Origin: a bacterium
Lineage (GTDB): Bacteria > Zhuqueibacterota > Zhuqueibacteria > Residuimicrobiales > Krinioviventaceae
DNA: 64,000 bases
Direction of reading: 5' to 3'
Assembly: GCA_963674595.2 (NCBI GenBank)
Contig: CAXXFV010000014.1
Coordinates: 32,001-96,000, forward strand
The translations under genes and the position numbers were made by a program. A model generated the notes under the pieces. It searched no databases. It worked only from the letters and a program-made list of their open reading frames with translations, and was not told the origin of the DNA. How positions within the stretch are numbered: the first letter of the stretch is position 1; each line of letters starts with the position of its first letter. This document shows, piece by piece, positions 1 through 64,000 of this stretch.

Positions 1-272
1 GACCTACCCGAGGGTCAAACAAAGCGGGCCGCTTTTTCCCTCCTATTTGGTCTTGCTCCGGGTGGGGTTTACCATGCCCTTAATGTCACCATTAAGGCGG
101 TGAGCTCTTACCTCACCCTTTCACCCTTACCTCAGGAAAACCTGAGGCGGTTTACTTTCTGTGGCACTTTCCTCGCTTCACAACGAGTTCCCGTTAGGAA
201 CCACCCTGCCCTACGGAGTTCGGACTTTCCTCATCTCATAAATAATGAAACGCAATCACCTAAACTACTTTG
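1..272 (-). ncRNA. rnpB: RNase P RNA, bacterial class A (3' end runs off the window start)
   Basis: The reverse complement contains GAGGAAAGTCCGAACT, AGTGCCACAGAAA, AAGGGTGAAAGGGTGAGGTAAGAGCTCACC, GGTAAACCCCAC and GAGCAAGACCAAATAG, the conserved RNase P RNA segments in order. The 5' end is approximate. Confidence 0.96.
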
Positions 273-308
273 GATTTATATCAAACGTTAATTATCAACT
301 CTGATAAA

Positions 309-336
309 AATATAACAATTTTTTAATAATTTTCAA
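309..336 (-). promoter_or_regulatory. Putative sigma70 promoter of rnpB
   Basis: TTGAAA (336-331), 16-nt spacer ending TGt, then TATATT (314-309), about 35 nt upstream of the rnpB 5' end. Confidence 0.45.
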
Positions 337-352
337 CCAATCATATTTATAA

Positions 353-1093
353 TCAAGATACGTCTGCTTCTTTTTGCGTTGGCTGTTTTTCTTCTTTCCA
401 AACCAAAATTCGGCCGCAAACTTCACACAAATGCAGCGAATCCATCATCCTAATTTCCAGCCCACGCTGCGGGGGAACTCGGGATGAACACGCGCTGCAG
501 GCGCCGGCCTCTAAAAAGCTTACAGCCAGGCCGCTTCTTCCGTTACGTATTCTTTCATAAGTTGAAAGCATCTGCTTGGTAAGTCCACTCGATACTTTCT
601 CACGCTCTTTTGTCAAACCGCCTTCTTCTTCTCTGGTTGCCGCTAGTTTTTCATCCAGCTCTTTCTTGAAAACCAATAATTCCTTTTCAAGCTTTTCCAC
701 TTCTTCCTGTTTCTCTGCAACTTGCTGTTCAATTTTCTTTTCAAGGTCTTCAAGCTCTAAAAACTCTATTTCCAGCTTGTCGATTAATTCCTGTGTATTT
801 TCAATTTCAACGGTTATAGCATCATATTCTTTATTTGTTTTTACCTGATAAAGTTGTGCCTGGTATTTTTTTAATTTTTCACCAAGCAAAGACAGTTCAT
901 TATCTACATTAAATTTTCGGGTCTTTTTTTCTTCATACTCTGTTTTTGTATTTTCCAGGTCTTTTTGCATATCACTAACCTGGTTTTCATAGACCTTAAC
1001 CTTCTGAGGAAGATCTCCTTTTTCTTCTTCCAAATGCATTAATTGAGTATCAATTATCTGTAATTGAATTAAAGTTTCCAAAGCCTTGCGCAA
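353..1093 (-). CDS. C4-type zinc-ribbon coiled-coil protein (DUF164/CT398/HP0958-like)
   Basis: Long coiled coil followed by CSAC...CEVCGRIL, with 'LQIID' at the N-terminus and 'YERIR' motif. TTG start with AGGAG RBS. Confidence 0.9.
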   Translation of the reverse strand: MRKALETLIQLQIIDTQLMHLEEEKGDLPQKVKVYENQVSDMQKDLENTKTEYEEKKTRKFNVDNELSLLGEKLKKYQAQLYQVKTNKEYDAITVEIENTQELIDKLEIEFLELEDLEKKIEQQVAEKQEEVEKLEKELLVFKKELDEKLAATREEEGGLTKEREKVSSGLTKQMLSTYERIRNGRSGLAVSFLEAGACSACSSRVPPQRGLEIRMMDSLHLCEVCGRILVWKEEKQPTQKEADVS

Positions 1094-1141
1094 AACTATT
1101 TCTCCTTATAACTTCAAAATATTCGATCGACTCATATATAC

Positions 1142-1172
1142 AAAAAAAGTGCATCCAAAATGGATGCACTTT
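1142..1172 (-). terminator. Intrinsic terminator-like hairpin
   Basis: AAAGTGCATCCA-ttt-TGGATGCACTTT followed by a T-run on the minus strand. Confidence 0.7.
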
Positions 1173-1295
1173 ATATTCCAATAAAACTCAAATCACTTGT
1201 TGAAGATTGAGACGATTTATTTATTTTATCACTTTTTATTCGCTTTTTCATAAAGTCAAAAAACCTAAAGAACAAATTAAAAAATTCCAGATCAT

Positions 1296-1337
1296 ATTAT
1301 AACAAATTAATTTATCCATTTGAGTATTAAAATGCAA
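1296..1337 (-). promoter_or_regulatory. Putative promoter(s) upstream of the zinc-ribbon gene leader
   Basis: TTGCAT(1337-1332)-17 nt-TAAATT(1314-1309), plus a perfect extended -10 TGtTATAAT (1304-1296). AT-rich context lowers specificity. Confidence 0.4.
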
Positions 1338-1427
1338 GGGAAAAAATTAAAAACAAATTATCATATATTTACAACATAAAAAAACAATTATTTATCACAA
1401 TTATTCCATAAAAAAAAGTATATAACC

Positions 1428-3548
1428 TTAAATATTAGTTCCACCGTTTTTTAAGGCAATAAACATTTCAATTTCATAGTTTTGAATTTTTCCCGGCAAA
1501 ATATCCCGAATGGAACGAAATTTTAAAGTGCCTGTATAATTCAGTGCTGATTGCATTTGTTTAATGTGTTTCTGTGGTACAAACCTATCTATTTGTAAAT
1601 TACCTTGTCCTATGGCATGAGTAATATCTTTATAAATTTCTGACAATGGTAAATTTGTGTGCGTGGCAACGGCTTCCGGACTTTTTCCTTCCTGAACTAA
1701 TTCCAGAATTGTTTGATAATGGTCGCTCGCAACGGATGCCTTTTTAACAGAATTTTTATTTTGTATGGTCTTAAACACATCCATTCCGTCCGGTGTCAAT
1801 GCGATTACAGGAAAATCGTTCAAATAATCACGTTCCAATAGTCCCAAGGTCATCAGGTCATTAACGGTTTGCTCTATATCAGCCCTGCCGACATCACGCA
1901 AAAGGCCATAATATTCACTTTCATGGTGTCCTGATTTAGTTATAGCAAGGTCTTTTGAGCCGGTTAATACCTGTGCTATTTTTTTCACACCCAATCCACA
2001 CCAGTGATGAGCAACAAAATTTATAATTGCCTGTTCAATCCGGTCTGCCTGGTAATTTGACCTGCTGCTGGTTTTGCGGATTACCGTTTGCTTTTTTCTG
2101 TCACAATTATCACAACAGTTTTCAACCGGTGCATCCAAATCAGCACCAAAATACCCCAACAGCAATTTACGCCTGCACCGAAAACTACCGGCGTACTCTA
2201 TCATTTGTTTCAACTGTTTATACTTGTGGTCGGCATGAATCGTAATTGAACCGGCAACTTTTTTAACTTTATTCAAATCCAGCTTGAACATATTCAACCG
2301 AATATTATTAAAATCGCTGTCTATTATTTTAATAACACCGGCATTTTCCAAATGACGAATTCCCACACGACCTTTTACTTCATTCATATCCGGAGAATCT
2401 AAAGCAAGTGTTTCCAAATTTATAGCTGTAACGCCCTTTTCCGACTTTTTTAAAAAATAATTATACAGAAACAACAATTCCGTATAAGAGACACGGGAAT
2501 TTTCAATAAACCATTCCTGCAGATTATAATCGCTGGGGTCATAAAACAGAACACATTTAGCATCTTTACCATCACGACCGGCCCGACCTGTCTCCTGATA
2601 ATAAGCTTCAACAGAGCCGGGGATTTGGTAATGACAAACAAGCCTGATATCCGGTTTATCAACACCCATACCAAATGCATTGGTAGCAACGATAACCTGC
2701 AATTTTGATTTCATAAAATCATTTTGAATAGCTGAACGTTCTTCTGCGGACAAACCGGCGTGGTAAAATCCGGCTTTTATACCCAAAACAGCCGTTAAAA
2801 AATGAGTAATTTCTTCACACTTTTTTCGGGTGCCGGCATAAATCACAATACTGCCGTGGCAAGAAGTAACCTGTTCTTCTAAAAATTGAAATTTTTGCGC
2901 GTCGCCAAAAACTTTGATTACAGAAAACTTTAAATTCGGACGATTGAATCCTGTAACAAAAGACTTTGCACGTTCAATATCTAATCGCTCTAAAATATCT
3001 TTTTGCACCTGCCGTGTAGCTGTTGCGGTCAGGGCAACGACTGAAGGACTATCCAGCTCTTTAATAATTTCATGCAGCAGCATATAATCGGGACGAAAAT
3101 CATGTCCCCAATGCGAGATACAATGGGCCTCATCAACGGCAAAAATTTTTATATTCATTTTCTTTAAAAAAGGACGAAACGAAGCAACACGAAATCGTTC
3201 CGGGGCAATATATAAAATTTTGATTTCACCATTTAAAACCTGTTTCAACCGCAGGTTCTGCTGGTCCGATGAAATGGAACTGTTTATAAAAGTGGCGGGA
3301 ATGCCTTTTTTCTGCAAGTCGTCAACCTGGTCTTTCATCAATGCAATAAGTGGGCTGACGACCATCGTCAATCCCGAAGATAAAAGTGCCGGCAGTTGAT
3401 AACAAAGGGATTTACCGGAGCCTGTGGGCATAACAACAAGAGCGTTCTCCCCCTTGATAATATGGTCTATTATTTCCGACTGGCCGTCTCGAAAGGAAGT
3501 AAAACCGAAATACTGCTCCAGGGCCGGGATATATTGATTCTTTTTCAT
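1428..3548 (-). CDS. recQ: RecQ-family ATP-dependent DNA helicase
   Basis: MPTGSGKSLCYQLP, DEAHCISHWGHDFRP, ALTATA, YYQETGRAGRDG, Zn-binding CRR...CCDNC, RQC winged helix and C-terminal HTH. Confidence 0.93.
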   Translation of the reverse strand: MKKNQYIPALEQYFGFTSFRDGQSEIIDHIIKGENALVVMPTGSGKSLCYQLPALLSSGLTMVVSPLIALMKDQVDDLQKKGIPATFINSSISSDQQNLRLKQVLNGEIKILYIAPERFRVASFRPFLKKMNIKIFAVDEAHCISHWGHDFRPDYMLLHEIIKELDSPSVVALTATATRQVQKDILERLDIERAKSFVTGFNRPNLKFSVIKVFGDAQKFQFLEEQVTSCHGSIVIYAGTRKKCEEITHFLTAVLGIKAGFYHAGLSAEERSAIQNDFMKSKLQVIVATNAFGMGVDKPDIRLVCHYQIPGSVEAYYQETGRAGRDGKDAKCVLFYDPSDYNLQEWFIENSRVSYTELLFLYNYFLKKSEKGVTAINLETLALDSPDMNEVKGRVGIRHLENAGVIKIIDSDFNNIRLNMFKLDLNKVKKVAGSITIHADHKYKQLKQMIEYAGSFRCRRKLLLGYFGADLDAPVENCCDNCDRKKQTVIRKTSSRSNYQADRIEQAIINFVAHHWCGLGVKKIAQVLTGSKDLAITKSGHHESEYYGLLRDVGRADIEQTVNDLMTLGLLERDYLNDFPVIALTPDGMDVFKTIQNKNSVKKASVASDHYQTILELVQEGKSPEAVATHTNLPLSEIYKDITHAIGQGNLQIDRFVPQKHIKQMQSALNYTGTLKFRSIRDILPGKIQNYEIEMFIALKNGGTNI

Positions 3549-3607
3549 TTACTCTCAAATAACCTGAATTGGTGTTATAATTAAAAAGAAAAAATATATC
3601 CATCTTT

Positions 3608-6600
3608 TTAATTGATCACAAGCATTTTTCTGTTTTGAACATACTCTCCGGCTTTAATTCTGTAAAAATAGATACCACTAGGGACATATTGTCCCAAAAA
3701 TGAACGCCCGTCCCAAACAGCCTGATAATAGCCTGCCTGTTTTTTTTCGTTAATAATTGTTTTTACTTTTTGCCCCAATATATTATAAATACTAATGTCA
3801 ACATTTTGAGCAGCAGGTAGTTGATATTTAATGGTGGTTGAAAAACTTGCATTTGATTTCAGTGATAACGGATTTGGATAGTTTTGTGCCAATCCATATT
3901 TCTGAGGAATAATATCAGACAAATTACCATCAACACCGGAAGTTCCAACATTTAATTTAATCAATAATGTTTGAACGGGTTTTTGAGGATCATTACTTTC
4001 AAAAACTAAAAGGTTCTGATACCCTCCCAAACTTAACCAATATGTATCAAAATAAAGGCGCAGAACAGTTGAATCATTTTCACCAATTATACCGGAATAT
4101 GTATCGGATTCATACCATGACGCATTATATGGCGCATAGGTAATATAATACAACCCATCAGAAGGTGTAAATTCTATATATTCCCCATTTGGTGAAAAGG
4201 CCACTAAAAATTTCATTTTACTATCGACAGCAATTTGCGAATGGGTTACGACAGATTCAAAATGATAATTAGCCCTGGTAACAGATACTGGCGATGAATA
4301 GGGTAATACAGGTGTAAATGCTCCTATCCCTTCGTCTTCAAGCCAATACATAACCTGACTTGTTTCCCACGTTAGCCTAATAATTCGGTCAATACCCAAA
4401 TCACGAAAAGGCATTCCGGTTAGTGAATCACAATCCGCATCAATCCAAATATCATAATTCATGTGCTGATAAATAGCAGCATTAACATTAAACTCTTGCC
4501 AAAAAGAAATGGTAGTGGCGTCATGTCGCATTAATACATCACCCAAAAGTTTCTCATCTGAACTTTTTGGGACAGTATAAACTCTCCGCCAATTCATTAC
4601 ACTTGATTCATTACTAATTGGCTCAAAAGCACTTTCTTTTCCGTTATCTTTATTCTTAATGGCTCCATTTAAAGGATATTTGTTTTCAAAAGCTGTAAAA
4701 ACAAGTGACCCGGTGCCGTTATTTTTTAAAATGACAGAGTCGCGGCGTATCCCATTTTGCTGCATAGACACAACAATCGTGTCACATACAATGGACAATT
4801 GAGGTTTATATAAAATACATTCAAATGTCGTATCATTTTGAACAATAACATTTTCATAAATATGTTTAGCATAACCTTGTGCTTTGACGGTTATTTGATA
4901 GGGTTCTTTCGGTAAATGAAACACAAAAGAGCCATCCGCTTGCGTAAAAATTTTTCTTTCATTGTTCACAGCTAAATCGACAGGTAACTTTTCAACGATT
5001 AGCTGGGCACCTGGAATCATGTTAGAAGATCGGGAGTCTGTTACATTGATATTAACCAAACTGGTTTTTCTAACAACCAACGGTATATCAAAATCCCAGG
5101 TAAATCCATGCTGGTCTTTAAAAACAGCATGTAAAGACGCGTCATAATAATCCGGGCAATTATCTGCAATCCTGACAACAAAATTATCTTCTGCTTCTTT
5201 TTGCCCCTTTCCGGGAATCGTTCCCCACACTGCGGTAGAATCTATAACAGTTACATTTTCATCATCAGAATACAATATAGCAGAAACAACAGTTGCCGGA
5301 AATGAACTTGTATTTTTAATAACAGGACAAAATTCTATTAATTCACCAGGATTTACATAGCCATCATTATTACCAATTCCCGGGCCATCATTAATATTAA
5401 TGGGAAAAACAGAAATTTTCGGTCGTTGGTCCAATGCGGCTCCCCTAAACCAATCAAACACATCACCGATAAACTGACTTTTTGATTGCAGGGAAATAAT
5501 GTTTTCAATTCCAAAGACACAATAGACAAGTTTATATGTCCCGTCATCAACAGCTAACGCTGCCGTACCGGAAGACTGGACAATACCTTCTCCGTAGCGT
5601 GGTTTGTATAAAAGTATTGGAAAGGCAGGTTCTATCGGATCAATTTCAACCGGCCAACTATTATTTTCCTCCTCAAGGCTCAGAGTATCCAATGTTACAA
5701 CGCCATTTCCGGGAACGTTTTCAATATGAAAAATTCTTGCAGATTCATTAATAAATTCGGAATGTAAAACCTCAGTATAAAACGGTTTATCATACAAACG
5801 ATATCCGACAAGTGGACCGGACAATAAAAGCCGGCCACCATTTTTTAAAAATCGTTCCAAATTTACCTGGTCATCGTCTGTTAATGTCTCAACCGGTTCT
5901 TTGCCGGTGAACCAGACAACATTTTCATACCCTGAAAGTTTTGAATAAGGAACTGTACCGCTACGATTGACAAAAAATAAATCGACGGACAAACCTATTT
6001 CAGAAAAAGCATAAAGATATGGCCAATAATTCTGCGCATCACCATCATCAATAACCAGTAATGTCTTTGGTTGATTTATCAAAACACATACGAGAAAGTC
6101 ACCCAAAAAAGTGCCGTCCTCTTCATACAATTTTAAACCAAATTCCAAATGATGCGGAGGTGCGTTTTCATCAATTCTAACCTGAAAAGGAGATTGAGTA
6201 TTTCTAAAATCATTTATTATAGTACTTGAAAAAACACTTTCATTTTGCAGTATTTCAACATAAGGATCATTGCTTTCAAGTAATCCTTTCAATCCATTGA
6301 CATTCCGAAATCCTGTGTTTTTTAATAACAGGTAAAGATTACAGGTTTCACCCGCCTCGGGTATTTCATCATCATCACCGTTCGTTTCCTGCGTTGAAAA
6401 ACTGATATACTTCATGTCAGGTTGTCGGACCCGAATAATAAAACTGTTTACCCACGTTTGACCTTCAGAAGATTGTAACATTAAATAAAAATTAACAGGA
6501 TGGTTATTTGGGACATCAGACGAAATTGAAAAAACAAAATTATCAAAACCGAACGATTGTACATTAGAGACCAGGTCACCATATAAAGCACTTGAATCAA

Positions 6601-8107
6601 TAATTGTTATAAAGGGGTCACTGGTAACCAACTCAGCCCGGACATCTGGCGCAGTTGTATTACCAATATTTTCGACTTGTATTGCCAGTTCAACTGTCTC
6701 TCCGGGTTCCAGATAGTTATTACCATTACCCTTACTTGAACCCAGGTTATCATCATCAATAATTTCGGAAACATAGGAAACATAAGCATCGTTAATATCT
6801 GTCGGCGGCCCGGCGACTGTTGCAATTGTCGCAACACCGGCCTTGACGACATCCGAAAAAAAGTCCATGTTTATATTTCCTAAAACATCCTGAACACTAT
6901 GATAATAAGGAGAAAAATCAGTTTCAATAGCAAAAACCGTATGATAACCATGGGAATAAAACGGATAATGATCACTACCGCCTCCCACATAGGGATATTT
7001 CACAGGCTCAATATTCGTGTACTGTGATAACATATCAATAAACAGGTCTGCAAATCCATTAGATGTCTCATCTGCCTCAACATCTAACTGACAAACGGGA
7101 TTATTGCCGCCGCAGTTTCCAATCATGTCAAAATTCAGATAAAAGCCTATATTAAGCCCATTCTGCCAGGCCCTGCTGACCCAATTCTGGCTGCCGATCA
7201 ACCCCTGTTCTTCGGCTGCCCAGCAGGCAAACATTACAGTTGTTTCCAGGTCAATATCTCTCAATACCTTGGCTGTTTCCAAGGCAGCTATGGTGCCGGT
7301 GCCATTATCATCAACACCAGGCGCCAAAATCATTGGATTGCTGCCGTCACCTACAATTGAATCATAATGCCCGCCGATCATAATAATGCTGTCCGGATAA
7401 ACCGTCCCCCTTTTTATTGCTATAACATTTCGTTGAATTTTATGTAAAACAGGAACTGACAATGTGTCAAAATAAACTTCATAGCCCAAGTTCTCAAATT
7501 GTTCATATAACCATTGTCCGGCAGAATAAACAGAGTCTGAACCTGAATAGCGTGTTTTAAAAGCTTCCAGCCGTGACAAACCATTGTATAAACTTGTTTG
7601 CGAAACCCGATTTACGAGAAAAGAAACAACAGAGTTATCCAGAGTAGAATTAAAGGCTCCGGCTTTTATTTTAGCGGGCTCAACAAACGGCAACGACTGC
7701 TTTTGCAATTTGTATAAAGAGTAACCCTGGGCTTTTGATATGGATAATTGTTGATCTGTTTTAGCAAGTTGCAAGTCATCATCTTTATAAATAATATTAT
7801 CCGATTCAATTTCCTGAAAAACTTGGCCGTTCTTTGTCAATACATAATAGGATTGATCCCAGGCTTGTTCGTCAATAATGGTAAAATCATACCCGCGTTC
7901 GGTTAAACTATTCAGTTTTTGTTTTTCAATTGTCCCCAGCAGAAACAAAGGAGAACGATAATTTAAATCCAAAATATCAGCAAGATCGGCAAGTTGGTGA
8001 TGAGGGGAACGTTCGATTTTAACAAGACATGTATTTTGCGGCTCTCCGGCAAAAGCGGATAATACAATAAACAAGCCCAAATAAATTGAAAATAATTTTG
8101 TTCTCAT
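3608..8107 (-). CDS. Secreted multidomain M28-family metallopeptidase with repeated Ig/CARDB-like modules and FlgD-Ig/T9SS-type C-terminal domain
   Basis: Signal peptide; GGHYDS, GVDDNGTG, AAEEQGLIGS, NFDMIG, SDHYPF, YYHS; three 'DD..GN.N...EPGET'-type modules; C-terminal 'QNYPNP...SGIYFYRIKAG...RKMLVIN'. Confidence 0.88.
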   Translation of the reverse strand: MRTKLFSIYLGLFIVLSAFAGEPQNTCLVKIERSPHHQLADLADILDLNYRSPLFLLGTIEKQKLNSLTERGYDFTIIDEQAWDQSYYVLTKNGQVFQEIESDNIIYKDDDLQLAKTDQQLSISKAQGYSLYKLQKQSLPFVEPAKIKAGAFNSTLDNSVVSFLVNRVSQTSLYNGLSRLEAFKTRYSGSDSVYSAGQWLYEQFENLGYEVYFDTLSVPVLHKIQRNVIAIKRGTVYPDSIIMIGGHYDSIVGDGSNPMILAPGVDDNGTGTIAALETAKVLRDIDLETTVMFACWAAEEQGLIGSQNWVSRAWQNGLNIGFYLNFDMIGNCGGNNPVCQLDVEADETSNGFADLFIDMLSQYTNIEPVKYPYVGGGSDHYPFYSHGYHTVFAIETDFSPYYHSVQDVLGNINMDFFSDVVKAGVATIATVAGPPTDINDAYVSYVSEIIDDDNLGSSKGNGNNYLEPGETVELAIQVENIGNTTAPDVRAELVTSDPFITIIDSSALYGDLVSNVQSFGFDNFVFSISSDVPNNHPVNFYLMLQSSEGQTWVNSFIIRVRQPDMKYISFSTQETNGDDDEIPEAGETCNLYLLLKNTGFRNVNGLKGLLESNDPYVEILQNESVFSSTIINDFRNTQSPFQVRIDENAPPHHLEFGLKLYEEDGTFLGDFLVCVLINQPKTLLVIDDGDAQNYWPYLYAFSEIGLSVDLFFVNRSGTVPYSKLSGYENVVWFTGKEPVETLTDDDQVNLERFLKNGGRLLLSGPLVGYRLYDKPFYTEVLHSEFINESARIFHIENVPGNGVVTLDTLSLEEENNSWPVEIDPIEPAFPILLYKPRYGEGIVQSSGTAALAVDDGTYKLVYCVFGIENIISLQSKSQFIGDVFDWFRGAALDQRPKISVFPININDGPGIGNNDGYVNPGELIEFCPVIKNTSSFPATVVSAILYSDDENVTVIDSTAVWGTIPGKGQKEAEDNFVVRIADNCPDYYDASLHAVFKDQHGFTWDFDIPLVVRKTSLVNINVTDSRSSNMIPGAQLIVEKLPVDLAVNNERKIFTQADGSFVFHLPKEPYQITVKAQGYAKHIYENVIVQNDTTFECILYKPQLSIVCDTIVVSMQQNGIRRDSVILKNNGTGSLVFTAFENKYPLNGAIKNKDNGKESAFEPISNESSVMNWRRVYTVPKSSDEKLLGDVLMRHDATTISFWQEFNVNAAIYQHMNYDIWIDADCDSLTGMPFRDLGIDRIIRLTWETSQVMYWLEDEGIGAFTPVLPYSSPVSVTRANYHFESVVTHSQIAVDSKMKFLVAFSPNGEYIEFTPSDGLYYITYAPYNASWYESDTYSGIIGENDSTVLRLYFDTYWLSLGGYQNLLVFESNDPQKPVQTLLIKLNVGTSGVDGNLSDIIPQKYGLAQNYPNPLSLKSNASFSTTIKYQLPAAQNVDISIYNILGQKVKTIINEKKQAGYYQAVWDGRSFLGQYVPSGIYFYRIKAGEYVQNRKMLVIN

Positions 8108-8233
8108 GTTTTATTCCTTCCCAATAAAGCCTGTTAACAAAATACGAAATTTTTAAACCGAATCAACAGAAAATTATATCAAAAACTTGATTTTATAAAA
8201 TGGTTTGCTTAAAATAAAGCAAAAAGGAAAAAA

Positions 8234-8497
8234 ATGCTGGGATTTATCATTTTACTCATCATTGCTTCTATTTGCGGTTCAATAGGAGCGCGTATAGCCG
8301 GATACTCTTCCACAGGTTGCCTTACCAGTATCATATTGGGTTTTATTGGGGCATTAATCGGCACCTATTTAAGCAGAGAACTGGGCATTAAAGACTTTAT
8401 CTATTTTCATAACATTCCCATATTCTGGTCAATTATCGGCTCGGCAATTTTTATTGCGATAATCGGTTTTTTGAGCGGACATAAAAAACAAAAATAA
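8234..8497 (+). CDS. GlsB/YeaQ/YmgE (transglycosylase-associated) membrane protein
   Basis: 87 aa, three glycine-rich TM helices, 'SIILGFIGALIG' and 'WSIIGSAIF'. Confidence 0.85.
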   Translation: MLGFIILLIIASICGSIGARIAGYSSTGCLTSIILGFIGALIGTYLSRELGIKDFIYFHNIPIFWSIIGSAIFIAIIGFLSGHKKQK

Positions 8498-9417
8498 TGA
8501 CTATGAACGAAAAGACTTTTTTCTACAAAAAATCTCTTACTGAACTCAATCGTGAAGAATTATTTAAAATAGTTGAAAACAGAAAAAGTGTGCGAAGATT
8601 CAGTAACACAAAAGTAAATCCTCAAATTTTAGATGACATTCTAAATACAGCATCTGAAATAACTCCGTTGCTTAATGATTCAGTCCGTTTCATTCTACTG
8701 GACAAAGATTTAATGAAACTATATGCCGGTCGTCTGTATAACACATTCATCTCTGCCCCGCATCATCTTGTTTGTATTGCTAAAACAGGAAACGATAATT
8801 TTTGTAACGCCGGATATATAAAAGAAGCGCTGGTATTAAAAGCAACTTTACATCAAATAGCAACCTGCTGGGTGGGTGGGTTTGTTGATGAAGATAAATT
8901 AGCCACGTACCTGCAAATCGGAAAAGACGAACGAGTTATCTCACTTTGTCCTCTTGGTTATCCGTCTGAACAATTTTGGAACGGTCAGGTCAACAAAGTC
9001 TTCAATAGTGTAAGCCATTCCAAAGATATTAAAAAACGCCTCCCCTTGAATAAAATTGTTTTTTATAAAAAACCAGGCCGGAATGTTGATGAATTTCTTG
9101 AAACAAATCCGGTTTTAAAAACAGCCTTTGATGCCGCCCGGCTGGCGCCGTCCTGGAGGAATAATCAACCCTGGCGATTTTTAATTCAGGATAAAACAAT
9201 CTGGGCTTACTTGGATGACGACCAAAATGGTGGTTCAGGAGAACGGGACGGAATCAATTATGCTTATGTTGACGTGGGAATTGCCATGTTTCACGTTTTT
9301 ATACTTTTACACTCGCAAAAGATCATGGGAAACTGGAGGTTATGTGATAACAGCGAAAAGCCCCAAAATATTTTTTCAGAAAAACAAAACCCGATAGCTT
9401 TATATAATTTTGCCTGA
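8497..9417 (+). CDS. Nitroreductase-family protein (tandem domain)
   Basis: RKSVRRF, ATCWVGG, second domain 'ARLAPSWRNNQPWRF' and 'DVGIAMFH'. Start overlaps the upstream stop. Confidence 0.88.
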   Translation: MTMNEKTFFYKKSLTELNREELFKIVENRKSVRRFSNTKVNPQILDDILNTASEITPLLNDSVRFILLDKDLMKLYAGRLYNTFISAPHHLVCIAKTGNDNFCNAGYIKEALVLKATLHQIATCWVGGFVDEDKLATYLQIGKDERVISLCPLGYPSEQFWNGQVNKVFNSVSHSKDIKKRLPLNKIVFYKKPGRNVDEFLETNPVLKTAFDAARLAPSWRNNQPWRFLIQDKTIWAYLDDDQNGGSGERDGINYAYVDVGIAMFHVFILLHSQKIMGNWRLCDNSEKPQNIFSEKQNPIALYNFA

Positions 9418-9420
9418 AAT

Positions 9421-9456
9421 AAAAAAGGCCTGCTAAACCAAACAGGCCTTTCTTTA
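9421..9456. terminator. Bidirectional intrinsic terminator
   Basis: AAAAAAGGCCTG-loop-CAGGCCTTTCTTT between convergent genes. Confidence 0.75.
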
Positions 9457-9475
9457 GGATAGGAGAGGAACCTAA

Positions 9476-10102
9476 TTATGCAATAAGCTTTTTATATCTC
9501 TGGTTTATTCGTTCCCAGTTTAAATTATTAACAAAATTATCGATATAAACCGCACGCCCGGCACCGTCTTTGTGATAATAAGCGTGCTCAAAAACATCAC
9601 AAGTTATAAGAGGAATACCTCCCCAAATAGCTCCATAGTGATGTTCATCTACCAGAACATTAATCAACCGTTTTGAGTATAGTGCATCATAAACCAATAT
9701 TCCCCAACCGCTTAACTTGGCAGAAAAAGCAGTTGCCTTGAAATCTTCTTTCCAGTTTTCAAAAGAGCCAAACTCTTTTTCAATAGCTTCAAAAATTTCA
9801 GGACCTTTTTTAGGGTCGCCGTCTCCACCTAATACGTCCCAATAAACATCATGTAAAAGTGCACCGGAATGATTCCAGGTGAAACGTCGTTTTAACTCGC
9901 CAAACTCACTATAGTTACCATTTGCTTTACTTGAATCAGAATTTACCAAACTATTTTCAATTGTATTTAAAGCTGCGACATAACCTTTATGGTGTTTATT
10001 ATAATGCCAATCGGATGTTTCCGGGCTCATAACGTCTGACAAAACGGTTTTCGCTTCTTCATCACTATAGGGTCTCTTTCCAATTTTCCATTCGTAAGAC
10101 AT
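9476..10102 (-). CDS. Fe/Mn superoxide dismutase
   Basis: HYNKHHKGYV, NHSGALLHDVYW, SGWG and DVFEHAYY metal-ligand motifs. Start moved to ATG 10102, which has an AGGAG RBS. Confidence 0.9.
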   Translation of the reverse strand: MSYEWKIGKRPYSDEEAKTVLSDVMSPETSDWHYNKHHKGYVAALNTIENSLVNSDSSKANGNYSEFGELKRRFTWNHSGALLHDVYWDVLGGDGDPKKGPEIFEAIEKEFGSFENWKEDFKATAFSAKLSGWGILVYDALYSKRLINVLVDEHHYGAIWGGIPLITCDVFEHAYYHKDGAGRAVYIDNFVNNLNWERINQRYKKLIA

Positions 10103-10345
10103 ATCTACTCCTGTAAAAACTATATTATTTGTAAATTTGATCATTGTAACATATTGTCATCAAGCATTATTCCCGGTGCAAAAAAATTTTTCTTTCTTGC
10201 AATTTATATGAGAAAATTGTAACGTTGCTTATAAAAATAATAATTTATTAAAGACAATATGGAACCAGAGAGATCATTCTACGTCTTATTTAATATCTAT
10301 TCCTTTCATCTTAAAAAAACGCCTATAAAAGGAAACAGATCAAAA

Positions 10346-13339
10346 ATGAAAATAAAACTAATTATATTGTCATTTATATTAATGCCGCTTTTGGGGTTTT
10401 CAGCCCAAAATTCAAACGAAGAACAGGACTTTTTTATTGCCAAAGGAATGTTCAGCGACCAATTGTATGATCTGGCGGCTACCCAATTCAGTGATTATTT
10501 AAAAAAACACCCGTCAAGTCCTCACGCTGAAGAAGCACATTTTCTATTATCCGAATGCTATTTCCAATCGCAAAACTATGCCAAGGCTGTTTCTTCCTAT
10601 AGAGAACTATTGGTTAATTATCCGGCCGTAGGTTTAAGAGACAAAAGCCAGTTTCGTATCGGAGAAACATTGATACACCTGGGAAAATACCGCGAGGCGG
10701 TGTCTGAATTTGAAACGTTTTTTAAATTATATGATGATAGTCCGTTAAATACAGACGCCCATTATTGGTATGCCGAAGCCCTCTATCACCTGGGTGAGAA
10801 TGATAAAGCGCTTGAGAATTATACACTGGTTTATAAAAACGCACCAAATAGTGCCCTGGCAGACTATGCCTATTATTCATCGGCCTATTTATATGAAAAA
10901 GCAAAAAAGTGGGACAAAGCCCTTTCAATATACAAAGAATTATTAAAAACCAAACCAAACAGTCCGCTTGTTGCACAGGCTTCCTACCGGATTGGTTTTA
11001 CAAGTTTTGGACAAGGAAATTATCAAAAGGCAACTCAATTATTATCAAAAGCAATTCAACAATATCCAAAAAGCGACCTGCGTGGTGAAGCACAATATTT
11101 TATCGGCGAATGTTTTTTTAAAGAAAATAATCTTGATAAAGCTATTCAAGCCTATCAAATTATTGCCAATATGGCCGGGCATGAATATGCTGATGACGCG
11201 CAATACAGCACCGGCTGGGTGTTATACAAACAGCAAAAATATCTTCAAGCCGCTGATGCTTTTAAAAAAGTACTGACACTCAGTTCGGACGAAAATCTAC
11301 TGGCATCATCATGTTTTCAAACCGGACGAAACCTGGTTCTCGCTAATAAAATTGACGAGGCAGCCCGCTATTTTAAAACAGTCATAGAAAAATATCCGGA
11401 TTCTCAGGACACACCAAATGCGTTATTTGAATATGCTTCTTTGCTGTTTCGTTTAAAAAATTATGCAGAATCCCGAACATATTTTATGACAATTGTAGAT
11501 AAATATAATAATGCGGCTGTTGCAGCCGAGGCATCCCTGATGGTGGGTGAATGTTTTTTGGCTGAAAATAATTTAAAAGACGCGGAACTGGCTTTTGAAT
11601 ACACAAAAGAAAATTTTAAAAAACCAAAAATAACAGCAAACAGTGTTTACAAGCTTGGCTGGCTGCAATTCAAAAAAGCAGACTATGGCGTTGCATTAAC
11701 AAATTTTAAAACTGTTATAAATACAACATCGGAACACAATGATGATGCTTTGTTTTGGTCTGCTGAAACATATTACAGAACAGAAAACTATAAAAAAGCG
11801 TATGATCTTTATCTGGAATATACCCAAAAATACCCGGATTCCACACGAATTACCGAAGCCTATTATGGTTTGGGTTATGCCGCGTTAAAAATAAATGATT
11901 TTACACAGTCTGCCCTTGCATTCGGTAAAACGGCTGAACGAACGTCTGATGCCGAAGTTAAGGCCGATGCTGTAATTCGTGAAGGTGATGCCTGGTTTAA
12001 TGCCAAAGAATATACCAAAGCGATTCAGGCATATTCCACGCTTACATCCATAACAAATGACGTTAACTTGCTGGCAGAATCTCACTTTCAGATGGGCCAA
12101 TGTTATTCCCGGACTGGTGAATTGTCAAAAGCACGGTCTTTTTATGAAAAAGTTCTGCTTGATTTTCGAACATCTCCGCTTGCCCCGGAAGCATTATTTC
12201 AAAGCGGACGCACAGCTTTTAAAATGAATGATTACCAGGCCGCTATTGTGGACTTTGACGAATTATTACAACGATTTCCTGAAAATGAATTTGTTGATGA
12301 TGCTATATATGCAACCGGCGACTGCTATTACAATCAGGGAAAATATAATGAGGCGGTTGCCCAATATCAAAAGCTCATAAACGAACATCCAAACAGTGAG
12401 CTTGTAGACGAGGCTGTCACCGGCATGCAATGGGCCATGATGCAGGCAGGAGATTCGGACCAGGCGTTAAATGTTGTCGATTCCTATGTTAGTAAACTGG
12501 ATGATAAAGATAAAGCTGCACAGCTTATTGTCCGCAAAGCAGAATTTGCAAAAAATCTTGAGCAGTATAACCAGGCCATTGAACAATATAATACGGTTCT
12601 TTTAAAATATGCCGGCACAAAAGCCGCTAAAAATGCTTGTTTCGAAATCGGAAATTGTTATACAAGTCTGGGTGATTCAACGGCCGCCATCGGATCCTAT
12701 AACAGGCAATATCAAAATTTCCCAAAAGCAGAACGGACACCGGATGCTTTATTAAAGGCAGGAGATATTTATTTAAATCGTAAAGAGTATGACAAAGCAT
12801 TAGAAACCTTGAAAAAACTCACTAACGAATACCCAACACATGAGCTTGCCGGTACTGCTTTTGTTAAAATCGGACAGATTTATCACATCCAAAAAAATCC
12901 GGAACAAGCCCAATCCAGTTTTCAAAAAGTTATTCATGATTATCCAAAGAGTTTGGATGTCTATTCGGCAAAAATTGGTCTTGCCCGTGTTTATATCGAA
13001 CTGAAACGTTTTCCAAACGCACAGGAAATGCTGGAAAATGTTCTGGATAATGCTCCGAAAGAAACAGCGGCCGAAGCACAATTTCTTATGGGCGAAATGT
13101 ATCAGGGTCAGGATTCCTTGCAGGACGCTGTTGTCGCATATTTAAAAACAAAATATCTTTATAGCGATCAAACAAAATGGGTTGTTAACAGCATTTTTAA
13201 AGCTGCTGAATGTAATGAAAAACAGGGCAGACTCGCCGACGCACGCAGACTGTACCAATCCATATTAAAAGAATACCCGGCAGAAACAACCTTTGTTAAT
13301 CTGTCAAAAAAACGACTTGAAGAACTGGTTGGACAATAA
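10346..13339 (+). CDS. Large periplasmic TPR-repeat protein (YbgF/BamD-like repeats)
   Basis: Signal peptide MKIKLIILSFILMPLLGFSA; about 25 TPR units with the 'YP.S....A.F..G..Y' pattern across the whole length. ORF is open from 10259. Confidence 0.9.
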   Translation: MKIKLIILSFILMPLLGFSAQNSNEEQDFFIAKGMFSDQLYDLAATQFSDYLKKHPSSPHAEEAHFLLSECYFQSQNYAKAVSSYRELLVNYPAVGLRDKSQFRIGETLIHLGKYREAVSEFETFFKLYDDSPLNTDAHYWYAEALYHLGENDKALENYTLVYKNAPNSALADYAYYSSAYLYEKAKKWDKALSIYKELLKTKPNSPLVAQASYRIGFTSFGQGNYQKATQLLSKAIQQYPKSDLRGEAQYFIGECFFKENNLDKAIQAYQIIANMAGHEYADDAQYSTGWVLYKQQKYLQAADAFKKVLTLSSDENLLASSCFQTGRNLVLANKIDEAARYFKTVIEKYPDSQDTPNALFEYASLLFRLKNYAESRTYFMTIVDKYNNAAVAAEASLMVGECFLAENNLKDAELAFEYTKENFKKPKITANSVYKLGWLQFKKADYGVALTNFKTVINTTSEHNDDALFWSAETYYRTENYKKAYDLYLEYTQKYPDSTRITEAYYGLGYAALKINDFTQSALAFGKTAERTSDAEVKADAVIREGDAWFNAKEYTKAIQAYSTLTSITNDVNLLAESHFQMGQCYSRTGELSKARSFYEKVLLDFRTSPLAPEALFQSGRTAFKMNDYQAAIVDFDELLQRFPENEFVDDAIYATGDCYYNQGKYNEAVAQYQKLINEHPNSELVDEAVTGMQWAMMQAGDSDQALNVVDSYVSKLDDKDKAAQLIVRKAEFAKNLEQYNQAIEQYNTVLLKYAGTKAAKNACFEIGNCYTSLGDSTAAIGSYNRQYQNFPKAERTPDALLKAGDIYLNRKEYDKALETLKKLTNEYPTHELAGTAFVKIGQIYHIQKNPEQAQSSFQKVIHDYPKSLDVYSAKIGLARVYIELKRFPNAQEMLENVLDNAPKETAAEAQFLMGEMYQGQDSLQDAVVAYLKTKYLYSDQTKWVVNSIFKAAECNEKQGRLADARRLYQSILKEYPAETTFVNLSKKRLEELVGQ

Positions 13340-13352
13340 AAATTAGGTAAAA

Positions 13353-15074
13353 ATGGATATACAGATAAAAATGAAAAATACAATCATTTCCAGCATAATT
13401 TTATTTATGGCCGTATCAAACGTACCGGCCCAACAAAAAGCAACACCGCCGCCGACAAAAATTATTCTGCCATCGGATACGACAAAAGTTGCACCTGTGA
13501 AAAAAAAGCAAGCCAAGCAAGACCCTCAGCTTGAACTTCCTGATGTATTGATTCTTGGTAAAGACAAAACAGCCCGGGTTATCGACAGCAAGGGTGATCT
13601 GAAACCGGATTCACCAACGCTTATAACACCAGGATCACCTTACGAACCCCTGTCACAATGGTTTGACCAGGAAGCTGAAAAACCGGAATTAACACCCAAA
13701 TCTGCTCAAGTATTCAGAACAAGCTGGCTGTCACTTCAGGGTGGAGGTTATTCCACTGTTCTGGCTGATGCCGGTCACTGGCAAAACCTGAAAACCGGTG
13801 ATATTCGTTTCCGGGGCTGGTTTGACCGAAGCAGCGGACAACACACCAATTCTCAATACAGTAAAGGTGGAATGAATTTTAAAGCAAACCAAACCCTAAG
13901 TCCGGATTTGACCGGACGTATTTTTGCCGGTGTTGATTTGTTTTCATACGGATTATATCAAAATTTGAATTTTAAAAAAGCAGAGCGTAACGGTCACTTT
14001 TGGAACGTTGGCGGAGAATTGGAATATGGTGCTGATAAATTATCGAACGGTTTACTAAGTTTTCAACTTGGAAGCACCACCCTTGAAACAGACACCCTGC
14101 AAAACACCATAAAAAGTAATGACTTTTGGTACACGTTTACCGGCAACTATTCATTCTATACATCAGCAATCAAGTGGGACCTTGGCGGGAAATATCTCAG
14201 AGAATCATTCGACATGGAAACAGATTCAACAGAAACCAAAAACGCGTCCGGCGAAATTTCTGTTGAAACACTTTTTCCTTTTTCCCGGTCAATAACAGGT
14301 ATTGTCGGCGTCACCTATCAAAATGTGGACTCGGATTCTATTAATAAAAAATCACGCATTTCACCCAATGCACGGCTGAATTTTGTTTTGGGAAAGAACA
14401 TCGGATTAACGACCTCTTTATTTACCGGATATAAAGTTGAAACATTTTCCCAATATTTACAAAAAAATCCATTTATGGAACACCACATTCCATTTGTTCC
14501 GGATGAGACAAAATTGGGATTAAAATTTGAAACGACGTTTCAAATCAGCCCGGAATTAAAAGTGATCGGCAGTTTATCCAGATCATGGATGGAACAAATA
14601 AATTATTGGCAATACAATTCTCAAACAGGTTTACTGGCATTGAATCAGATCAATGATGTTGTTTTAACAGAGATATTGGTGGGCGGTGTATATAATCTTT
14701 CAAACAAAACAAGACTTGAAGCAAGCTTGATAAATTATACAGACAAACTTACAAATTCCGATTTTATGCCGAATTTTGAACGGCTTCCCTACTATCCGCA
14801 ATATCGCATCCCTGTCAGGGCCTCTATAGAACTTTTACCCGATTTTAATATTTCAGTAGAAGCGGACATAAACGGTGAACGCAAAAGCCGAATTAATTCA
14901 CAGGATACATTACCGGCTTATGCTTTACTGAATATTTCTGTAAGCAAAACATTTGAAAAACGTTTTACGGCCCTTTTTACAGCCCGAAATTTATTTGATG
15001 CTGATTATGTTTTATGGGAAAATTATCCGGAAACAGGAGTTCATGTTTTAGCAGGATTACGAGTAAAATTTTAG
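13353..15074 (+). CDS. Outer-membrane beta-barrel, TonB-dependent-receptor-like but short
   Basis: Signal peptide; TonB-box-like LELPDVLILG; amphipathic strands; TBDT-type C-terminus 'LPAYALLNISVS...ARNLFDADY...GLRVKF' with terminal Phe. Start may be 13371. Confidence 0.75.
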   Translation: MDIQIKMKNTIISSIILFMAVSNVPAQQKATPPPTKIILPSDTTKVAPVKKKQAKQDPQLELPDVLILGKDKTARVIDSKGDLKPDSPTLITPGSPYEPLSQWFDQEAEKPELTPKSAQVFRTSWLSLQGGGYSTVLADAGHWQNLKTGDIRFRGWFDRSSGQHTNSQYSKGGMNFKANQTLSPDLTGRIFAGVDLFSYGLYQNLNFKKAERNGHFWNVGGELEYGADKLSNGLLSFQLGSTTLETDTLQNTIKSNDFWYTFTGNYSFYTSAIKWDLGGKYLRESFDMETDSTETKNASGEISVETLFPFSRSITGIVGVTYQNVDSDSINKKSRISPNARLNFVLGKNIGLTTSLFTGYKVETFSQYLQKNPFMEHHIPFVPDETKLGLKFETTFQISPELKVIGSLSRSWMEQINYWQYNSQTGLLALNQINDVVLTEILVGGVYNLSNKTRLEASLINYTDKLTNSDFMPNFERLPYYPQYRIPVRASIELLPDFNISVEADINGERKSRINSQDTLPAYALLNISVSKTFEKRFTALFTARNLFDADYVLWENYPETGVHVLAGLRVKF

Positions 15075-15109
15075 CATAAAAATAATTTAAATTATTCAGG
15101 AGAAAATAC

Positions 15110-15739
15110 ATGTCGCTACCTCAGATTATTGTCAAAGGCGGAATTATGATGATTCCGATTGCTTTATGCTCTATTATCGCTTTGGCTATTCTCATTGAAA
15201 GACTTATTTCATTACGAAAAATTCAAATCAACGCCAGGACATTCGTGCTTCAGGTAAAAAATCTGCTACTGCGTGGAAAAATACAGGAAGCTATTTTATT
15301 ATGTAAAGAAACACCCGGACCCATTGCCGGAATTACAAAGGCAGGTTTATTAAAACACAACCGTTCACGTGAAGAGATTAAAGACGCTATTGAAGGCGCT
15401 GCAAAATCTGAAGTATTTTATCTGGAAAGATACCTCGGTATATTGGGAACAATTGCGGCGATTACCCCGCTGGTCGGATTTTTAGGAACGGTTACAGGAA
15501 TGATAAAGGCTTTTATGCAGGTACAGTCCCTGGGCGGCAATGTTGATGCATCCGTACTTGCCGGAGGTATATGGGAAGCGCTCATCACAACCGCCGCAGG
15601 TTTGAGCGTCGGTATTCCGGCGTTGATTATTTATAACTGGTTGCAGGCAAAGGTCGAACATCATGTTTTCCAAATGCAGGAAAGTTCAAACGATTTAATG
15701 GATATGTTGCTGGAGAAGGAGAGCAGTAATGAAAATTGA
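15110..15739 (+). CDS. exbB: MotA/TolQ/ExbB proton channel protein
   Basis: LGTIAAITPLVGFLGTVTGMI and GIWEALITTAAGL; three TM segments. Confidence 0.93.
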   Translation: MSLPQIIVKGGIMMIPIALCSIIALAILIERLISLRKIQINARTFVLQVKNLLLRGKIQEAILLCKETPGPIAGITKAGLLKHNRSREEIKDAIEGAAKSEVFYLERYLGILGTIAAITPLVGFLGTVTGMIKAFMQVQSLGGNVDASVLAGGIWEALITTAAGLSVGIPALIIYNWLQAKVEHHVFQMQESSNDLMDMLLEKESSNEN

Positions 15740-16130
15740 AACAACCCGTAAACGTATGGTTGCTTTTTCTGCAATATCGCTGACCGATATTGTGCTGCTT
15801 CTTTTGATATTTTTTCTTTTGACATCATCGTTTGTTGTACAACCCGGCATAAAAATTAAGTTACCCAAAGCCGCTTCAGGGCAACAGGATGATTCGGACA
15901 AAATATTTCTGACGGTAAATCAGCATGAACAGATATTTTTAAACCAAAAACGAATCAGCCGGTCAGAGTTGAGCAGTGCTTTACGGCAATTGCTAAAGGA
16001 AAAACCGGATCGCCTGGTTGTGATACGTGCCGATAAAGATTTATCATTAGAATCGACCATACGAATAATCGATACAGCCAAATTGGCAGGTGCAGAACGT
16101 TTCATGATAGCTACCGAGTCCGAAATATAG
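15729..16130 (+). CDS. exbD: ExbD/TolR biopolymer transport protein
   Basis: SLTDIVLLLLIFF with the conserved TM Asp, LPKA and VVIRAD. Confidence 0.93.
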   Translation: MKIETTRKRMVAFSAISLTDIVLLLLIFFLLTSSFVVQPGIKIKLPKAASGQQDDSDKIFLTVNQHEQIFLNQKRISRSELSSALRQLLKEKPDRLVVIRADKDLSLESTIRIIDTAKLAGAERFMIATESEI

Positions 16131-16139
16131 GAGAGTATC

Positions 16140-16946
16140 ATGGAAAAATTTTATGACATGTTTTCTGATATTCGGAAAACAATCCTGCTGTCAACAATCA
16201 TTCATATTCTGATATTACTGTTTTTCCTGCTCTTTCATGTTGGAATAAATTTTGAAACGTCGGAATTTTCTGAAATCAGTTTTGTCGCCTCAACATCAAC
16301 CCAGGTAACAGCTTCAAAACCGGAGATAGAAAAAACAAGCGCAGTTCAGCAAGAACCTGTTGCCGCCACACCGGCGCCTGAAAAGCCCGTACATGAATCC
16401 AAAGCAGAACCGGTAAACCTGCCGAAACGCAGGATGCTGGAAGATGATAAACCGGAAATAATCAACAGAACAACCGGTAAACTGACACCACAGGTACAAA
16501 ACGAACGAATACATACTCCGTCACAGGAATATGGTACGGATCGGGTCGTACAGCATCCGGGAGCATCTACCAGCGGAGAAAAATTATCAACAGGACCGTC
16601 AGACACACCACTACCGGGAACATCTTCCGGACCGGTTAGCGACATTGGCACTATTAACCAGGGCCAGCCCTTTACCATTGAAGGTGACGCAGCAAAACGT
16701 TCAATTCTCAAGCAGGTCATTCCCAAATATCCTGTGGGACTGCAAAAAGAAGCTGTCGTTAAAATTCGATTTACCGTATTGCCTGACGGTCGTGTAGGAC
16801 AAATGATTCCGGTACAAAAAGGCGACAGTGTATTGGATGAAATCACCATGAAATCTTTACAACAATGGCGGTTTAATCCCCTGTCCCCTTCTGCCGAACA
16901 AAAGAATGTGCAGGGAATTATTACATTTCGTTATGAGCTGGAATGA
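16140..16946 (+). CDS. tonB: TonB-family energy transducer
   Basis: N-terminal TM with STIIH (SxxxH), Pro/Thr/Ser-rich linker, C-terminal 'PKYP...VKIRFTVLPDGRV...QWRFNP'. Confidence 0.88.
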   Translation: MEKFYDMFSDIRKTILLSTIIHILILLFFLLFHVGINFETSEFSEISFVASTSTQVTASKPEIEKTSAVQQEPVAATPAPEKPVHESKAEPVNLPKRRMLEDDKPEIINRTTGKLTPQVQNERIHTPSQEYGTDRVVQHPGASTSGEKLSTGPSDTPLPGTSSGPVSDIGTINQGQPFTIEGDAAKRSILKQVIPKYPVGLQKEAVVKIRFTVLPDGRVGQMIPVQKGDSVLDEITMKSLQQWRFNPLSPSAEQKNVQGIITFRYELE

Positions 16947-16957
16947 TAGATATATTA

Positions 16958-18238
16958 TTAACGGGGGATTTCTTTTTTGTTTTTCAATGAAAATTTGATA
17001 ACCTGGGGTTTATGATCGGAAGCATCACTGTTTATGATTTGTGCATCGAGCACTTTAAAATCTTCCGAACTAAACACATGATCTATTCTTAAAAAGTCTA
17101 TAACAAAAGGCTTTAAATAACGGTGGACGCTGTTTCTAATATTTTGCTCTCCAAATGTCGTCCCAAGTCCCCAACCGGCCTTCGCATAGGCATTTTGCAT
17201 AAATGATGAAAAAAAATGGTAAACCTCACTGTTCGGAGTATCATTAAAATCACCACACAAAATAACCGGTTCCTTTAAATCATATATATATGCCCGGATT
17301 CTGGCCGCTTCTGCCAGGTGACGTAAATAACTGCGATGTATTTTAGACTTTAAATTTTTATCAGCCACCCCTTTGCGTACAAACTGAATCACATTATAGG
17401 CCCCATGAAAAAGATGGCAGTTTAAAACATGTACTTTTTTACCGTTTAATTCCAGCACAACATGATTAACGTTTGTATGCCCGCGCATATAATCTGTCTT
17501 AATATCAAAATTGTTCTTTTCCACGAATGGAAACCGTGATAAAATCACACCTCCCAGGTAATTTTCATATCGTTCCGACCATAATTGATAGGGATAAATG
17601 TCCGAAAGTTTTTCCCTTAACAGCTTTCGGTCACCGGTGTTTACCTCCTGAATACATACAATATCCGTCAATTGTTGACGCACCAGTTCAACGGCCTTTA
17701 AACGTTCTTCCGTTGACTGATCCACGCGTATATTATAACTCATAACCGTTAAACAATAATCGGTATTTTTGTGAAATTTTGGAAATATCTGAGCTCCATA
17801 ATTTATCGTAAAAAACAATAATGCTCCGGTAAATAACAGCACATGCAGCCGTGCCTTGTGCAGTTGAATAATATGAAAAATTAAAAACGCCAAATATGGA
17901 ATAACCAGATAAAACAGATATTTGAAATAAAAAACTAGATTCATACAACCAAAAACACAAATCAAAGCAGCAAAAAGAAACAGTCCGATTTTCAAAATTA
18001 AATATTTCGTAATGCGGCGTGCTAATCCAGCCAAATAAAAAGGCAGGAAAATACCAATTGGCAGCCAAATTATATCCTGAAATAAATTCGCAAAAATTTC
18101 AACAATCGGTTCTGCCGGAAAAAATATTTGACGAATATCGATATCCCACACCAATACTGCAAACACCAGCCATAACGACCAGCCTACAGAAGCGATGATA
18201 CGAAATATTTTTAAAAATTTTCTATAATAATCCTTCAA
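16958..18238 (-). CDS. Membrane-anchored endonuclease/exonuclease/phosphatase (EEP) family protein
   Basis: N-terminal TM helices; MSYNI, CIQE, NCHL, CGDFND, RIDHVF and SDHKP. Confidence 0.88.
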   Translation of the reverse strand: MKDYYRKFLKIFRIIASVGWSLWLVFAVLVWDIDIRQIFFPAEPIVEIFANLFQDIIWLPIGIFLPFYLAGLARRITKYLILKIGLFLFAALICVFGCMNLVFYFKYLFYLVIPYLAFLIFHIIQLHKARLHVLLFTGALLFFTINYGAQIFPKFHKNTDYCLTVMSYNIRVDQSTEERLKAVELVRQQLTDIVCIQEVNTGDRKLLREKLSDIYPYQLWSERYENYLGGVILSRFPFVEKNNFDIKTDYMRGHTNVNHVVLELNGKKVHVLNCHLFHGAYNVIQFVRKGVADKNLKSKIHRSYLRHLAEAARIRAYIYDLKEPVILCGDFNDTPNSEVYHFFSSFMQNAYAKAGWGLGTTFGEQNIRNSVHRYLKPFVIDFLRIDHVFSSEDFKVLDAQIINSDASDHKPQVIKFSLKNKKEIPR

Positions 18239-18271
18239 TCCGATTCACCAAAATAATTTATCCACATTAAT

Positions 18272-19414
18272 CTAGAGTGTAACAAGCCGTAAAAGTTGTG
18301 AGGCTGTTTGTTCAACCAGACTAAAACTGTTTTTCATTGCCCTGTCCAAATCCATTGGACCGGGACATATTGATAAACAAGCATGCAACCCAATTTTATT
18401 CATTTCATTCAAAGAAATATCCACAGAACCGGCCAAGGCAACAACAGGCACACCCTGTTTTCCGGCCCGTTCACACACACCTGCGATTGTTTTTCCAAAA
18501 ACGGTTTGCGAATCGATCTTTCCTTCTCCGGTGACAATTAAATCACAATCCTTAATTCGCTTATCAAAATGACAGGTATCCAAAACAATTTGAACGCCGG
18601 GTAAAAGTTGTGCGTTAAAAAAGGCCAATAACCCGCCTCCCAGTCCACCGGCAGCACCGGCACCGGGTATATCCTTGACCGGTCGTGTGTTTTGTGCCAG
18701 CTTGTCATGTATATGCTGCATATTTTTTTCCAACGTATCACAAATTTCCGGTGAGGCGCCTTTTTGAGGAGAATAGGTATAAACCGCACCTTTGGGCCCC
18801 AATAACGGATTATCAACATCGCAGGCAACCAGTATTTCACAACCTCGAAGTAATGGATGCACATCATCAAGGGAAACCGAATCAATCCGTCCCATTAATT
18901 CACCATTCATAAAATCTGTAATTTGTTTACCTGACTCGGTAAAAAACCGAACACCCAATGCTTGTGCCAAACCCGTCCCAAAATCGGTAGTAGCAGATCC
19001 GCCGATACCTAAAATTATTTTATTACATCCGCGCTCCAAAGCATCAACTATCAACTGGCCCGTACCATAGGTTGTCGTTTTCAAGGGGTTCCGTTGGCTC
19101 GTTGCAACCAATGCCAATCCGGACGCCTCAGCCATTTCAATAACGGCCGTTTTCCCGGTATCAATAAGGCCATATTCGGCGGTAACGGTTTTTCCCAACG
19201 GTCCGTAAACATCAATAGAAACCAGCTCACCGTTATCCGCAGCCACCATCGCTTTTACTGTCCCTTCTCCTCCATCGGCCAAAGGCAACTTTTCAAAAAT
19301 CAGGTTGTCATTTACCTTTTGCATTCCTTTTTCGATTGCATCACAAACCTGAATGGCGGACAAGCTTTCTTTAAAAGAATCCGGTGCAATTAAAATTTTA
19401 TTCACATTTATCAT
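18272..19414 (-). CDS. glxK: Glycerate kinase (GlxK/GarK class I)
   Basis: IAPDSFKESL, PLADGGEGT, GIGGSATTD, GAGAAGGLG and TGEGKID. Confidence 0.93.
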   Translation of the reverse strand: MINVNKILIAPDSFKESLSAIQVCDAIEKGMQKVNDNLIFEKLPLADGGEGTVKAMVAADNGELVSIDVYGPLGKTVTAEYGLIDTGKTAVIEMAEASGLALVATSQRNPLKTTTYGTGQLIVDALERGCNKIILGIGGSATTDFGTGLAQALGVRFFTESGKQITDFMNGELMGRIDSVSLDDVHPLLRGCEILVACDVDNPLLGPKGAVYTYSPQKGASPEICDTLEKNMQHIHDKLAQNTRPVKDIPGAGAAGGLGGGLLAFFNAQLLPGVQIVLDTCHFDKRIKDCDLIVTGEGKIDSQTVFGKTIAGVCERAGKQGVPVVALAGSVDISLNEMNKIGLHACLSICPGPMDLDRAMKNSFSLVEQTASQLLRLVTL

Positions 19415-19667
19415 AAAACCTCAAAAATACGCATAAATCTACAAATTTTTAAAACAATTTAAAAGAAGATAAGTTTATGTTTAATAAATTATTTTTCAAA
19501 TATAATATTACAAACCGACTTTAGGTTTTAAGTAGTTACAAATTTTTATTTGCATGAATTTAAAAAAATATGTATTTTGAGTGCTTTTTTTTATAAATTA
19601 AAAACGACACATAAATTCAATGTGTACGTACTTTCCTTATTCATCATTAATATCTGGAGATAATGTA

Positions 19668-20225
19668 TTGAACAAGTTAGTACCAAAAAGAATGTTCTTT
19701 ACAAAGGGGGTTGGGTATCATCGAAACAAGCTGCAAAGTTTTGAGCTTGCTTTACGAAGTGCCGGAGTAGAAAAATGCAATCTGGTAACCGTGTCAAGTA
19801 TTTTTCCACCGGACTGCAAAATTATTTCCAAAGAACAAGGTTTTGAAGAGCTCAATGCCGGACAAATAACCTTTGTTGTTATGGCAAGAGAGTGTACAAA
19901 TGAACCAAATCGTTTAGCTGTAGCTTCCATCGGTTTGGCCCAACCTAAAAATTCAAAACAGTATGGTTATATCAGTGAACATCATGGTTTTGGTGAAACA
20001 ATGAAAAAAGCCGGTGACTTTGCTGAAGACCTTGCTGCCACCATGCTGGCTTCAACAATGGGTATTGAACTTGATGCTGATGTTGCCTGGGATGAACGTA
20101 AAAAGTTATACCAGGTTGACGCGAAAAACCAGTTCGTCAGCAGAAGTATTACCCAATCAGCAGAAGGACATAAAGACGGTCTTTGGACCACAGTTATTGC
20201 TCTGGCTGTCATGTTATTGGATTAG
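19668..20225 (+). CDS. pdaD: Pyruvoyl-dependent arginine decarboxylase
   Basis: [21 protein letters not shown] (Ser-Ser self-cleavage site), GYISEHH and [14 protein letters not shown] start at 19668 after GGAGA; ORF open from 19620. Confidence 0.9.
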
Positions 20226-20234
20226 TTAAGAAAG

Positions 20235-21308
20235 TTGTATATGAATTCAGAATCGCTTTTTAATGGCTATCCTGACATAAATCCGCCTCTATTAACAAAG
20301 GGATTAGACATCCCTTCTTTAATAGAGCTGATGAGCAGGACGTGCTTTGAAGCCAGGAATGTAGCCAGAGGCGCATCCTTGTTTAAACAAATGGTCGACG
20401 ATAATGACACCATCTGGCTTGGTATAGCAGGTGCGGGAATAGCCGGAGGAATGGGGGGAATGATTATTTCCCTGTTAGAGGCCGGTTTTATTGACGTCAT
20501 TTGTTCAACAGGCGCTCAGGTTTATCATGACTTGCATTTTGCTTTTAATCTTCCGGTAAAAGCAATTAATCCGAATATGGACGATGATATATTACGTCAA
20601 CACGGTGATACACGAATTTTTGACATTGGAATTCGTGAAAAGGAAACACTCGAAGCTCAAGATGAAATCATCAGAAAGTTTGTTAAGGAACGATTTGATG
20701 TGCTTTCTACCGGTCATTTGGCAAGCTGGGAATTTAATTACCAGCTTGGTCAATGGACGCTTGAAAATGCACCGTATCCGGAAAAAAGTTTTGTGGCAAC
20801 AGCAGCAAAACTTAAAGTACCGATATTCTGGGATTCCCAATCCAATCATTCGATTGCCATGAATTTGGCTCGAACAGAAAAAGAAGGTTATCCCGTTTTT
20901 GTTTCCGGTCAAAAAGACATTATCGATTCAGCAGCAATATCTTTTAATGCCAGGCACACAGGATTTGTTGAACTCGGCGGCGGCGGACCAAAAAATTTCA
21001 TTCAACAAACCGGTCCGACAATCAGCCAGATACTCGGTATAGACTTTGAAGGAGCAGACCGAGGGCTGCAGATAGGTACGGCAGTTGAACGGGAAGGAAG
21101 TCTTTCAAGTTGTACATTCGGAGAAGCCGTTACCTGGGGGAAATACAAATGCGCTGCTCACGAAAAGCTGGTACAAATTTGGGGAGAATATAGCATCATT
21201 TTCCCGTTACTGGCGGCCTATGTTTTTGATAAATGTTCTGAGAGAAAACAAAAATCGGTTATTCAAAAAATGCCTGAATGGTTAAAAAATCTGGACCAGG
21301 CCAAATGA
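20235..21308 (+). CDS. Deoxyhypusine synthase-like protein (probable homospermidine synthase)
   Basis: STGAQVYHD, DTRIFD, LGGGGPKNF, GSLSS and EAVTWGK, with the catalytic Lys position retained. Confidence 0.88.
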   Translation: MYMNSESLFNGYPDINPPLLTKGLDIPSLIELMSRTCFEARNVARGASLFKQMVDDNDTIWLGIAGAGIAGGMGGMIISLLEAGFIDVICSTGAQVYHDLHFAFNLPVKAINPNMDDDILRQHGDTRIFDIGIREKETLEAQDEIIRKFVKERFDVLSTGHLASWEFNYQLGQWTLENAPYPEKSFVATAAKLKVPIFWDSQSNHSIAMNLARTEKEGYPVFVSGQKDIIDSAAISFNARHTGFVELGGGGPKNFIQQTGPTISQILGIDFEGADRGLQIGTAVEREGSLSSCTFGEAVTWGKYKCAAHEKLVQIWGEYSIIFPLLAAYVFDKCSERKQKSVIQKMPEWLKNLDQAK

Positions 21309-22168
21309 AATTATACAAAAGCCAATTTCTTAATCCGGAACCAGAATACACAAACATTGAAACAGCAAAAGTTGCTATAATCCCCTATCCTTATGAAGGG
21401 GGTGTTTCTTACGGGAAAGGTACGGAACAGGCACCGGATGCTGTTATTGAGGCATCACATTACCTGGAATTATACGATGAAGTACTGGATGCAGAACCAT
21501 ACAAAGTTGGGATTGCCACGATTGATCCTCAGGAAATTCCTGATAAATCGGAAGAAATGATCACTCATCTGTACCGTCTTACAAAAACGTTGATCCAACA
21601 AAATAAATTTATAGCCGTTATCGGAGGTGATCATTCCATCTCCAGCGGCTGTTTTAAAGCTTTCTTTGAAAAACACAAAACGATTTCAGTTATTCAGTTT
21701 GATGCTCATTCTGATTTGCGCGATGCTTATGAGGGCAGCAAGCTCAGCCATGCCAGTGTTATGGCACGTATTCGGGAAATGACACCTCATACGCTTCAAC
21801 TGGGTATTCGCAGTATGAGTATCGAAGAAGCAGAGGTTGTTAAAAAAGAAAATATCCAACTCTATACAATGCACAAGCTGCGTAAGGGTAATATTAACAT
21901 AAAACAGCTTCTCGACAATCTACCGGACCCGGTTTTTATTACATTTGATGTCGATGCCCTGGATTGGAGCATTGTATCAAGTACCGGAACGCCGGAACCG
22001 GGAGGTTTTTATTGGGATGAAGTTTTGGAAATTCTTGAATTAATATTTTCCACAAAAAATGTGATCGGATTTGACATTGTTGAATTGTCAGCCAACGATC
22101 CCAATTCTCCTTTTGCCGTGGCAAAACTATTATATAAAATGCTGGGATTCAAGTTCTCATTAAAATAA
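21305..22168 (+). CDS. speB: Agmatinase (ureohydrolase)
   Basis: GGDHSIS, DAHSD, SHAS, FDVDALD and TGTPEPGG. ATG at 21305 overlaps the upstream TGA. Confidence 0.9.
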   Translation: MKLYKSQFLNPEPEYTNIETAKVAIIPYPYEGGVSYGKGTEQAPDAVIEASHYLELYDEVLDAEPYKVGIATIDPQEIPDKSEEMITHLYRLTKTLIQQNKFIAVIGGDHSISSGCFKAFFEKHKTISVIQFDAHSDLRDAYEGSKLSHASVMARIREMTPHTLQLGIRSMSIEEAEVVKKENIQLYTMHKLRKGNINIKQLLDNLPDPVFITFDVDALDWSIVSSTGTPEPGGFYWDEVLEILELIFSTKNVIGFDIVELSANDPNSPFAVAKLLYKMLGFKFSLK

Positions 22169-22252
22169 TCCGATTATTTTTTGCTTGCTTAAAACAACTG
22201 GAAATTGTAATATATTACTTAACAAGTTCTGATCACTAAACTCAAGACGAAT

Positions 22253-23434
22253 ATGAAAAAATCTCTGGACATCAAGATCGAGCGAATTCACGCTGACCAT
22301 AGTTGTAAAGATTTTATGCTGGCAGACGCCAAAGATGCGGATATGGCATTTGGCATTGCGGCTCCGGGTAAAAGCCCCGAACATCATGCACAGGAAGGGA
22401 AATTTCGCACATTAGCAGAATACCGCGATATTATCCGACAGGTTATTAATCAGGCCCAGGTTGATATTGTTCTCATGTCTGCAAGCACAAGTGAAATATT
22501 GACCATTGAAGAAGGTCTGTTTACAAACAGTCCGGTTACACCGGCGGCTCGCGCCAATGATACCACTGACGTTCATGTCATTACCGGCGGTAAATACATC
22601 AGCCAACCAACCCAACCCTTTCGTTCGGCAACCATCGACCACATGCAGTGCGGCAAATACGAATGTACGCCGGAAGAACGTAAACTGGGCGCCAACCTCG
22701 GACTTTATTCGGTAACCTATAACAACAACCTGGAACTCGACCTTTTAACATTAGAAAGATTCCACGAGTTTCGCCTTGAAGCAGAAAAAAAAGGCTTTCG
22801 TTATTTTCTTGAAGTTTTTAACCCAAATGTGCCTGAAGCAGTTGACCCGGAAAAACTGGGACAATTTATAAATGATCATATTGTAAGGGATTTAGCCGGT
22901 GTTACCAAAGCCGGGCGTCCTCTCTTTCTCAAAGTTGTTTACCAGGGACCAAAATTTATGGAACAACTGGCAACCTATGATCCGGATTTGATCCCGGGAA
23001 TCCTGGGCGGTTCCTCAGGAACGACCTATGATGCATTTAAAATGCTTCAAGATGCTAAAAAATACGGAGCGCGTATCGCCCTTTACGGACGCAAGATCAA
23101 CCATTCCGAGCATCAGTTGGCGTTTATTTCATTTTTACGTTTAATAGCAGATGGTGATATAGCAGCCGAAGAAGCGGTGAAAGCCTATCACAGCGTTCTG
23201 GAAAAACTTGGAATCCGTCCCTATCGAACACTGGAAGAGGACATGCAGGTTACAAATCAGGCTGTTTCCTATGGCGGCAGCGGCGGTACGGTTTCCGTTC
23301 CGGCAGCTATCAGCAAAAAGCCAAGCACCAACGGCCTTCCTCAAACACAATCGTCCGAACCTGATTTCAGCAAGATGACCCCAAAAGAAAAAATCGAATA
23401 TAACCGAAAAAAATGGTCAAATATTTTAGGATAG
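22253..23434 (+). CDS. Uncharacterised class I aldolase-like TIM-barrel protein
   Basis: ADAKDADMAFG, DIVLMSAS, FLEVFNPN, PLFLKVVY (candidate Schiff-base Lys), GILGG and ALYGRKIN resemble DhnA/LacD-type barrels. Fold assignment is inference. Confidence 0.55.
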   Translation: MKKSLDIKIERIHADHSCKDFMLADAKDADMAFGIAAPGKSPEHHAQEGKFRTLAEYRDIIRQVINQAQVDIVLMSASTSEILTIEEGLFTNSPVTPAARANDTTDVHVITGGKYISQPTQPFRSATIDHMQCGKYECTPEERKLGANLGLYSVTYNNNLELDLLTLERFHEFRLEAEKKGFRYFLEVFNPNVPEAVDPEKLGQFINDHIVRDLAGVTKAGRPLFLKVVYQGPKFMEQLATYDPDLIPGILGGSSGTTYDAFKMLQDAKKYGARIALYGRKINHSEHQLAFISFLRLIADGDIAAEEAVKAYHSVLEKLGIRPYRTLEEDMQVTNQAVSYGGSGGTVSVPAAISKKPSTNGLPQTQSSEPDFSKMTPKEKIEYNRKKWSNILG

Positions 23435-23464
23435 AAAAAAAGGCGTTTTAAAAACGCCTTTTTT
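23435..23464. terminator. Bidirectional intrinsic terminator
   Basis: AAAAAAGGCGTTTT-aa-AAACGCCTTTTTT between convergent genes. Confidence 0.8.
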
Positions 23465-23465
23465 G

Positions 23466-25892
23466 TTATTCAGCAAATTTTAAATATCCAAACCGCCAGG
23501 GTAAATGAAAAGCAATCCGTTCGGTTTTGTGCCAGGCATAGTGGTCACGTTGTCCTTTAACCGGCGTATCAATTCTGTAAAAATTTGCCCGCCAAACATC
23601 TCCCGGCAATGGCGGCGTATTCGGAGCGCCATATAACTGATCAAAGGGAATTGCATATTCCACAGTATATCCTTTTGCCCCGCCCTTAACATCCGGTTGT
23701 CCGTCAATATATACTTTTGTTTGCAATCCTTCTACCTGATAATCCGTGAGACCGGTAAAGGCATCATTAGGTCTTTCCGGCGTTCGGTTATTCAAAATAG
23801 AAGCCGTAAAACGTACGTTTTTCGGACTGACATTTATCTCATAATATTGATGGGCACAACTTGCCGGGTTCAGGAACACTTCAACACACTCTTCATCCCA
23901 AATCGGCCCGTCTTCTTCTGTTACCGTTCCCCATACATAATCGTCTTCACATTGAAAAGCGACAAATAAATATTTATCATTATACAATGCCTTTACGGAC
24001 GTGTTGAATGTTCCCGGTTTACCGGTGACGGCATCCTCAAGTATCATTGTCTCTGCTTTTTCCCAAAGCGGATCGTCCATTTTCCCGGAAAGAACAACAT
24101 CACGGTCTACTTTTTGACAAATATATTCCGGAATTAATAATGCTTTTTCTTCTGTACTCATATCCAACACCAATCCTTTATCTTTATACTGAATAAATAA
24201 TTTCTGACTGTTTATTTCTGATTTTAAAAAGGGTCCGTTAAACAATTTATAATCTGCAAAATTGATATTTTTGCCATTCAGCTTGCGGACGCCATCCACT
24301 GAAAACACCATCACATTACCGGAAGAAGTCGTATAGGCAACCATACCGGTTTGATCATAGGTATCAATTGCCAGACTGTTTTTACGAACCTGCTTTTTAA
24401 ATGTTTCAAAGGACTGATAGTCGCTTTGGTTCGCGACTTCAACAATACAACCATTACGGCCATCCGAACTTTGAAGACGATAATGATCGTTTTCATCAAT
24501 CCATTGATAGGGTTTTAACGGATAATAGGCAATAAAGATTTTTTCGACCTGACAAAAAATCCAACCCGACTCGTCCACTTGTCTTTTATCCATCTCCTTG
24601 GTAAAAAATCCGTCGATATGCTGAAATTTAACACCTTTAGGAATGTCATAAAGTACGATAATTGCATTTTCATGCTGAAAGGTTTGTTCATAAGGGGAAC
24701 TGGAACTCCATTTTTTCTCACTTCCATAATAGGTATGAAATCGGGCAACCATATTGGTTGAGTATTTCATTTCTTCAGGGAAAAACATTCCCAGGTCTTT
24801 CTCGCCAATAAAAGGATGCACAGTAAACAAAACCGACTGGCTGTCCTTTGTAACCCAACTGACGTCCCATGTATGCTGCTGAATGGGCTGCAAAATACCG
24901 CCGCCCATCATAGAGCCTAATGCGTAATCCTCTGTCATATATGTATACTTGTAAACCGGGGGATTTTTTTCACTTCCAAGTCTGATAACATTTCGTACGC
25001 GTTTGGTTTCAGTGTGAACATAGGGTTTCGATCTGTCTGTGCCGATATAATACAAAATTTCCGGAATGACAAAGTCGCTCAACGCTGCGGATACCAATGT
25101 GGCATTGAACAGGGGTTCTGTCTGTCCGAAAAAGAGCCAACCCCATCCTGACATCAAAGATTCCGGCTCCAGCCGGTTGGTCAAGCGGTCCGGATATTCA
25201 CGGCTATGCGCACCTACATATTGACCCTTGAGGTGCTCCACAGCATAATCGGCAATCAACCAGTGCAGCATTAATCCGGCCTTCTCTTTCATAACCGGGT
25301 CTTTAGCATGTTGATAAAGACCAAACAAGGGTGACAACATAACGGCTGTATAGGTCGGCGAATCAAACTCACCTTGTCCGATGGAGGTTGTTATGTCCAT
25401 CCATTCAAGCAGCCACTGTTCTGCTTCTTTTTGATTTTCAGCAGAAGACTTGCCGGTGTACCATTTTTCAGGACCAAGATCGGGAAAGGTTTGTGCGGCC
25501 AGGTACAATCCAATGTAATACATACAAAAATGGTTTTCAGTATCACCACGGAAAAAATCTGCCCGCGCCATATAGTCCTGTATTTGTTTTTTAAATTTAG
25601 CAGGCAGTTCGTTTTCAACAGCCAGATAGGATGTCATAAGAGAATATATAGTAAACATACCGGCTGGTGCGGTATCATAACGATTAAAAACCCTGGTAAA
25701 ATGCTGCAAGCCCTGTTTTTTATGACCACTTTTAATTTTCGCCGCCGCCATAAAAAAATCCAAACTTGAAGAAGAATCCGCCCAGGCCAAAACCTGTTTT
25801 ACACGGTTTTTATAATCCTGTTCAATGGATTGTGCCGGTAGATTTTGAACAGAAAAAAGCAACAAGCCACAAAATATAATAATCTTTTTCAT
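23466..25892 (-). CDS. Secreted heparinase II/III-like toroid protein with C-terminal CBM9-like sugar-binding domain
   Basis: Signal peptide MKKIIIFCGLLL; TENH, GEFDSPTY and GAHSREY; C-terminal 'ALYNDKYLFVAF...DEECVEVF...YYEINVSP...WRANFYR' CBM9-like. Confidence 0.6.
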   Translation of the reverse strand: MKKIIIFCGLLLFSVQNLPAQSIEQDYKNRVKQVLAWADSSSSLDFFMAAAKIKSGHKKQGLQHFTRVFNRYDTAPAGMFTIYSLMTSYLAVENELPAKFKKQIQDYMARADFFRGDTENHFCMYYIGLYLAAQTFPDLGPEKWYTGKSSAENQKEAEQWLLEWMDITTSIGQGEFDSPTYTAVMLSPLFGLYQHAKDPVMKEKAGLMLHWLIADYAVEHLKGQYVGAHSREYPDRLTNRLEPESLMSGWGWLFFGQTEPLFNATLVSAALSDFVIPEILYYIGTDRSKPYVHTETKRVRNVIRLGSEKNPPVYKYTYMTEDYALGSMMGGGILQPIQQHTWDVSWVTKDSQSVLFTVHPFIGEKDLGMFFPEEMKYSTNMVARFHTYYGSEKKWSSSSPYEQTFQHENAIIVLYDIPKGVKFQHIDGFFTKEMDKRQVDESGWIFCQVEKIFIAYYPLKPYQWIDENDHYRLQSSDGRNGCIVEVANQSDYQSFETFKKQVRKNSLAIDTYDQTGMVAYTTSSGNVMVFSVDGVRKLNGKNINFADYKLFNGPFLKSEINSQKLFIQYKDKGLVLDMSTEEKALLIPEYICQKVDRDVVLSGKMDDPLWEKAETMILEDAVTGKPGTFNTSVKALYNDKYLFVAFQCEDDYVWGTVTEEDGPIWDEECVEVFLNPASCAHQYYEINVSPKNVRFTASILNNRTPERPNDAFTGLTDYQVEGLQTKVYIDGQPDVKGGAKGYTVEYAIPFDQLYGAPNTPPLPGDVWRANFYRIDTPVKGQRDHYAWHKTERIAFHLPWRFGYLKFAE

Positions 25893-25911
25893 TATAATCT
25901 TTCCTTGATAT

Positions 25912-26914
25912 CTATTCATAAACAATGTCCCATACTTCACAGGTCTCAAGCCCGATAAAACGCCAGGATTTTCCGGCATTCTGTGTCATCCAAACTCCAT
26001 CCCCAAGGGTCCCGGCATAGATTGTATTTTTATCGGACGGGTCCACAAGCAATGAATGAATTTCCAAATTAGTCAAACCGTTATTCACAGGCATCCATTC
26101 CTGCCCACAATTCAAACTTGCATAAACTCCGCCTTCATAGGTACCGGCATAGATAATATTTTCATCCTGCGGTGAAAAAGCAAGGGCGTAAACAGTCTTG
26201 TGTTTCAATCCATTATTTCTCTTTTCCCATGTTTTTCCGTGATTTTGAGAAATAAACACGCCATCATCTTCGGTTGCCGCCGCAAATAAATCGGTTTTAA
26301 CAGGATGCTGAATTAAACGACGGATGCCGAGTCCAAGAAGTGCGATGGGTTCCCACAGGTCTCCCCCATTGTTACTTTTATGAATACCGGATTCTGTCGC
26401 GCAGAATAAAACATCTGGATCGGACTTGTCAAAAAAAACAACCGGTGTAAACGTAGATGTCAATCCCTTGTTTTTCTCTTTCCAATCTTTGCCGCCGTTA
26501 ACAGTTTTAAAAATCCCATAAGATATGGCGGCATAAACCGTATTTACATCTCGCGGATCAATGGCCGTGTACAGACACTCGGTCATGTCCGAACCTGTGG
26601 AAATGATCCAATCTTTACCGCTATTTTCAGATTTTAAAATACCGTTCCCGGCAGACAGGTAAAAAATTCGATCAGAATTAACCTTGACTGTAGAGACTGA
26701 AAAACCCTTGGTAAACAACCAGCCGTAATGGTTCCAGTTTTTTCCGCGATCATTCGTGGAAAACAAACCCAACTGTAGAAAATTTATGGTTGCCGATTTT
26801 ATAATTTTTTGAGGCTCTGACAACAGCATATATATTTTTTTCACCGGCATGGCCAGGATGATTCATTATAAAAAGCAACATTATAGGGAAGATTATTTTA
26901 TTAATTCGAAACAC
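25912..26914 (-). CDS. Secreted BNR/Asp-box (VPS10-like) beta-propeller protein; one apparent frameshift near 26769
   Basis: Repeated 'G..KS.NGG..W...N.GL' motifs. The signal peptide (GTG 26914, MFRINKIIFPIMLLF..., GGGAG RBS) is in another frame and joins if one G is removed from GGG. Confidence 0.8.
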
Positions 26915-26941
26915 ATGAAACTCCCGTTGTTTAAGTTAAGC

Positions 26942-28259
26942 TTAATTATTACTCTCTTTAAAACATATCTGTAATTCTTTTAATTTAGCAAGAACAGGTA
27001 TAAAAATCACATCAAGAATAGGAATGTGTACACCGGTGATGGAGATTGCTTTCTGCGCAATTAAATGAACGGCCGTAGCTGCGGGTAGTCCGACCGTACG
27101 CGCCATGGCCGAGTCTCCTCCTGGTTCACCATATTCAACTAGACAGGAACAAATGTGTTGTTGCCGGTTATTGTCCCATTTTACGGTGAACTCGTGTTGT
27201 AGTACAATCATGTCCTGTTCGTTTGGCTCATACTTCATGATAGATTGCATCTGTTCAACAAGCGCATCCAAAGGTGAAGAAACAGGGGTCTTTTATGGCG
27301 TTATTTGATAAAAGTCCCAGCCATTCCATTCGTTTGATGACATCAGATTCCGGCTCAAGTTTAAGAAAATCCGCCAATAAATCAACATTAAACTTTTCAA
27401 CATCAACATTCATTAATACGGCTGTCAATTCCAAAAATGTTGCCGGGTGTTGATGAGGAAAATTTTCTTTTAAATAACCGAGAGCAGCTAAAGCATCAAT
27501 CGTATCACACCAGCCCGGATAACGAAAGGTACCGCGGAAAAAAGTACGGGTATCTTTTAATCCGTACAAATCACGATATTTGAGGGAATCACGATTGGGA
27601 TAAACCTCCAGATCACCAATGGTGTCAACATTTTTCATCCAATAATGTTTAAACAATTGCTCACCGTGAACATGTTTTTCCCCTCCGTCTTTGAGATATA
27701 CAGCCGGCTGCCGTGCCGCTAACAAGACTCCTCTCGGACTCCAGGAAAATTTATATCCCATCGGATTGTTATTGTCTTTTGGGCTTGGCAGGCCACCGCA
27801 ACTGCTTTCAAATCCGATGATGGTGCCGCCTTTGGCGTGAACATCGGAAATAATTTTCATTGCGGACATGTGGTCCAAACCGGGATCAAGCCCAACTTCA
27901 TTCAAAAACAAAACACCGGCATTTTTGGCCTCAGCATCAAGCGCCTTCATTTCAGGACTCACATAAGAGGTCGTAACAAGATGGACTTTGAATTTTAAAC
28001 ACACCCTGGCAATTACCACATGAAATGATGCCGGCAACAAACTGACGGCTATATCCGCATTTTTTACGGCTGCTTCCAGTTCACTTGTGTTATTCACATT
28101 CAGCCCGGCAGACGAACAATTCTGCAATCCCCGAATAACGGTGTTCGCCTTAACTAAATCCTGATCATATACTAATAGCTCATATTCATTTTGTTGTGCC
28201 AGATATTTCACCAAAGGACGGGAAACAAATCCGGCCCCGAAAACCGCAATTTTTTTCAT
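26942..28259 (-). CDS. Saccharopine dehydrogenase (L-glutamate-forming, Lys9/AASS-SDH type); one apparent frameshift near 27292
   Basis: GAGFV, VTTSYVS, NEVGLDPGLDH, CGGLP, YKFSWSPRG, YPNRDS and RGTFRY; C-terminal 'SAMARTVGLP' is in ORF 26942-27271. Confidence 0.9.
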
Positions 28260-28271
28260 AACAAATTCCGA

Positions 28272-29574
28272 TTATTCCAAATATTTTGACATGTATTGAT
28301 AATCCGGTGTTAATTGACCGTTTTTTACAATCATGGCCTTTTTAATTTCCTGTGAAAGTTTTAATTTTTCCATTGGCTGTGAAAAATCCGCTTCCACAAG
28401 TTCAGGAACATACTGCCATAAAGTTTCACTAAAAGTACGCGAGGCGTCGCGCGGCAACTCTGCCGGCAGATTATCGACGGCCATAATCACAACACCTTCT
28501 CCCTGCACACCATCAATAATTTTGTTTTTCAATGCATTGTAAACAAAAGCAGGTTTATCAGGTGTCGTAACTTTTTCCGTACATTCGATGGCGCCGTTAA
28601 TATCACAGCTTATATCACCTATCACCAGCAATTTCAATTTTTCAGCAGACTGTTGTTTTTTTAAAAAAGATTTTGTAACCAATCGGGGATACTTTTCCTC
28701 CCAGTAAATCCCATTTATTAAAATAGTAAGATAAGGAAGAAACTCTGTAAAACGCGGTTGATATGCTTCCGGATAGGTATAATATTCATCTAAATCAAAA
28801 GCATGGCCCCGATGTTTCGGTTTGACCATATGTTCTTCTTTAAAAATAACTTTATAAAAATGGTTTTCATAACTGCTTTCCAAATCAGGTAATTCTTCAG
28901 GGCTGATGTGAATATGCGGTAAAAGATTAAAAATCTCCTGAGAGCCGGTGGAAACACGACCATAACCGGTAAAACCAAAAACATAGGGAGCAAATCGTTT
29001 GGGCAAGCCATACTGCAATACTTTTTTACCCACAGCATGAATGTGTTCCATAGCATCATCAAGACAACGGTATTGATAGGCCGAACGCAGGGCCGATAAC
29101 GAGTGAGTCAAATCCCATAACCTTCATACGCTGCCCCAGTAGCGCCAGCGTATCAATCATTCCGGCCAAACCGGCATATCTTCCAAAAAACACAAGTCTG
29201 GCACCCAAAGAATTTTTTATACACTCATAATCGACAAGCGTACAATTTAAAGCCAGTATCTTTTTCAATAACGGCATGTTATAAGCCTGACCCTTAATTG
29301 TGTGCGAGAAAAATAAATATGTTTTTTGAGGAAATAATAAATCAACTGGTATTTCTTTAACGGCGAGTATTACCGGGCATTCATTTAAATTTTCACTGAT
29401 TTTTGCACCGGCTTCCAGATATTCCTGGTCTGTATAGGCCCTGTTGGGAAACGGCTGCACAATGGTCTCAATTCCGTATTCGGATTTTAAATATTCGACA
29501 TGTTTCGGAATAATGGGGACTCGGCGCTCCCATTCATTTTTATCTTCACGCCGGATACCAATCAACTTTGCCAT
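28272..29574 (-). CDS. Lysine-ketoglutarate reductase (AlaDH/PNT fold, AASS-LKR type); one apparent frameshift near 29102
   Basis: IRREDKNEWERR, VKEIP, FFSHTIKGQ, DYE, FFGRYAGLAG, NGIYW..KYPRLVT, DISCD.NGAIE and AVDNLPAELP. Confidence 0.88.
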
Positions 29575-29705
29575 ATCACTTCCTCGGAATAAACACAGTT
29601 GAATTTCTGGGTTAAAAAACCGGATTGTAACCTAAATAAAAATCGCTATAAAGTCAATTGAAAATTAATTCACACATTATTGTCCCATTAAAAAAATTTT
29701 GACTG

Positions 29706-30197
29706 TCATGGGGTTAAAATTTGCTTAATAATTTTTATACACTCTGCCGGACTGTCGGTATATTTTAGCAGCCCGTTTTCCACATATTCCTGAAATACCG
29801 GTCGAAGATCAAAATTAAGCAGCACAACCGGCTTGTTATTTTTCAAGGCCATGGCGACTTCGGTGATTGTGCCGGCTGATCCGGGACAGGCAATAACAAC
29901 ATCGCTGCTTAAAACATTAACAAGATTCCGGGCGTCTGACAAGTTGGTCACAATGGGTATATCAATAAACGGATTAGTGTCCTTTTTATTGCCTGTTGGT
30001 AAAATCCCAATGGTCAAACCGCCTTTTGATTTAGCGCCTTTTGCCGAGGCCCGCATCACACCGGCGTTTCGTCCGCCGTTTAACAGGGTCCAGCCGTTTT
30101 CAGCAATCAGAGCCCCTAATTCAAAGGCAAGCTGTTCGGTTTCGACAGAAACGTCAGCGCCGCCCATAACCCCGATGATAATTCGACGATTTTCCAT
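29706..30197 (-). CDS. TIGR00725-family (LOG/SLOG-like) nucleotide-binding protein
   Basis: IIGVMGG, NGGRNAGVMRA, TIGILP, DARNLVN and GSAGT..E. Confidence 0.88.
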   Translation of the reverse strand: MENRRIIIGVMGGADVSVETEQLAFELGALIAENGWTLLNGGRNAGVMRASAKGAKSKGGLTIGILPTGNKKDTNPFIDIPIVTNLSDARNLVNVLSSDVVIACPGSAGTITEVAMALKNNKPVVLLNFDLRPVFQEYVENGLLKYTDSPAECIKIIKQILTP

Positions 30198-30200
30198 TAT

Positions 30201-31249
30201 TTACCCCGTAATACTTTTGTTAGCATGTTTTGCGGCCAGTTGCCCGCAGGCAGCATCAATGTCGTCACCTTTGCTCCAGCGCACTGATACCGGCGCTTTT
30301 AATTCGTCACGGATCCATTGGGCAAATCGTTCAACACTTTCGGTATCCGGTCGTTTAAACGCATCTATAGATTCATTATAAGGGATGACATTTATTTTGC
30401 AGGGAATGTTTTTTCATTAAACGAATTATTTCCCGGGCTTCTTTATGGGTATCATTAATTCCGGCCAAAAGTACATATTCAAATGTTGGACGTAATTTTG
30501 ATTTTTGCACATATCGTTTTACTGCCTTTAGTAAAACATCAAGGTCCCACTTTTTCGTTATCGGCATAATTTTGCAGCGCTGTTCCTCAAAGGGAGAATT
30601 CAGTGAAATTGCTAATTTAAATTTGTGCTTCTCATCAGTGTATTGCAGCAGTCTGTCAACAACGCCGGCCGTAGATATAACAATATGCCGCGAACTGATC
30701 GCCAGACCGTCCATGTGGTTTATCAGATATGCCGCTTTTATGACATTATCATAATTCATAAAAGGTTCGCCCATCCCCATAAAGACCACATTTGTCAAAT
30801 CCTGCCCGGTATCTCTTGAAACAGCAGCAACCTGCTCAACAATTTCAGCAGGGCTCAAATTTCGCTTGAATCCCAACCGGGCTGTTGCACAAAAACGGCA
30901 GTTGAGAGCGCAACCCACTTGAGAAGAAATACACAAGGTCCTTCTGTCGTTTTCAGGGATAAATACGCTTTCGATTTTGTGCCCATCAGCCCAGTTCAAA
31001 CAAGTATTTTATGGCCCCTGAAACCGGGGATTCTTTCCGGTCAGCCATGTGTAAACAACTTATTTGTGCTGATTGAACAAGTTTTTCACGAAGCGATTTT
31101 GACAAACTGGTCATTTCTTCGAATGAAGCAGCCTTACGAACATATAACCAGTTAAAAAGCTGTCGGCCCCGAAACGGTTTTTCGCCAATATCCTGAAAAA
31201 AATCTTCCAGTTCCTTGACTGTAAGTCCTGTTAAAATTTTCTTTTCCAT
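30201..31249 (-). CDS. rlmN: Dual-specificity RNA methyltransferase RlmN (radical SAM); two apparent frameshifts (~30991, ~30412)
   Basis: FRGRQL, CISSQVGCALNCRFCAT, VFMGMGEP and FEYVL; the C-terminal 'NVIPYN...GDDIDAACGQL' is recovered in a third frame ending TAA at 30201. Confidence 0.93.
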
Positions 31250-31533
31250 AATGGACAATGTAGGTATTTTTCACATGTTCGGCAAGCAGGAAAATCTTGA
31301 GCCAATGAAACAATACTTTTTTCACAAAAACAGAAAATATTGATCTAAATCAAAATTTGTGAAAGTAAAAATCCATATACTTAACTTACTGTATTATATT
31401 CAATCTAAAATCAACCAGGCTCTTTTTATTTGATAATTGGCCCAAAATCATTAAATTCTATTAACTTTTGAATCTTGCCAAAATATCAGATATGATATTT
31501 TTATCCATTATATTTACTATGAGAGGCATAACC

Positions 31534-33184
31534 ATGAAAATTATGAAAACAAGCTTTATCATACTGTTTATTGTTTTCGGATACAGTTTGTCATTTGCTG
31601 CTCCTGAAAACAAAAAAACAGAATCTTTTGAAAACCATCAAATATCTTATAAAAAAATAGAGAATATTGTTTCTGCGACAAATCAAAAAATTATGACCCC
31701 CCAAACCATACATATCGTCTTTCCGGACACATCTCTGGAAAAAGTCGTCAGACAGGTCTTAGGAAAGCCAACCGGAGATATTCTTGAAACAGATATGGAA
31801 TCTATCATTTCTTTAAATGCTGAAGGTAAAGGCATTTATGATTTAACAGGGCTGGAGTACGCCGTTAATATGTCCGAGCTGAATCTTTCGAATAACCAAA
31901 TAAGCGACATCTCCTCTTTACAATACATGCCCGGTTTGACACAACTCTATATTTATAACAATAAAATTGCCGATATATCACCTATTGCCAATCTAACAAA
32001 CCTGGTCACGGTTTCATTTTACACAAACCAAATCAGCGATATTTCAGCACTAGGAAACTTGACAAACCTGAAATCACTCTATCTGGGATGGAATTATATC
32101 AGCGATATTGATGTGTTGGCTAGCCTTACAGAATTACTGGATCTGGATTTCACAGCAAATCTTATATCAGATATAAGTGCAGTTGCCAATCTTACCAATT
32201 TAAACACACTTTTTCTATCGACAAATAATATTAATGATATTTCAGAGTTACAGAGTTTAACCGCGCCTGTCATTAATAGACCTCTCATGGAACAAAATTT
32301 CTGATATTACTCCTTTACAAAATTTGACGAATTTAATCAACCTGTATCTTTCCGGGAATAAAATAAACGACATAAATATTTTACAAAATTTTTCAGCCAT
32401 TGAATTACTCTTTCTTAAATCAAATCAACTGGACAATAGTGACTTGTTACAACTTTACAATCTAAATAACATGTACATTCTTAATTTACAGGATAATCCC
32501 GGAATCATCAGCGGGAGTGCTGTGCAGACATTGGCAGACAATCTTGCCGCTATGAATTGTGAAGATATTACCTGGGACGGCACCTGCGGAGTTGATTCCA
32601 ACAAAGCTGTGATCTGTTGGGTATCTGCCGATACAACAGAATCCGGAGAAACCGTCACGGTCCAGGCAACAGCGACTAATTCTTCTCAATCACAGCTAAA
32701 AATGCAAATCAACTGGGGTGACGGGAATATATCCGAATATTCCTCTTTACAGGACAATGCTTCGACTTTTGAATTTCAACATATTTATTCTACAGCCGGA
32801 AACATTTGATATTACAGTAACAGCGCAAAACAACCAGAACCAGGAAATCGGTGTTTCAAAATCGGTTGCCATTATAATTACCCGGTTCAAGTTTGGTTGA
32901 AAAAAATGATAATGCTTTGCCGGAAATTTTATTATGGCAAAATTATCCGAATCCATTTAATCCGTCCACAACAATCCGTTATGAGTTAGCCAAAGCCGAA
33001 CATGTTACTTTGTCTGTTTACAATTTGACCGGACAAAACATTGCCACATTAACAAACGAATTTCAATCAGCCGGTACGCATGAGATAAAATGGACCCCTG
33101 ACAATCTGCCCACCCGGAATTTATTTCTATAAATTATATGTAGGAAATGTGGTTAAAACCCGAAAATTTATCTTACAAAAATAA
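31534..33184 (+). CDS. Secreted internalin-like LRR protein with PKD-like and FlgD-Ig/T9SS-type C-terminal domains; four apparent frameshifts
   Basis: Signal peptide; 'FPDTSLE' cap; 22-aa 'L.NL..L.L..N.ISDIS.L' repeats; 'INWGDG' PKD; 'QNYPNPFNPST'. One ORF results if single bases are removed at ~32262, ~32801, ~32882 and ~33114. Confidence 0.82.
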
Positions 33185-33214
33185 GTAAATCATTAACCAA
33201 ACGCGAATAAAAAT

Positions 33215-34223
33215 GTGAACAGTTATAAAAGATATACAGCCCTGTTATCCGGTAAGCCCGCAGATATTCTCCCCTGCATTCCCTATTGTAATGCATTTTG
33301 CTGCAGAATATATCAACAAAACCTATGCGGATTTCGCCTCTGATTATAATGTACTGGTCGAAGCAAACAGCGCCTGCGCCAGAGATTTTTCATTTGATCA
33401 ATTAAGCGTCATTTCAGATCCGTATCGGGAAACGCATGGTTTCGGCGCGGAAATTAAATATCATGCCAACAGGGTACCGGAATGTATTTGTCCGCCGTTA
33501 TTTGATTCCAAAGATTTATCATTATTAAAAGCACCAAATCCGTTAACCTCCGAAAGAATGCTGGACCGCGTCAACGGGGTTAAACTTTTTCATGAAAAAT
33601 ATGTCAAACAATATTCCATTTTAGGCTGGGTGGAAGGCCCGGCTGCATCGGCGGCAACGTTACGTTCGGTCGGTAATTTTCTCATCGACATTATTGATGA
33701 TATTCCATTTACCGAAAAACTGATGGATGTTTGTACACAAACGGCTATTGACTTCGCCAAGGCACAAATTACCAACGGTGCGGACACCATTGGTATCGGT
33801 GACGCCATTGCCAGTCAGGTTTCACCGGATATTTATGAAAAAATAATCCTGCCCCGAGAAAAACAACTTGTTGATGCCATTCACGATGCCGGAGCGTATG
33901 TAAGACTGCATATCTGCGGCAACATAACACACCTGCTGCCGGGAATTGCTGAACTGGACGTCGATATTCTGGATGTCGATTCCATGGTGGATTTAAAAAT
34001 CACCCGAAACAACGTGGGAACAAAGGTTGTCATTGCCGGTAATATTGATCCGGTACGGAACATAAAGATGGGCACCCCAATTGATATTCAGGATCATGTG
34101 CTGAAAAATTATAATGATGCGGGTAATCCGTTCATGATCAACGCAGGATGTGAAATCCCTGCAGCAACGCCCCATGAGAACCTGAAAGCGTTATGCAAAC
34201 CAATTGCTTATAAAGCCTATTGA
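33215..34223 (+). CDS. Uroporphyrinogen decarboxylase/MtaA-CmuA (MT2 methyltransferase)-fold protein; one apparent frameshift near 33272-33282
   Basis: GWVEGP, IGIGD, LHICGN, IAGNIDP and NAGCEIP (H-x-C...C Zn site). N-terminal 'MNSYKRY..L.G...D..P' starts at GTG 33215 in another frame. Confidence 0.82.
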
Positions 34224-34240
34224 TTTGTTAATAATATAAT

Positions 34241-34282
34241 AAAAATGCCGGATTGTAAAACATGTAACAATCCGGCGTTTTT
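34241..34282. terminator. Bidirectional intrinsic terminator
   Basis: AAAATGCCGGATTGT-loop-ACAATCCGGCGTTTTT between convergent genes. Confidence 0.78.
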
Positions 34283-34303
34283 ATCTAAATTCTACAAATA
34301 ATC

Positions 34304-35340
34304 CTAGGGAATCAGCACACCTTTTTAATGCTTTTAAATTTTCAATATCATCAAAAACCTGTTCCCAATCTTCCAACGGTTTTTTATGGGTGATTACTTT
34401 TTCCGGGATTATTTGTCCGTTGTGAATGAGATGAATGGACCTGTCCCAGGACTCGTAGCATGTTGAAAGATTAAAATTAACATCCACCACCTTGAAAGCA
34501 AATTTATCCCAGGGTACAACAACGTCCTTGTTTCCGGTTAATCCGATGACACAAATCTTGCCCATTTTGCGGACAAGGTCTACCGTCATGGGGATGGCTT
34601 TTGGTGAACCACTGCATTCCACCACAATGTCCGCACCGAGGCCGTTTGTCATTTCCAGAACAGCTTCAACCGGATCGGTTTCACCGATATTGATAATATT
34701 ATCAAATCCCAATTCTTTCGCAGTCCTTAAAACGAAGATCAACATCTCCCGGTGTTCCGACAAGCACAACCTCTCTGGCACCGGCAGCCCGTGCCACCAT
34801 AGCGCCGATGAGTCCGATCGGGCCGGGACCCTGGATAACCACAAAATCACCGGCCGTGACTTTGGTGTGAAGAATAAGGTCTGTTACAATATTGGCTGTG
34901 GGTTCCACAATCACAGCCTGGTCCCATGACATGGTCTCCGGGATTTTGTGTAACAATTTTTCAGGGTAACAGATATATTTGGTCATGCCGCCGTGAATGC
35001 CCCATCCGGGTGAGCGTTTTTGCGGACATATTTGTATATTGCCGGTGCGGCACAAATAGCAGGAACCGCAGGCCAGGGTATGCGGTTCTGCCACAATTTT
35101 ATCACCGATTTTTAAATTTTTACACTCTTTACCAAGTTCAATAACCGTTCCGGTAAACTCGTGTCCAAGAATAACCGGCGGCCAATAGGGAAATTTATCA
35201 TGACGTATATGTATATCCGAGCCGCAAATACCGCAAGCGGCAATTTCTATCTTAACCTCATCAGGTTTGGGTTGAGGTTCGGGCATGTCCACAATTTCTA
35301 TATGACCGACTCCTCGCTGGGTCTTAACTAATGATTTCAT
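34304..35340 (-). CDS. Zn-dependent medium-chain (sorbitol/threonine-DH-like) dehydrogenase; two apparent frameshifts (~34726, ~34324)
   Basis: GICGSD, GHEF, C..C..C...C structural Zn site and GPGPIG; C-terminal half 'GADIVVECSG...VITH..PLEDW...KGVLIP*'. Confidence 0.88.
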
Positions 35341-35472
35341 AAAATTCCTTTATAATTCGGCAATCATTATTCTTTTAAAACTTTCGTTTTTAAAAAATAT
35401 TCAGGAAACAACTCCTGGACTTGGTCCGGCATCCGGTTTCAAGCCCCACATCTTGCAGTAAAGTGTTCTATG

Positions 35473-36690
35473 TCAATCCAATTTTGCAATATAATTAGCA
35501 ATTACACCGGCGGTCCGTTCTATATCCGACATTTTAATCTGTTCGTCCTTTGAATGCGCTACAGTCAAAGTTCCCGGACCGTAAACAACCGTTGGTATGT
35601 TGAGAATATTATTGTAAAACCATGCATCACAGGAAGCGGTCATAGCATCTATTTTCAAATCAGCTTTCACATCCTTTGCGGCTCCCAGTAACCTTTGCGG
35701 CAATTCATGGTCCTGATTGACAACACTGCAATCGTGTCGATAGGTAAATCTCAGATCAAATTCACCATTAATATTATCCTTTAAACACGCCAGCATTTCT
35801 GTGCAAATGTCTTCTTTTGTTTTGTTGGGTAAAAATCCAAGTACACCTTCCAGAATAGCTTTATTGGGCGGTGATGCCGGCCAGTTTCCGGCTTCCAGTT
35901 TACCAAAGGTTAAAGGCATGGGATTTGGATAATCATCAAAAAGAGCAAGACCTTTTGATGATTGCAATAATTCTTTGTGATAATTTATTAGACATGTCAT
36001 GGCCTCGTGGGCAAGCAGAAGCGCGCTTTTTGTATTGGCAACGGTACCACTGTGACCGGCAATGCCTTTAAATTCAATACGAAACCAGACAGCACCGCGA
36101 ATGGACGTTAAAATTTTATTGTCACTCGGTTCCAGAACAATGCAGGCATCAGCCTGCGGATTATGGTTACGGACCATTGCCAGCGACCCGTTACCGCCGT
36201 TTTCTTCTTCAACAACAATATGGGCTTCGACACTATTATTCAATTCAGCCTGGCAGTCTTTTAAGGCCTTCATAATTAAATAAATCGCCGCCACCTGTCC
36301 CTTTGCATCACAGGCGCCTCGTGCAAAAATGGTATCATCTTTCATGGTCGGTTCATAAGGGCCGACCATTCCGACTGACGGCGGAACGACATCCACATGA
36401 CTGTTGAGCAGCACTTTTTTACCGTTTTTATTTCCCTTCAGCTTTACGCGGACATTAAAACGACCATCGTATTCAATATCTTCAATAGGACCGGCATAGT
36501 CCGGATCATTACGTAAACTGTTTGACAAGGGCACTTTTTCAACATCAAGACCTATTTTTTCAAACTCGGCCGCAATAAACTCCATTGCCTGGTGTTCCTG
36601 TCCCGATGTTGACGGGAACTTTAACAGCTCGCATAAAAAATTTTGACAGTCATCCAAGTGTTTGTTGACTGTTTTTTCTATATCAATCAT
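35473..36690 (-). CDS. ArgE/DapE-family M20 deacylase
   Basis: LNSHVDVVP, ARGACDAKG, VEEENGG, VLEP, SCDA, YGPG and AHSKDE. Confidence 0.9.
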   Translation of the reverse strand: MIDIEKTVNKHLDDCQNFLCELLKFPSTSGQEHQAMEFIAAEFEKIGLDVEKVPLSNSLRNDPDYAGPIEDIEYDGRFNVRVKLKGNKNGKKVLLNSHVDVVPPSVGMVGPYEPTMKDDTIFARGACDAKGQVAAIYLIMKALKDCQAELNNSVEAHIVVEEENGGNGSLAMVRNHNPQADACIVLEPSDNKILTSIRGAVWFRIEFKGIAGHSGTVANTKSALLLAHEAMTCLINYHKELLQSSKGLALFDDYPNPMPLTFGKLEAGNWPASPPNKAILEGVLGFLPNKTKEDICTEMLACLKDNINGEFDLRFTYRHDCSVVNQDHELPQRLLGAAKDVKADLKIDAMTASCDAWFYNNILNIPTVVYGPGTLTVAHSKDEQIKMSDIERTAGVIANYIAKLD

Positions 36691-36711
36691 TTATATTTCC
36701 AGTTTAATCAA

Positions 36712-38028
36712 TTACAAACTTTTTAAAACATTTTTCATAATGTTGACACTTTCATCCGCTTCTTCCTGCGTAATAACAAGCGGCGGGGCGACACGGATCA
36801 CATTACCAAACGCACCGACACTGCCGACCAAAAGTCCGTTTTCGGCACATTTTGTAATAATGGTTTTTATTAGATCGGACGCCGGTTCCTTGGTTTGTTT
36901 GTCTTTAACAAATTCCATTCCCATAACCAGTCCCATTCCGCGAACATCGCCGAGGTATTTACACTCGTCTTTAAGGCCGGATAATTTTTCCAGCATATAA
37001 GCGCCCATCTTGGCGGAATTGTCTACCAGGTTTTCATTTTCAAAAATATCAAGTACAGCCATAACAGCCGCAGAAGAAACAGGGTTACCACCCAGGGTAC
37101 TGGACATTTCACCTTTGCTTAAACAGGAAAAAACCTCAGTCGTTGAAGCAATGGCAGATACCGGAATACCACAACCAATGGCTTTTCCAATGGTTACAAC
37201 ATCAGGCTTGACATCTTCATGTTCCATGGCCCACATTTTTCCGGTGCGTCCGTAGGAAGCCTGGACCTCGTCCAAAACAAACAACAGTCCATTGTTATGG
37301 GCCCAGAGTTCCAGTTTTTTCAACCAGCCCTTTGGCGGAAAAATAAATCCGGCCGCGCCCTGATAGGGTTCCACAAAAACCCCGGCAAGACTACCAGTCG
37401 AATTAGCCCGAATGACACCTTCCATATAATCAAAAAATCGACCATAATCCGGTCCGTCATTACACCAGCCGAACGGATCACGATAGGGATTAGGATAGGG
37501 TACACGAATAATACCCGGTACAGACGGGCCGTAACCTTTTTTCGGACCAGCCATTCCGCCTATAGAAGCCGACGTACCTGTCCGGCCATGGAATCCGCCT
37601 TCAAAGGAGATAATTTCATATTTTCCGGTTTTTCGTTTAATCAACCGGCTGGCTGCTTCAATGGCCTCACTTCCGGTACTGAGGAAAAAACATTTATCCA
37701 AATGATCGGGCAAGGCTTTAACAAATCGTTCAGAAGCTTCAATTCGATAGGTGTTGGCACATTCATAATTGTTGAGCAGGTCTTCCATTGCTTTTTGCGA
37801 CTCTTTAACAAGATGCGGGTGGCAATGCCCCACATTGGTCACCAGCACACCGGAGGTCCAGTCAATAAAAGTATTACCGTCCACGTCCTCGACCTGACAT
37901 CCTTTTGCCTTTTTCCAGACAACAGGGGCCTGAAACCCGGTTACATCAGCTTCATATTGATACCATTTTTTTAACAGCTCTGCACTCTTTGGACCGGGAA
38001 TCGGGGTTTTTATATTGGTAATTGCCAT
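36712..38028 (-). CDS. Class III PLP-dependent aminotransferase (GabT-like)
   Basis: DVDGN.FID, NVGHCHP, STGSEA, FHGRT, EPYQG, DEVQASYGRTG, PDVVTIGK (PLP Lys), TLGGNP and DVRGMGL. Confidence 0.92.
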   Translation of the reverse strand: MAITNIKTPIPGPKSAELLKKWYQYEADVTGFQAPVVWKKAKGCQVEDVDGNTFIDWTSGVLVTNVGHCHPHLVKESQKAMEDLLNNYECANTYRIEASERFVKALPDHLDKCFFLSTGSEAIEAASRLIKRKTGKYEIISFEGGFHGRTGTSASIGGMAGPKKGYGPSVPGIIRVPYPNPYRDPFGWCNDGPDYGRFFDYMEGVIRANSTGSLAGVFVEPYQGAAGFIFPPKGWLKKLELWAHNNGLLFVLDEVQASYGRTGKMWAMEHEDVKPDVVTIGKAIGCGIPVSAIASTTEVFSCLSKGEMSSTLGGNPVSSAAVMAVLDIFENENLVDNSAKMGAYMLEKLSGLKDECKYLGDVRGMGLVMGMEFVKDKQTKEPASDLIKTIITKCAENGLLVGSVGAFGNVIRVAPPLVITQEEADESVNIMKNVLKSL

Positions 38029-38080
38029 AGCAAACTTCCTTTATTTTTACAATCTCTAGAAAAAATCAATTCAATATCTT

Positions 38081-39070
38081 TTATTTCAACGTCTCTTTAT
38101 TAATAACACATCTGGCGTTTCCACCTTCAGCGCTGGAGATAATATCATTTAAAATACTCTTTCGGATTTCCCATCCGGCTTCAACCGACGCCCAGGCAAT
38201 ATGCGGTGTTAATATAACATTCTCGAATCCAAATAACGGGTAATCGGGTGAAGGCGGTTCCTTGTCATAAACATCAATCGCGGCACCGGCAATGGTTTTG
38301 TTGGCAATAGCTTCTGCCAGATCGTTAACATCGACCATGGGTCCGCGGGACGTGTTTACCAGATAAGCGGTTGGTTTCATTTTCGCCAAGGCTTCTTTAT
38401 TGATTAAATGAAAGGTTTCTTCCGTCAAAGGCGTATGGACCGTGATATAATCCGATTCCCGCAGCACCTGGTCTCTGGGAACAATATCAATACCCAGTTC
38501 TTTAATTTGTTCTTCAGACAGATAGGGATCACAGCCAAGAATGCGAAAACCAAAATGTTTTAATTTGCGGTAAACCCTGCTGCCGATTCGTCCCACACCG
38601 ATAATTCCCAGTGTTTTTCCGTGCAGGCGGTACATGGGGAACAAACCGGAAAAATCCCATTGGCCTGCCTGACTCGATTTGTCTAAAATTTTCCGGCTGG
38701 AAACCACTTTACGGGCACAGGCAAAAACCAGGGCAATGGCATGTTCCGCCACATCCTCTTTACAGTAATCCGGTTGAAAGGCGAACTGTATGCCGTAACG
38801 CGTACAGGCATTGACATCCACGTTATCATAACCGATACCATGACGGATTATAAGACGGCAGTTTTTTAATTTTGATAAAATTGAATCCGTCATAGGGACC
38901 ATATTGACGACAATAATATCAGCATCTATAATTTTTTCCAAAACTTTTTCTTCAGGCTGAAATTTTAACTGATAAGCTTCAAAATGAATGCCTTTCTTTT
39001 TCAGCTCTTCAGCTTCCCAATCCTGGTTATCATGAATGTAATCCGTAACAACAACTTTAATTTGGCTCAT
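38081..39070 (-). CDS. D-isomer-specific 2-hydroxyacid dehydrogenase (CtBP-like subfamily)
   Basis: RHGIGYDNVD, PDYC.EDVAEH, GIIGVGRIG, NTSRG, DVYDKEP and TPHIAW. Start at 39070. Confidence 0.9.
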   Translation of the reverse strand: MSQIKVVVTDYIHDNQDWEAEELKKKGIHFEAYQLKFQPEEKVLEKIIDADIIVVNMVPMTDSILSKLKNCRLIIRHGIGYDNVDVNACTRYGIQFAFQPDYCKEDVAEHAIALVFACARKVVSSRKILDKSSQAGQWDFSGLFPMYRLHGKTLGIIGVGRIGSRVYRKLKHFGFRILGCDPYLSEEQIKELGIDIVPRDQVLRESDYITVHTPLTEETFHLINKEALAKMKPTAYLVNTSRGPMVDVNDLAEAIANKTIAGAAIDVYDKEPPSPDYPLFGFENVILTPHIAWASVEAGWEIRKSILNDIISSAEGGNARCVINKETLK

Positions 39071-39072
39071 AT

Positions 39073-40134
39073 TTAGTCCACCTTTTCCCATTTTTTTGAT
39101 TGTGCCGATTTGTAAACAGCTTCAACAATTTTTAAAGCTGCCAGTCCGTCTTCACCGGTGATGGGAAGCGGCGTATTTTTCAACACGGCATCGGCAAATG
39201 CCTGAACATAGGCGAGTCCCATATACCCCGAATAACCTTTTACCGGTTCCAGTTCTAACTGAATTTCACGGCGGGGAGAGCCTTTATACTCCGGCATATC
39301 ACTGCAGATATTAAGCACGTCGTTATCACCTTCATAAGCCGGGGCCCAGGAAATGACACCTTTTGTGCCGCGAACAGACAGATACAAATCCCGGCCATGC
39401 GGAAAAGATTCCGGGACCGTATAACTGATATCCAGTGAAACAATGGTCCCTTTTTTAAACCGCAAGTGAGCAAAGGAATTATCTTCAATATCATACTCGG
39501 TGTTGATTTTAACATTTTGACCGCTCACCTCAGATACTTCATCCTCCAATATCCAGCGGAAAAGATCAATCCAGTGTACACCCAAATTATACATGGGACC
39601 ACCGCCGGACCGTTCTTTTTGCAGCATCCAGGGAGAATGTCCGATAATATATCGTTCCAGTTTGCCGGCTGCACATCGGCCTTCGGCGCCGACCAATTTA
39701 CCGATAATTCCGGACTGTACAATTTTTTTAAACTCAACCGAAGCCGGATGCAGACGCCAGCAATATCCGGTTGACAATTTTACATTGTTATCTGCTGCGG
39801 CTTTGATGATTTTTGCCGTATCGGAAGCAACAGCCGTCATTGGTTTTTCCACCATAAGATGAATGCCTTTTTGAGCACAGGCTATGGCCGCTGGGGCACA
39901 ATCCGCATGGGGCAAAAAGATGGCCGCCACATCCAATTGTTCTGCATTCAGCATTTTATTGAGATCGTCATATCCCTTGACGTTAAAATCATTACAAAAC
40001 GCATTTCTCAAATTTTCATTCGGTTCATAAACCGACGTCACCTCGGTTTCCTTGACCATTTCAAACAAAGGCATATACAATCGCGGATGAAGGTGGCCGA
40101 GTCCTATAATTCCAACTTTTAACGGTGATTTCAT
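39073..40134 (-). CDS. Gfo/Idh/MocA-family oxidoreductase
   Basis: GIIGLG, VEKP and GGG.MYNLGVHWIDL. Confidence 0.9.
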   Translation of the reverse strand: MKSPLKVGIIGLGHLHPRLYMPLFEMVKETEVTSVYEPNENLRNAFCNDFNVKGYDDLNKMLNAEQLDVAAIFLPHADCAPAAIACAQKGIHLMVEKPMTAVASDTAKIIKAAADNNVKLSTGYCWRLHPASVEFKKIVQSGIIGKLVGAEGRCAAGKLERYIIGHSPWMLQKERSGGGPMYNLGVHWIDLFRWILEDEVSEVSGQNVKINTEYDIEDNSFAHLRFKKGTIVSLDISYTVPESFPHGRDLYLSVRGTKGVISWAPAYEGDNDVLNICSDMPEYKGSPRREIQLELEPVKGYSGYMGLAYVQAFADAVLKNTPLPITGEDGLAALKIVEAVYKSAQSKKWEKVD

Positions 40135-40150
40135 TTTTTATATATATCTC

Positions 40151-41221
40151 CTATAATTCCCAAATACTTTCATCATCAACGACCGGCAATTCAATTTTAC
40201 AGTTTTTAGCAGCAGAATGATACATGGCCAGCACGGCTTCCAGAGTCGGCCGGACAGATGAAACAGGGATGATCACCTCATGATCATTCAAAATAGCGTC
40301 GATCATGTCCTGCACAACCACCTGATGATCTGCGAATCCAAATGCAGCCGGACCGGAAGCACCGGTCGCCTGCGCGGCATTACCTAAATTACGAATTTCT
40401 TCATCTTCCGGTAATTCGTCCTTAAAGCTCCATTTATCAATTTTCTCACCCAAAACAATAGCGGTCCCGTTTTCACCATTAATTTCAATACGAATATCCG
40501 TTCCCGGCCAAAAAGCAGTAGAAGCCTGAACCACACCCTGAGCGCCGTTTTTAAACTCAATAAAAGAAAGTAGTGTATCTTCCAGCTTGACGGACGGATG
40601 GGCCAAATTTTTCATCTGTGCCTGAACATTGGCCAGCGGTCCAACCAGGTAAACCAGCAAATCAATATAATGAAAAGCATGCTGGACCGTTACACCGGCA
40701 CCGGATTTTCGTGAACTGCGCCAGCCATCGCTGTGATAATATTCCGAGGAACGGTACCATTTCATATATGCATCTGCATTTAAAATTTTTCCAAATCGCC
40801 CCGAATCAATGGCCTTTTTCACGGCCTGAATGGATTTACGGACCCGGCTCTGCACAGTACACCCGAATCGCAAATTTGCAGCTTTGCAGGCCTCAATCAT
40901 CTCATCGGTTTCTTTTAAAGTCATTGCCGGTGGTTTTTCCACGATAATATGCTTGCCTGCCCGGCAACAAGCCATAACAGCGTCATAATGCAAATGGTTA
41001 GGTGTTGCGATATTTACAACATTAATACGATCATCTTTAAGCATCTCATCCAGGGATGTATAAACAGCAGCATCATGTTCCGATGCAAATTTTCCAGCGC
41101 GTTCTTTATCAACATCGCATACACCAATTAATTGACCATTTGTTGATGCTTTAATGGCATTTGCATGAAAGGGAGCCACCAGACCGGTCCCCAATATAGC
41201 GAATCCAATATTATCTTTCAT
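40151..41221 (-). CDS. Gfo/Idh/MocA-family oxidoreductase
   Basis: AILGTG, ATPNHLH, VEKP, KWYR..EYY..DGW and HAFHYIDL. Confidence 0.9.
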   Translation of the reverse strand: MKDNIGFAILGTGLVAPFHANAIKASTNGQLIGVCDVDKERAGKFASEHDAAVYTSLDEMLKDDRINVVNIATPNHLHYDAVMACCRAGKHIIVEKPPAMTLKETDEMIEACKAANLRFGCTVQSRVRKSIQAVKKAIDSGRFGKILNADAYMKWYRSSEYYHSDGWRSSRKSGAGVTVQHAFHYIDLLVYLVGPLANVQAQMKNLAHPSVKLEDTLLSFIEFKNGAQGVVQASTAFWPGTDIRIEINGENGTAIVLGEKIDKWSFKDELPEDEEIRNLGNAAQATGASGPAAFGFADHQVVVQDMIDAILNDHEVIIPVSSVRPTLEAVLAMYHSAAKNCKIELPVVDDESIWEL

Positions 41222-41385
41222 TATTTTCCTCCTTCAAATTAAAATCTCTCCACGAGAACATGGTAAACATCTGAACGCCCGTCCGGTTTATCGTGTCAGG
41301 AATAGTCAGTTATCTGTTTTTTTTAAGACTGTTCCTTTGGTTGCTTCAATCTTAAAACGATGGTAATATTTATAAACTTTTAAAT

Positions 41386-41422
41386 AAAAAAGCCATAACC
41401 TTATCTAAACGGCAATGGCTTT
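41386..41422 (-). terminator. Terminator-like hairpin in the leader of the catabolic operon
   Basis: Minus strand AAAGCCATtGCC-loop-GGTTATGGCTTT followed by TTTATTT. Confidence 0.45.
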
Positions 41423-41738
41423 GCTAAATTTCAGACAGTATATTTTAAATTGAAAAATAATAGTAATTAAATTCACGCGGCCGTACATATTAAAAAGGAC
41501 TTTCAAAATTTATTACCGGTAAAACAGTCAGGAAGAACGTTATTTTTCAAACATTCTTTAAGGAATAAAGTTTAAAAACTTAATAAAAATCGTCTTTATT
41601 TTCAAGATATTTCTCCCGCAATGAAATATTCATATAGAAATAATAATATCAAGAATTCGAAAATTTATATTTACTTTTGCATAATAATTCATACATTTTA
41701 TAAAAACCACATTCACACAATATTTTTAGAGGAATTGA

Positions 41739-42557
41739 GTGAATACGATATCATATAAATTTATGTATCTTATCACCCTTTTACTGGTCTTTTTCATTAT
41801 CACAACGAGCTTAAGCGGACTGCTCATTCCGGCCACCTATTCACAGGAAACTGTTAACTGGAACGTCCAGGCCATCGGTCAGGATATTATAAACCTTTTT
41901 CTTATTCTCCCCTTTCTTCTGGCAAGTGCATTTTATACAGGTCGTGGAAATAAAAAAGCGCTGTTTGTATGGAGCGGCTGTTTGCTTTATCTGATCTATA
42001 CATTTGTCATTTATTGTTTCTCCCTTCATTTTAACCGGCTTTTTTTAATTTATTGTTTTACCTTCGGCTCAGCTTTTTACGGCCTTGCCTATGTATTTTA
42101 TATCCTCCCCAAAAATCCAATTATTGAATGGTATAAAAAAAGCAAAATCCCGTTTAAAACAACAGGTATTTACTTCATCACACTGGGATGTTTGTTTTAC
42201 TTTCTCTGGCTGGCCACAATAATACCGGCGGTTATAAACGGAACAACACCACGGGAAATTATTGATATCGGTGCCTTGACAAACCCGGTCCATGTTTTGG
42301 ATATATCGATTGTTCTACCGGGTTTCCTGTTGACGGGTGTATTGTTGATAAAAAAGAAACAAATCGGGCTGTTACTAGCCCCGATGTTTCTTGTTTTCTG
42401 TCTTTTAATGGACATAACAATAGCTGTTTTAAATATTATTATGTTTATAAAAGATATATCACCAAATTTAATCGTAACAGCCATTATGGGTCTTTTTACC
42501 CTGGTTACGTTGATCATAATTATACACTATTTTCGTGCCATTAAAAATGAAACCTGA
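41739..42557 (+). CDS. Polytopic membrane protein of unknown function
   Basis: About 8 hydrophobic segments; 'QAIGQD', 'YTFVIY.F...FNRLFL.Y' and 'NPVHVLD'. Confidence 0.75.
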   Translation: MNTISYKFMYLITLLLVFFIITTSLSGLLIPATYSQETVNWNVQAIGQDIINLFLILPFLLASAFYTGRGNKKALFVWSGCLLYLIYTFVIYCFSLHFNRLFLIYCFTFGSAFYGLAYVFYILPKNPIIEWYKKSKIPFKTTGIYFITLGCLFYFLWLATIIPAVINGTTPREIIDIGALTNPVHVLDISIVLPGFLLTGVLLIKKKQIGLLLAPMFLVFCLLMDITIAVLNIIMFIKDISPNLIVTAIMGLFTLVTLIIIIHYFRAIKNET

Positions 42558-42571
42558 TAGACGAGACGACA

Positions 42572-43060
42572 ATGAATGAAATGACTAAAGCCCGTCACAT
42601 CGAATTGACAGGAATTGAACGGGATAAAGCCCTGGAAAAATTCCGGCAACAAATAAAAAAATGGGACCTGGCGCTCCCTCCTGTCCAACCTTTGGTTCTT
42701 GACTTTGGACTGGGGCAGTTTTATACCACGGGATTAATTGAACTCTGGATTGCCAATGAAATAGAGGCCGGTTATTGCGGCAAGTATCTTTTTGTTTTTG
42801 ACGGACAAACCTGTCCCATGCATCGTCACAAAGAAAAACACGAAACCTTTTTTATTGTGGAGGGAAGTGTAGCCGTAAACTATGATGGTAAAGAAATGCT
42901 CCTAAATAAGGGCGATGTTCTTCCAGTAAAAGAAAATAAAAAACACAGTTTCACAGGACAAGGCCCGGCTTTGCTGCTGGAACTATCCAAACCCTGTATT
43001 GTAGACGACAATTATTTTGAAAACAAACATATACCAATCGGCGGCAATTTTAACAACTAG
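42572..43060 (+). CDS. D-lyxose/D-mannose isomerase-family cupin
   Basis: LDFGLG, GYCGKYL, GQTCPMHRH..KHETF, KHSF, LELS and DNYF. Confidence 0.82.
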   Translation: MNEMTKARHIELTGIERDKALEKFRQQIKKWDLALPPVQPLVLDFGLGQFYTTGLIELWIANEIEAGYCGKYLFVFDGQTCPMHRHKEKHETFFIVEGSVAVNYDGKEMLLNKGDVLPVKENKKHSFTGQGPALLLELSKPCIVDDNYFENKHIPIGGNFNN

Positions 43061-43188
43061 TATATTTTAAGAGTGTTGAATGAAACAAGGGTCCACCAAA
43101 TTATTCAATCGAATGATTTTAAAATGCTGGTGATTGTCAAAAAACAACTAAAAATTATTATTCTTTTCATAAACAATGAGGGAAAATT

Positions 43189-44622
43189 ATGAAAACAAGG
43201 TCACTAAACAAATTATTTTCTGCCGTTATTTTATTAATTGTATTCACAACACCGGTTGTCTTTTCTCAGGGCATTATCATCGATCATACCTGCACGGACA
43301 TAACACAAATCCCGGATGAATGGATAAATCAAGCCAAAAGCCTTCTCAAAGTACATTATGCGCACACCTCACACGGGGAACAAATTTATATCGGACTGGA
43401 CCGGTTGGATGACGAAAATACGCTTTATAATTTTTATCCTGACAACTGTAACATGCCGGACACCCCGGACTATCTGTCGTTAATGGAAGGTCAGTTTATG
43501 AACGGCTATTGTGAAACATACATCACACCGGACCTTTACTGGCAGGGTAATAATGCGCTCAACATCACCCGGTCCAACCTGAGTTCCCATGACATTAATG
43601 TGTCTGTTTGGGCCTGGTGCACGCAACAGAATTATTTTAGCCAGGCTGAAACGCAACAATATCTGGACGCTATACAACAGTTGGAGAGTGAATTTCCGAA
43701 TGTAACATTTGTATATATGACAGGAAACGCCCAAGACCAAAACCATAACCGACTTGACCGAAACAATCAGGTACGGGAATTTTGCCGTAACAACAACAAA
43801 TATTTATTCGACTTTGCCGACCTGGACTGTTGGTATAATGGTGAGCAATATTTGGAATCCAATATTCCTGTAGAACATCCGCAATATAACGGAGACGAAG
43901 GCGGTCACACAACGTTGGAAAGCTGCGATGTTAAAGGCCGGGCTTTCTGGTGGCTGCTGGCGCGCATTGCCGGTTGGGACGGCAGTGGAGGCAGCATCAT
44001 ACCCGAGCCGATGATAGCGCTGGACCAACCGAGTCTCCAGTTTACCTGTGAAGAAAACGGCATTGCACCACTGGAACAAGCCCTGACAATACGTAATACA
44101 GGGACGGGTGTTTTGCAATGGAGCATTGAAAACCAATCTGCATGGCTGGATTATACCCCGAAATCCGGAACAGATTCGACAATTATCACCGTGTTCGCCG
44201 ATCCGACCGATTTAACAGCCGGAGATTATTCAGACACACTTGTGGTCACAGCAAACGGGGCTGCAAACTCACCGCAAAAAATACCGGTACAACTTGTCAT
44301 CCAGGAAGCAACCGGTGTTAATGATTTGGGACAAATTAATAAAACAAACGAAATCGAAACTTACAACCTGCCAAATCCTTTTCAAACCAGCACAAACATC
44401 ACATTTCGCGTTCCATCAACTGCGCCTGTGCAGATTACCATCTATAACATCCTTGGTCAAAAAATTAAAACGCTGGTGCAGGAAACAAAACAGGCAGGCC
44501 TTTACATAACCACATGGAACGGAACAGACCTTTATAATCAGCCTGTAAAAAGCGGGACCTATTTTTACAGGATACATTGCAACGGTAATATAAAAACCGG
44601 AAAGATGTTTCTTGTACGGTGA
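43189..44622 (+). CDS. Secreted protein: SGNH-like domain, BACON domain and FlgD-Ig/T9SS-type C-terminal domain
   Basis: Signal peptide; IIDHTC, YAHTSHG.Q, FVYMTG, LFDFADL and [11 protein letters not shown]; '[10 protein letters not shown]...WL..TPKSG' BACON; 'PNPF...SGTYFYRI'. Confidence 0.72.
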
Positions 44623-44664
44623 TTTTTTGTCCGTTTAATAGCATATTATTCTATTCCTATTTTA

Positions 44665-44713
44665 CAAAAAAATACCGTCTTTTGAGTTTATATCATCAAG
44701 GGACGGTATTTTT
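44665..44713. terminator. Bidirectional intrinsic terminator
   Basis: AAAAAATACCGTCTTTTGA-loop-TCAAGGGACGGTATTTTTT between convergent genes. Confidence 0.75.
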
Positions 44714-44730
44714 TAATGACAGTAAAGACT

Positions 44731-45846
44731 TTAATCTGCCATACTCAGGCCCTCAAATGTGTGAGGGCCAATATCTTTCTGGTTCAACCAACCGTTTTTA
44801 ATTTTACTATTTTCGGAATATTTAATATGTGCGGAACCAGATCCTTCCGCACGATAGAATTCTGTAAAAACCACCATACTCCCTTTTGGTAAAGTAGTGA
44901 CAATCGCCGATTTTTCACAATTTGTGGCTGACCAGGCATCATAATATACAGACAAATCCCGGCGACTTTTATAACGATGACTATCTTTTGATTCTATCAG
45001 TAATTCCGGAACAGTATAGAGTGTTTTGTCCAAAGTATCAAACAAATATTCCTGCGGATAAAAACATGTTCCAAGAAAGCCCTTACGAACTGTAGCCGTA
45101 ATCAAAATTTTACGATTGTTTATTTTTTCCTGATGCATAACATACGAGGGAATTGAAAATAATATGTTAAACTTTTTGTATTTATCAAATCCGACAAATA
45201 CAAATTCCCTATCATCGCTTGGTCCAAATATATTTATCTTGAGCTCCAAACCCAGATTGTTATCAAAACCCTGGTCTATATCTGTAAACTCGATCTGTGC
45301 TTTTTTTAATGCCCGCTGATCGTAAAGGACAATTTCAGACAACTTGTTGTCTTGCAGATACTCCACAGGAACAGAAGAACAATCAAGCAACCATTTATAA
45401 CCTTTATCCAGTAAAATAAATTTTCCATAGGGCCGTCTGTTGTACCTCATTTCATTTTCATCTCCATATCCTAAATAGAAAAGAGGATAATCATTAAAAT
45501 CATATTTATACAGAATTTCACAGAACTCAAATTTCGAAATCGCTTCCAGTGATTTGAAAAGTGAAACATTTTTATCCTCAATTTCAGTCAACTCGACACT
45601 TGTCTTTTCAACAGGCTGATACCAGGATTGATGTTTAAAAAATAATGCCAATTCCGAATCTTTAAATATATACCCCTTTCGGGCAAAAATTTCATTTCTG
45701 GCATACCGATAAAACGATTTGGATTTACCTTCAAGAGTATCAGCCTGAATTATCATTATATCAGAGTCTTTAATAAGATACTCTCCGGCATAACCTGCAG
45801 CAGACCATAGAAATATAAAGCTAATGTTCAGAAAAAAATATCTCAT
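44731..45846 (-). CDS. Secreted YARHG-domain protein
   Basis: Signal peptide; 'YARNEIFARKGYIFK...F...SWYQP...LTEIE.KNV'. Confidence 0.8.
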   Translation of the reverse strand: MRYFFLNISFIFLWSAAGYAGEYLIKDSDIMIIQADTLEGKSKSFYRYARNEIFARKGYIFKDSELALFFKHQSWYQPVEKTSVELTEIEDKNVSLFKSLEAISKFEFCEILYKYDFNDYPLFYLGYGDENEMRYNRRPYGKFILLDKGYKWLLDCSSVPVEYLQDNKLSEIVLYDQRALKKAQIEFTDIDQGFDNNLGLELKINIFGPSDDREFVFVGFDKYKKFNILFSIPSYVMHQEKINNRKILITATVRKGFLGTCFYPQEYLFDTLDKTLYTVPELLIESKDSHRYKSRRDLSVYYDAWSATNCEKSAIVTTLPKGSMVVFTEFYRAEGSGSAHIKYSENSKIKNGWLNQKDIGPHTFEGLSMAD

Positions 45847-46196
45847 AGGAACCCCTCTCATAAAAAATTTTTGGTATGAATCTACTTTTTAAAAAATATT
45901 ATTCCAGATAATAGAAAACTTGATTACCCTGAACGGACTAGATTTAAATTAATGTTATTCTATTAATAATCAATTAAAAATTTTACTTGTATTTTTTCAA
46001 AAAATATTCTAAAATAAAAAAAGTAACTAAACGAGGGAGATATGTTGAAATCATTTTAAAAAGGTGATCTTTTTTTGCATTAAAAAAGACACCTTTTTGT
46101 GTTTTGAAAAAGTCGGTTTTTAATTTTAAAATTCATCAATTCATTTTATAAGGGTACTATTCAAACTGAATTTTAAAACTATTTTTAGGAGGATTT

Positions 46197-47177
46197 ATGA
46201 AAAAAATTTGGTTGGTGTGTATCATTTTGATTCCATTGCTTGGCTGCGACAAAACCGTAACAAATTCAGATGCGGTTAAAGGAAATTGGAACATCGTCCA
46301 CCATTTTCAGGAAAATATTGGGTATCGTTCATTGTTTTTTGTAGACCAGCAAACCGGTTGGGTGCTGGCAGGAAACGGTATGATATTTTCCACAACAAAC
46401 GGCGGTACAATTTGGAGGTCCCAAAACAGCGGCACATCAAACTGTTTACACGACATTCACTTTTATGACACGAAAAACGGCTGGGCCGTCGGCTCAAACA
46501 ATACCATTCTTTATACCAACAATGGCGGTACAGCCTGGCATCGAATCACTCTGGATGGGGACAGTTCTCAAACCCTATATGGCGTATATTTCTCGGACGC
46601 CGACAACGGCTGGATAGTTTCAAATCACGGTAAAATATACAAGACAGAAAATTCCGGCAAGACCTGGGCCATCCAACTGACATGGGAATACCAATGCGGA
46701 GGAAGATTTAATTTTGTAAATGGCGAAACAGGTTATGTTATACCGGTCATTGGGAAAAAGCTGTATCAAACAAATAATGGCGGACAAAGTTGGACGAAAA
46801 CGTCATTATCAAATATTTTGTCATGGGAAAGTGACATTTTTTTTGTAGACAATAGTTATGGCTGGATATGTAATATGAGAGGCCCAAGTTCGGTCGCTTA
46901 TGACTATGCATCAGTATTCCAAACCACAGACGGTGGCAAAAATTGGAAAAAAATCCACACATTTGACGAAAGGGACCTGATAAAAGTATACTTTATAGAC
47001 AAAAATAACGGCTGGGTCGCCGGTAGTAAAATATATTATACTTCAGATGGTGGTAAAAACTGGACAGCCCAAATAAAAAGCCCAACAATGTCTTTGGTCG
47101 ACCTGCAATTCGTCGATTATTCCACAGGCTATGCTATGGATTATGTCGGTGCTTTTTATAAATTCCAGTCAAATTAA
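46197..47177 (+). CDS. YCF48/BNR-repeat beta-propeller lipoprotein
   Basis: Lipobox LLGC; repeated 'F.D...GW.VG..G.I..T.NGG.TW'. Confidence 0.85.
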   Translation: MKKIWLVCIILIPLLGCDKTVTNSDAVKGNWNIVHHFQENIGYRSLFFVDQQTGWVLAGNGMIFSTTNGGTIWRSQNSGTSNCLHDIHFYDTKNGWAVGSNNTILYTNNGGTAWHRITLDGDSSQTLYGVYFSDADNGWIVSNHGKIYKTENSGKTWAIQLTWEYQCGGRFNFVNGETGYVIPVIGKKLYQTNNGGQSWTKTSLSNILSWESDIFFVDNSYGWICNMRGPSSVAYDYASVFQTTDGGKNWKKIHTFDERDLIKVYFIDKNNGWVAGSKIYYTSDGGKNWTAQIKSPTMSLVDLQFVDYSTGYAMDYVGAFYKFQSN

Positions 47178-47518
47178 AAATCCTTTTTTCATATCAATTA
47201 TCAAAAAATACAAATGTCACAACCAATGTCTTTAATATAATGGTACATTGTGTTAAGACTTGATTTCCGATGCACAGTCAACAGAAAATTATCAGGTCCG
47301 ACAGAACAGTACTTGTAAAAACGGCTTTACAGTTCCTTCAGGGACTTGGCATTTTTATTCAACCATAAAACGAAACATTCATCCCAAAACTATCGTTTAT
47401 GATATAATAGTAACTCTATCACCAAAAAAAATAAAAACAACTTGACATAGACTAAAAAAATCTGTAGATATTTAAGTTAGAATTAAAATAATTTTTATTC
47501 CAATCAGGGAGGAAATAC

Positions 47519-48655
47519 GTGAAAAACTCAACTTTTAAAAAAGAGGACCTTGAAAAAAAGATTGCCGCGTATTCAACAATGGCCGGAGCCATACTGCTTT
47601 CAACTTCTCCACTCCAAAGTGCCGTACATAAAACAGTTGTCAATCAAAACAATCTATCTTTATATTATTTTGATGTTAATAATGATGATACTCCTGATTT
47701 CAGATTACGTCAAAATTCAACTATTAATAGTGCTTACTATTTAAGCAATTGGAAAGGTCGTGGGGTAATGGGCGCAACAGTTGGTTATAGTAAAGTAATG
47801 GACTATGGTTCGATAATAGGCCCTTCACGAACATTTACTAACGGAAACTTGTTTAAAGTAAGCAAAGGTTCCTGGGCCGGCGTGACTGATAAATATCTGG
47901 GTGTACGGGTTGATGTAATAGCTACCGGAGAAGAGTATCATTATGTATGGGTCAAGTTGTCTGTTCATGCCAATGGCACATTTGATTTAAAAGAATATGC
48001 CTGGGAAGATATAGAAGATCAAGCCATCGCTGCCGGTTCGGATGTAAGCCTTCCTGTAGAGTTGTCCGCCTTTTCCGCCGCTGGTAAAGGACAAACTGTC
48101 GTACTGGAATGGACCACCGAAAGTGAAAGCGATAACCTGGGCTACATTCTAGAACGCCGATTAAAAGATGAAACCAATTGGACCACTGTTGCCGATTATA
48201 AATCTCATTCAGCTTTAGCAGGACAGGGAACCACCTCAAACCAAACAAAATATACCTTTACAGACAAAAATATTGTTACAGGTAACAGCGATGTTTATCG
48301 TCTTTCCGATGTCAACATACAAGGCGAGGTAAACGTCTGTGCCTCCACGTCCGTTCAACTGACGACCTTGCCGCAGCAGACAACATTGCTTAATTCCTAT
48401 CCAAACCCTTTTAATCCGGAGACGACAATCAATTACCAATTATCCGATGACGTCGATGTTACACTGAGCGTTATCGACATAACAGGCCGCACCATCACTA
48501 CAATTGTGCAAAACGAACACCAATCTGCCGGTATCTATGATGTCGCCTGGAACGGCAATACTCACAATGGTCAACCGGCACCCAGCGGCATGTATTTGTT
48601 AATGCTAAAAGCCGGAAATACAATTAAAACCCAAAAGGTCACTCTGTTACGATAA
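47519..48655 (+). CDS. Secreted protein with 'LPVEL' linker module and FlgD-Ig/T9SS-type C-terminal domain
   Basis: N-terminal 'KKIAAYSTMAGA' signal; 'SLPVELSAFSA...LEWTTESESDNLGY'; 'NSYPNPFNPET...KVTLLR'. Confidence 0.78.
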   Translation: MKNSTFKKEDLEKKIAAYSTMAGAILLSTSPLQSAVHKTVVNQNNLSLYYFDVNNDDTPDFRLRQNSTINSAYYLSNWKGRGVMGATVGYSKVMDYGSIIGPSRTFTNGNLFKVSKGSWAGVTDKYLGVRVDVIATGEEYHYVWVKLSVHANGTFDLKEYAWEDIEDQAIAAGSDVSLPVELSAFSAAGKGQTVVLEWTTESESDNLGYILERRLKDETNWTTVADYKSHSALAGQGTTSNQTKYTFTDKNIVTGNSDVYRLSDVNIQGEVNVCASTSVQLTTLPQQTTLLNSYPNPFNPETTINYQLSDDVDVTLSVIDITGRTITTIVQNEHQSAGIYDVAWNGNTHNGQPAPSGMYLLMLKAGNTIKTQKVTLLR

Positions 48656-48710
48656 AAATTAATATCTCACAAATTAACAATATTCCCCCTGTGTAAATAT
48701 ATTTGCGATA

Positions 48711-48739
48711 AACCGGCAGGTGCATAACCTGTCGGTTTT
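48711..48739 (+). terminator. Intrinsic terminator
   Basis: AAACCGGCAGGT-loop-ACCTGTCGGTTTT downstream of the CDS. Confidence 0.65.
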
Positions 48740-48883
48740 CTACAATAAACAAAATTCTTTTCTGTTTGCACACTCTGCAAATCAAAGCATATACTATAAT
48801 AAGCGCCTGATATTGGAATAAAAATCTATCTTTTTTGTTTCATTTTTTAACCGTTTAAAATATTTTTTTACTGGAGGTTAAAA

Positions 48884-49381
48884 ATGAAATTCAAAACACT
48901 CTTGACAATTGCATTATTCTTTACAAGCCTTTCCTCTTCTTTGGTGTATGCCCATTGTGAAATACCGTGCGGTATTTATGGCGACGAGATTCGATTTCAA
49001 TTATTGAAAGAACAGATTACTACGGTTGAAAAATCCATGAACGAAATCAACAAACTTTCCGATGCAGCAAAACCGAATTACAATCAAATAGTACGATGGG
49101 TCACCAATAAGGACAAACATGCTGATGACATACGTGAAATCGTTACCCAATATTTTCTGGCACAGCGAATAAAACCGGTAGACGGTACTGACAAACAGGC
49201 TTTGGAAACCTATCAAAAAAAACTGGAAACCCTGCACCTTATTATCGTGCACGCCATGAAAGCCAAACAAACCACAGACCTGAAGCATGTGGAAACATTG
49301 CGACAGCTTGTGGATAAATTTTATAATCTCTATTTCGATCAGGAAATGCAGCAACATTTAAATGAACATAAACATAATTAA
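48884..49381 (+). CDS. sodN: Nickel superoxide dismutase precursor
   Basis: Ni-hook HCEIPCGIY directly after a Sec-type signal peptide ending VYA; 'RWVTNKDKHA', 'YFLAQRIKP' and 'MKAKQT'. Confidence 0.92.
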   Translation: MKFKTLLTIALFFTSLSSSLVYAHCEIPCGIYGDEIRFQLLKEQITTVEKSMNEINKLSDAAKPNYNQIVRWVTNKDKHADDIREIVTQYFLAQRIKPVDGTDKQALETYQKKLETLHLIIVHAMKAKQTTDLKHVETLRQLVDKFYNLYFDQEMQQHLNEHKHN

Positions 49382-49453
49382 CAGCCATTTTTAGCTGCTG
49401 TTGCTGTAATAAACCATCATTTATCCAATATTAAAACTAGTTATTTTATCCTA

Positions 49454-49489
49454 AAAACACTTGTGTTTTTTAATAAACACAAGTGTTTT
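49454..49489. promoter_or_regulatory. Tandem palindromic sites / 15-bp inverted repeat
   Basis: AAACAC-TT-GTGTTT (49455-49468) and AAACAC-AA-GTGTTT (49475-49488). Confidence 0.5.
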
Positions 49490-49731
49490 GAAAGATAACT
49501 CTCACAAATTAAACAAAATTTATCTTTGCGATCTCGGCGTGCACTGCGTTATTTATATGTCCTAGATACGAAGGTAAACTTTGCTTGCTTTTTACCCACA
49601 TATTTATATCTTTAAACCTCAACAATTTTGAACTGTTTTAAAAGCAGTCAACAAAATCCACATTCCCACCAGATTATTTTACAGGAAAAGTCTGTTGAAT
49701 AAATACTTAACAGAAAGGATATATAAAATCT

Positions 49732-51183
49732 ATGCCGGACTTGATCATCAACGAAACAAAAGGCCATGAAATTGAAAAAGCTTTCCGAATCGCCATGGGA
49801 GATTTGTTTACAAATATTCAATATTATAAATCCGGCATGCTGGAACAGGAAAAATCCTGTTTACTGGCTGGTTTTTTTTACGATCGTCCCTGGACCAGAG
49901 ACGCTGCCATGAACACATGGAACGGATTCGGTCTGTTGTTTCCTCAGGAAGCAAAAAACACCCTGCTGGCCCAGGCCGGTAAAAATGAAAATAGTGAGCC
50001 TGTTATCATCGGCCAATATTGGGACCGGATAATATGGATTATCGGTGCCTGGTATTATTATTTGTATACCGGTGATAAAGAATTTTTAAGTATGGCTTAT
50101 CAAACAACTGTGAATACGTTAAAAATTCTGGAGGATGAAGAATTTACCAGCGAAATGAACCTGTTTCGCGGAGCAGCCGTTTACGGAGACGGTATATCCG
50201 CCTATCCTCTGGTTTACGCGCAGCACGACGATAATGTACCACAGGAACCTTACAGTTGTATTCTGGACTGGGTGCATGCAAATCCCACCAAAAAAGCCGA
50301 CAAAGGTTATGGTTTGCCGATGCATGCCCTGTCGACAAACTGTGTTTATTTTCAGGCTTATAAATTATTAGCGGATATTGAAAAAGAACTAGAGCTGACA
50401 GTTAATTCACAATGGCTTGAAAAAGCAAATAAAATTAAACAGGCAATCAACAAACATTTTTGGGACAGCGCACGCGGGACCTATAACTATCTGGTCGATC
50501 CTTTTGGTAATTGCAATAGCCAGGAAGGTATGGGCCTTGCCTATGCGATTTTGTTCGGAGTAGCGGACTCTGATCAAATCCAATCCATTTTTAAAAACGC
50601 GGTTATAGAACCGGCAGGCATTCCCTGTGTGTACCCGTCTTTCGAACGTTACCGAAACGAGGACATTGACAGTTACGGTCGCCATTCAGGAACAATCTGG
50701 CCGCATATTCAGGGTTTCTGGGCCGATGCCGCAAAAAAACATCATCACTATGATGCTTTTTTACATGAGTTTATAAATCTGTACACCCATGCATTGCGAG
50801 ATAATCAATTTGTTGAAATATACCATCCCAAAACAGGCAAACCCTACGGTGGTTTACAGGAACCGACCCATGAACAGTTTGAAGAATATTTTATCAGCGA
50901 TCGTCAGGCCTGGAGCGCAACAGCCTATGTCAGCATGATAATTAAGGACATTATGGGAATGAACTTTGATTCACAAGGGATCAGCTTTGACCCGTTTTTA
51001 CCACAAGAAATATCAGAAATCGGTTTAAGGAACCTGACCTATCGTGATGCTGTTTTGGATATTTACATTCATGGAAACGGGACAAAAATCAGCACATTTC
51101 AAATTGATGGTCAGGACGCAAAACCATTTATTAATGCGGATATACAGGGGCATCATACAATTCAAATAACTGTCGTAAAATAG
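49732..51183 (+). CDS. Six-hairpin glycoside hydrolase (amylo-alpha-1,6-glucosidase/MGH1-like) with GH65-like C-terminal domain
   Basis: PWTRDAA, QYWD, LSTN, GTIWP, EIYHP.TG, QAWSAT and 'ISFDPFLP...L.YRDA.L.I'. No signal peptide. Confidence 0.72.
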   Translation: MPDLIINETKGHEIEKAFRIAMGDLFTNIQYYKSGMLEQEKSCLLAGFFYDRPWTRDAAMNTWNGFGLLFPQEAKNTLLAQAGKNENSEPVIIGQYWDRIIWIIGAWYYYLYTGDKEFLSMAYQTTVNTLKILEDEEFTSEMNLFRGAAVYGDGISAYPLVYAQHDDNVPQEPYSCILDWVHANPTKKADKGYGLPMHALSTNCVYFQAYKLLADIEKELELTVNSQWLEKANKIKQAINKHFWDSARGTYNYLVDPFGNCNSQEGMGLAYAILFGVADSDQIQSIFKNAVIEPAGIPCVYPSFERYRNEDIDSYGRHSGTIWPHIQGFWADAAKKHHHYDAFLHEFINLYTHALRDNQFVEIYHPKTGKPYGGLQEPTHEQFEEYFISDRQAWSATAYVSMIIKDIMGMNFDSQGISFDPFLPQEISEIGLRNLTYRDAVLDIYIHGNGTKISTFQIDGQDAKPFINADIQGHHTIQITVVK

Positions 51184-51195
51184 TTTTATATATCA

Positions 51196-51219
51196 TCCGG
51201 CACTCTAAAAGAGTGCCGG
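51196..51219 (+). terminator. GC-rich hairpin between glycoside hydrolase genes
   Basis: TCCGGCACTCT-aa-AAGAGTGCCGGA-type perfect stem with only a weak T-tract. Confidence 0.5.
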
Positions 51220-51326
51220 ACTTGCCACTTTTTATAACTTGTTTGAACAATTCAAAAATTTACTTATGTTATTAAAATTGCCCTATAAATAATATCATAC
51301 CAATTGCAAAAATTGGAAGGCAGAAA

Positions 51327-52154
51327 ATGCGGATATTATCAATTTTTCTATTTGCCATTGTTATTTTCAGTGATGATAATAACACAGATTTGACCAAACC
51401 ATCTACTAAATCTCTGGCCGGCTGGAATCTGGTATGGCAGGACGAATTTAACGGTACAGAAATCAATAAATTGCTATGGGAACATGAAGTCAATGCCTGG
51501 GGCGGCGGAAATAATGAATTACAATATTATACAGACCGGCCTGAAAATTCTTTTATTCAGGATGGTAAGCTAGTCATTCGTGCTATAAAAGAAAATTATA
51601 CAGGACCGGAGGGAACCAGAGAATATACATCCGCCCGTCTGAGGACAAAAAACAAAGGCGACTGGAAATATGGTCGTTTTGAAATACGCGCTAAACTACC
51701 ACAGGGACAAGGTCTTTGGCCGGCCATCTGGATGCTGCCTACAGACAATGTTTACGGTGGATGGGCCGCCAGTGGTGAAATAGACATTATGGAACTGCTG
51801 GGACATCAACCCAATATTGTTTATGGCACATTACATTATGGCGGTCAATGGCCGGAAAACAAACACACCGGCATTTCTTATAAAATTGCTGTCAATGATT
51901 TTTCAACGGATTTTTATACTTTTGCACTGGAATGGGAAGAGAAAGAGTTCCGTTGGTATGTGGATGATGTTCTTTACCAGACTCAAAATACGTGGGACAC
52001 CAAAAACCAACCCTATCCAGCTCCGTTTGATCAAAAATTTCACTTGCTGCTGAATGTTGCGGTGGGCGGCAACTGGCCCGGTAACCCGGATGAAACAACC
52101 GTCTTTCCCCAGGAAATGATGGTAGATTATGTAAGGGTTTATGAGAGAAAATAA
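51327..52154 (+). CDS. GH16 beta-1,3-glucanase (laminarinase-like)
   Basis: WQDEF, GNNELQYY, YTSAR, GLWPAIWML, catalytic EIDIME, NVAVGG and VDYVRVY. Confidence 0.92.
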   Translation: MRILSIFLFAIVIFSDDNNTDLTKPSTKSLAGWNLVWQDEFNGTEINKLLWEHEVNAWGGGNNELQYYTDRPENSFIQDGKLVIRAIKENYTGPEGTREYTSARLRTKNKGDWKYGRFEIRAKLPQGQGLWPAIWMLPTDNVYGGWAASGEIDIMELLGHQPNIVYGTLHYGGQWPENKHTGISYKIAVNDFSTDFYTFALEWEEKEFRWYVDDVLYQTQNTWDTKNQPYPAPFDQKFHLLLNVAVGGNWPGNPDETTVFPQEMMVDYVRVYERK

Positions 52155-52174
52155 ACAGATAGAATTTAACAATC

Positions 52175-53230
52175 TTATAATATTACTGAAGGTTGATAAC
52201 GAATTATAAGCTCCCTTGAAATACCAAGCTCTTTATGTGTAAATCCTTTAGAAACCAACCATCTCAGTTTAAATAAACCTTCTTTTTGTGTAAAATAATT
52301 AAATACAACCTGAACAGTATCTTTTCTCATAATCACATGAGGCTTTAAATCGTATTTATTCAGATTATTTTTAAACTTTGTAAACTTAGTCGCAAATGTA
52401 GAATCGACCATACTTTCTAATTCCATGTTTCCGGAATCCAATAACCCATCAAACTGGCGGGAATCACTCAACATCGTCTCATCACGATAATTTGCATGCC
52501 AGTACAAAAAAAAGTGATCACAATAAAAAGCTAACAGGCTTAACTGAAAATAACTTTGAGGTGACTGGTCGAGTTCAATGTGTTCCAGGAATGGCCGGTC
52601 CATTGAGTTTTTAATATTATGTTTGTAAAGGTACTTTTCCCAATTTTCAATGTCGTTCATTTTATTCAAGGGAGGTTCATCAACTTTTCTGGCATATACA
52701 AAAGGTATTCCGGTGCTCATATCAAAATAATACAGATAATCCAGTATATAAAATTTTTCGAGTTTAATATATTCCAATGCGTCAAAAATCGGACTAAAAT
52801 CTTTTACCGGCAGTTTGGCAATTTTACGAAAATCAGTCTCAGCAGCAATCCTTTTCTGTTCATCAAGCATTATTTGATATCTATCTTGAATATCAATATT
52901 ACCCATGTTTTTAATTTTATCAGTTACAAAACATTTCCGAGTGATTCCTTCAATTCTGTCAAAAACTCTTCTCTGACCTTGACTCAATTCATTAAAAATT
53001 TTTTCAACATCTGATATATATTTTTCAGCATTTTCGATATAAAAGACATCAGGAGGTATTTTTTCATCGTTCAAAGAAACATTAACTGTCACATTTTTTT
53101 CAATTTTATTTTCAAGGACTAATGTCCTGCCATTTTTTAAAACACCAAAACCAAAAAATCGATAACAACATATCGCACAAAAAACCAGGACAAGGCAACC
53201 AATTATTGCTAATTCAATTTTTCTTTTCAC
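52175..53230 (-). CDS. Hypothetical protein with N-terminal membrane anchor
   Basis: 351-aa ORF, N-terminal hydrophobic helix, 'G.P.VYAR' and 'FFLYWHANY'. Function not recognised. Confidence 0.65.
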   Translation of the reverse strand: MKRKIELAIIGCLVLVFCAICCYRFFGFGVLKNGRTLVLENKIEKNVTVNVSLNDEKIPPDVFYIENAEKYISDVEKIFNELSQGQRRVFDRIEGITRKCFVTDKIKNMGNIDIQDRYQIMLDEQKRIAAETDFRKIAKLPVKDFSPIFDALEYIKLEKFYILDYLYYFDMSTGIPFVYARKVDEPPLNKMNDIENWEKYLYKHNIKNSMDRPFLEHIELDQSPQSYFQLSLLAFYCDHFFLYWHANYRDETMLSDSRQFDGLLDSGNMELESMVDSTFATKFTKFKNNLNKYDLKPHVIMRKDTVQVVFNYFTQKEGLFKLRWLVSKGFTHKELGISRELIIRYQPSVIL

Positions 53231-53330
53231 AAACTATCCCCCTTTTCAGAGCATAAATACTGCTTTATTTTTAAAACAATCAGCTTGAATATACTATCTT
53301 TATATTCCACCACTAACCTGGCCACCTGGT

Positions 53331-53738
53331 CTATTTCAGTCCTTTTTCATTAAAAAATTGGGAATACTTTTTGTCCGTCACCTTTATATGATTTTTAAGC
53401 CAACTGCTTAAAAAACTCATCACCTCAATTGATATACCCAAACTTCCTTTTTCAAATCCCTGCCTAAACTCTGTAACCTTTTCAACAAAATCAGCATGTT
53501 CTTTTTTATGGGCTTCTGTTTCAGGATATCCAAACTGGTCAAAGTACTTTTCTTCTGTTTTGAAATGTATTGATGTATAGCTAATCAAGCTATTTACAAT
53601 TTTCCCCAAAACATCTTTGGCTTTCCCCTGTCTCATGGCATCATGCAGCTCATTAATAAGAGACACAAGCCTTTTGTGCTGCTGGTCAATTTCAGCCACG
53701 TTTACACTTAAACTATCATTCCAGTTAATCAAAGCCAT
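53331..53738 (-). CDS. Bacteriohemerythrin
   Basis: W.D.LSV...EIDQQHKRL, HFKTEE, HKKEH and WLKNHI..TDKKY di-iron ligands. Start 53738 with GGAGG RBS. Confidence 0.94.
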   Translation of the reverse strand: MALINWNDSLSVNVAEIDQQHKRLVSLINELHDAMRQGKAKDVLGKIVNSLISYTSIHFKTEEKYFDQFGYPETEAHKKEHADFVEKVTEFRQGFEKGSLGISIEVMSFLSSWLKNHIKVTDKKYSQFFNEKGLK

Positions 53739-53781
53739 CTCTACCTCCAAATTATTTATCACACGACAATACTAAAAAAAA

Positions 53782-53815
53782 CAAACCGCAGAAGCAAAAC
53801 ACCTCCTGCGGTTTA
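53782..53815 (-). terminator. Intrinsic terminator downstream of the SPFH gene
   Basis: Minus strand AAACCGCAGGAG-loop-CTTCTGCGGTTT followed by GTTTTTTTT. Confidence 0.7.
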
Positions 53816-53838
53816 AAAATTTCGAATATTATTTTATA

Positions 53839-54762
53839 TTATTCTTTTTTTGTTTTATTTATTACAGACATTGCCGCAGCAACCATTGATGCCATGTCTC
53901 CTAAATTATTGGGAATAATCATTGTATTATTCTCTTTGGCCAATTTACCAAACTCTGCTACGTATTTCTCGGCGACTCTTAAATTGGCTGCTGTCTCACC
54001 ACCATCAAGGCTTAAAGACTCGGCGATTTTGCGAATTCCCTCGGCGGTAGCAACGGCAACCAGTTCAATCTCCTTTGCCTGGCCTTCTGCTTCGTTAATT
54101 CGTCTCTGTTTTTCACCTTCTGAAACTTCAATGGCTTCCTTTTTCAAACCTTCGGCACGATTGATTCGGGACTGTCGATCACCTTCTGATGTGGCAATAG
54201 CGGCACGTTTTTCTCTTTCAGCTCTCATTTGTTTTTCCATGGCGTCCATAACACTCTGCGGTGGGGTGATATCCTTAATCTCATAACGTAAAACTTTAAC
54301 ACCCCAGTTCTGTGCCGCTTCATCAATGGCGGCCACCACTCGCTGATTTAGACTTTCCCGTTCTTCAAAGGTCCTGTCCAGTTCAATTTTACCGATTACA
54401 GACCGAAGCGAAGTCTGCGCAAGCTGACTGGCAGCCAATCGATAATTATCAATACCATAAGCCGACAGTTTGCTGTCAATAACTTGCAGATAAAGAACAC
54501 CATCAACTGAAACAGAGACATTATCGGTTGTTATACAGTCCTGGGAAGGAATATCCATAACCTCTTCCTTTAAGGACCGTTTATAGGCGACTTTATCAAG
54601 AAACGGTATCAAAATGTGAAATCCAGCACCCAGGGTTTTACTGTATTTTCCAAGACGTTCAATGATAAATTCTGATCTTTGTGGTACAACAACGGCTGTT
54701 TTTACCAGCAAAATAATTACGATAACAGCTATAATACCAACAACAAACAATGATTCACCCAT
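53839..54762 (-). CDS. qmcA: SPFH/band-7 protein (paraslipin/QmcA-like)
   Basis: IERLGKY, CITTDNV.V.VDG, AQTSLRS.IG, WGVKVLRYEIKDI.PP and QMRAEREKRA. Confidence 0.9.
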   Translation of the reverse strand: MGESLFVVGIIAVIVIILLVKTAVVVPQRSEFIIERLGKYSKTLGAGFHILIPFLDKVAYKRSLKEEVMDIPSQDCITTDNVSVSVDGVLYLQVIDSKLSAYGIDNYRLAASQLAQTSLRSVIGKIELDRTFEERESLNQRVVAAIDEAAQNWGVKVLRYEIKDITPPQSVMDAMEKQMRAEREKRAAIATSEGDRQSRINRAEGLKKEAIEVSEGEKQRRINEAEGQAKEIELVAVATAEGIRKIAESLSLDGGETAANLRVAEKYVAEFGKLAKENNTMIIPNNLGDMASMVAAAMSVINKTKKE

Positions 54763-54771
54763 TTCTCTCTC

Positions 54772-55221
54772 CTATAATAATTTTACTTTAAAAGTTAAAC
54801 CATCTTCCGAATTTTGACTCTCGATGACAACAGCCCGGCCTTCCTCAATCTCAGAGTCGGCAACGGCCCTCCAAAAACTTCCCATTACTTTAATTTCACC
54901 GGGAAGCCCGGGAGAAATAGTTTTGGTTACTATAGCATTTTTACCGATTTTTGATTCAGCATAGGCATCATCAATCTGATCTCGTGTTGTGCCTTTAAAT
55001 GTTTTGATGCCATATTTTCTCAATGTAAAAAGAAGGACCAAAGATGATATGATAAAAATCGATACCTGAGCTGTTAAATTGATATCGAACAGCAAATCTA
55101 AAATTGCAACAATCCAGCAACCACCGGTAAAAAATATTAAAATTAATCCCGGTAAAAACAACTCGGCAACTAAAAAAACAACACCTATGAGAAACCATAT
55201 TAACGGGGGCGACAGACTCAT
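54772..55221 (-). CDS. NfeD-family (YbbJ-like) membrane protein
   Basis: 'W...G....AEL..PG' N-terminal TMs, C-terminal OB fold 'IGK.A.V...I.P...GEI...GSFWRA'; directly upstream of the SPFH gene. Confidence 0.88.
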   Translation of the reverse strand: MSLSPPLIWFLIGVVFLVAELFLPGLILIFFTGGCWIVAILDLLFDINLTAQVSIFIISSLVLLFTLRKYGIKTFKGTTRDQIDDAYAESKIGKNAIVTKTISPGLPGEIKVMGSFWRAVADSEIEEGRAVVIESQNSEDGLTFKVKLL

Positions 55222-55623
55222 TATTTCCTCCTCTTATATTTTAGTATGTAACATAAAAAAAATAAGCTAACACATCCCAACTAACACTTGTTCTAATATC
55301 CAGTAGATTAACCAAAATTATTTTCTACTCGCGAATCCAAACACAATCACTAATTAATTATGCCAAGTGCAACCTCCCCTTTTTTTACGGATTTAATAAT
55401 TTTTTGACAGGAATGTACAACCTCTGCCTCCTATAGCAAAAAAGCATGACTTTTTTTATAACCGAAAAAACTAAGTCCTAAAAAGTTTAAGATAATACAA
55501 AATATAAAAAAACAGCGCAAGGATTATTTACTATAAATGTTTCCCCCCTGTTGTCTAATCATTTTATAAAAATTTTGACAAAATAAAAAAAACATTGGTA
55601 ACAATGAGTATTTGAATTTTCTG

Positions 55624-56043
55624 CTACATAAATCGAATTAATATGGGTATAATGATCGAATTTACCACAAGGCAAGCGATAACAACCGTTAAGAAAAAAT
55701 ACCGCTTGTTATAATTCGTCATTAATGATGAATCATAATATTTTTCCACTTGGTTTTCCTTGTACATTAAAATAAGACCGTGCAGCAGTTTATTACGGGT
55801 GTTTTTTCCGGTATGCAAGGCTGCAATTGCTACAACGTTTACGATGATAGAAACAAAAATAAAAACGACAAGCACAAAATCATCACTCGAATTTGCATTT
55901 TTAGAAGAAGCATTATTAGCGACAGAAGAATTAATAGCCAGTATGATGAGGTTGAACAAGACAGCCGTCACAGTAAATATTGTATCTGTCCGCGAACTTT
56001 GCTGCAGTTCATTTACAATGTGCTCATGGACTTTTTCAATCAT
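55624..56043 (-). CDS. Small membrane protein of unknown function
   Basis: 139 aa, three TM helices, AGGAGG RBS. Confidence 0.7.
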   Translation of the reverse strand: MIEKVHEHIVNELQQSSRTDTIFTVTAVLFNLIILAINSSVANNASSKNANSSDDFVLVVFIFVSIIVNVVAIAALHTGKNTRNKLLHGLILMYKENQVEKYYDSSLMTNYNKRYFFLTVVIACLVVNSIIIPILIRFM

Positions 56044-56095
56044 AACATCCTCCTGATTAAATTAAAAACAGACCATATAAAAAGTCTATTCTTGA

Positions 56096-57190
56096 CTAAA
56101 AAGGCCTTGAAAAATATGAAAAAAAGCGTGAAATCTTGTCTGGTGGATCAAACAATATTTGACCGGGAATTGCAAAAGCCTTTGAAAAATTCGGATCCAA
56201 TGCCGTTGCCTCTTTTTGCAATTCATCACCTTTCTCTTTATCTCCCTGAAATAAATAGATTTTGGCCAACATACCGATGACATAAGCCTTTACAGGCTTG
56301 ATTGGTGCCGGTTTTGATTTTAGAAAAGTTTCAAACTCTTTAATTATGAGAGGAGCCAGGGAATCAAGATTTTCACGATTCTGCATAAACTGCATCATGT
56401 AATACCTTCCCAGGTCCACATAAAGCGTATTTTTCTCAGCATTTAACTGAATGGCTTTATCAAAACATTTTCCGGCCTGTTCAATATCACCTTTTTGTAA
56501 ATAAGCTCTTCCCAATGCTTCATAAACATCCGCATTGTCTTGATGATTTTTTTCTATATTTTGCCAAAACTTGATATAATCAGCATCCCGAGGCATAACA
56601 AGCTCACGTGCCTTGGCACCGAATACAACATCTGCTTTTTCCAAATCCCGAGTGTACTTTTCAGCTTTAGCACTATCCCCTCCAACATTTGATGGAAGCA
56701 TTTTTAAAAGCTCAACAAGGAATAACTTTGCTTCGTAATAGTTCGGTTCCAAACGCAGAACAGATTCAAAAGTTGAAACCGTTTCCTTGGCAACTTTTTC
56801 AACTTGAATTTTACTTAATCCCTGATAAGTAGCGTAAATTCTTGTATAGCAAACATAACCTTTAAAAAACAAATATATTACATTATTCGAATCAATCTCA
56901 ACGGCTTTATTTATAGTATGTTGCATATCATCCAATCCGGCAATAAGCTTGTGGGGGTCTCCCAATCCAATGTTAAGTTTTGTTCGCGCCAGTTCAAACC
57001 AAGCGGCAGCATCTGCAGAATCTTTTTTTATAGCCTGTTCCAATAGAACTTGCGCAGCATCTGCCTTACCATCCATCCTTAATTCATAAGCCCTATGTAC
57101 CAAATCATCAGCTAGTTTCTCAGAGCAGGAGAAAATGAATAGCATAAAAATAACAGTAATGCTTGCTATTTTAAAAAAATTTTCTTTCAT
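56096..57190 (-). CDS. TPR-repeat lipoprotein
   Basis: Lipobox-like IFSC; TPR patterns 'AWFELAR' and 'YEALGRAYLQKGDIEQA...F.KAI'. Confidence 0.78.
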   Translation of the reverse strand: MKENFFKIASITVIFMLFIFSCSEKLADDLVHRAYELRMDGKADAAQVLLEQAIKKDSADAAAWFELARTKLNIGLGDPHKLIAGLDDMQHTINKAVEIDSNNVIYLFFKGYVCYTRIYATYQGLSKIQVEKVAKETVSTFESVLRLEPNYYEAKLFLVELLKMLPSNVGGDSAKAEKYTRDLEKADVVFGAKARELVMPRDADYIKFWQNIEKNHQDNADVYEALGRAYLQKGDIEQAGKCFDKAIQLNAEKNTLYVDLGRYYMMQFMQNRENLDSLAPLIIKEFETFLKSKPAPIKPVKAYVIGMLAKIYLFQGDKEKGDELQKEATALDPNFSKAFAIPGQILFDPPDKISRFFSYFSRPF

Positions 57191-57596
57191 GATTTATGCT
57201 CCTTATATATGGAATATATATCTATTCTAAAAAGTTAATAAAACCAGGAATAGTAATGAATAACAGCACAAAGAGAACAACAGGAAATGACCAAAAAATA
57301 TGAATGATATCAGGCGAGTTATGTATTCGTTCATTCCTGAAAACGAAGTAAAGCTACAGAATAATCCAATTTTTTAATTAACAAAAATGTTGAAGTCCTA
57401 TATCATTTCTTGTTAAATGCCGGTATTGATTTGAGATTCTGAATACGTATAATACAATCAGGATTACCTTTCATCCGCTCCGAGCCGACATCTTTCAGTT
57501 CATCTCTATTATGCTGTTCAAATCTTTCCTTTCAACCATTTAAGAATTTTTCAATCCTGTAAACAGTGGTTTTATAAATGCTGAGAATTCAATTAA

Positions 57597-57995
57597 CTAA
57601 AATCTTAATTCACATCCAAAAACAGGATAAAATCCGGTATAGGCTATTCCTGTTGTATACCCGCCACCCAATTTTAGAAAAGTTACTTTTTTTATCTTTA
57701 TCTGATAGGCCACAGAGCCATAAAAGACAGACCCGATACCCAGGCCAACAGTACTGTTAAATCCATTTTCAAAATAATTCGAATAGTAATTAATTCCTGT
57801 TGCAGCTATTGAAGGAAACCCGAAAGTATAAAAATGATAAAAATTCCGGCTTTTCTTAATTTCTACCGTATAACCAACCACATCCACACCGTTTGGATGT
57901 AAAAAACCAAAATGAAATGATTTTGCTGTTTCTGCGTTACCAAAGTCAGCAACAGACAAAATAAAGATAACCAAACCACAAATAAAAATTTTCAT
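57597..57995 (-). CDS. Small exported protein, possibly an outer-membrane beta-strand protein
   Basis: Signal peptide, Gly/aromatic-rich strands and terminal Phe (ELRF). Confidence 0.6.
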   Translation of the reverse strand: MKIFICGLVIFILSVADFGNAETAKSFHFGFLHPNGVDVVGYTVEIKKSRNFYHFYTFGFPSIAATGINYYSNYFENGFNSTVGLGIGSVFYGSVAYQIKIKKVTFLKLGGGYTTGIAYTGFYPVFGCELRF

Positions 57996-58224
57996 ATAAT
58001 GCCTTCTACCTGACTTTTAACATAGATTACATTTGTACGGCTTTTCACTACCTGTAAACAATCAAGTGTGCATTAAAAGACATGATATATGAACCGATAA
58101 TACAAAATATATTATTTCAACGCAAGTTTTAAGTTAATTGAAAAAATCTTAAATGCCTTCGATCGATTATAAATTTTATTGAAAAATTTAACAAAAATTT
58201 CGGAAAATATTTATACAACCAATT

Positions 58225-59063
58225 TTACCATTGCCAACTCTCGACTGCGATTATAAAATTTAAGGCGGCAGAAGAAACTCTTTTGCTTTCATGAAAAGAC
58301 ACCCCAATACCGACACCGAAAAGATGCGACGGATGAAACAATGTTTGGGCCTTAACTACATAACCAAGACTCACAGAAGAATGAATCGTTCCCAGGTCAC
58401 TTTCGGTATTATATTCCCATTGAGAACAACCCAATCCCCCGCTTATAACAACATCCATCCAGCGGGAATTCAGTGAATGGCCGATTGTACTCCATAAAGT
58501 ACTTGTCCCCCAGCATTCCGAGCCGGATGCGTCAACGCCTATCGAAAAGACCTTATTTTTACGGCGATAATGCAGTCCCATTTGAGCATAAAGAGAATTT
58601 GACTTGTGGTTAAAATAATCGACCGCCACAGTAGACCCACCCATTCCCAATTGCAGCCAAAGTGCGTTGCTTTTTTTTGACCTGTTTTGGTTTTTTCATT
58701 ATGACAATCACTTTGTTTATTTTGTAAAAATAAATTTGAATCAAGAGGCGATTCTTTAAAAGGATAAATGATCTCCCCATTTTCATTTAATAATTTTTCA
58801 ATCTGTTTAAATTTATAAATAGAGGGCACCGGATCGTAGAGCAGACTTTTTCTACCCGGATCAAAACAGATACCGTTATTATAAATACCCAAAAGGGTCC
58901 CCTTTATTGTTATCTGTTCAAATGATGTTTCTTCTTGAACCAGAATGAGAATACAGTTGGAGTTGGAGTTGGAATTGGCATGCACTGTATCGGAAGTGGC
59001 TGAATATATACTGCAGATTTTTACAAAAACCAAAAAAGCCAAAACAAAAATTTTTAAATTCAT
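58225..59063 (-). CDS. Exported protein split at an A8 run (N-terminal ORF 59063-58539, C-terminal beta-barrel-like ORF 58650-58225)
   Basis: Signal peptide in the first ORF; adding one A to the A8 tract (~58671-58678) gives ...GQKKSNALWLQLGMGG... and a single ORF ending in Trp. Confidence 0.55.
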
Positions 59064-59123
59064 TATATCCCCTAAAATTGAACAAGTTATATACCTGTGC
59101 TCCTTTGTCCGAAAATACCATAA

Positions 59124-59184
59124 CGTAGGGGCACTCCCCTGTGATTGCCCGTAATCAGTACAGACACGGGGGTCTGTCCCTATG
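59124..59184. repeat. Degenerate REP/REPIN-like palindromic element (GTAG-type)
   Basis: CGTAGGGGCACTCCCCTGTGATTGCCC...CAGACACGGGGGTCTGTCCCTATG: two inverted GTAGGG-headed units; a GC-rich island in AT-rich spacer. Confidence 0.6.
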
Positions 59185-59412
59185 TTTTTGATAATATTAA
59201 AAGCATCAATATATTTTGCAACAGCCTACCCAATAATCCATTACCTATATTAAAATAATACAAAATATACATAACCGACACAAGTGGTATTTGTGATAGT
59301 TTTGAGATACATCTTAAATTATTAAACTTGACTTTTAAATGGTATAAATGTAATTTAAAATAGTAATTTTATAAAATATTTGTTTTGCTTAGATAATAAA
59401 TGGAGCACTAAA

Positions 59413-59604
59413 ATGAAAACCATCAGATATACATATTGGCAGGATGAAGAGTATTATATCGGTTTTCTCAATGATTATCCGGATTATCATACACAGGGAC
59501 TCTCAAAAGAAGAGTTGGTTTCCAGTTTAAAATCCATCCTTGATGATATTGGATCTGGTGAAATCCCCTATATTCGTAAAGTTGAAGAACTGGTTTTACC
59601 TTGA
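59413..59604 (+). CDS. hicB: HicB-family antitoxin (short)
   Basis: 'YTYWQDEEYYIGFLNDYPDYHTQG.S.EEL...L' HicB-like fold; GGAG RBS. Confidence 0.85.
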   Translation: MKTIRYTYWQDEEYYIGFLNDYPDYHTQGLSKEELVSSLKSILDDIGSGEIPYIRKVEELVLP

Positions 59605-59780
59605 AAAGGCGAATATTAATAAAAAAACTTCATGATTTGGGGTGTATACTTGTACGACATGGTAGTGCACATGATTGGTATACAAATCCTCATACAAAAC
59701 AATCCCAACCCGTTCCACGCCATTCTGAAATCAACGAAAACCTGGCTAAATCCATACTCAATAAACTAAAAAATGATTAA
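59601..59780 (+). CDS. hicA: HicA-family mRNA interferase toxin (59 aa; not in ORF track)
   Basis: TTG start overlapping the hicB TGA; MKRRILIKKLHDLGCILVRHGSAHDWYTNPHTKQSQPVPRHSEINENLAKSILNKLKND with the conserved RHG..HD and VPRH.EI. Confidence 0.9.
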   Translation: MKRRILIKKLHDLGCILVRHGSAHDWYTNPHTKQSQPVPRHSEINENLAKSILNKLKND

Positions 59781-59969
59781 AATATTCATTGGGGCATTTT
59801 CATAAATAATTTTCCATTTTTATTAAAACTATCGATAATCAAAAAAATCTCCAACTTTTGAACTAGCCAGTTTGTATACCCATCTTAAAAAAAACAATTA
59901 ATCTATCCTCAAAGACACAATTTAAAAATAAGATTTAAAACATTTACCTGCTAAAACCTGAAAAAATCC

Positions 59970-60022
59970 TTGACAATGTCGTTTTATTGTTTATATTTAA
60001 TACAGCTACTACAAATTAGTAG
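59970..60022 (+). promoter_or_regulatory. Promoter and putative BlaI-type operator
   Basis: TTGACA (59970-59975), 16 nt, TATATT (59992-59997); inverted repeat CTACTA-caaat-TAGTAG (60006-60022) just downstream. Confidence 0.6.
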
Positions 60023-60051
60023 ATAACCTACATTATAAAAAGGAACTCAAA

Positions 60052-60438
60052 ATGAGCAAAAATATTTTGCCGGAACTTTCAAAACCCGAATATAATATCC
60101 TGAGAATTTTATGGAAAAATGGACGCTCAAGTGTACGCGAGGTTCATGACCAGCTTAAAGATTCTCTGGGATGGGCTTATACAACCACCAAAACCATGAT
60201 GGACCGCATGGTTGGAAAAGAATTGCTGGTGCGTGAAAATTTTCATGGAGTAAATCTATACAAAGCCCACATCAGCAGACCCGCCGGTTTGGCCAGAATG
60301 GTACAATTTTTTGCTGACCGTGTACTGGAGGTAGACGCCGGCACTGTGTTGTCGCTCTTTTCCGACAGTAATGCCATTTCACAGGAGGAAATCGAGGAAC
60401 TGGAAAAATTACTTGATGATGAAAAAGAGGGGAAATAA
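60052..60438 (+). CDS. BlaI/MecI/CopY-family repressor
   Basis: 'LS..EY.I.RILW....SVREVH......WAYTTTKTMMDRM..K' winged helix and C-terminal 'EEIEELEKLL'. Confidence 0.92.
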   Translation: MSKNILPELSKPEYNILRILWKNGRSSVREVHDQLKDSLGWAYTTTKTMMDRMVGKELLVRENFHGVNLYKAHISRPAGLARMVQFFADRVLEVDAGTVLSLFSDSNAISQEEIEELEKLLDDEKEGK

Positions 60439-60441
60439 ATA

Positions 60442-61977
60442 GTGATGGTTGAAACACTGATAAATAAAAGTCAAATCGTTCTGCATTTTTTATTGCAGGA
60501 GATGATTTATTCCGGATTTATATTTCTGATCATTGCCGGTTTAGCTTTTCTACTGAGACATAAATCAGCAGTCTGGCAAATGGCCTTGTGGTCACTGGTA
60601 CTGGTGCGGCTGGTGCTGCCCGTTAACTGGCATTTTCGTTTCAGTGTGTGGAATTTATTTAACCAGTTACTTTCCGGTCCGTCAAAAGAAAACTTGAGCG
60701 GCAATGTTTATTTTGGATTTCCTGAAGAAATGATGACGGAAACCAGCACAATGGCAGTAAATCAAGAGACCTTATTTTCTTGGCAAAATTTTCTTCCCCT
60801 CCTGCTGATATGCATCTGGATAACCGGCGTTCTGGTTTTGTTGACAATTTTCATAAAAAGATATTTAAAATATAAAAAACTTGTAAACAAATCCAGTGTG
60901 GTTGAGGATAAACATATCCGGGATATTTTATTTACTTGGAAAAAACACTTTAATATAAAACGCACAGTTATAATTATTACAGAGGATTTTGATATTATTC
61001 CATTTACAATGGGGACCTTGAGACCGGTGATTTTTTTACCCCAAAATATTGTACGGCAGAATCAAAAACATATTCTCGAACCGGTCATCGCCCATGAACT
61101 GGCGCATATTAAAAGACTGGATGACCTGTTTATCCGTTTGCAAAGTTTTATTCAAATTATCTATTTTTTCAATCCTGTTGTTTGGATCACCACCAGTCGT
61201 ATCAACCTGGCCAGGGAATGCGTGTGCGACAGCATGGTGCTTTTCAAAGGTGCAATGACCTTAACTAATTATGCACAAGGAATTTTAAATGTACTGAAAA
61301 ACAGTACGTTTGAAAACAACCACCTGATTCCTATGCCGGCATTTGGAAATCAGAAACAAAAACTAAAAACCAGAATACTCAAAATGAAAGGAACAAACCA
61401 AATGCAAAAAAATCACCTTCTGCTGGTCGGCATGGCTGTCATGTTACTTGGCTTTACTATTTTACCAATGGCCAAAGAGTCGTCCGATTTGATTTTAAAA
61501 ACAGATGCTGAACAAAACATAAATTCAACAGATGTGACAGAAAAAGTAAAACCCGAAAAAACAGAAAAATTTATTTGTCCTGTAAAATTTGAACAAATTA
61601 CATTAAAATTTGGAATTTCAAAAGACCCGTTTAATCCTAAAATGTATTATAAACATATGGGTATTGATCTGAGAGCAAAAAAGGGAGAACCTGTCGCAGC
61701 GGTTGCCGACGGAACGGTTCTAAAAGCAGAAACAAAATACAAAATCAACAAAGGTTATGGCAAGTTTATATTGATACAACATAACGATGGTGTTATCAGC
61801 CGCTATGCGCATCTCGATGCTGTTGATGTTGAAATCGGACAAATAGTGAAATCCGGGCAGGAAATCGGCAAGGTGGGCACGACCGGTAGATCAACAGGTC
61901 CGCATTTACATTTTGAATTAAAGATTGATGACGAAAATGTTGATCCGGAAGATTATATCGATTTTAAAAACAATTAA
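60442..61977 (+). CDS. BlaR1/MecR1 M56 peptidase fused to C-terminal M23 peptidase domain
   Basis: TM helices, 'PFTMG..RPVIFLP', AHELAHIKR.D, FFNP.VW and RECVCD; C-terminal HMGIDL, GYG, YAHL and STGPHLHFE. Confidence 0.9.
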   Translation: MMVETLINKSQIVLHFLLQEMIYSGFIFLIIAGLAFLLRHKSAVWQMALWSLVLVRLVLPVNWHFRFSVWNLFNQLLSGPSKENLSGNVYFGFPEEMMTETSTMAVNQETLFSWQNFLPLLLICIWITGVLVLLTIFIKRYLKYKKLVNKSSVVEDKHIRDILFTWKKHFNIKRTVIIITEDFDIIPFTMGTLRPVIFLPQNIVRQNQKHILEPVIAHELAHIKRLDDLFIRLQSFIQIIYFFNPVVWITTSRINLARECVCDSMVLFKGAMTLTNYAQGILNVLKNSTFENNHLIPMPAFGNQKQKLKTRILKMKGTNQMQKNHLLLVGMAVMLLGFTILPMAKESSDLILKTDAEQNINSTDVTEKVKPEKTEKFICPVKFEQITLKFGISKDPFNPKMYYKHMGIDLRAKKGEPVAAVADGTVLKAETKYKINKGYGKFILIQHNDGVISRYAHLDAVDVEIGQIVKSGQEIGKVGTTGRSTGPHLHFELKIDDENVDPEDYIDFKNN

Positions 61978-61997
61978 TAAAAATTACTCAATTTCAC

Positions 61998-62028
61998 AAA
62001 AAAAAGCAGGAGAACATCCTGCTTTTTT
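61998..62028. terminator. Bidirectional intrinsic terminator
   Basis: AAAAAAAGCAGGA-loop-TCCTGCTTTTTTT between convergent genes. Confidence 0.8.
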
Positions 62029-62145
62029 TATGTAAACAAATCTCTATTAAAAAATAATCAGCATCAGTGATAAAAATCATCAAAATACAAAAAGCCCTTA
62101 TCAAATTAGATGATTAAATCACTGAATGCTGATATTACTAAATCC

Positions 62146-63999
62146 CTATTTCAAATATAAAAGTTTTTTTACAAAAGACTGATTTTCAGTTGTAAATCTG
62201 CAAAAGTAAACATTGCTTGTTAATTCGTTAGTCGAAAAGCTCAGTCTGTATCTGCCGGCCTGTTGATACTGATTATCCACGAGTGTTTTCACCTTTCTCC
62301 CCAAAACATCGTAGATATGAACATTTACAACACCGTTGTTTGCCAGATGATATTCGATTTGTGTTGAAGGATTAAAGGGATTGGGATAGGCGTTCATCAG
62401 TTCTGTTTTTTCAGGGACAATCAGGTCATCCTCAACTTTGGTGATGATAGTGTTGATAATTTTAACGGATCGCGCACCAATTTTTTTGTTGGTATTGCCG
62501 GCATTATCAAGGACCATCAGATTGAGGGTATACACACCATCCGAATAAGTGGTTGTATCCAGATAAAAGCTAAAACCCGCACCCGCTGCGTTTGCATAAC
62601 CGGGATATTTTGAAGCAGCGCCTTCATGATAAATGTTATATACAGGCTTGCCGATAAACTCTCCGTTCAGGTAGACAAATATTGTCGAACCATCCGTGGC
62701 GATTTGATTTGGCAGCTCAGTCAATACCCAACCGGTAACTTCAGCATTGTCGCCGGATATTATCTGCCCTTCAGTTGGAGAGTCTATATCTCCAAATGGA
62801 AGTAAAGCAAGGCTGTTATCTATTTTAAAGGATTCTCCATCAAGCTGTGTCACGTTGCCTTCATAATCGGTCACCTCGGCAAAGAACGTATATTCTCCGT
62901 TTTCAAAATCGTGTGTGTCCAGCGTATAACTCCAACCGGCACGGTCGGCAAAGGGATAATGTGAATAAAATGCCTGTACATCAGCTCTGGCCCCTTCAAC
63001 CGTAACAGCGTCTCCCACCAACACATTTTCATCGCCGTTCTTTCTAAAAATTTTAATAGAACTGATGCCGATGTCATCGATCGCCCATCCGGAAAAATTG
63101 ACAGTTCCACTTACAACATTGTCCAACGCCGGATAAACAAATTCCCCAAAAGGCGGTTCAGTAACATCAAGAACAGATAATTCAACTGTTACATATTCCG
63201 GGGGGCTGGCCTGGTTAATTTCTGAAATTTTAATAAAGCCGGAATGGACACCTGCAACCATTCCTGAAGGATCAATCATAACCTGCACCCATCCCGGACC
63301 TGTGCCGGATGTGGGCTCCAACTTAATCCACTCGTTTTCGGTTTCCACCTGCCATTCCAAAACTCCGGCGCCTTTATTGGTTATATGAAAATACTGATTG
63401 TATGGGCCTACGGCTTTTGTATCATTAGTTGTATATATCTGTGATGGTTTTAATTCAGCCCCATTGGCCGGTGCCCCTACTTTGATTTCATTCGTAGATG
63501 GATTTGCTGCCGGACTATTCGTATTTTCTATGGTAAAAAATCTTGAACCAATTCCATCCGTATTACCGGCATTGTCTGTTGCTACCCACTGTATGGTATG
63601 AACGCCATTAGAGAAAGATTTCGTATCAAACTCACAAAACGCACCGGCTCCGTTGGCATTTTGATATTCGGGAAAGTATGAAGCGATATCAGAACGGTAT
63701 CCGTTATAAGTGACATTACCAATATTCATCCCGTCAATGAAGACATTAATTTCACTGCCGCATTCATACATCATATTGGGCGGTGGTGTCAACACCCAAC
63801 CGGAACATCTGTAGCTTGAACCGGAAGCAGAACCTCCCATAGCAGGTGTATCGATAGCGCCGAATGGTTTTACGGCATTAGCATTATCTACAGTAACAGT
63901 TTTAGATCCCAGGGTTGTCTGATTTCCTTCTACATCATGAGCAATTGCCGTTAGTTTATAATTTCCATCACCACTCGGTAAAAAATTAGTTAACAGCAT
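62146..63999 (-). CDS. Large secreted Ig-like repeat/BACON protein with FlgD-Ig/T9SS-type C-terminal domain (5' partial)
   Basis: Repeated 'PFG.ID.P..G...SG....GW.L' modules, BACON 'NKGAGVLEW...WI.L.P.SGTG' and 'NAYPNPFNPST...KKLLYLK'. ORF is open at the window edge. Confidence 0.8.
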   Translation of the reverse strand: MLLTNFLPSGDGNYKLTAIAHDVEGNQTTLGSKTVTVDNANAVKPFGAIDTPAMGGSASGSSYRCSGWVLTPPPNMMYECGSEINVFIDGMNIGNVTYNGYRSDIASYFPEYQNANGAGAFCEFDTKSFSNGVHTIQWVATDNAGNTDGIGSRFFTIENTNSPAANPSTNEIKVGAPANGAELKPSQIYTTNDTKAVGPYNQYFHITNKGAGVLEWQVETENEWIKLEPTSGTGPGWVQVMIDPSGMVAGVHSGFIKISEINQASPPEYVTVELSVLDVTEPPFGEFVYPALDNVVSGTVNFSGWAIDDIGISSIKIFRKNGDENVLVGDAVTVEGARADVQAFYSHYPFADRAGWSYTLDTHDFENGEYTFFAEVTDYEGNVTQLDGESFKIDNSLALLPFGDIDSPTEGQIISGDNAEVTGWVLTELPNQIATDGSTIFVYLNGEFIGKPVYNIYHEGAASKYPGYANAAGAGFSFYLDTTTYSDGVYTLNLMVLDNAGNTNKKIGARSVKIINTIITKVEDDLIVPEKTELMNAYPNPFNPSTQIEYHLANNGVVNVHIYDVLGRKVKTLVDNQYQQAGRYRLSFSTNELTSNVYFCRFTTENQSFVKKLLYLK

Positions 64000-64000
64000 A

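Follow-up and report, generated by a model that had tools for sequence, protein, structure and literature searches.

Does an operon in which an ExbB-ExbD-TonB motor follows a giant TPR protein and an outer-membrane barrel encode a nutrient importer or an envelope machine of another kind? The locus lies in the window (the whole stretch of DNA analysed, 64,000 nucleotides), its close relatives are found in KSB1 bacteria, and the original prediction had described it as five co-oriented genes with gaps of 13, 35, −11 and 9 nt. This layout agrees exactly with the ORF list of the window, in which the five + strand ORFs occupy 10346-13339, 13353-15074, 15110-15739, 15729-16130, and 16140-16946. The following features were assigned:

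10346..13339, + strand: all-TPR protein of 997 aa, predicted periplasmic scaffold and barrel partner (Pfam/profile scans, model, synteny)
13371..15074 (alternative start 13353), + strand: plugless 22-strand outer-membrane barrel of predicted TBDT fold, 567 aa, C-terminal Phe (AF2 model, structure match, no Plug Pfam)
13530..13559, + strand: TonB-box-like motif, barrel residues 54-63 (135-row alignment A2)
13530..13715, + strand: Pro-rich N-terminal tail of about 60 residues in place of a plug (alignment; AF2 model, low pLDDT)
13716..15071, + strand: barrel domain, residues 116-567, 22 strands, short loops (AF2 model, alignment)
15110..15739, + strand: ExbB/TolQ-family proton-channel subunit, 209 aa, three TM segments (PF01618, E 3e-33; hydropathy)
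15729..16130, + strand: ExbD, 133 aa, TM Asp20 intact (PF02472, E 9e-32)
16140..16946, + strand: TonB, 268 aa, TM helix with S18xxxH22, linker, TonB_C domain (PF03544 above cut-off; TIGR01352, 28.7 vs cut-off 27.1)

The TPR ORF (997 aa) has a further in-frame ATG upstream at 10259. From 13353 the barrel ORF encodes 573 aa, while the ATG at 13371 yields the 567 aa that match the starts of most homologues and leaves a TPR-barrel gap of 31 nt. The operon is flanked by a divergent Fe/Mn SOD gene on one side and a convergent EEP-family gene on the other, and a promoter scan of positions 10100-10400 returned 1 site (2.7 expected). As predicted, the Pfam scan recognised no SusD, TolB, Pal, ABC importer or regulator in the operon; none was present among the 45 window proteins scanned (9 + 36) either, a set that covered all but 7 of the 51 ORFs of at least 150 aa.

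The motor is of the TonB type: PF01618, PF02472, and PF03544 all exceeded the Pfam cut-offs in the motor proteins, and the MotA/TolQ/ExbB domain, the ExbD TM Asp, the TonB SxxxH motif and TonB_C are all present. Both motor motifs that had been reported as intact were recovered as such, with D20 of ExbD present in all 11 sequences aligned and H22 of TonB in all 14 (S18, at least 90% conserved). The TonB linker contains conserved EF..I.F (E45/F48) and P95-K-R-R98 motifs, and the TonB_C domain a Y197-P198 motif (alignment A5). Tol-Pal is similar in its 5:2 motor, SxxxH transducer and CpoB-like TPR repeats, but the operon is without TolB and Pal, its transducer bears TonB_C, and the TolQ, TolR, and TolA models all remained under cut-off (tolA_full, 23.3 vs 59.45).

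The TPR protein was modelled with 53 helices, i.e., 26.5 hairpins, and no other domain (mean pLDDT 89); its N-terminus is signal-peptide-like as judged by eye and Cys-free over the first 30 residues, hence without a lipobox Cys, which bears out the description of an all-TPR protein of about 1000 aa. A fold search with this model returned generic TPR solenoids only (TM at most 0.21). The PorW/SprE model reached 173 bits (cut-off 250), a score that derives from generic TPR repeats, and gliding_GltC 21 bits (cut-off 450). Conserved acidic and aromatic residues (e.g., W471/E474, D541/R545/D548) map to helix A and were not taken to indicate a peptide groove because several of them occupy a position common to most repeats. 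The best repeat scores were obtained with YbgF/CpoB- and BamD-type models, which would suit a cargo-free mechanical tether in which the barrel is the outer-membrane anchor, the CpoB-like TPR protein the strut and TonB the pulling element, replacing Tol-Pal where it is missing; Bacteroidetes are described, in the part of the source available, as having no identifiable tol-pal loci (PMC12204202). We regard such a tether as rather improbable: the CpoB-type scores are sums over generic repeats, the operon has no peptidoglycan-binding partner, and a 22-strand pore is more than an anchor needs.

As modelled, the second protein is a TBDT-type barrel without a plug. Its 22 strands, spanning residues 116-566, were predicted with pLDDT mostly above 90, and the best structural matches were all TBDTs (BtuB 1nqe: VIA-align Z 24.1, rmsd 3.0, 406 residues aligned; B. 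thetaiotaomicron BtuB1 8blw: Z 22.9), with Z scores of 13.3 for AlgE and 12.6 for the polysaccharide secretin 4y25 vs about 24 for TBDTs. A TPR scaffold N-terminal to or upstream of an open barrel is familiar from AlgK/AlgE, PgaA, PelB, BcsC, and Slam, in which the AlgE, PgaA, PelB, BcsC, and Slam barrels have 14-18 strands and no TonB box and lie beside synthases or substrates; unlike these exporters, the operon contains neither synthases nor substrates and its barrel has 22 strands. At the sequence level, TIGR01783 matched the C-terminal part of the barrel at E 2e-4, far under cut-off, and the barrel profile gave weak C-terminal TBDT matches only among PDB sequences (E at least 0.12). The folded plug domain PF07715 had no Pfam match in the window barrel, and the Plug Pfam was missing in 18 of 19 scanned proteins: none of the 18 barrel-family members matched, the sole match being P0170, a canonical TBDT admitted from the tail of the HMM list, which served as a control. 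The barrel is short because the plug is missing; the earlier label of a “short TonB-box barrel” is thus right as to length and to a conserved box-like motif, but the barrel is not small, and the motif is a putative TonB-binding site.

That motif, with alternating hydrophobic residues at 54-63, is the most conserved segment of the tail (P57, 91%; G63, 93%; alignment A2), and K74 downstream of it is conserved at 91%. The distance from the box to strand 1 is tightly conserved in the same 135 rows (median 60 aa, range 54-84), so a segment of about 60 aa stands where a plug profile has 107 positions. No plug fold was seen in the AF2 model, although the tail is modelled at a pLDDT of 33-60, low enough to be compatible with a small folded plug. 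A tail-equivalent segment is present in Bacteroidales and Cytophagia (the Cytophagia barrel P0162 had no tblastn match among plasmids). Further conserved residues of the barrel (G156/N160, Y193-L195, N366-P367, P473-Y474, G502-R504, N540-W549) fall mostly into predicted extracellular loops, whose sidedness was taken from TBDT topology.

TBDTs (BtuB, FyuA, OprC, SusC) thus share with the operon the 22-strand barrel, the N-terminal box-like motif, weak C-terminal similarity and, here, adjacent ExbB-ExbD-TonB genes, but they are defined by plug plus barrel (10.1101/2023.03.17.533168), whereas the operon barrel has no PF07715 plug, short loops, and neither lid, ABC importer nor regulator, and is accompanied by a conserved periplasmic TPR partner of about 1000 aa. 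The SusCD utilisome differs likewise, as SusD or any other lid lipoprotein is missing and the partner is the TPR protein of about 1000 aa, without a lipobox Cys. The protein therefore does not appear to be a canonical plugged 22-strand transporter with a known substrate. Its TBDT fold and box-like motif, together with a transducer of TonB rather than TolA type, would be accommodated by a reduced TonB-dependent importer, in which a mini-plug is made up of the 60-aa tail and in-folded loops and the TPR protein receives an imported small solute (osmolyte, ion, peptide), and a TPR protein, TtpD2, is indeed required for TonB2 iron uptake in Vibrio, as far as the available text of PMC6957404 describes it. 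We consider this importer unlikely, given that the genes around the related loci vary, with no conserved lid lipoprotein, ABC importer, catabolic gene or regulator among them. According to the portions of the Vibrio sources at hand, the TonB2/TonB3 systems (TtpB-TtpC-ExbB-ExbD-TonB-TtpD) also include an accessory TPR protein in their TonB operon, but TtpD2 has 425 aa vs 997 aa here, and TonB2 serves canonical iron receptors, whereas the present operon has a plugless barrel of its own. No match to TtpB (DUF3450) was found among the five genes, and there are no extra genes of TtpB or TtpC size.

Related loci were retrieved by a genome scan with the box motif; since this motif was used, the set is biased to KSB1-type sequences and is not an FCB-wide survey. 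The TPR gene (about 1000 aa) lies directly upstream of the barrel gene in every related locus (23 of 23) and likewise in all three Bacteroidales loci, so its synteny, questioned beforehand, extends beyond the window. A motor downstream of the pair is present in 17 of the 23 related loci but absent from all three Bacteroidales loci, and we therefore regard the TPR protein plus plugless barrel as the conserved unit. Calling the motor “dedicated” is accordingly justified in part at most, since it is not adjacent to the pair in 4 of 21 informative KSB1-type loci and in the three Bacteroidales loci (7 of 24 informative loci overall). One could hence suppose that the pair is TonB-independent, with the TPR protein or the tail as a static plug, and that a general Ton motor is merely co-located in one lineage. 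Identities across loci (ExbB/ExbD, 54-84%; barrel, 22-43%; TPR, 25-56%; ExbB alone, 58-84% over 17 loci) are those expected of a shared motor. We give this view a low probability: conservation in the tail peaks at the box-like motif, linkage is kept even between deeply branching lineages, and a quick tree (midpoint-rooted, without clade test) places all motor-less KSB1-type loci together in one clade.

BT2816 and BT2817 are likely the B. thetaiotaomicron orthologues of the TPR/barrel pair. They agree with the KSB1 pair in gene pairing and sizes; the motor genes are not beside the pair in the Bacteroidales loci (n = 3), unlike in most KSB1-type loci. The barrel was matched by hhalign to B. finegoldii and P. 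distasonis proteins (99%; E 2e-19 and 8e-18), and the ends of BT_2817 known from primers (MKRT..., ...GGLSFSF) match those of the B. finegoldii barrel (MKRS..., ...GGLSFRF). At about 12% identity in the profile alignment, the orthologues behind the B. thetaiotaomicron data are distant ones, which limits what these data say about the operon. Automatic names are “TPR domain protein, putative component of TonB system” (BT2816) and “TonB-dependent receptor” (BT2817). PG1651/PG1652 may be the P. gingivalis orthologues; PG1651 is listed as a TPR protein, no such listing was found for PG1652, and neither was drawn on further. Both B. thetaiotaomicron proteins are abundant and enriched in the outer membrane (log LFQ OM vs IM: BT2816, an SPI non-lipoprotein, 10.51 vs 9.33; BT2817, 10.64 vs 9.19). 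In vesicle supernatant the values are 9.95 for BT2816 vs 8.29 for BT2817, which implies that part of BT2816 is free. BT2817 is retained in the outer membrane and excluded from vesicles (PMC6222051), as a tether would be.

BT2816 and BT2817 are mutual top co-fit genes (0.80), but insertions in BT2816 could have polar effects on BT2817, so that co-fitness says little about the TPR protein itself. Mutants are viable and share mild defects (−1.2 to −1.7) on heparin, on arabinogalactan and at 350 mM NaCl, while the outer-membrane genes of the heparin and arabinogalactan PULs are required separately. Phenotypes across such chemically unrelated conditions are unlike single-nutrient uptake, which speaks against the importer and sustains the original view that the system does not serve nutrient uptake. 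In the NaCl experiment, loss was detrimental for three of the seven listed genes, i.e., the glycine-betaine permease BT1750, BT2816, and BT2817, a set that would fit the import of an osmolyte. The salt sensitivity would equally suit a tether, but NaCl is the sole one of 56 stress compounds with a specific phenotype listed for the pair, and this, like the viability of the mutants, is unlike tol-pal mutants. No tonB or exbBD gene with a matching specific phenotype occurred among the 7, 19, and 13 rows of the three listed fitness experiments, as a TonB-independent pair would predict and to the disadvantage of the TonB-gated pore favoured below; against this, the 11 partly redundant TonBs of B. 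thetaiotaomicron, given in the available part of 10.1101/2023.07.07.548152, would mask such phenotypes.

The original prediction had also proposed essential housekeeping (outer-membrane biogenesis, division) and, more speculatively, energising of T9SS/CTD export. Four window proteins have CTD-like Pfam matches (FlgD_ig, Por_Secre_tail, CHU_C), and TBDT-mediated protein export has a precedent in Oar (PMC6434023, available part). A machine that replaces PorL/PorM in the export of T9SS-type CTD proteins, or one for core outer-membrane protein or lipoprotein biogenesis, is nevertheless very improbable. BT2816 and BT2817 were not enriched in a BamA pull-down (log2FC 0.24 and 0.39, p.adj > 0.7) and were unchanged upon bamH deletion, and the accessible portions of two BAM papers (PMC12611786, PMC12578637) do not mention the TPR-barrel pair. 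In the related loci, for which eight flanking proteins were scanned against Pfam, none of the genes beside the pair could be identified as belonging to a T9SS. B. thetaiotaomicron, in which the pair is conserved and non-essential, is not known to have a T9SS. The best reading is that the role is neither essential biogenesis nor T9SS export, and both proposals lack support.

Two Myxococcus systems come closest to a non-uptake use of such parts, as far as their sources were available. Agl-Glt also unites a TolQR-like motor, TonB-CTD-like transducers, periplasmic TPR proteins and outer-membrane barrels (PMC11761067), but it comprises at least 17 proteins, among them porin-like GltABH barrels and an adhesin, and has cytoskeletal links; the operon encodes nothing of this kind, and its barrel has the TBDT fold. 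Oar uses a TBDT-fold barrel with ExbBD-TonB to export PopC, but its TonB box is carried by the plug, and a giant TPR partner is not reported in the part consulted (PMC6434023). Full-text literature searches found no characterisation of a TPR plus plugless barrel system, and hence no characterised system that the locus matches.

The reading we favour, tentatively and at somewhat less than an even chance, is a TonB-gated, TPR-scaffolded pore for auxiliary housekeeping of the periplasm, not for uptake of a single nutrient. The TPR protein and the plugless barrel would form a stable, periplasm-facing outer-membrane complex, in which the 60-residue tail would substitute for the plug, follow or enter the TPR groove and the lumen, and offer the box-like motif to TonB. 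The pore would be opened or reset when ExbBD-TonB (co-transcribed in most KSB1-type genomes, presumably acting in trans elsewhere) pulls on the box, and the TPR protein would act as conduit or brace; a TonB-like linker has been modelled as wrapping the TPR protein GltD in the available part of PMC11761067. The energy would most likely be used for clearing or passing bulky periplasmic cargo (dead-end glycans or polypeptides), putatively when the periplasm is loaded by polymer influx or salt. More doubtful is the wider proposal that, from KSB1 to gut Bacteroides, there is a class of TonB-powered outer-membrane machines in which a TBDT has lost its plug and gates through a tail in a periplasm-long TPR solenoid, for PMF-driven export or clearing of periplasmic macromolecules and not for nutrient import.

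The TPR plus plugless barrel pair looks like an overlooked envelope machine, because it is shared with gut Bacteroides and is abundant, dispensable and unstudied there. It represents a widespread natural family in which the barrel and a box-like motif are kept without the plug, so that one has to ask how the pore is sealed and where TonB would pull. A genetic link to the ExbBD-TonB motor, missing from the Bacteroidales loci, is provided by the KSB1 operon. In an experimentally tractable gut species the pair is abundant in the outer membrane and already has mutant phenotypes, which gives direct experimental access. The finding may thus bear on how FCB-group bacteria without Tol-Pal manage their periplasm under polysaccharide or salt load.

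The operon on the forward strand comprises five co-oriented open reading frames (ORFs) with gaps of 13, 35, −11, and 9 nt, and ORF analysis thereby bore out the layout of the original prediction:

10346–13339 (+), TPR gene, most likely starting at 10346 to give 997 aa
13353 or 13371–15074 (+), barrel gene, with two candidate starts
15110–15739 (+), exbB
15729–16130 (+), exbD
16140–16946 (+), tonB

It is flanked by a divergent Fe/Mn superoxide dismutase (SOD) gene and a convergent EEP-family gene. Pfam assigned TPR repeats, MotA_ExbB, ExbD, and TonB_C to the products, with no family match for the barrel; in NCBIfam, the TonB C-terminal model scored above its cut-off (28.7 vs 27.1), and the TolQ, TolR, and TolA models were all under cut-off for the operon proteins. 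The motor residues that had been read as intact are conserved, i.e., the transmembrane D20 of ExbD is invariant in 11/11 sequences, and in the SxxxH motif of TonB H22 is invariant (14/14) and S18 at least 90% conserved. All 14 aligned TonBs also carry a basic linker motif, P95-K-R-R98 (16419–16433, +), with acidic residues next to it in an otherwise variable region; speculatively, it might be a binding site for the TPR protein or the motor, similar to the GltG-GltD contact. The SOD gene (9476–10144, −), upstream of the TPR gene, is retained in 4 of 26 related loci (L002, L005, L006, L021; 78–82% identity), all within the window's own clade, so that the linkage probably reflects shared ancestry. 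The TPR-barrel pair of B. finegoldii has ahpCF in its vicinity.

The barrel was modelled with AlphaFold2 from a 135-row alignment (pLDDT 87.7, pTM 0.80), yielding 22 strands across residues 116–566; the N-terminal part ahead of them is of low confidence and shows no plug fold. TonB-dependent transporter (TBDT) barrels ranked first in Foldseek and VIA-align (best BtuB 1nqe, Z 24.1, with 406 aligned at an rmsd of 3.0; BtuB1 of B. theta, Z 22.9), and the highest-ranked match outside the TBDTs was the Mtr complex (Z 16.9). The strand number and these matches led to rejection of a small-barrel reading. The Plug Pfam match was absent in 18 of 19 proteins scanned, the exception (P0170) being a canonical TBDT that was the last HMM match and also one row of the alignment. 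The box-like motif (residues 54–63) lies a median of 60 residues from strand 1 (range 54–84, n = 135), where the Pfam plug profile alone spans 107 positions. The barrel thus has a TBDT fold and is naturally plugless, and a canonical transporter was rejected, as originally predicted. The tail is best conserved at the box-like motif (P57 91%, G63 93%) and at K74 (91%). An importer of a small solute, in which this tail would serve as a mini-plug, would suit the TBDT fold but is considered unlikely.

The barrel HMM retrieved 778 cluster representatives at E ≤ 0.001 and 153 at ≤ 1e-10; full-length homologues among the 150 matches listed were mostly 510–610 aa. The named close relatives (4 of 20 non-self matches carrying an organism name) were KSB1 proteins at 36–45% identity, which makes a KSB1 bacterium the probable source of the window. 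Atlas look-alikes of 544–577 aa occurred in Bacteroidota, with no Pfam family common to them. The TPR protein was modelled as 53 helices with no further domain (pLDDT 89, pTM 0.49), and fold searches returned generic solenoids only. Its Atlas look-alikes (~990–1000 aa) came from Ignavibacteriota and Bacteroidota, one auto-named "putative component of TonB system". TPR proteins of like type (~1000–1100 aa; e.g., P0219, P0244, P0289, P0291) were seen in Planctomycetota, Verrucomicrobia, and Elusimicrobia.

One genome scan with the box motif as query matched 32 stretches, of which 23 were confirmed, with mixed labels (KSB1, Calditrichota, "Cytophagia", "Deferribacteres", Cloacimonadota). A TPR homologue lay directly upstream of the barrel in 23/23 loci (three cut by contig ends, and that of L009 only 54 codons). 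ExbB followed the barrel in 17 and a complete ExbB-ExbD-TonB set in 16, the contig of L003 ending inside exbB; two of the 23 contigs stop at or in the barrel. No motor gene was present within 9 kb in four loci (L010, L012, L019, L022), which carried prmA directly after the barrel (Pfam-checked in two); in a quick tree rooted at its midpoint, these clustered with L014 (SH-aLRT 100%), which would fit a single rearrangement. In this clade, a YegS/DAGK-family gene precedes the TPR gene, and the post-barrel genes (L010 10590–11540, L012 10660–11532, also L019 and L022) are prmA plus, in L010, a DUF4390 gene by Pfam. Searching the TPR protein by tblastn against a plasmid collection yielded three Bacteroidales records (L024–L026), each with a TPR gene followed by a barrel gene of 540–594 aa and no motor gene beside the pair. 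Two of these barrels matched the family profile at 99% probability (E 2e-19 and 8e-18), a Cytophagia member scored E 9e-18, and by eye members of both groups show a comparable segment (hydrophobic strand, conserved Lys, Pro-rich stretch). Since genes usual for a chromosome (topA, ahpCF, SusCD) are present on the three records, these are probably pieces of chromosome wrongly labelled as plasmids. The invariant unit is hence a TPR protein with a plugless barrel, the motor being frequent and separable, and calling the motor dedicated overstated the case. That the pair works independently of TonB beside a general-purpose motor would suit the motor-less loci; set beside the conserved box-like motif and the frequent motor linkage, it is judged improbable.

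Judged by annotation (TPR protein and putative TonB-dependent receptor) and by published BT_2817 primers encoding termini that match the B. finegoldii barrel, BT2816 and BT2817 of B. thetaiotaomicron are likely orthologues of the pair. In PMC6222051, BT2817 stays in the outer membrane (OM; log LFQ OM 10.64, IM 9.19), and BT2816, with an SPI signal, is OM-enriched (10.51 vs 9.33), as expected if an OM partner holds it, and present also in vesicle supernatant. In PMC8121099, both have mutant fitness data and are therefore not essential, so that the suggested essential role was too strong. They are each other's top co-fit gene (0.80), with five (BT2816) and six (BT2817) specific-phenotype rows of −1.2 to −1.7 on arabinogalactan, heparin, and 350 mM NaCl and, for BT2817 alone, aspartate as nitrogen source (PMC8121099). 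Both glycan experiments also require OM PUL genes for each glycan, so the importer of these glycans is not the pair; the NaCl experiment (7 rows) lists one other detrimental loss, glycine-betaine permease (PMC8121099).

These shared mild phenotypes bear on our tentatively preferred reading, a TonB-gated machine in which the TPR protein would bind the barrel, tail and TPR together would seal the pore, and TonB would pull the box-like motif; its job would be to spend energy on clearing bulky cargo from the periplasm, or letting it through, when polymers or salt impose a load. Precedents are PopC export dependent on Oar (PMC6434023) and a TonB-like GltG modelled as wrapping the TPR protein GltD (PMC11761067). 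Three points count against this reading: in PMC8121099, no tonB/exbBD gene shows such specific phenotypes in the three experiments; of the 56 stress compounds tested there, NaCl alone is listed; and BT2816 insertions could be polar. We consider a cargo-free Tol-like tether doubtful.

Elsewhere in the window, the following were recorded:

1–271 (−), class A RNase P RNA, truncated at the edge of the window
3608–8107 (−), 43189–44622 (+), 47519–48655 (+), 62146–63999 (−), T9SS-CTD-like proteins (Pfam)
28272–29574 (−), split AlaDh/PNT-family gene, two overlapping ORFs
31468–32809 (+), possibly split LRR gene, two ORFs
34281–35340 (−), split Zn-dependent dehydrogenase, two overlapping ORFs
22253–23434 (+), 41739–42557 (+), 52175–53230 (−), 58539–59063 (−), ORFs without Pfam match at E ≤ 0.001

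The split genes suggest frameshifts or assembly indels; by eye, ORF 22253–23434 resembles a soluble enzyme and ORF 41739–42557 a multi-pass membrane protein. The four T9SS-CTD-like proteins, an M28 peptidase included, match FlgD_ig, Por_Secre_tail, or CHU_C at their C-termini, and no T9SS machinery genes were recognised within the 64-kb window. BT2816 and BT2817 showed no BamA enrichment and no change in a bamH mutant (PMC12578637). T9SS or biogenesis roles are accordingly rated very improbable, and the proposed T9SS link was overstated.

The operon resembles TBDT systems in barrel fold and probable energisation but differs in lacking the plug, and it is set apart from Tol-Pal, SusCD, Vibrio TonB2 (PMC6957404), and Agl-Glt. 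Full-text searches, with most subscription papers outside their reach, returned no paper characterising the pair and no plug-lacking TonB receptor with a TPR partner; main-text mentions of BT2817 are confined to its use as an OM marker, where it is called a TonB-dependent receptor of 22 strands. A force-transducer survey describes other TPR-linked motors, this system not being among those in its available part (PMC12204202). The TPR-barrel system is a real and widespread variant of the TonB system, and apparently an uncharacterised one.
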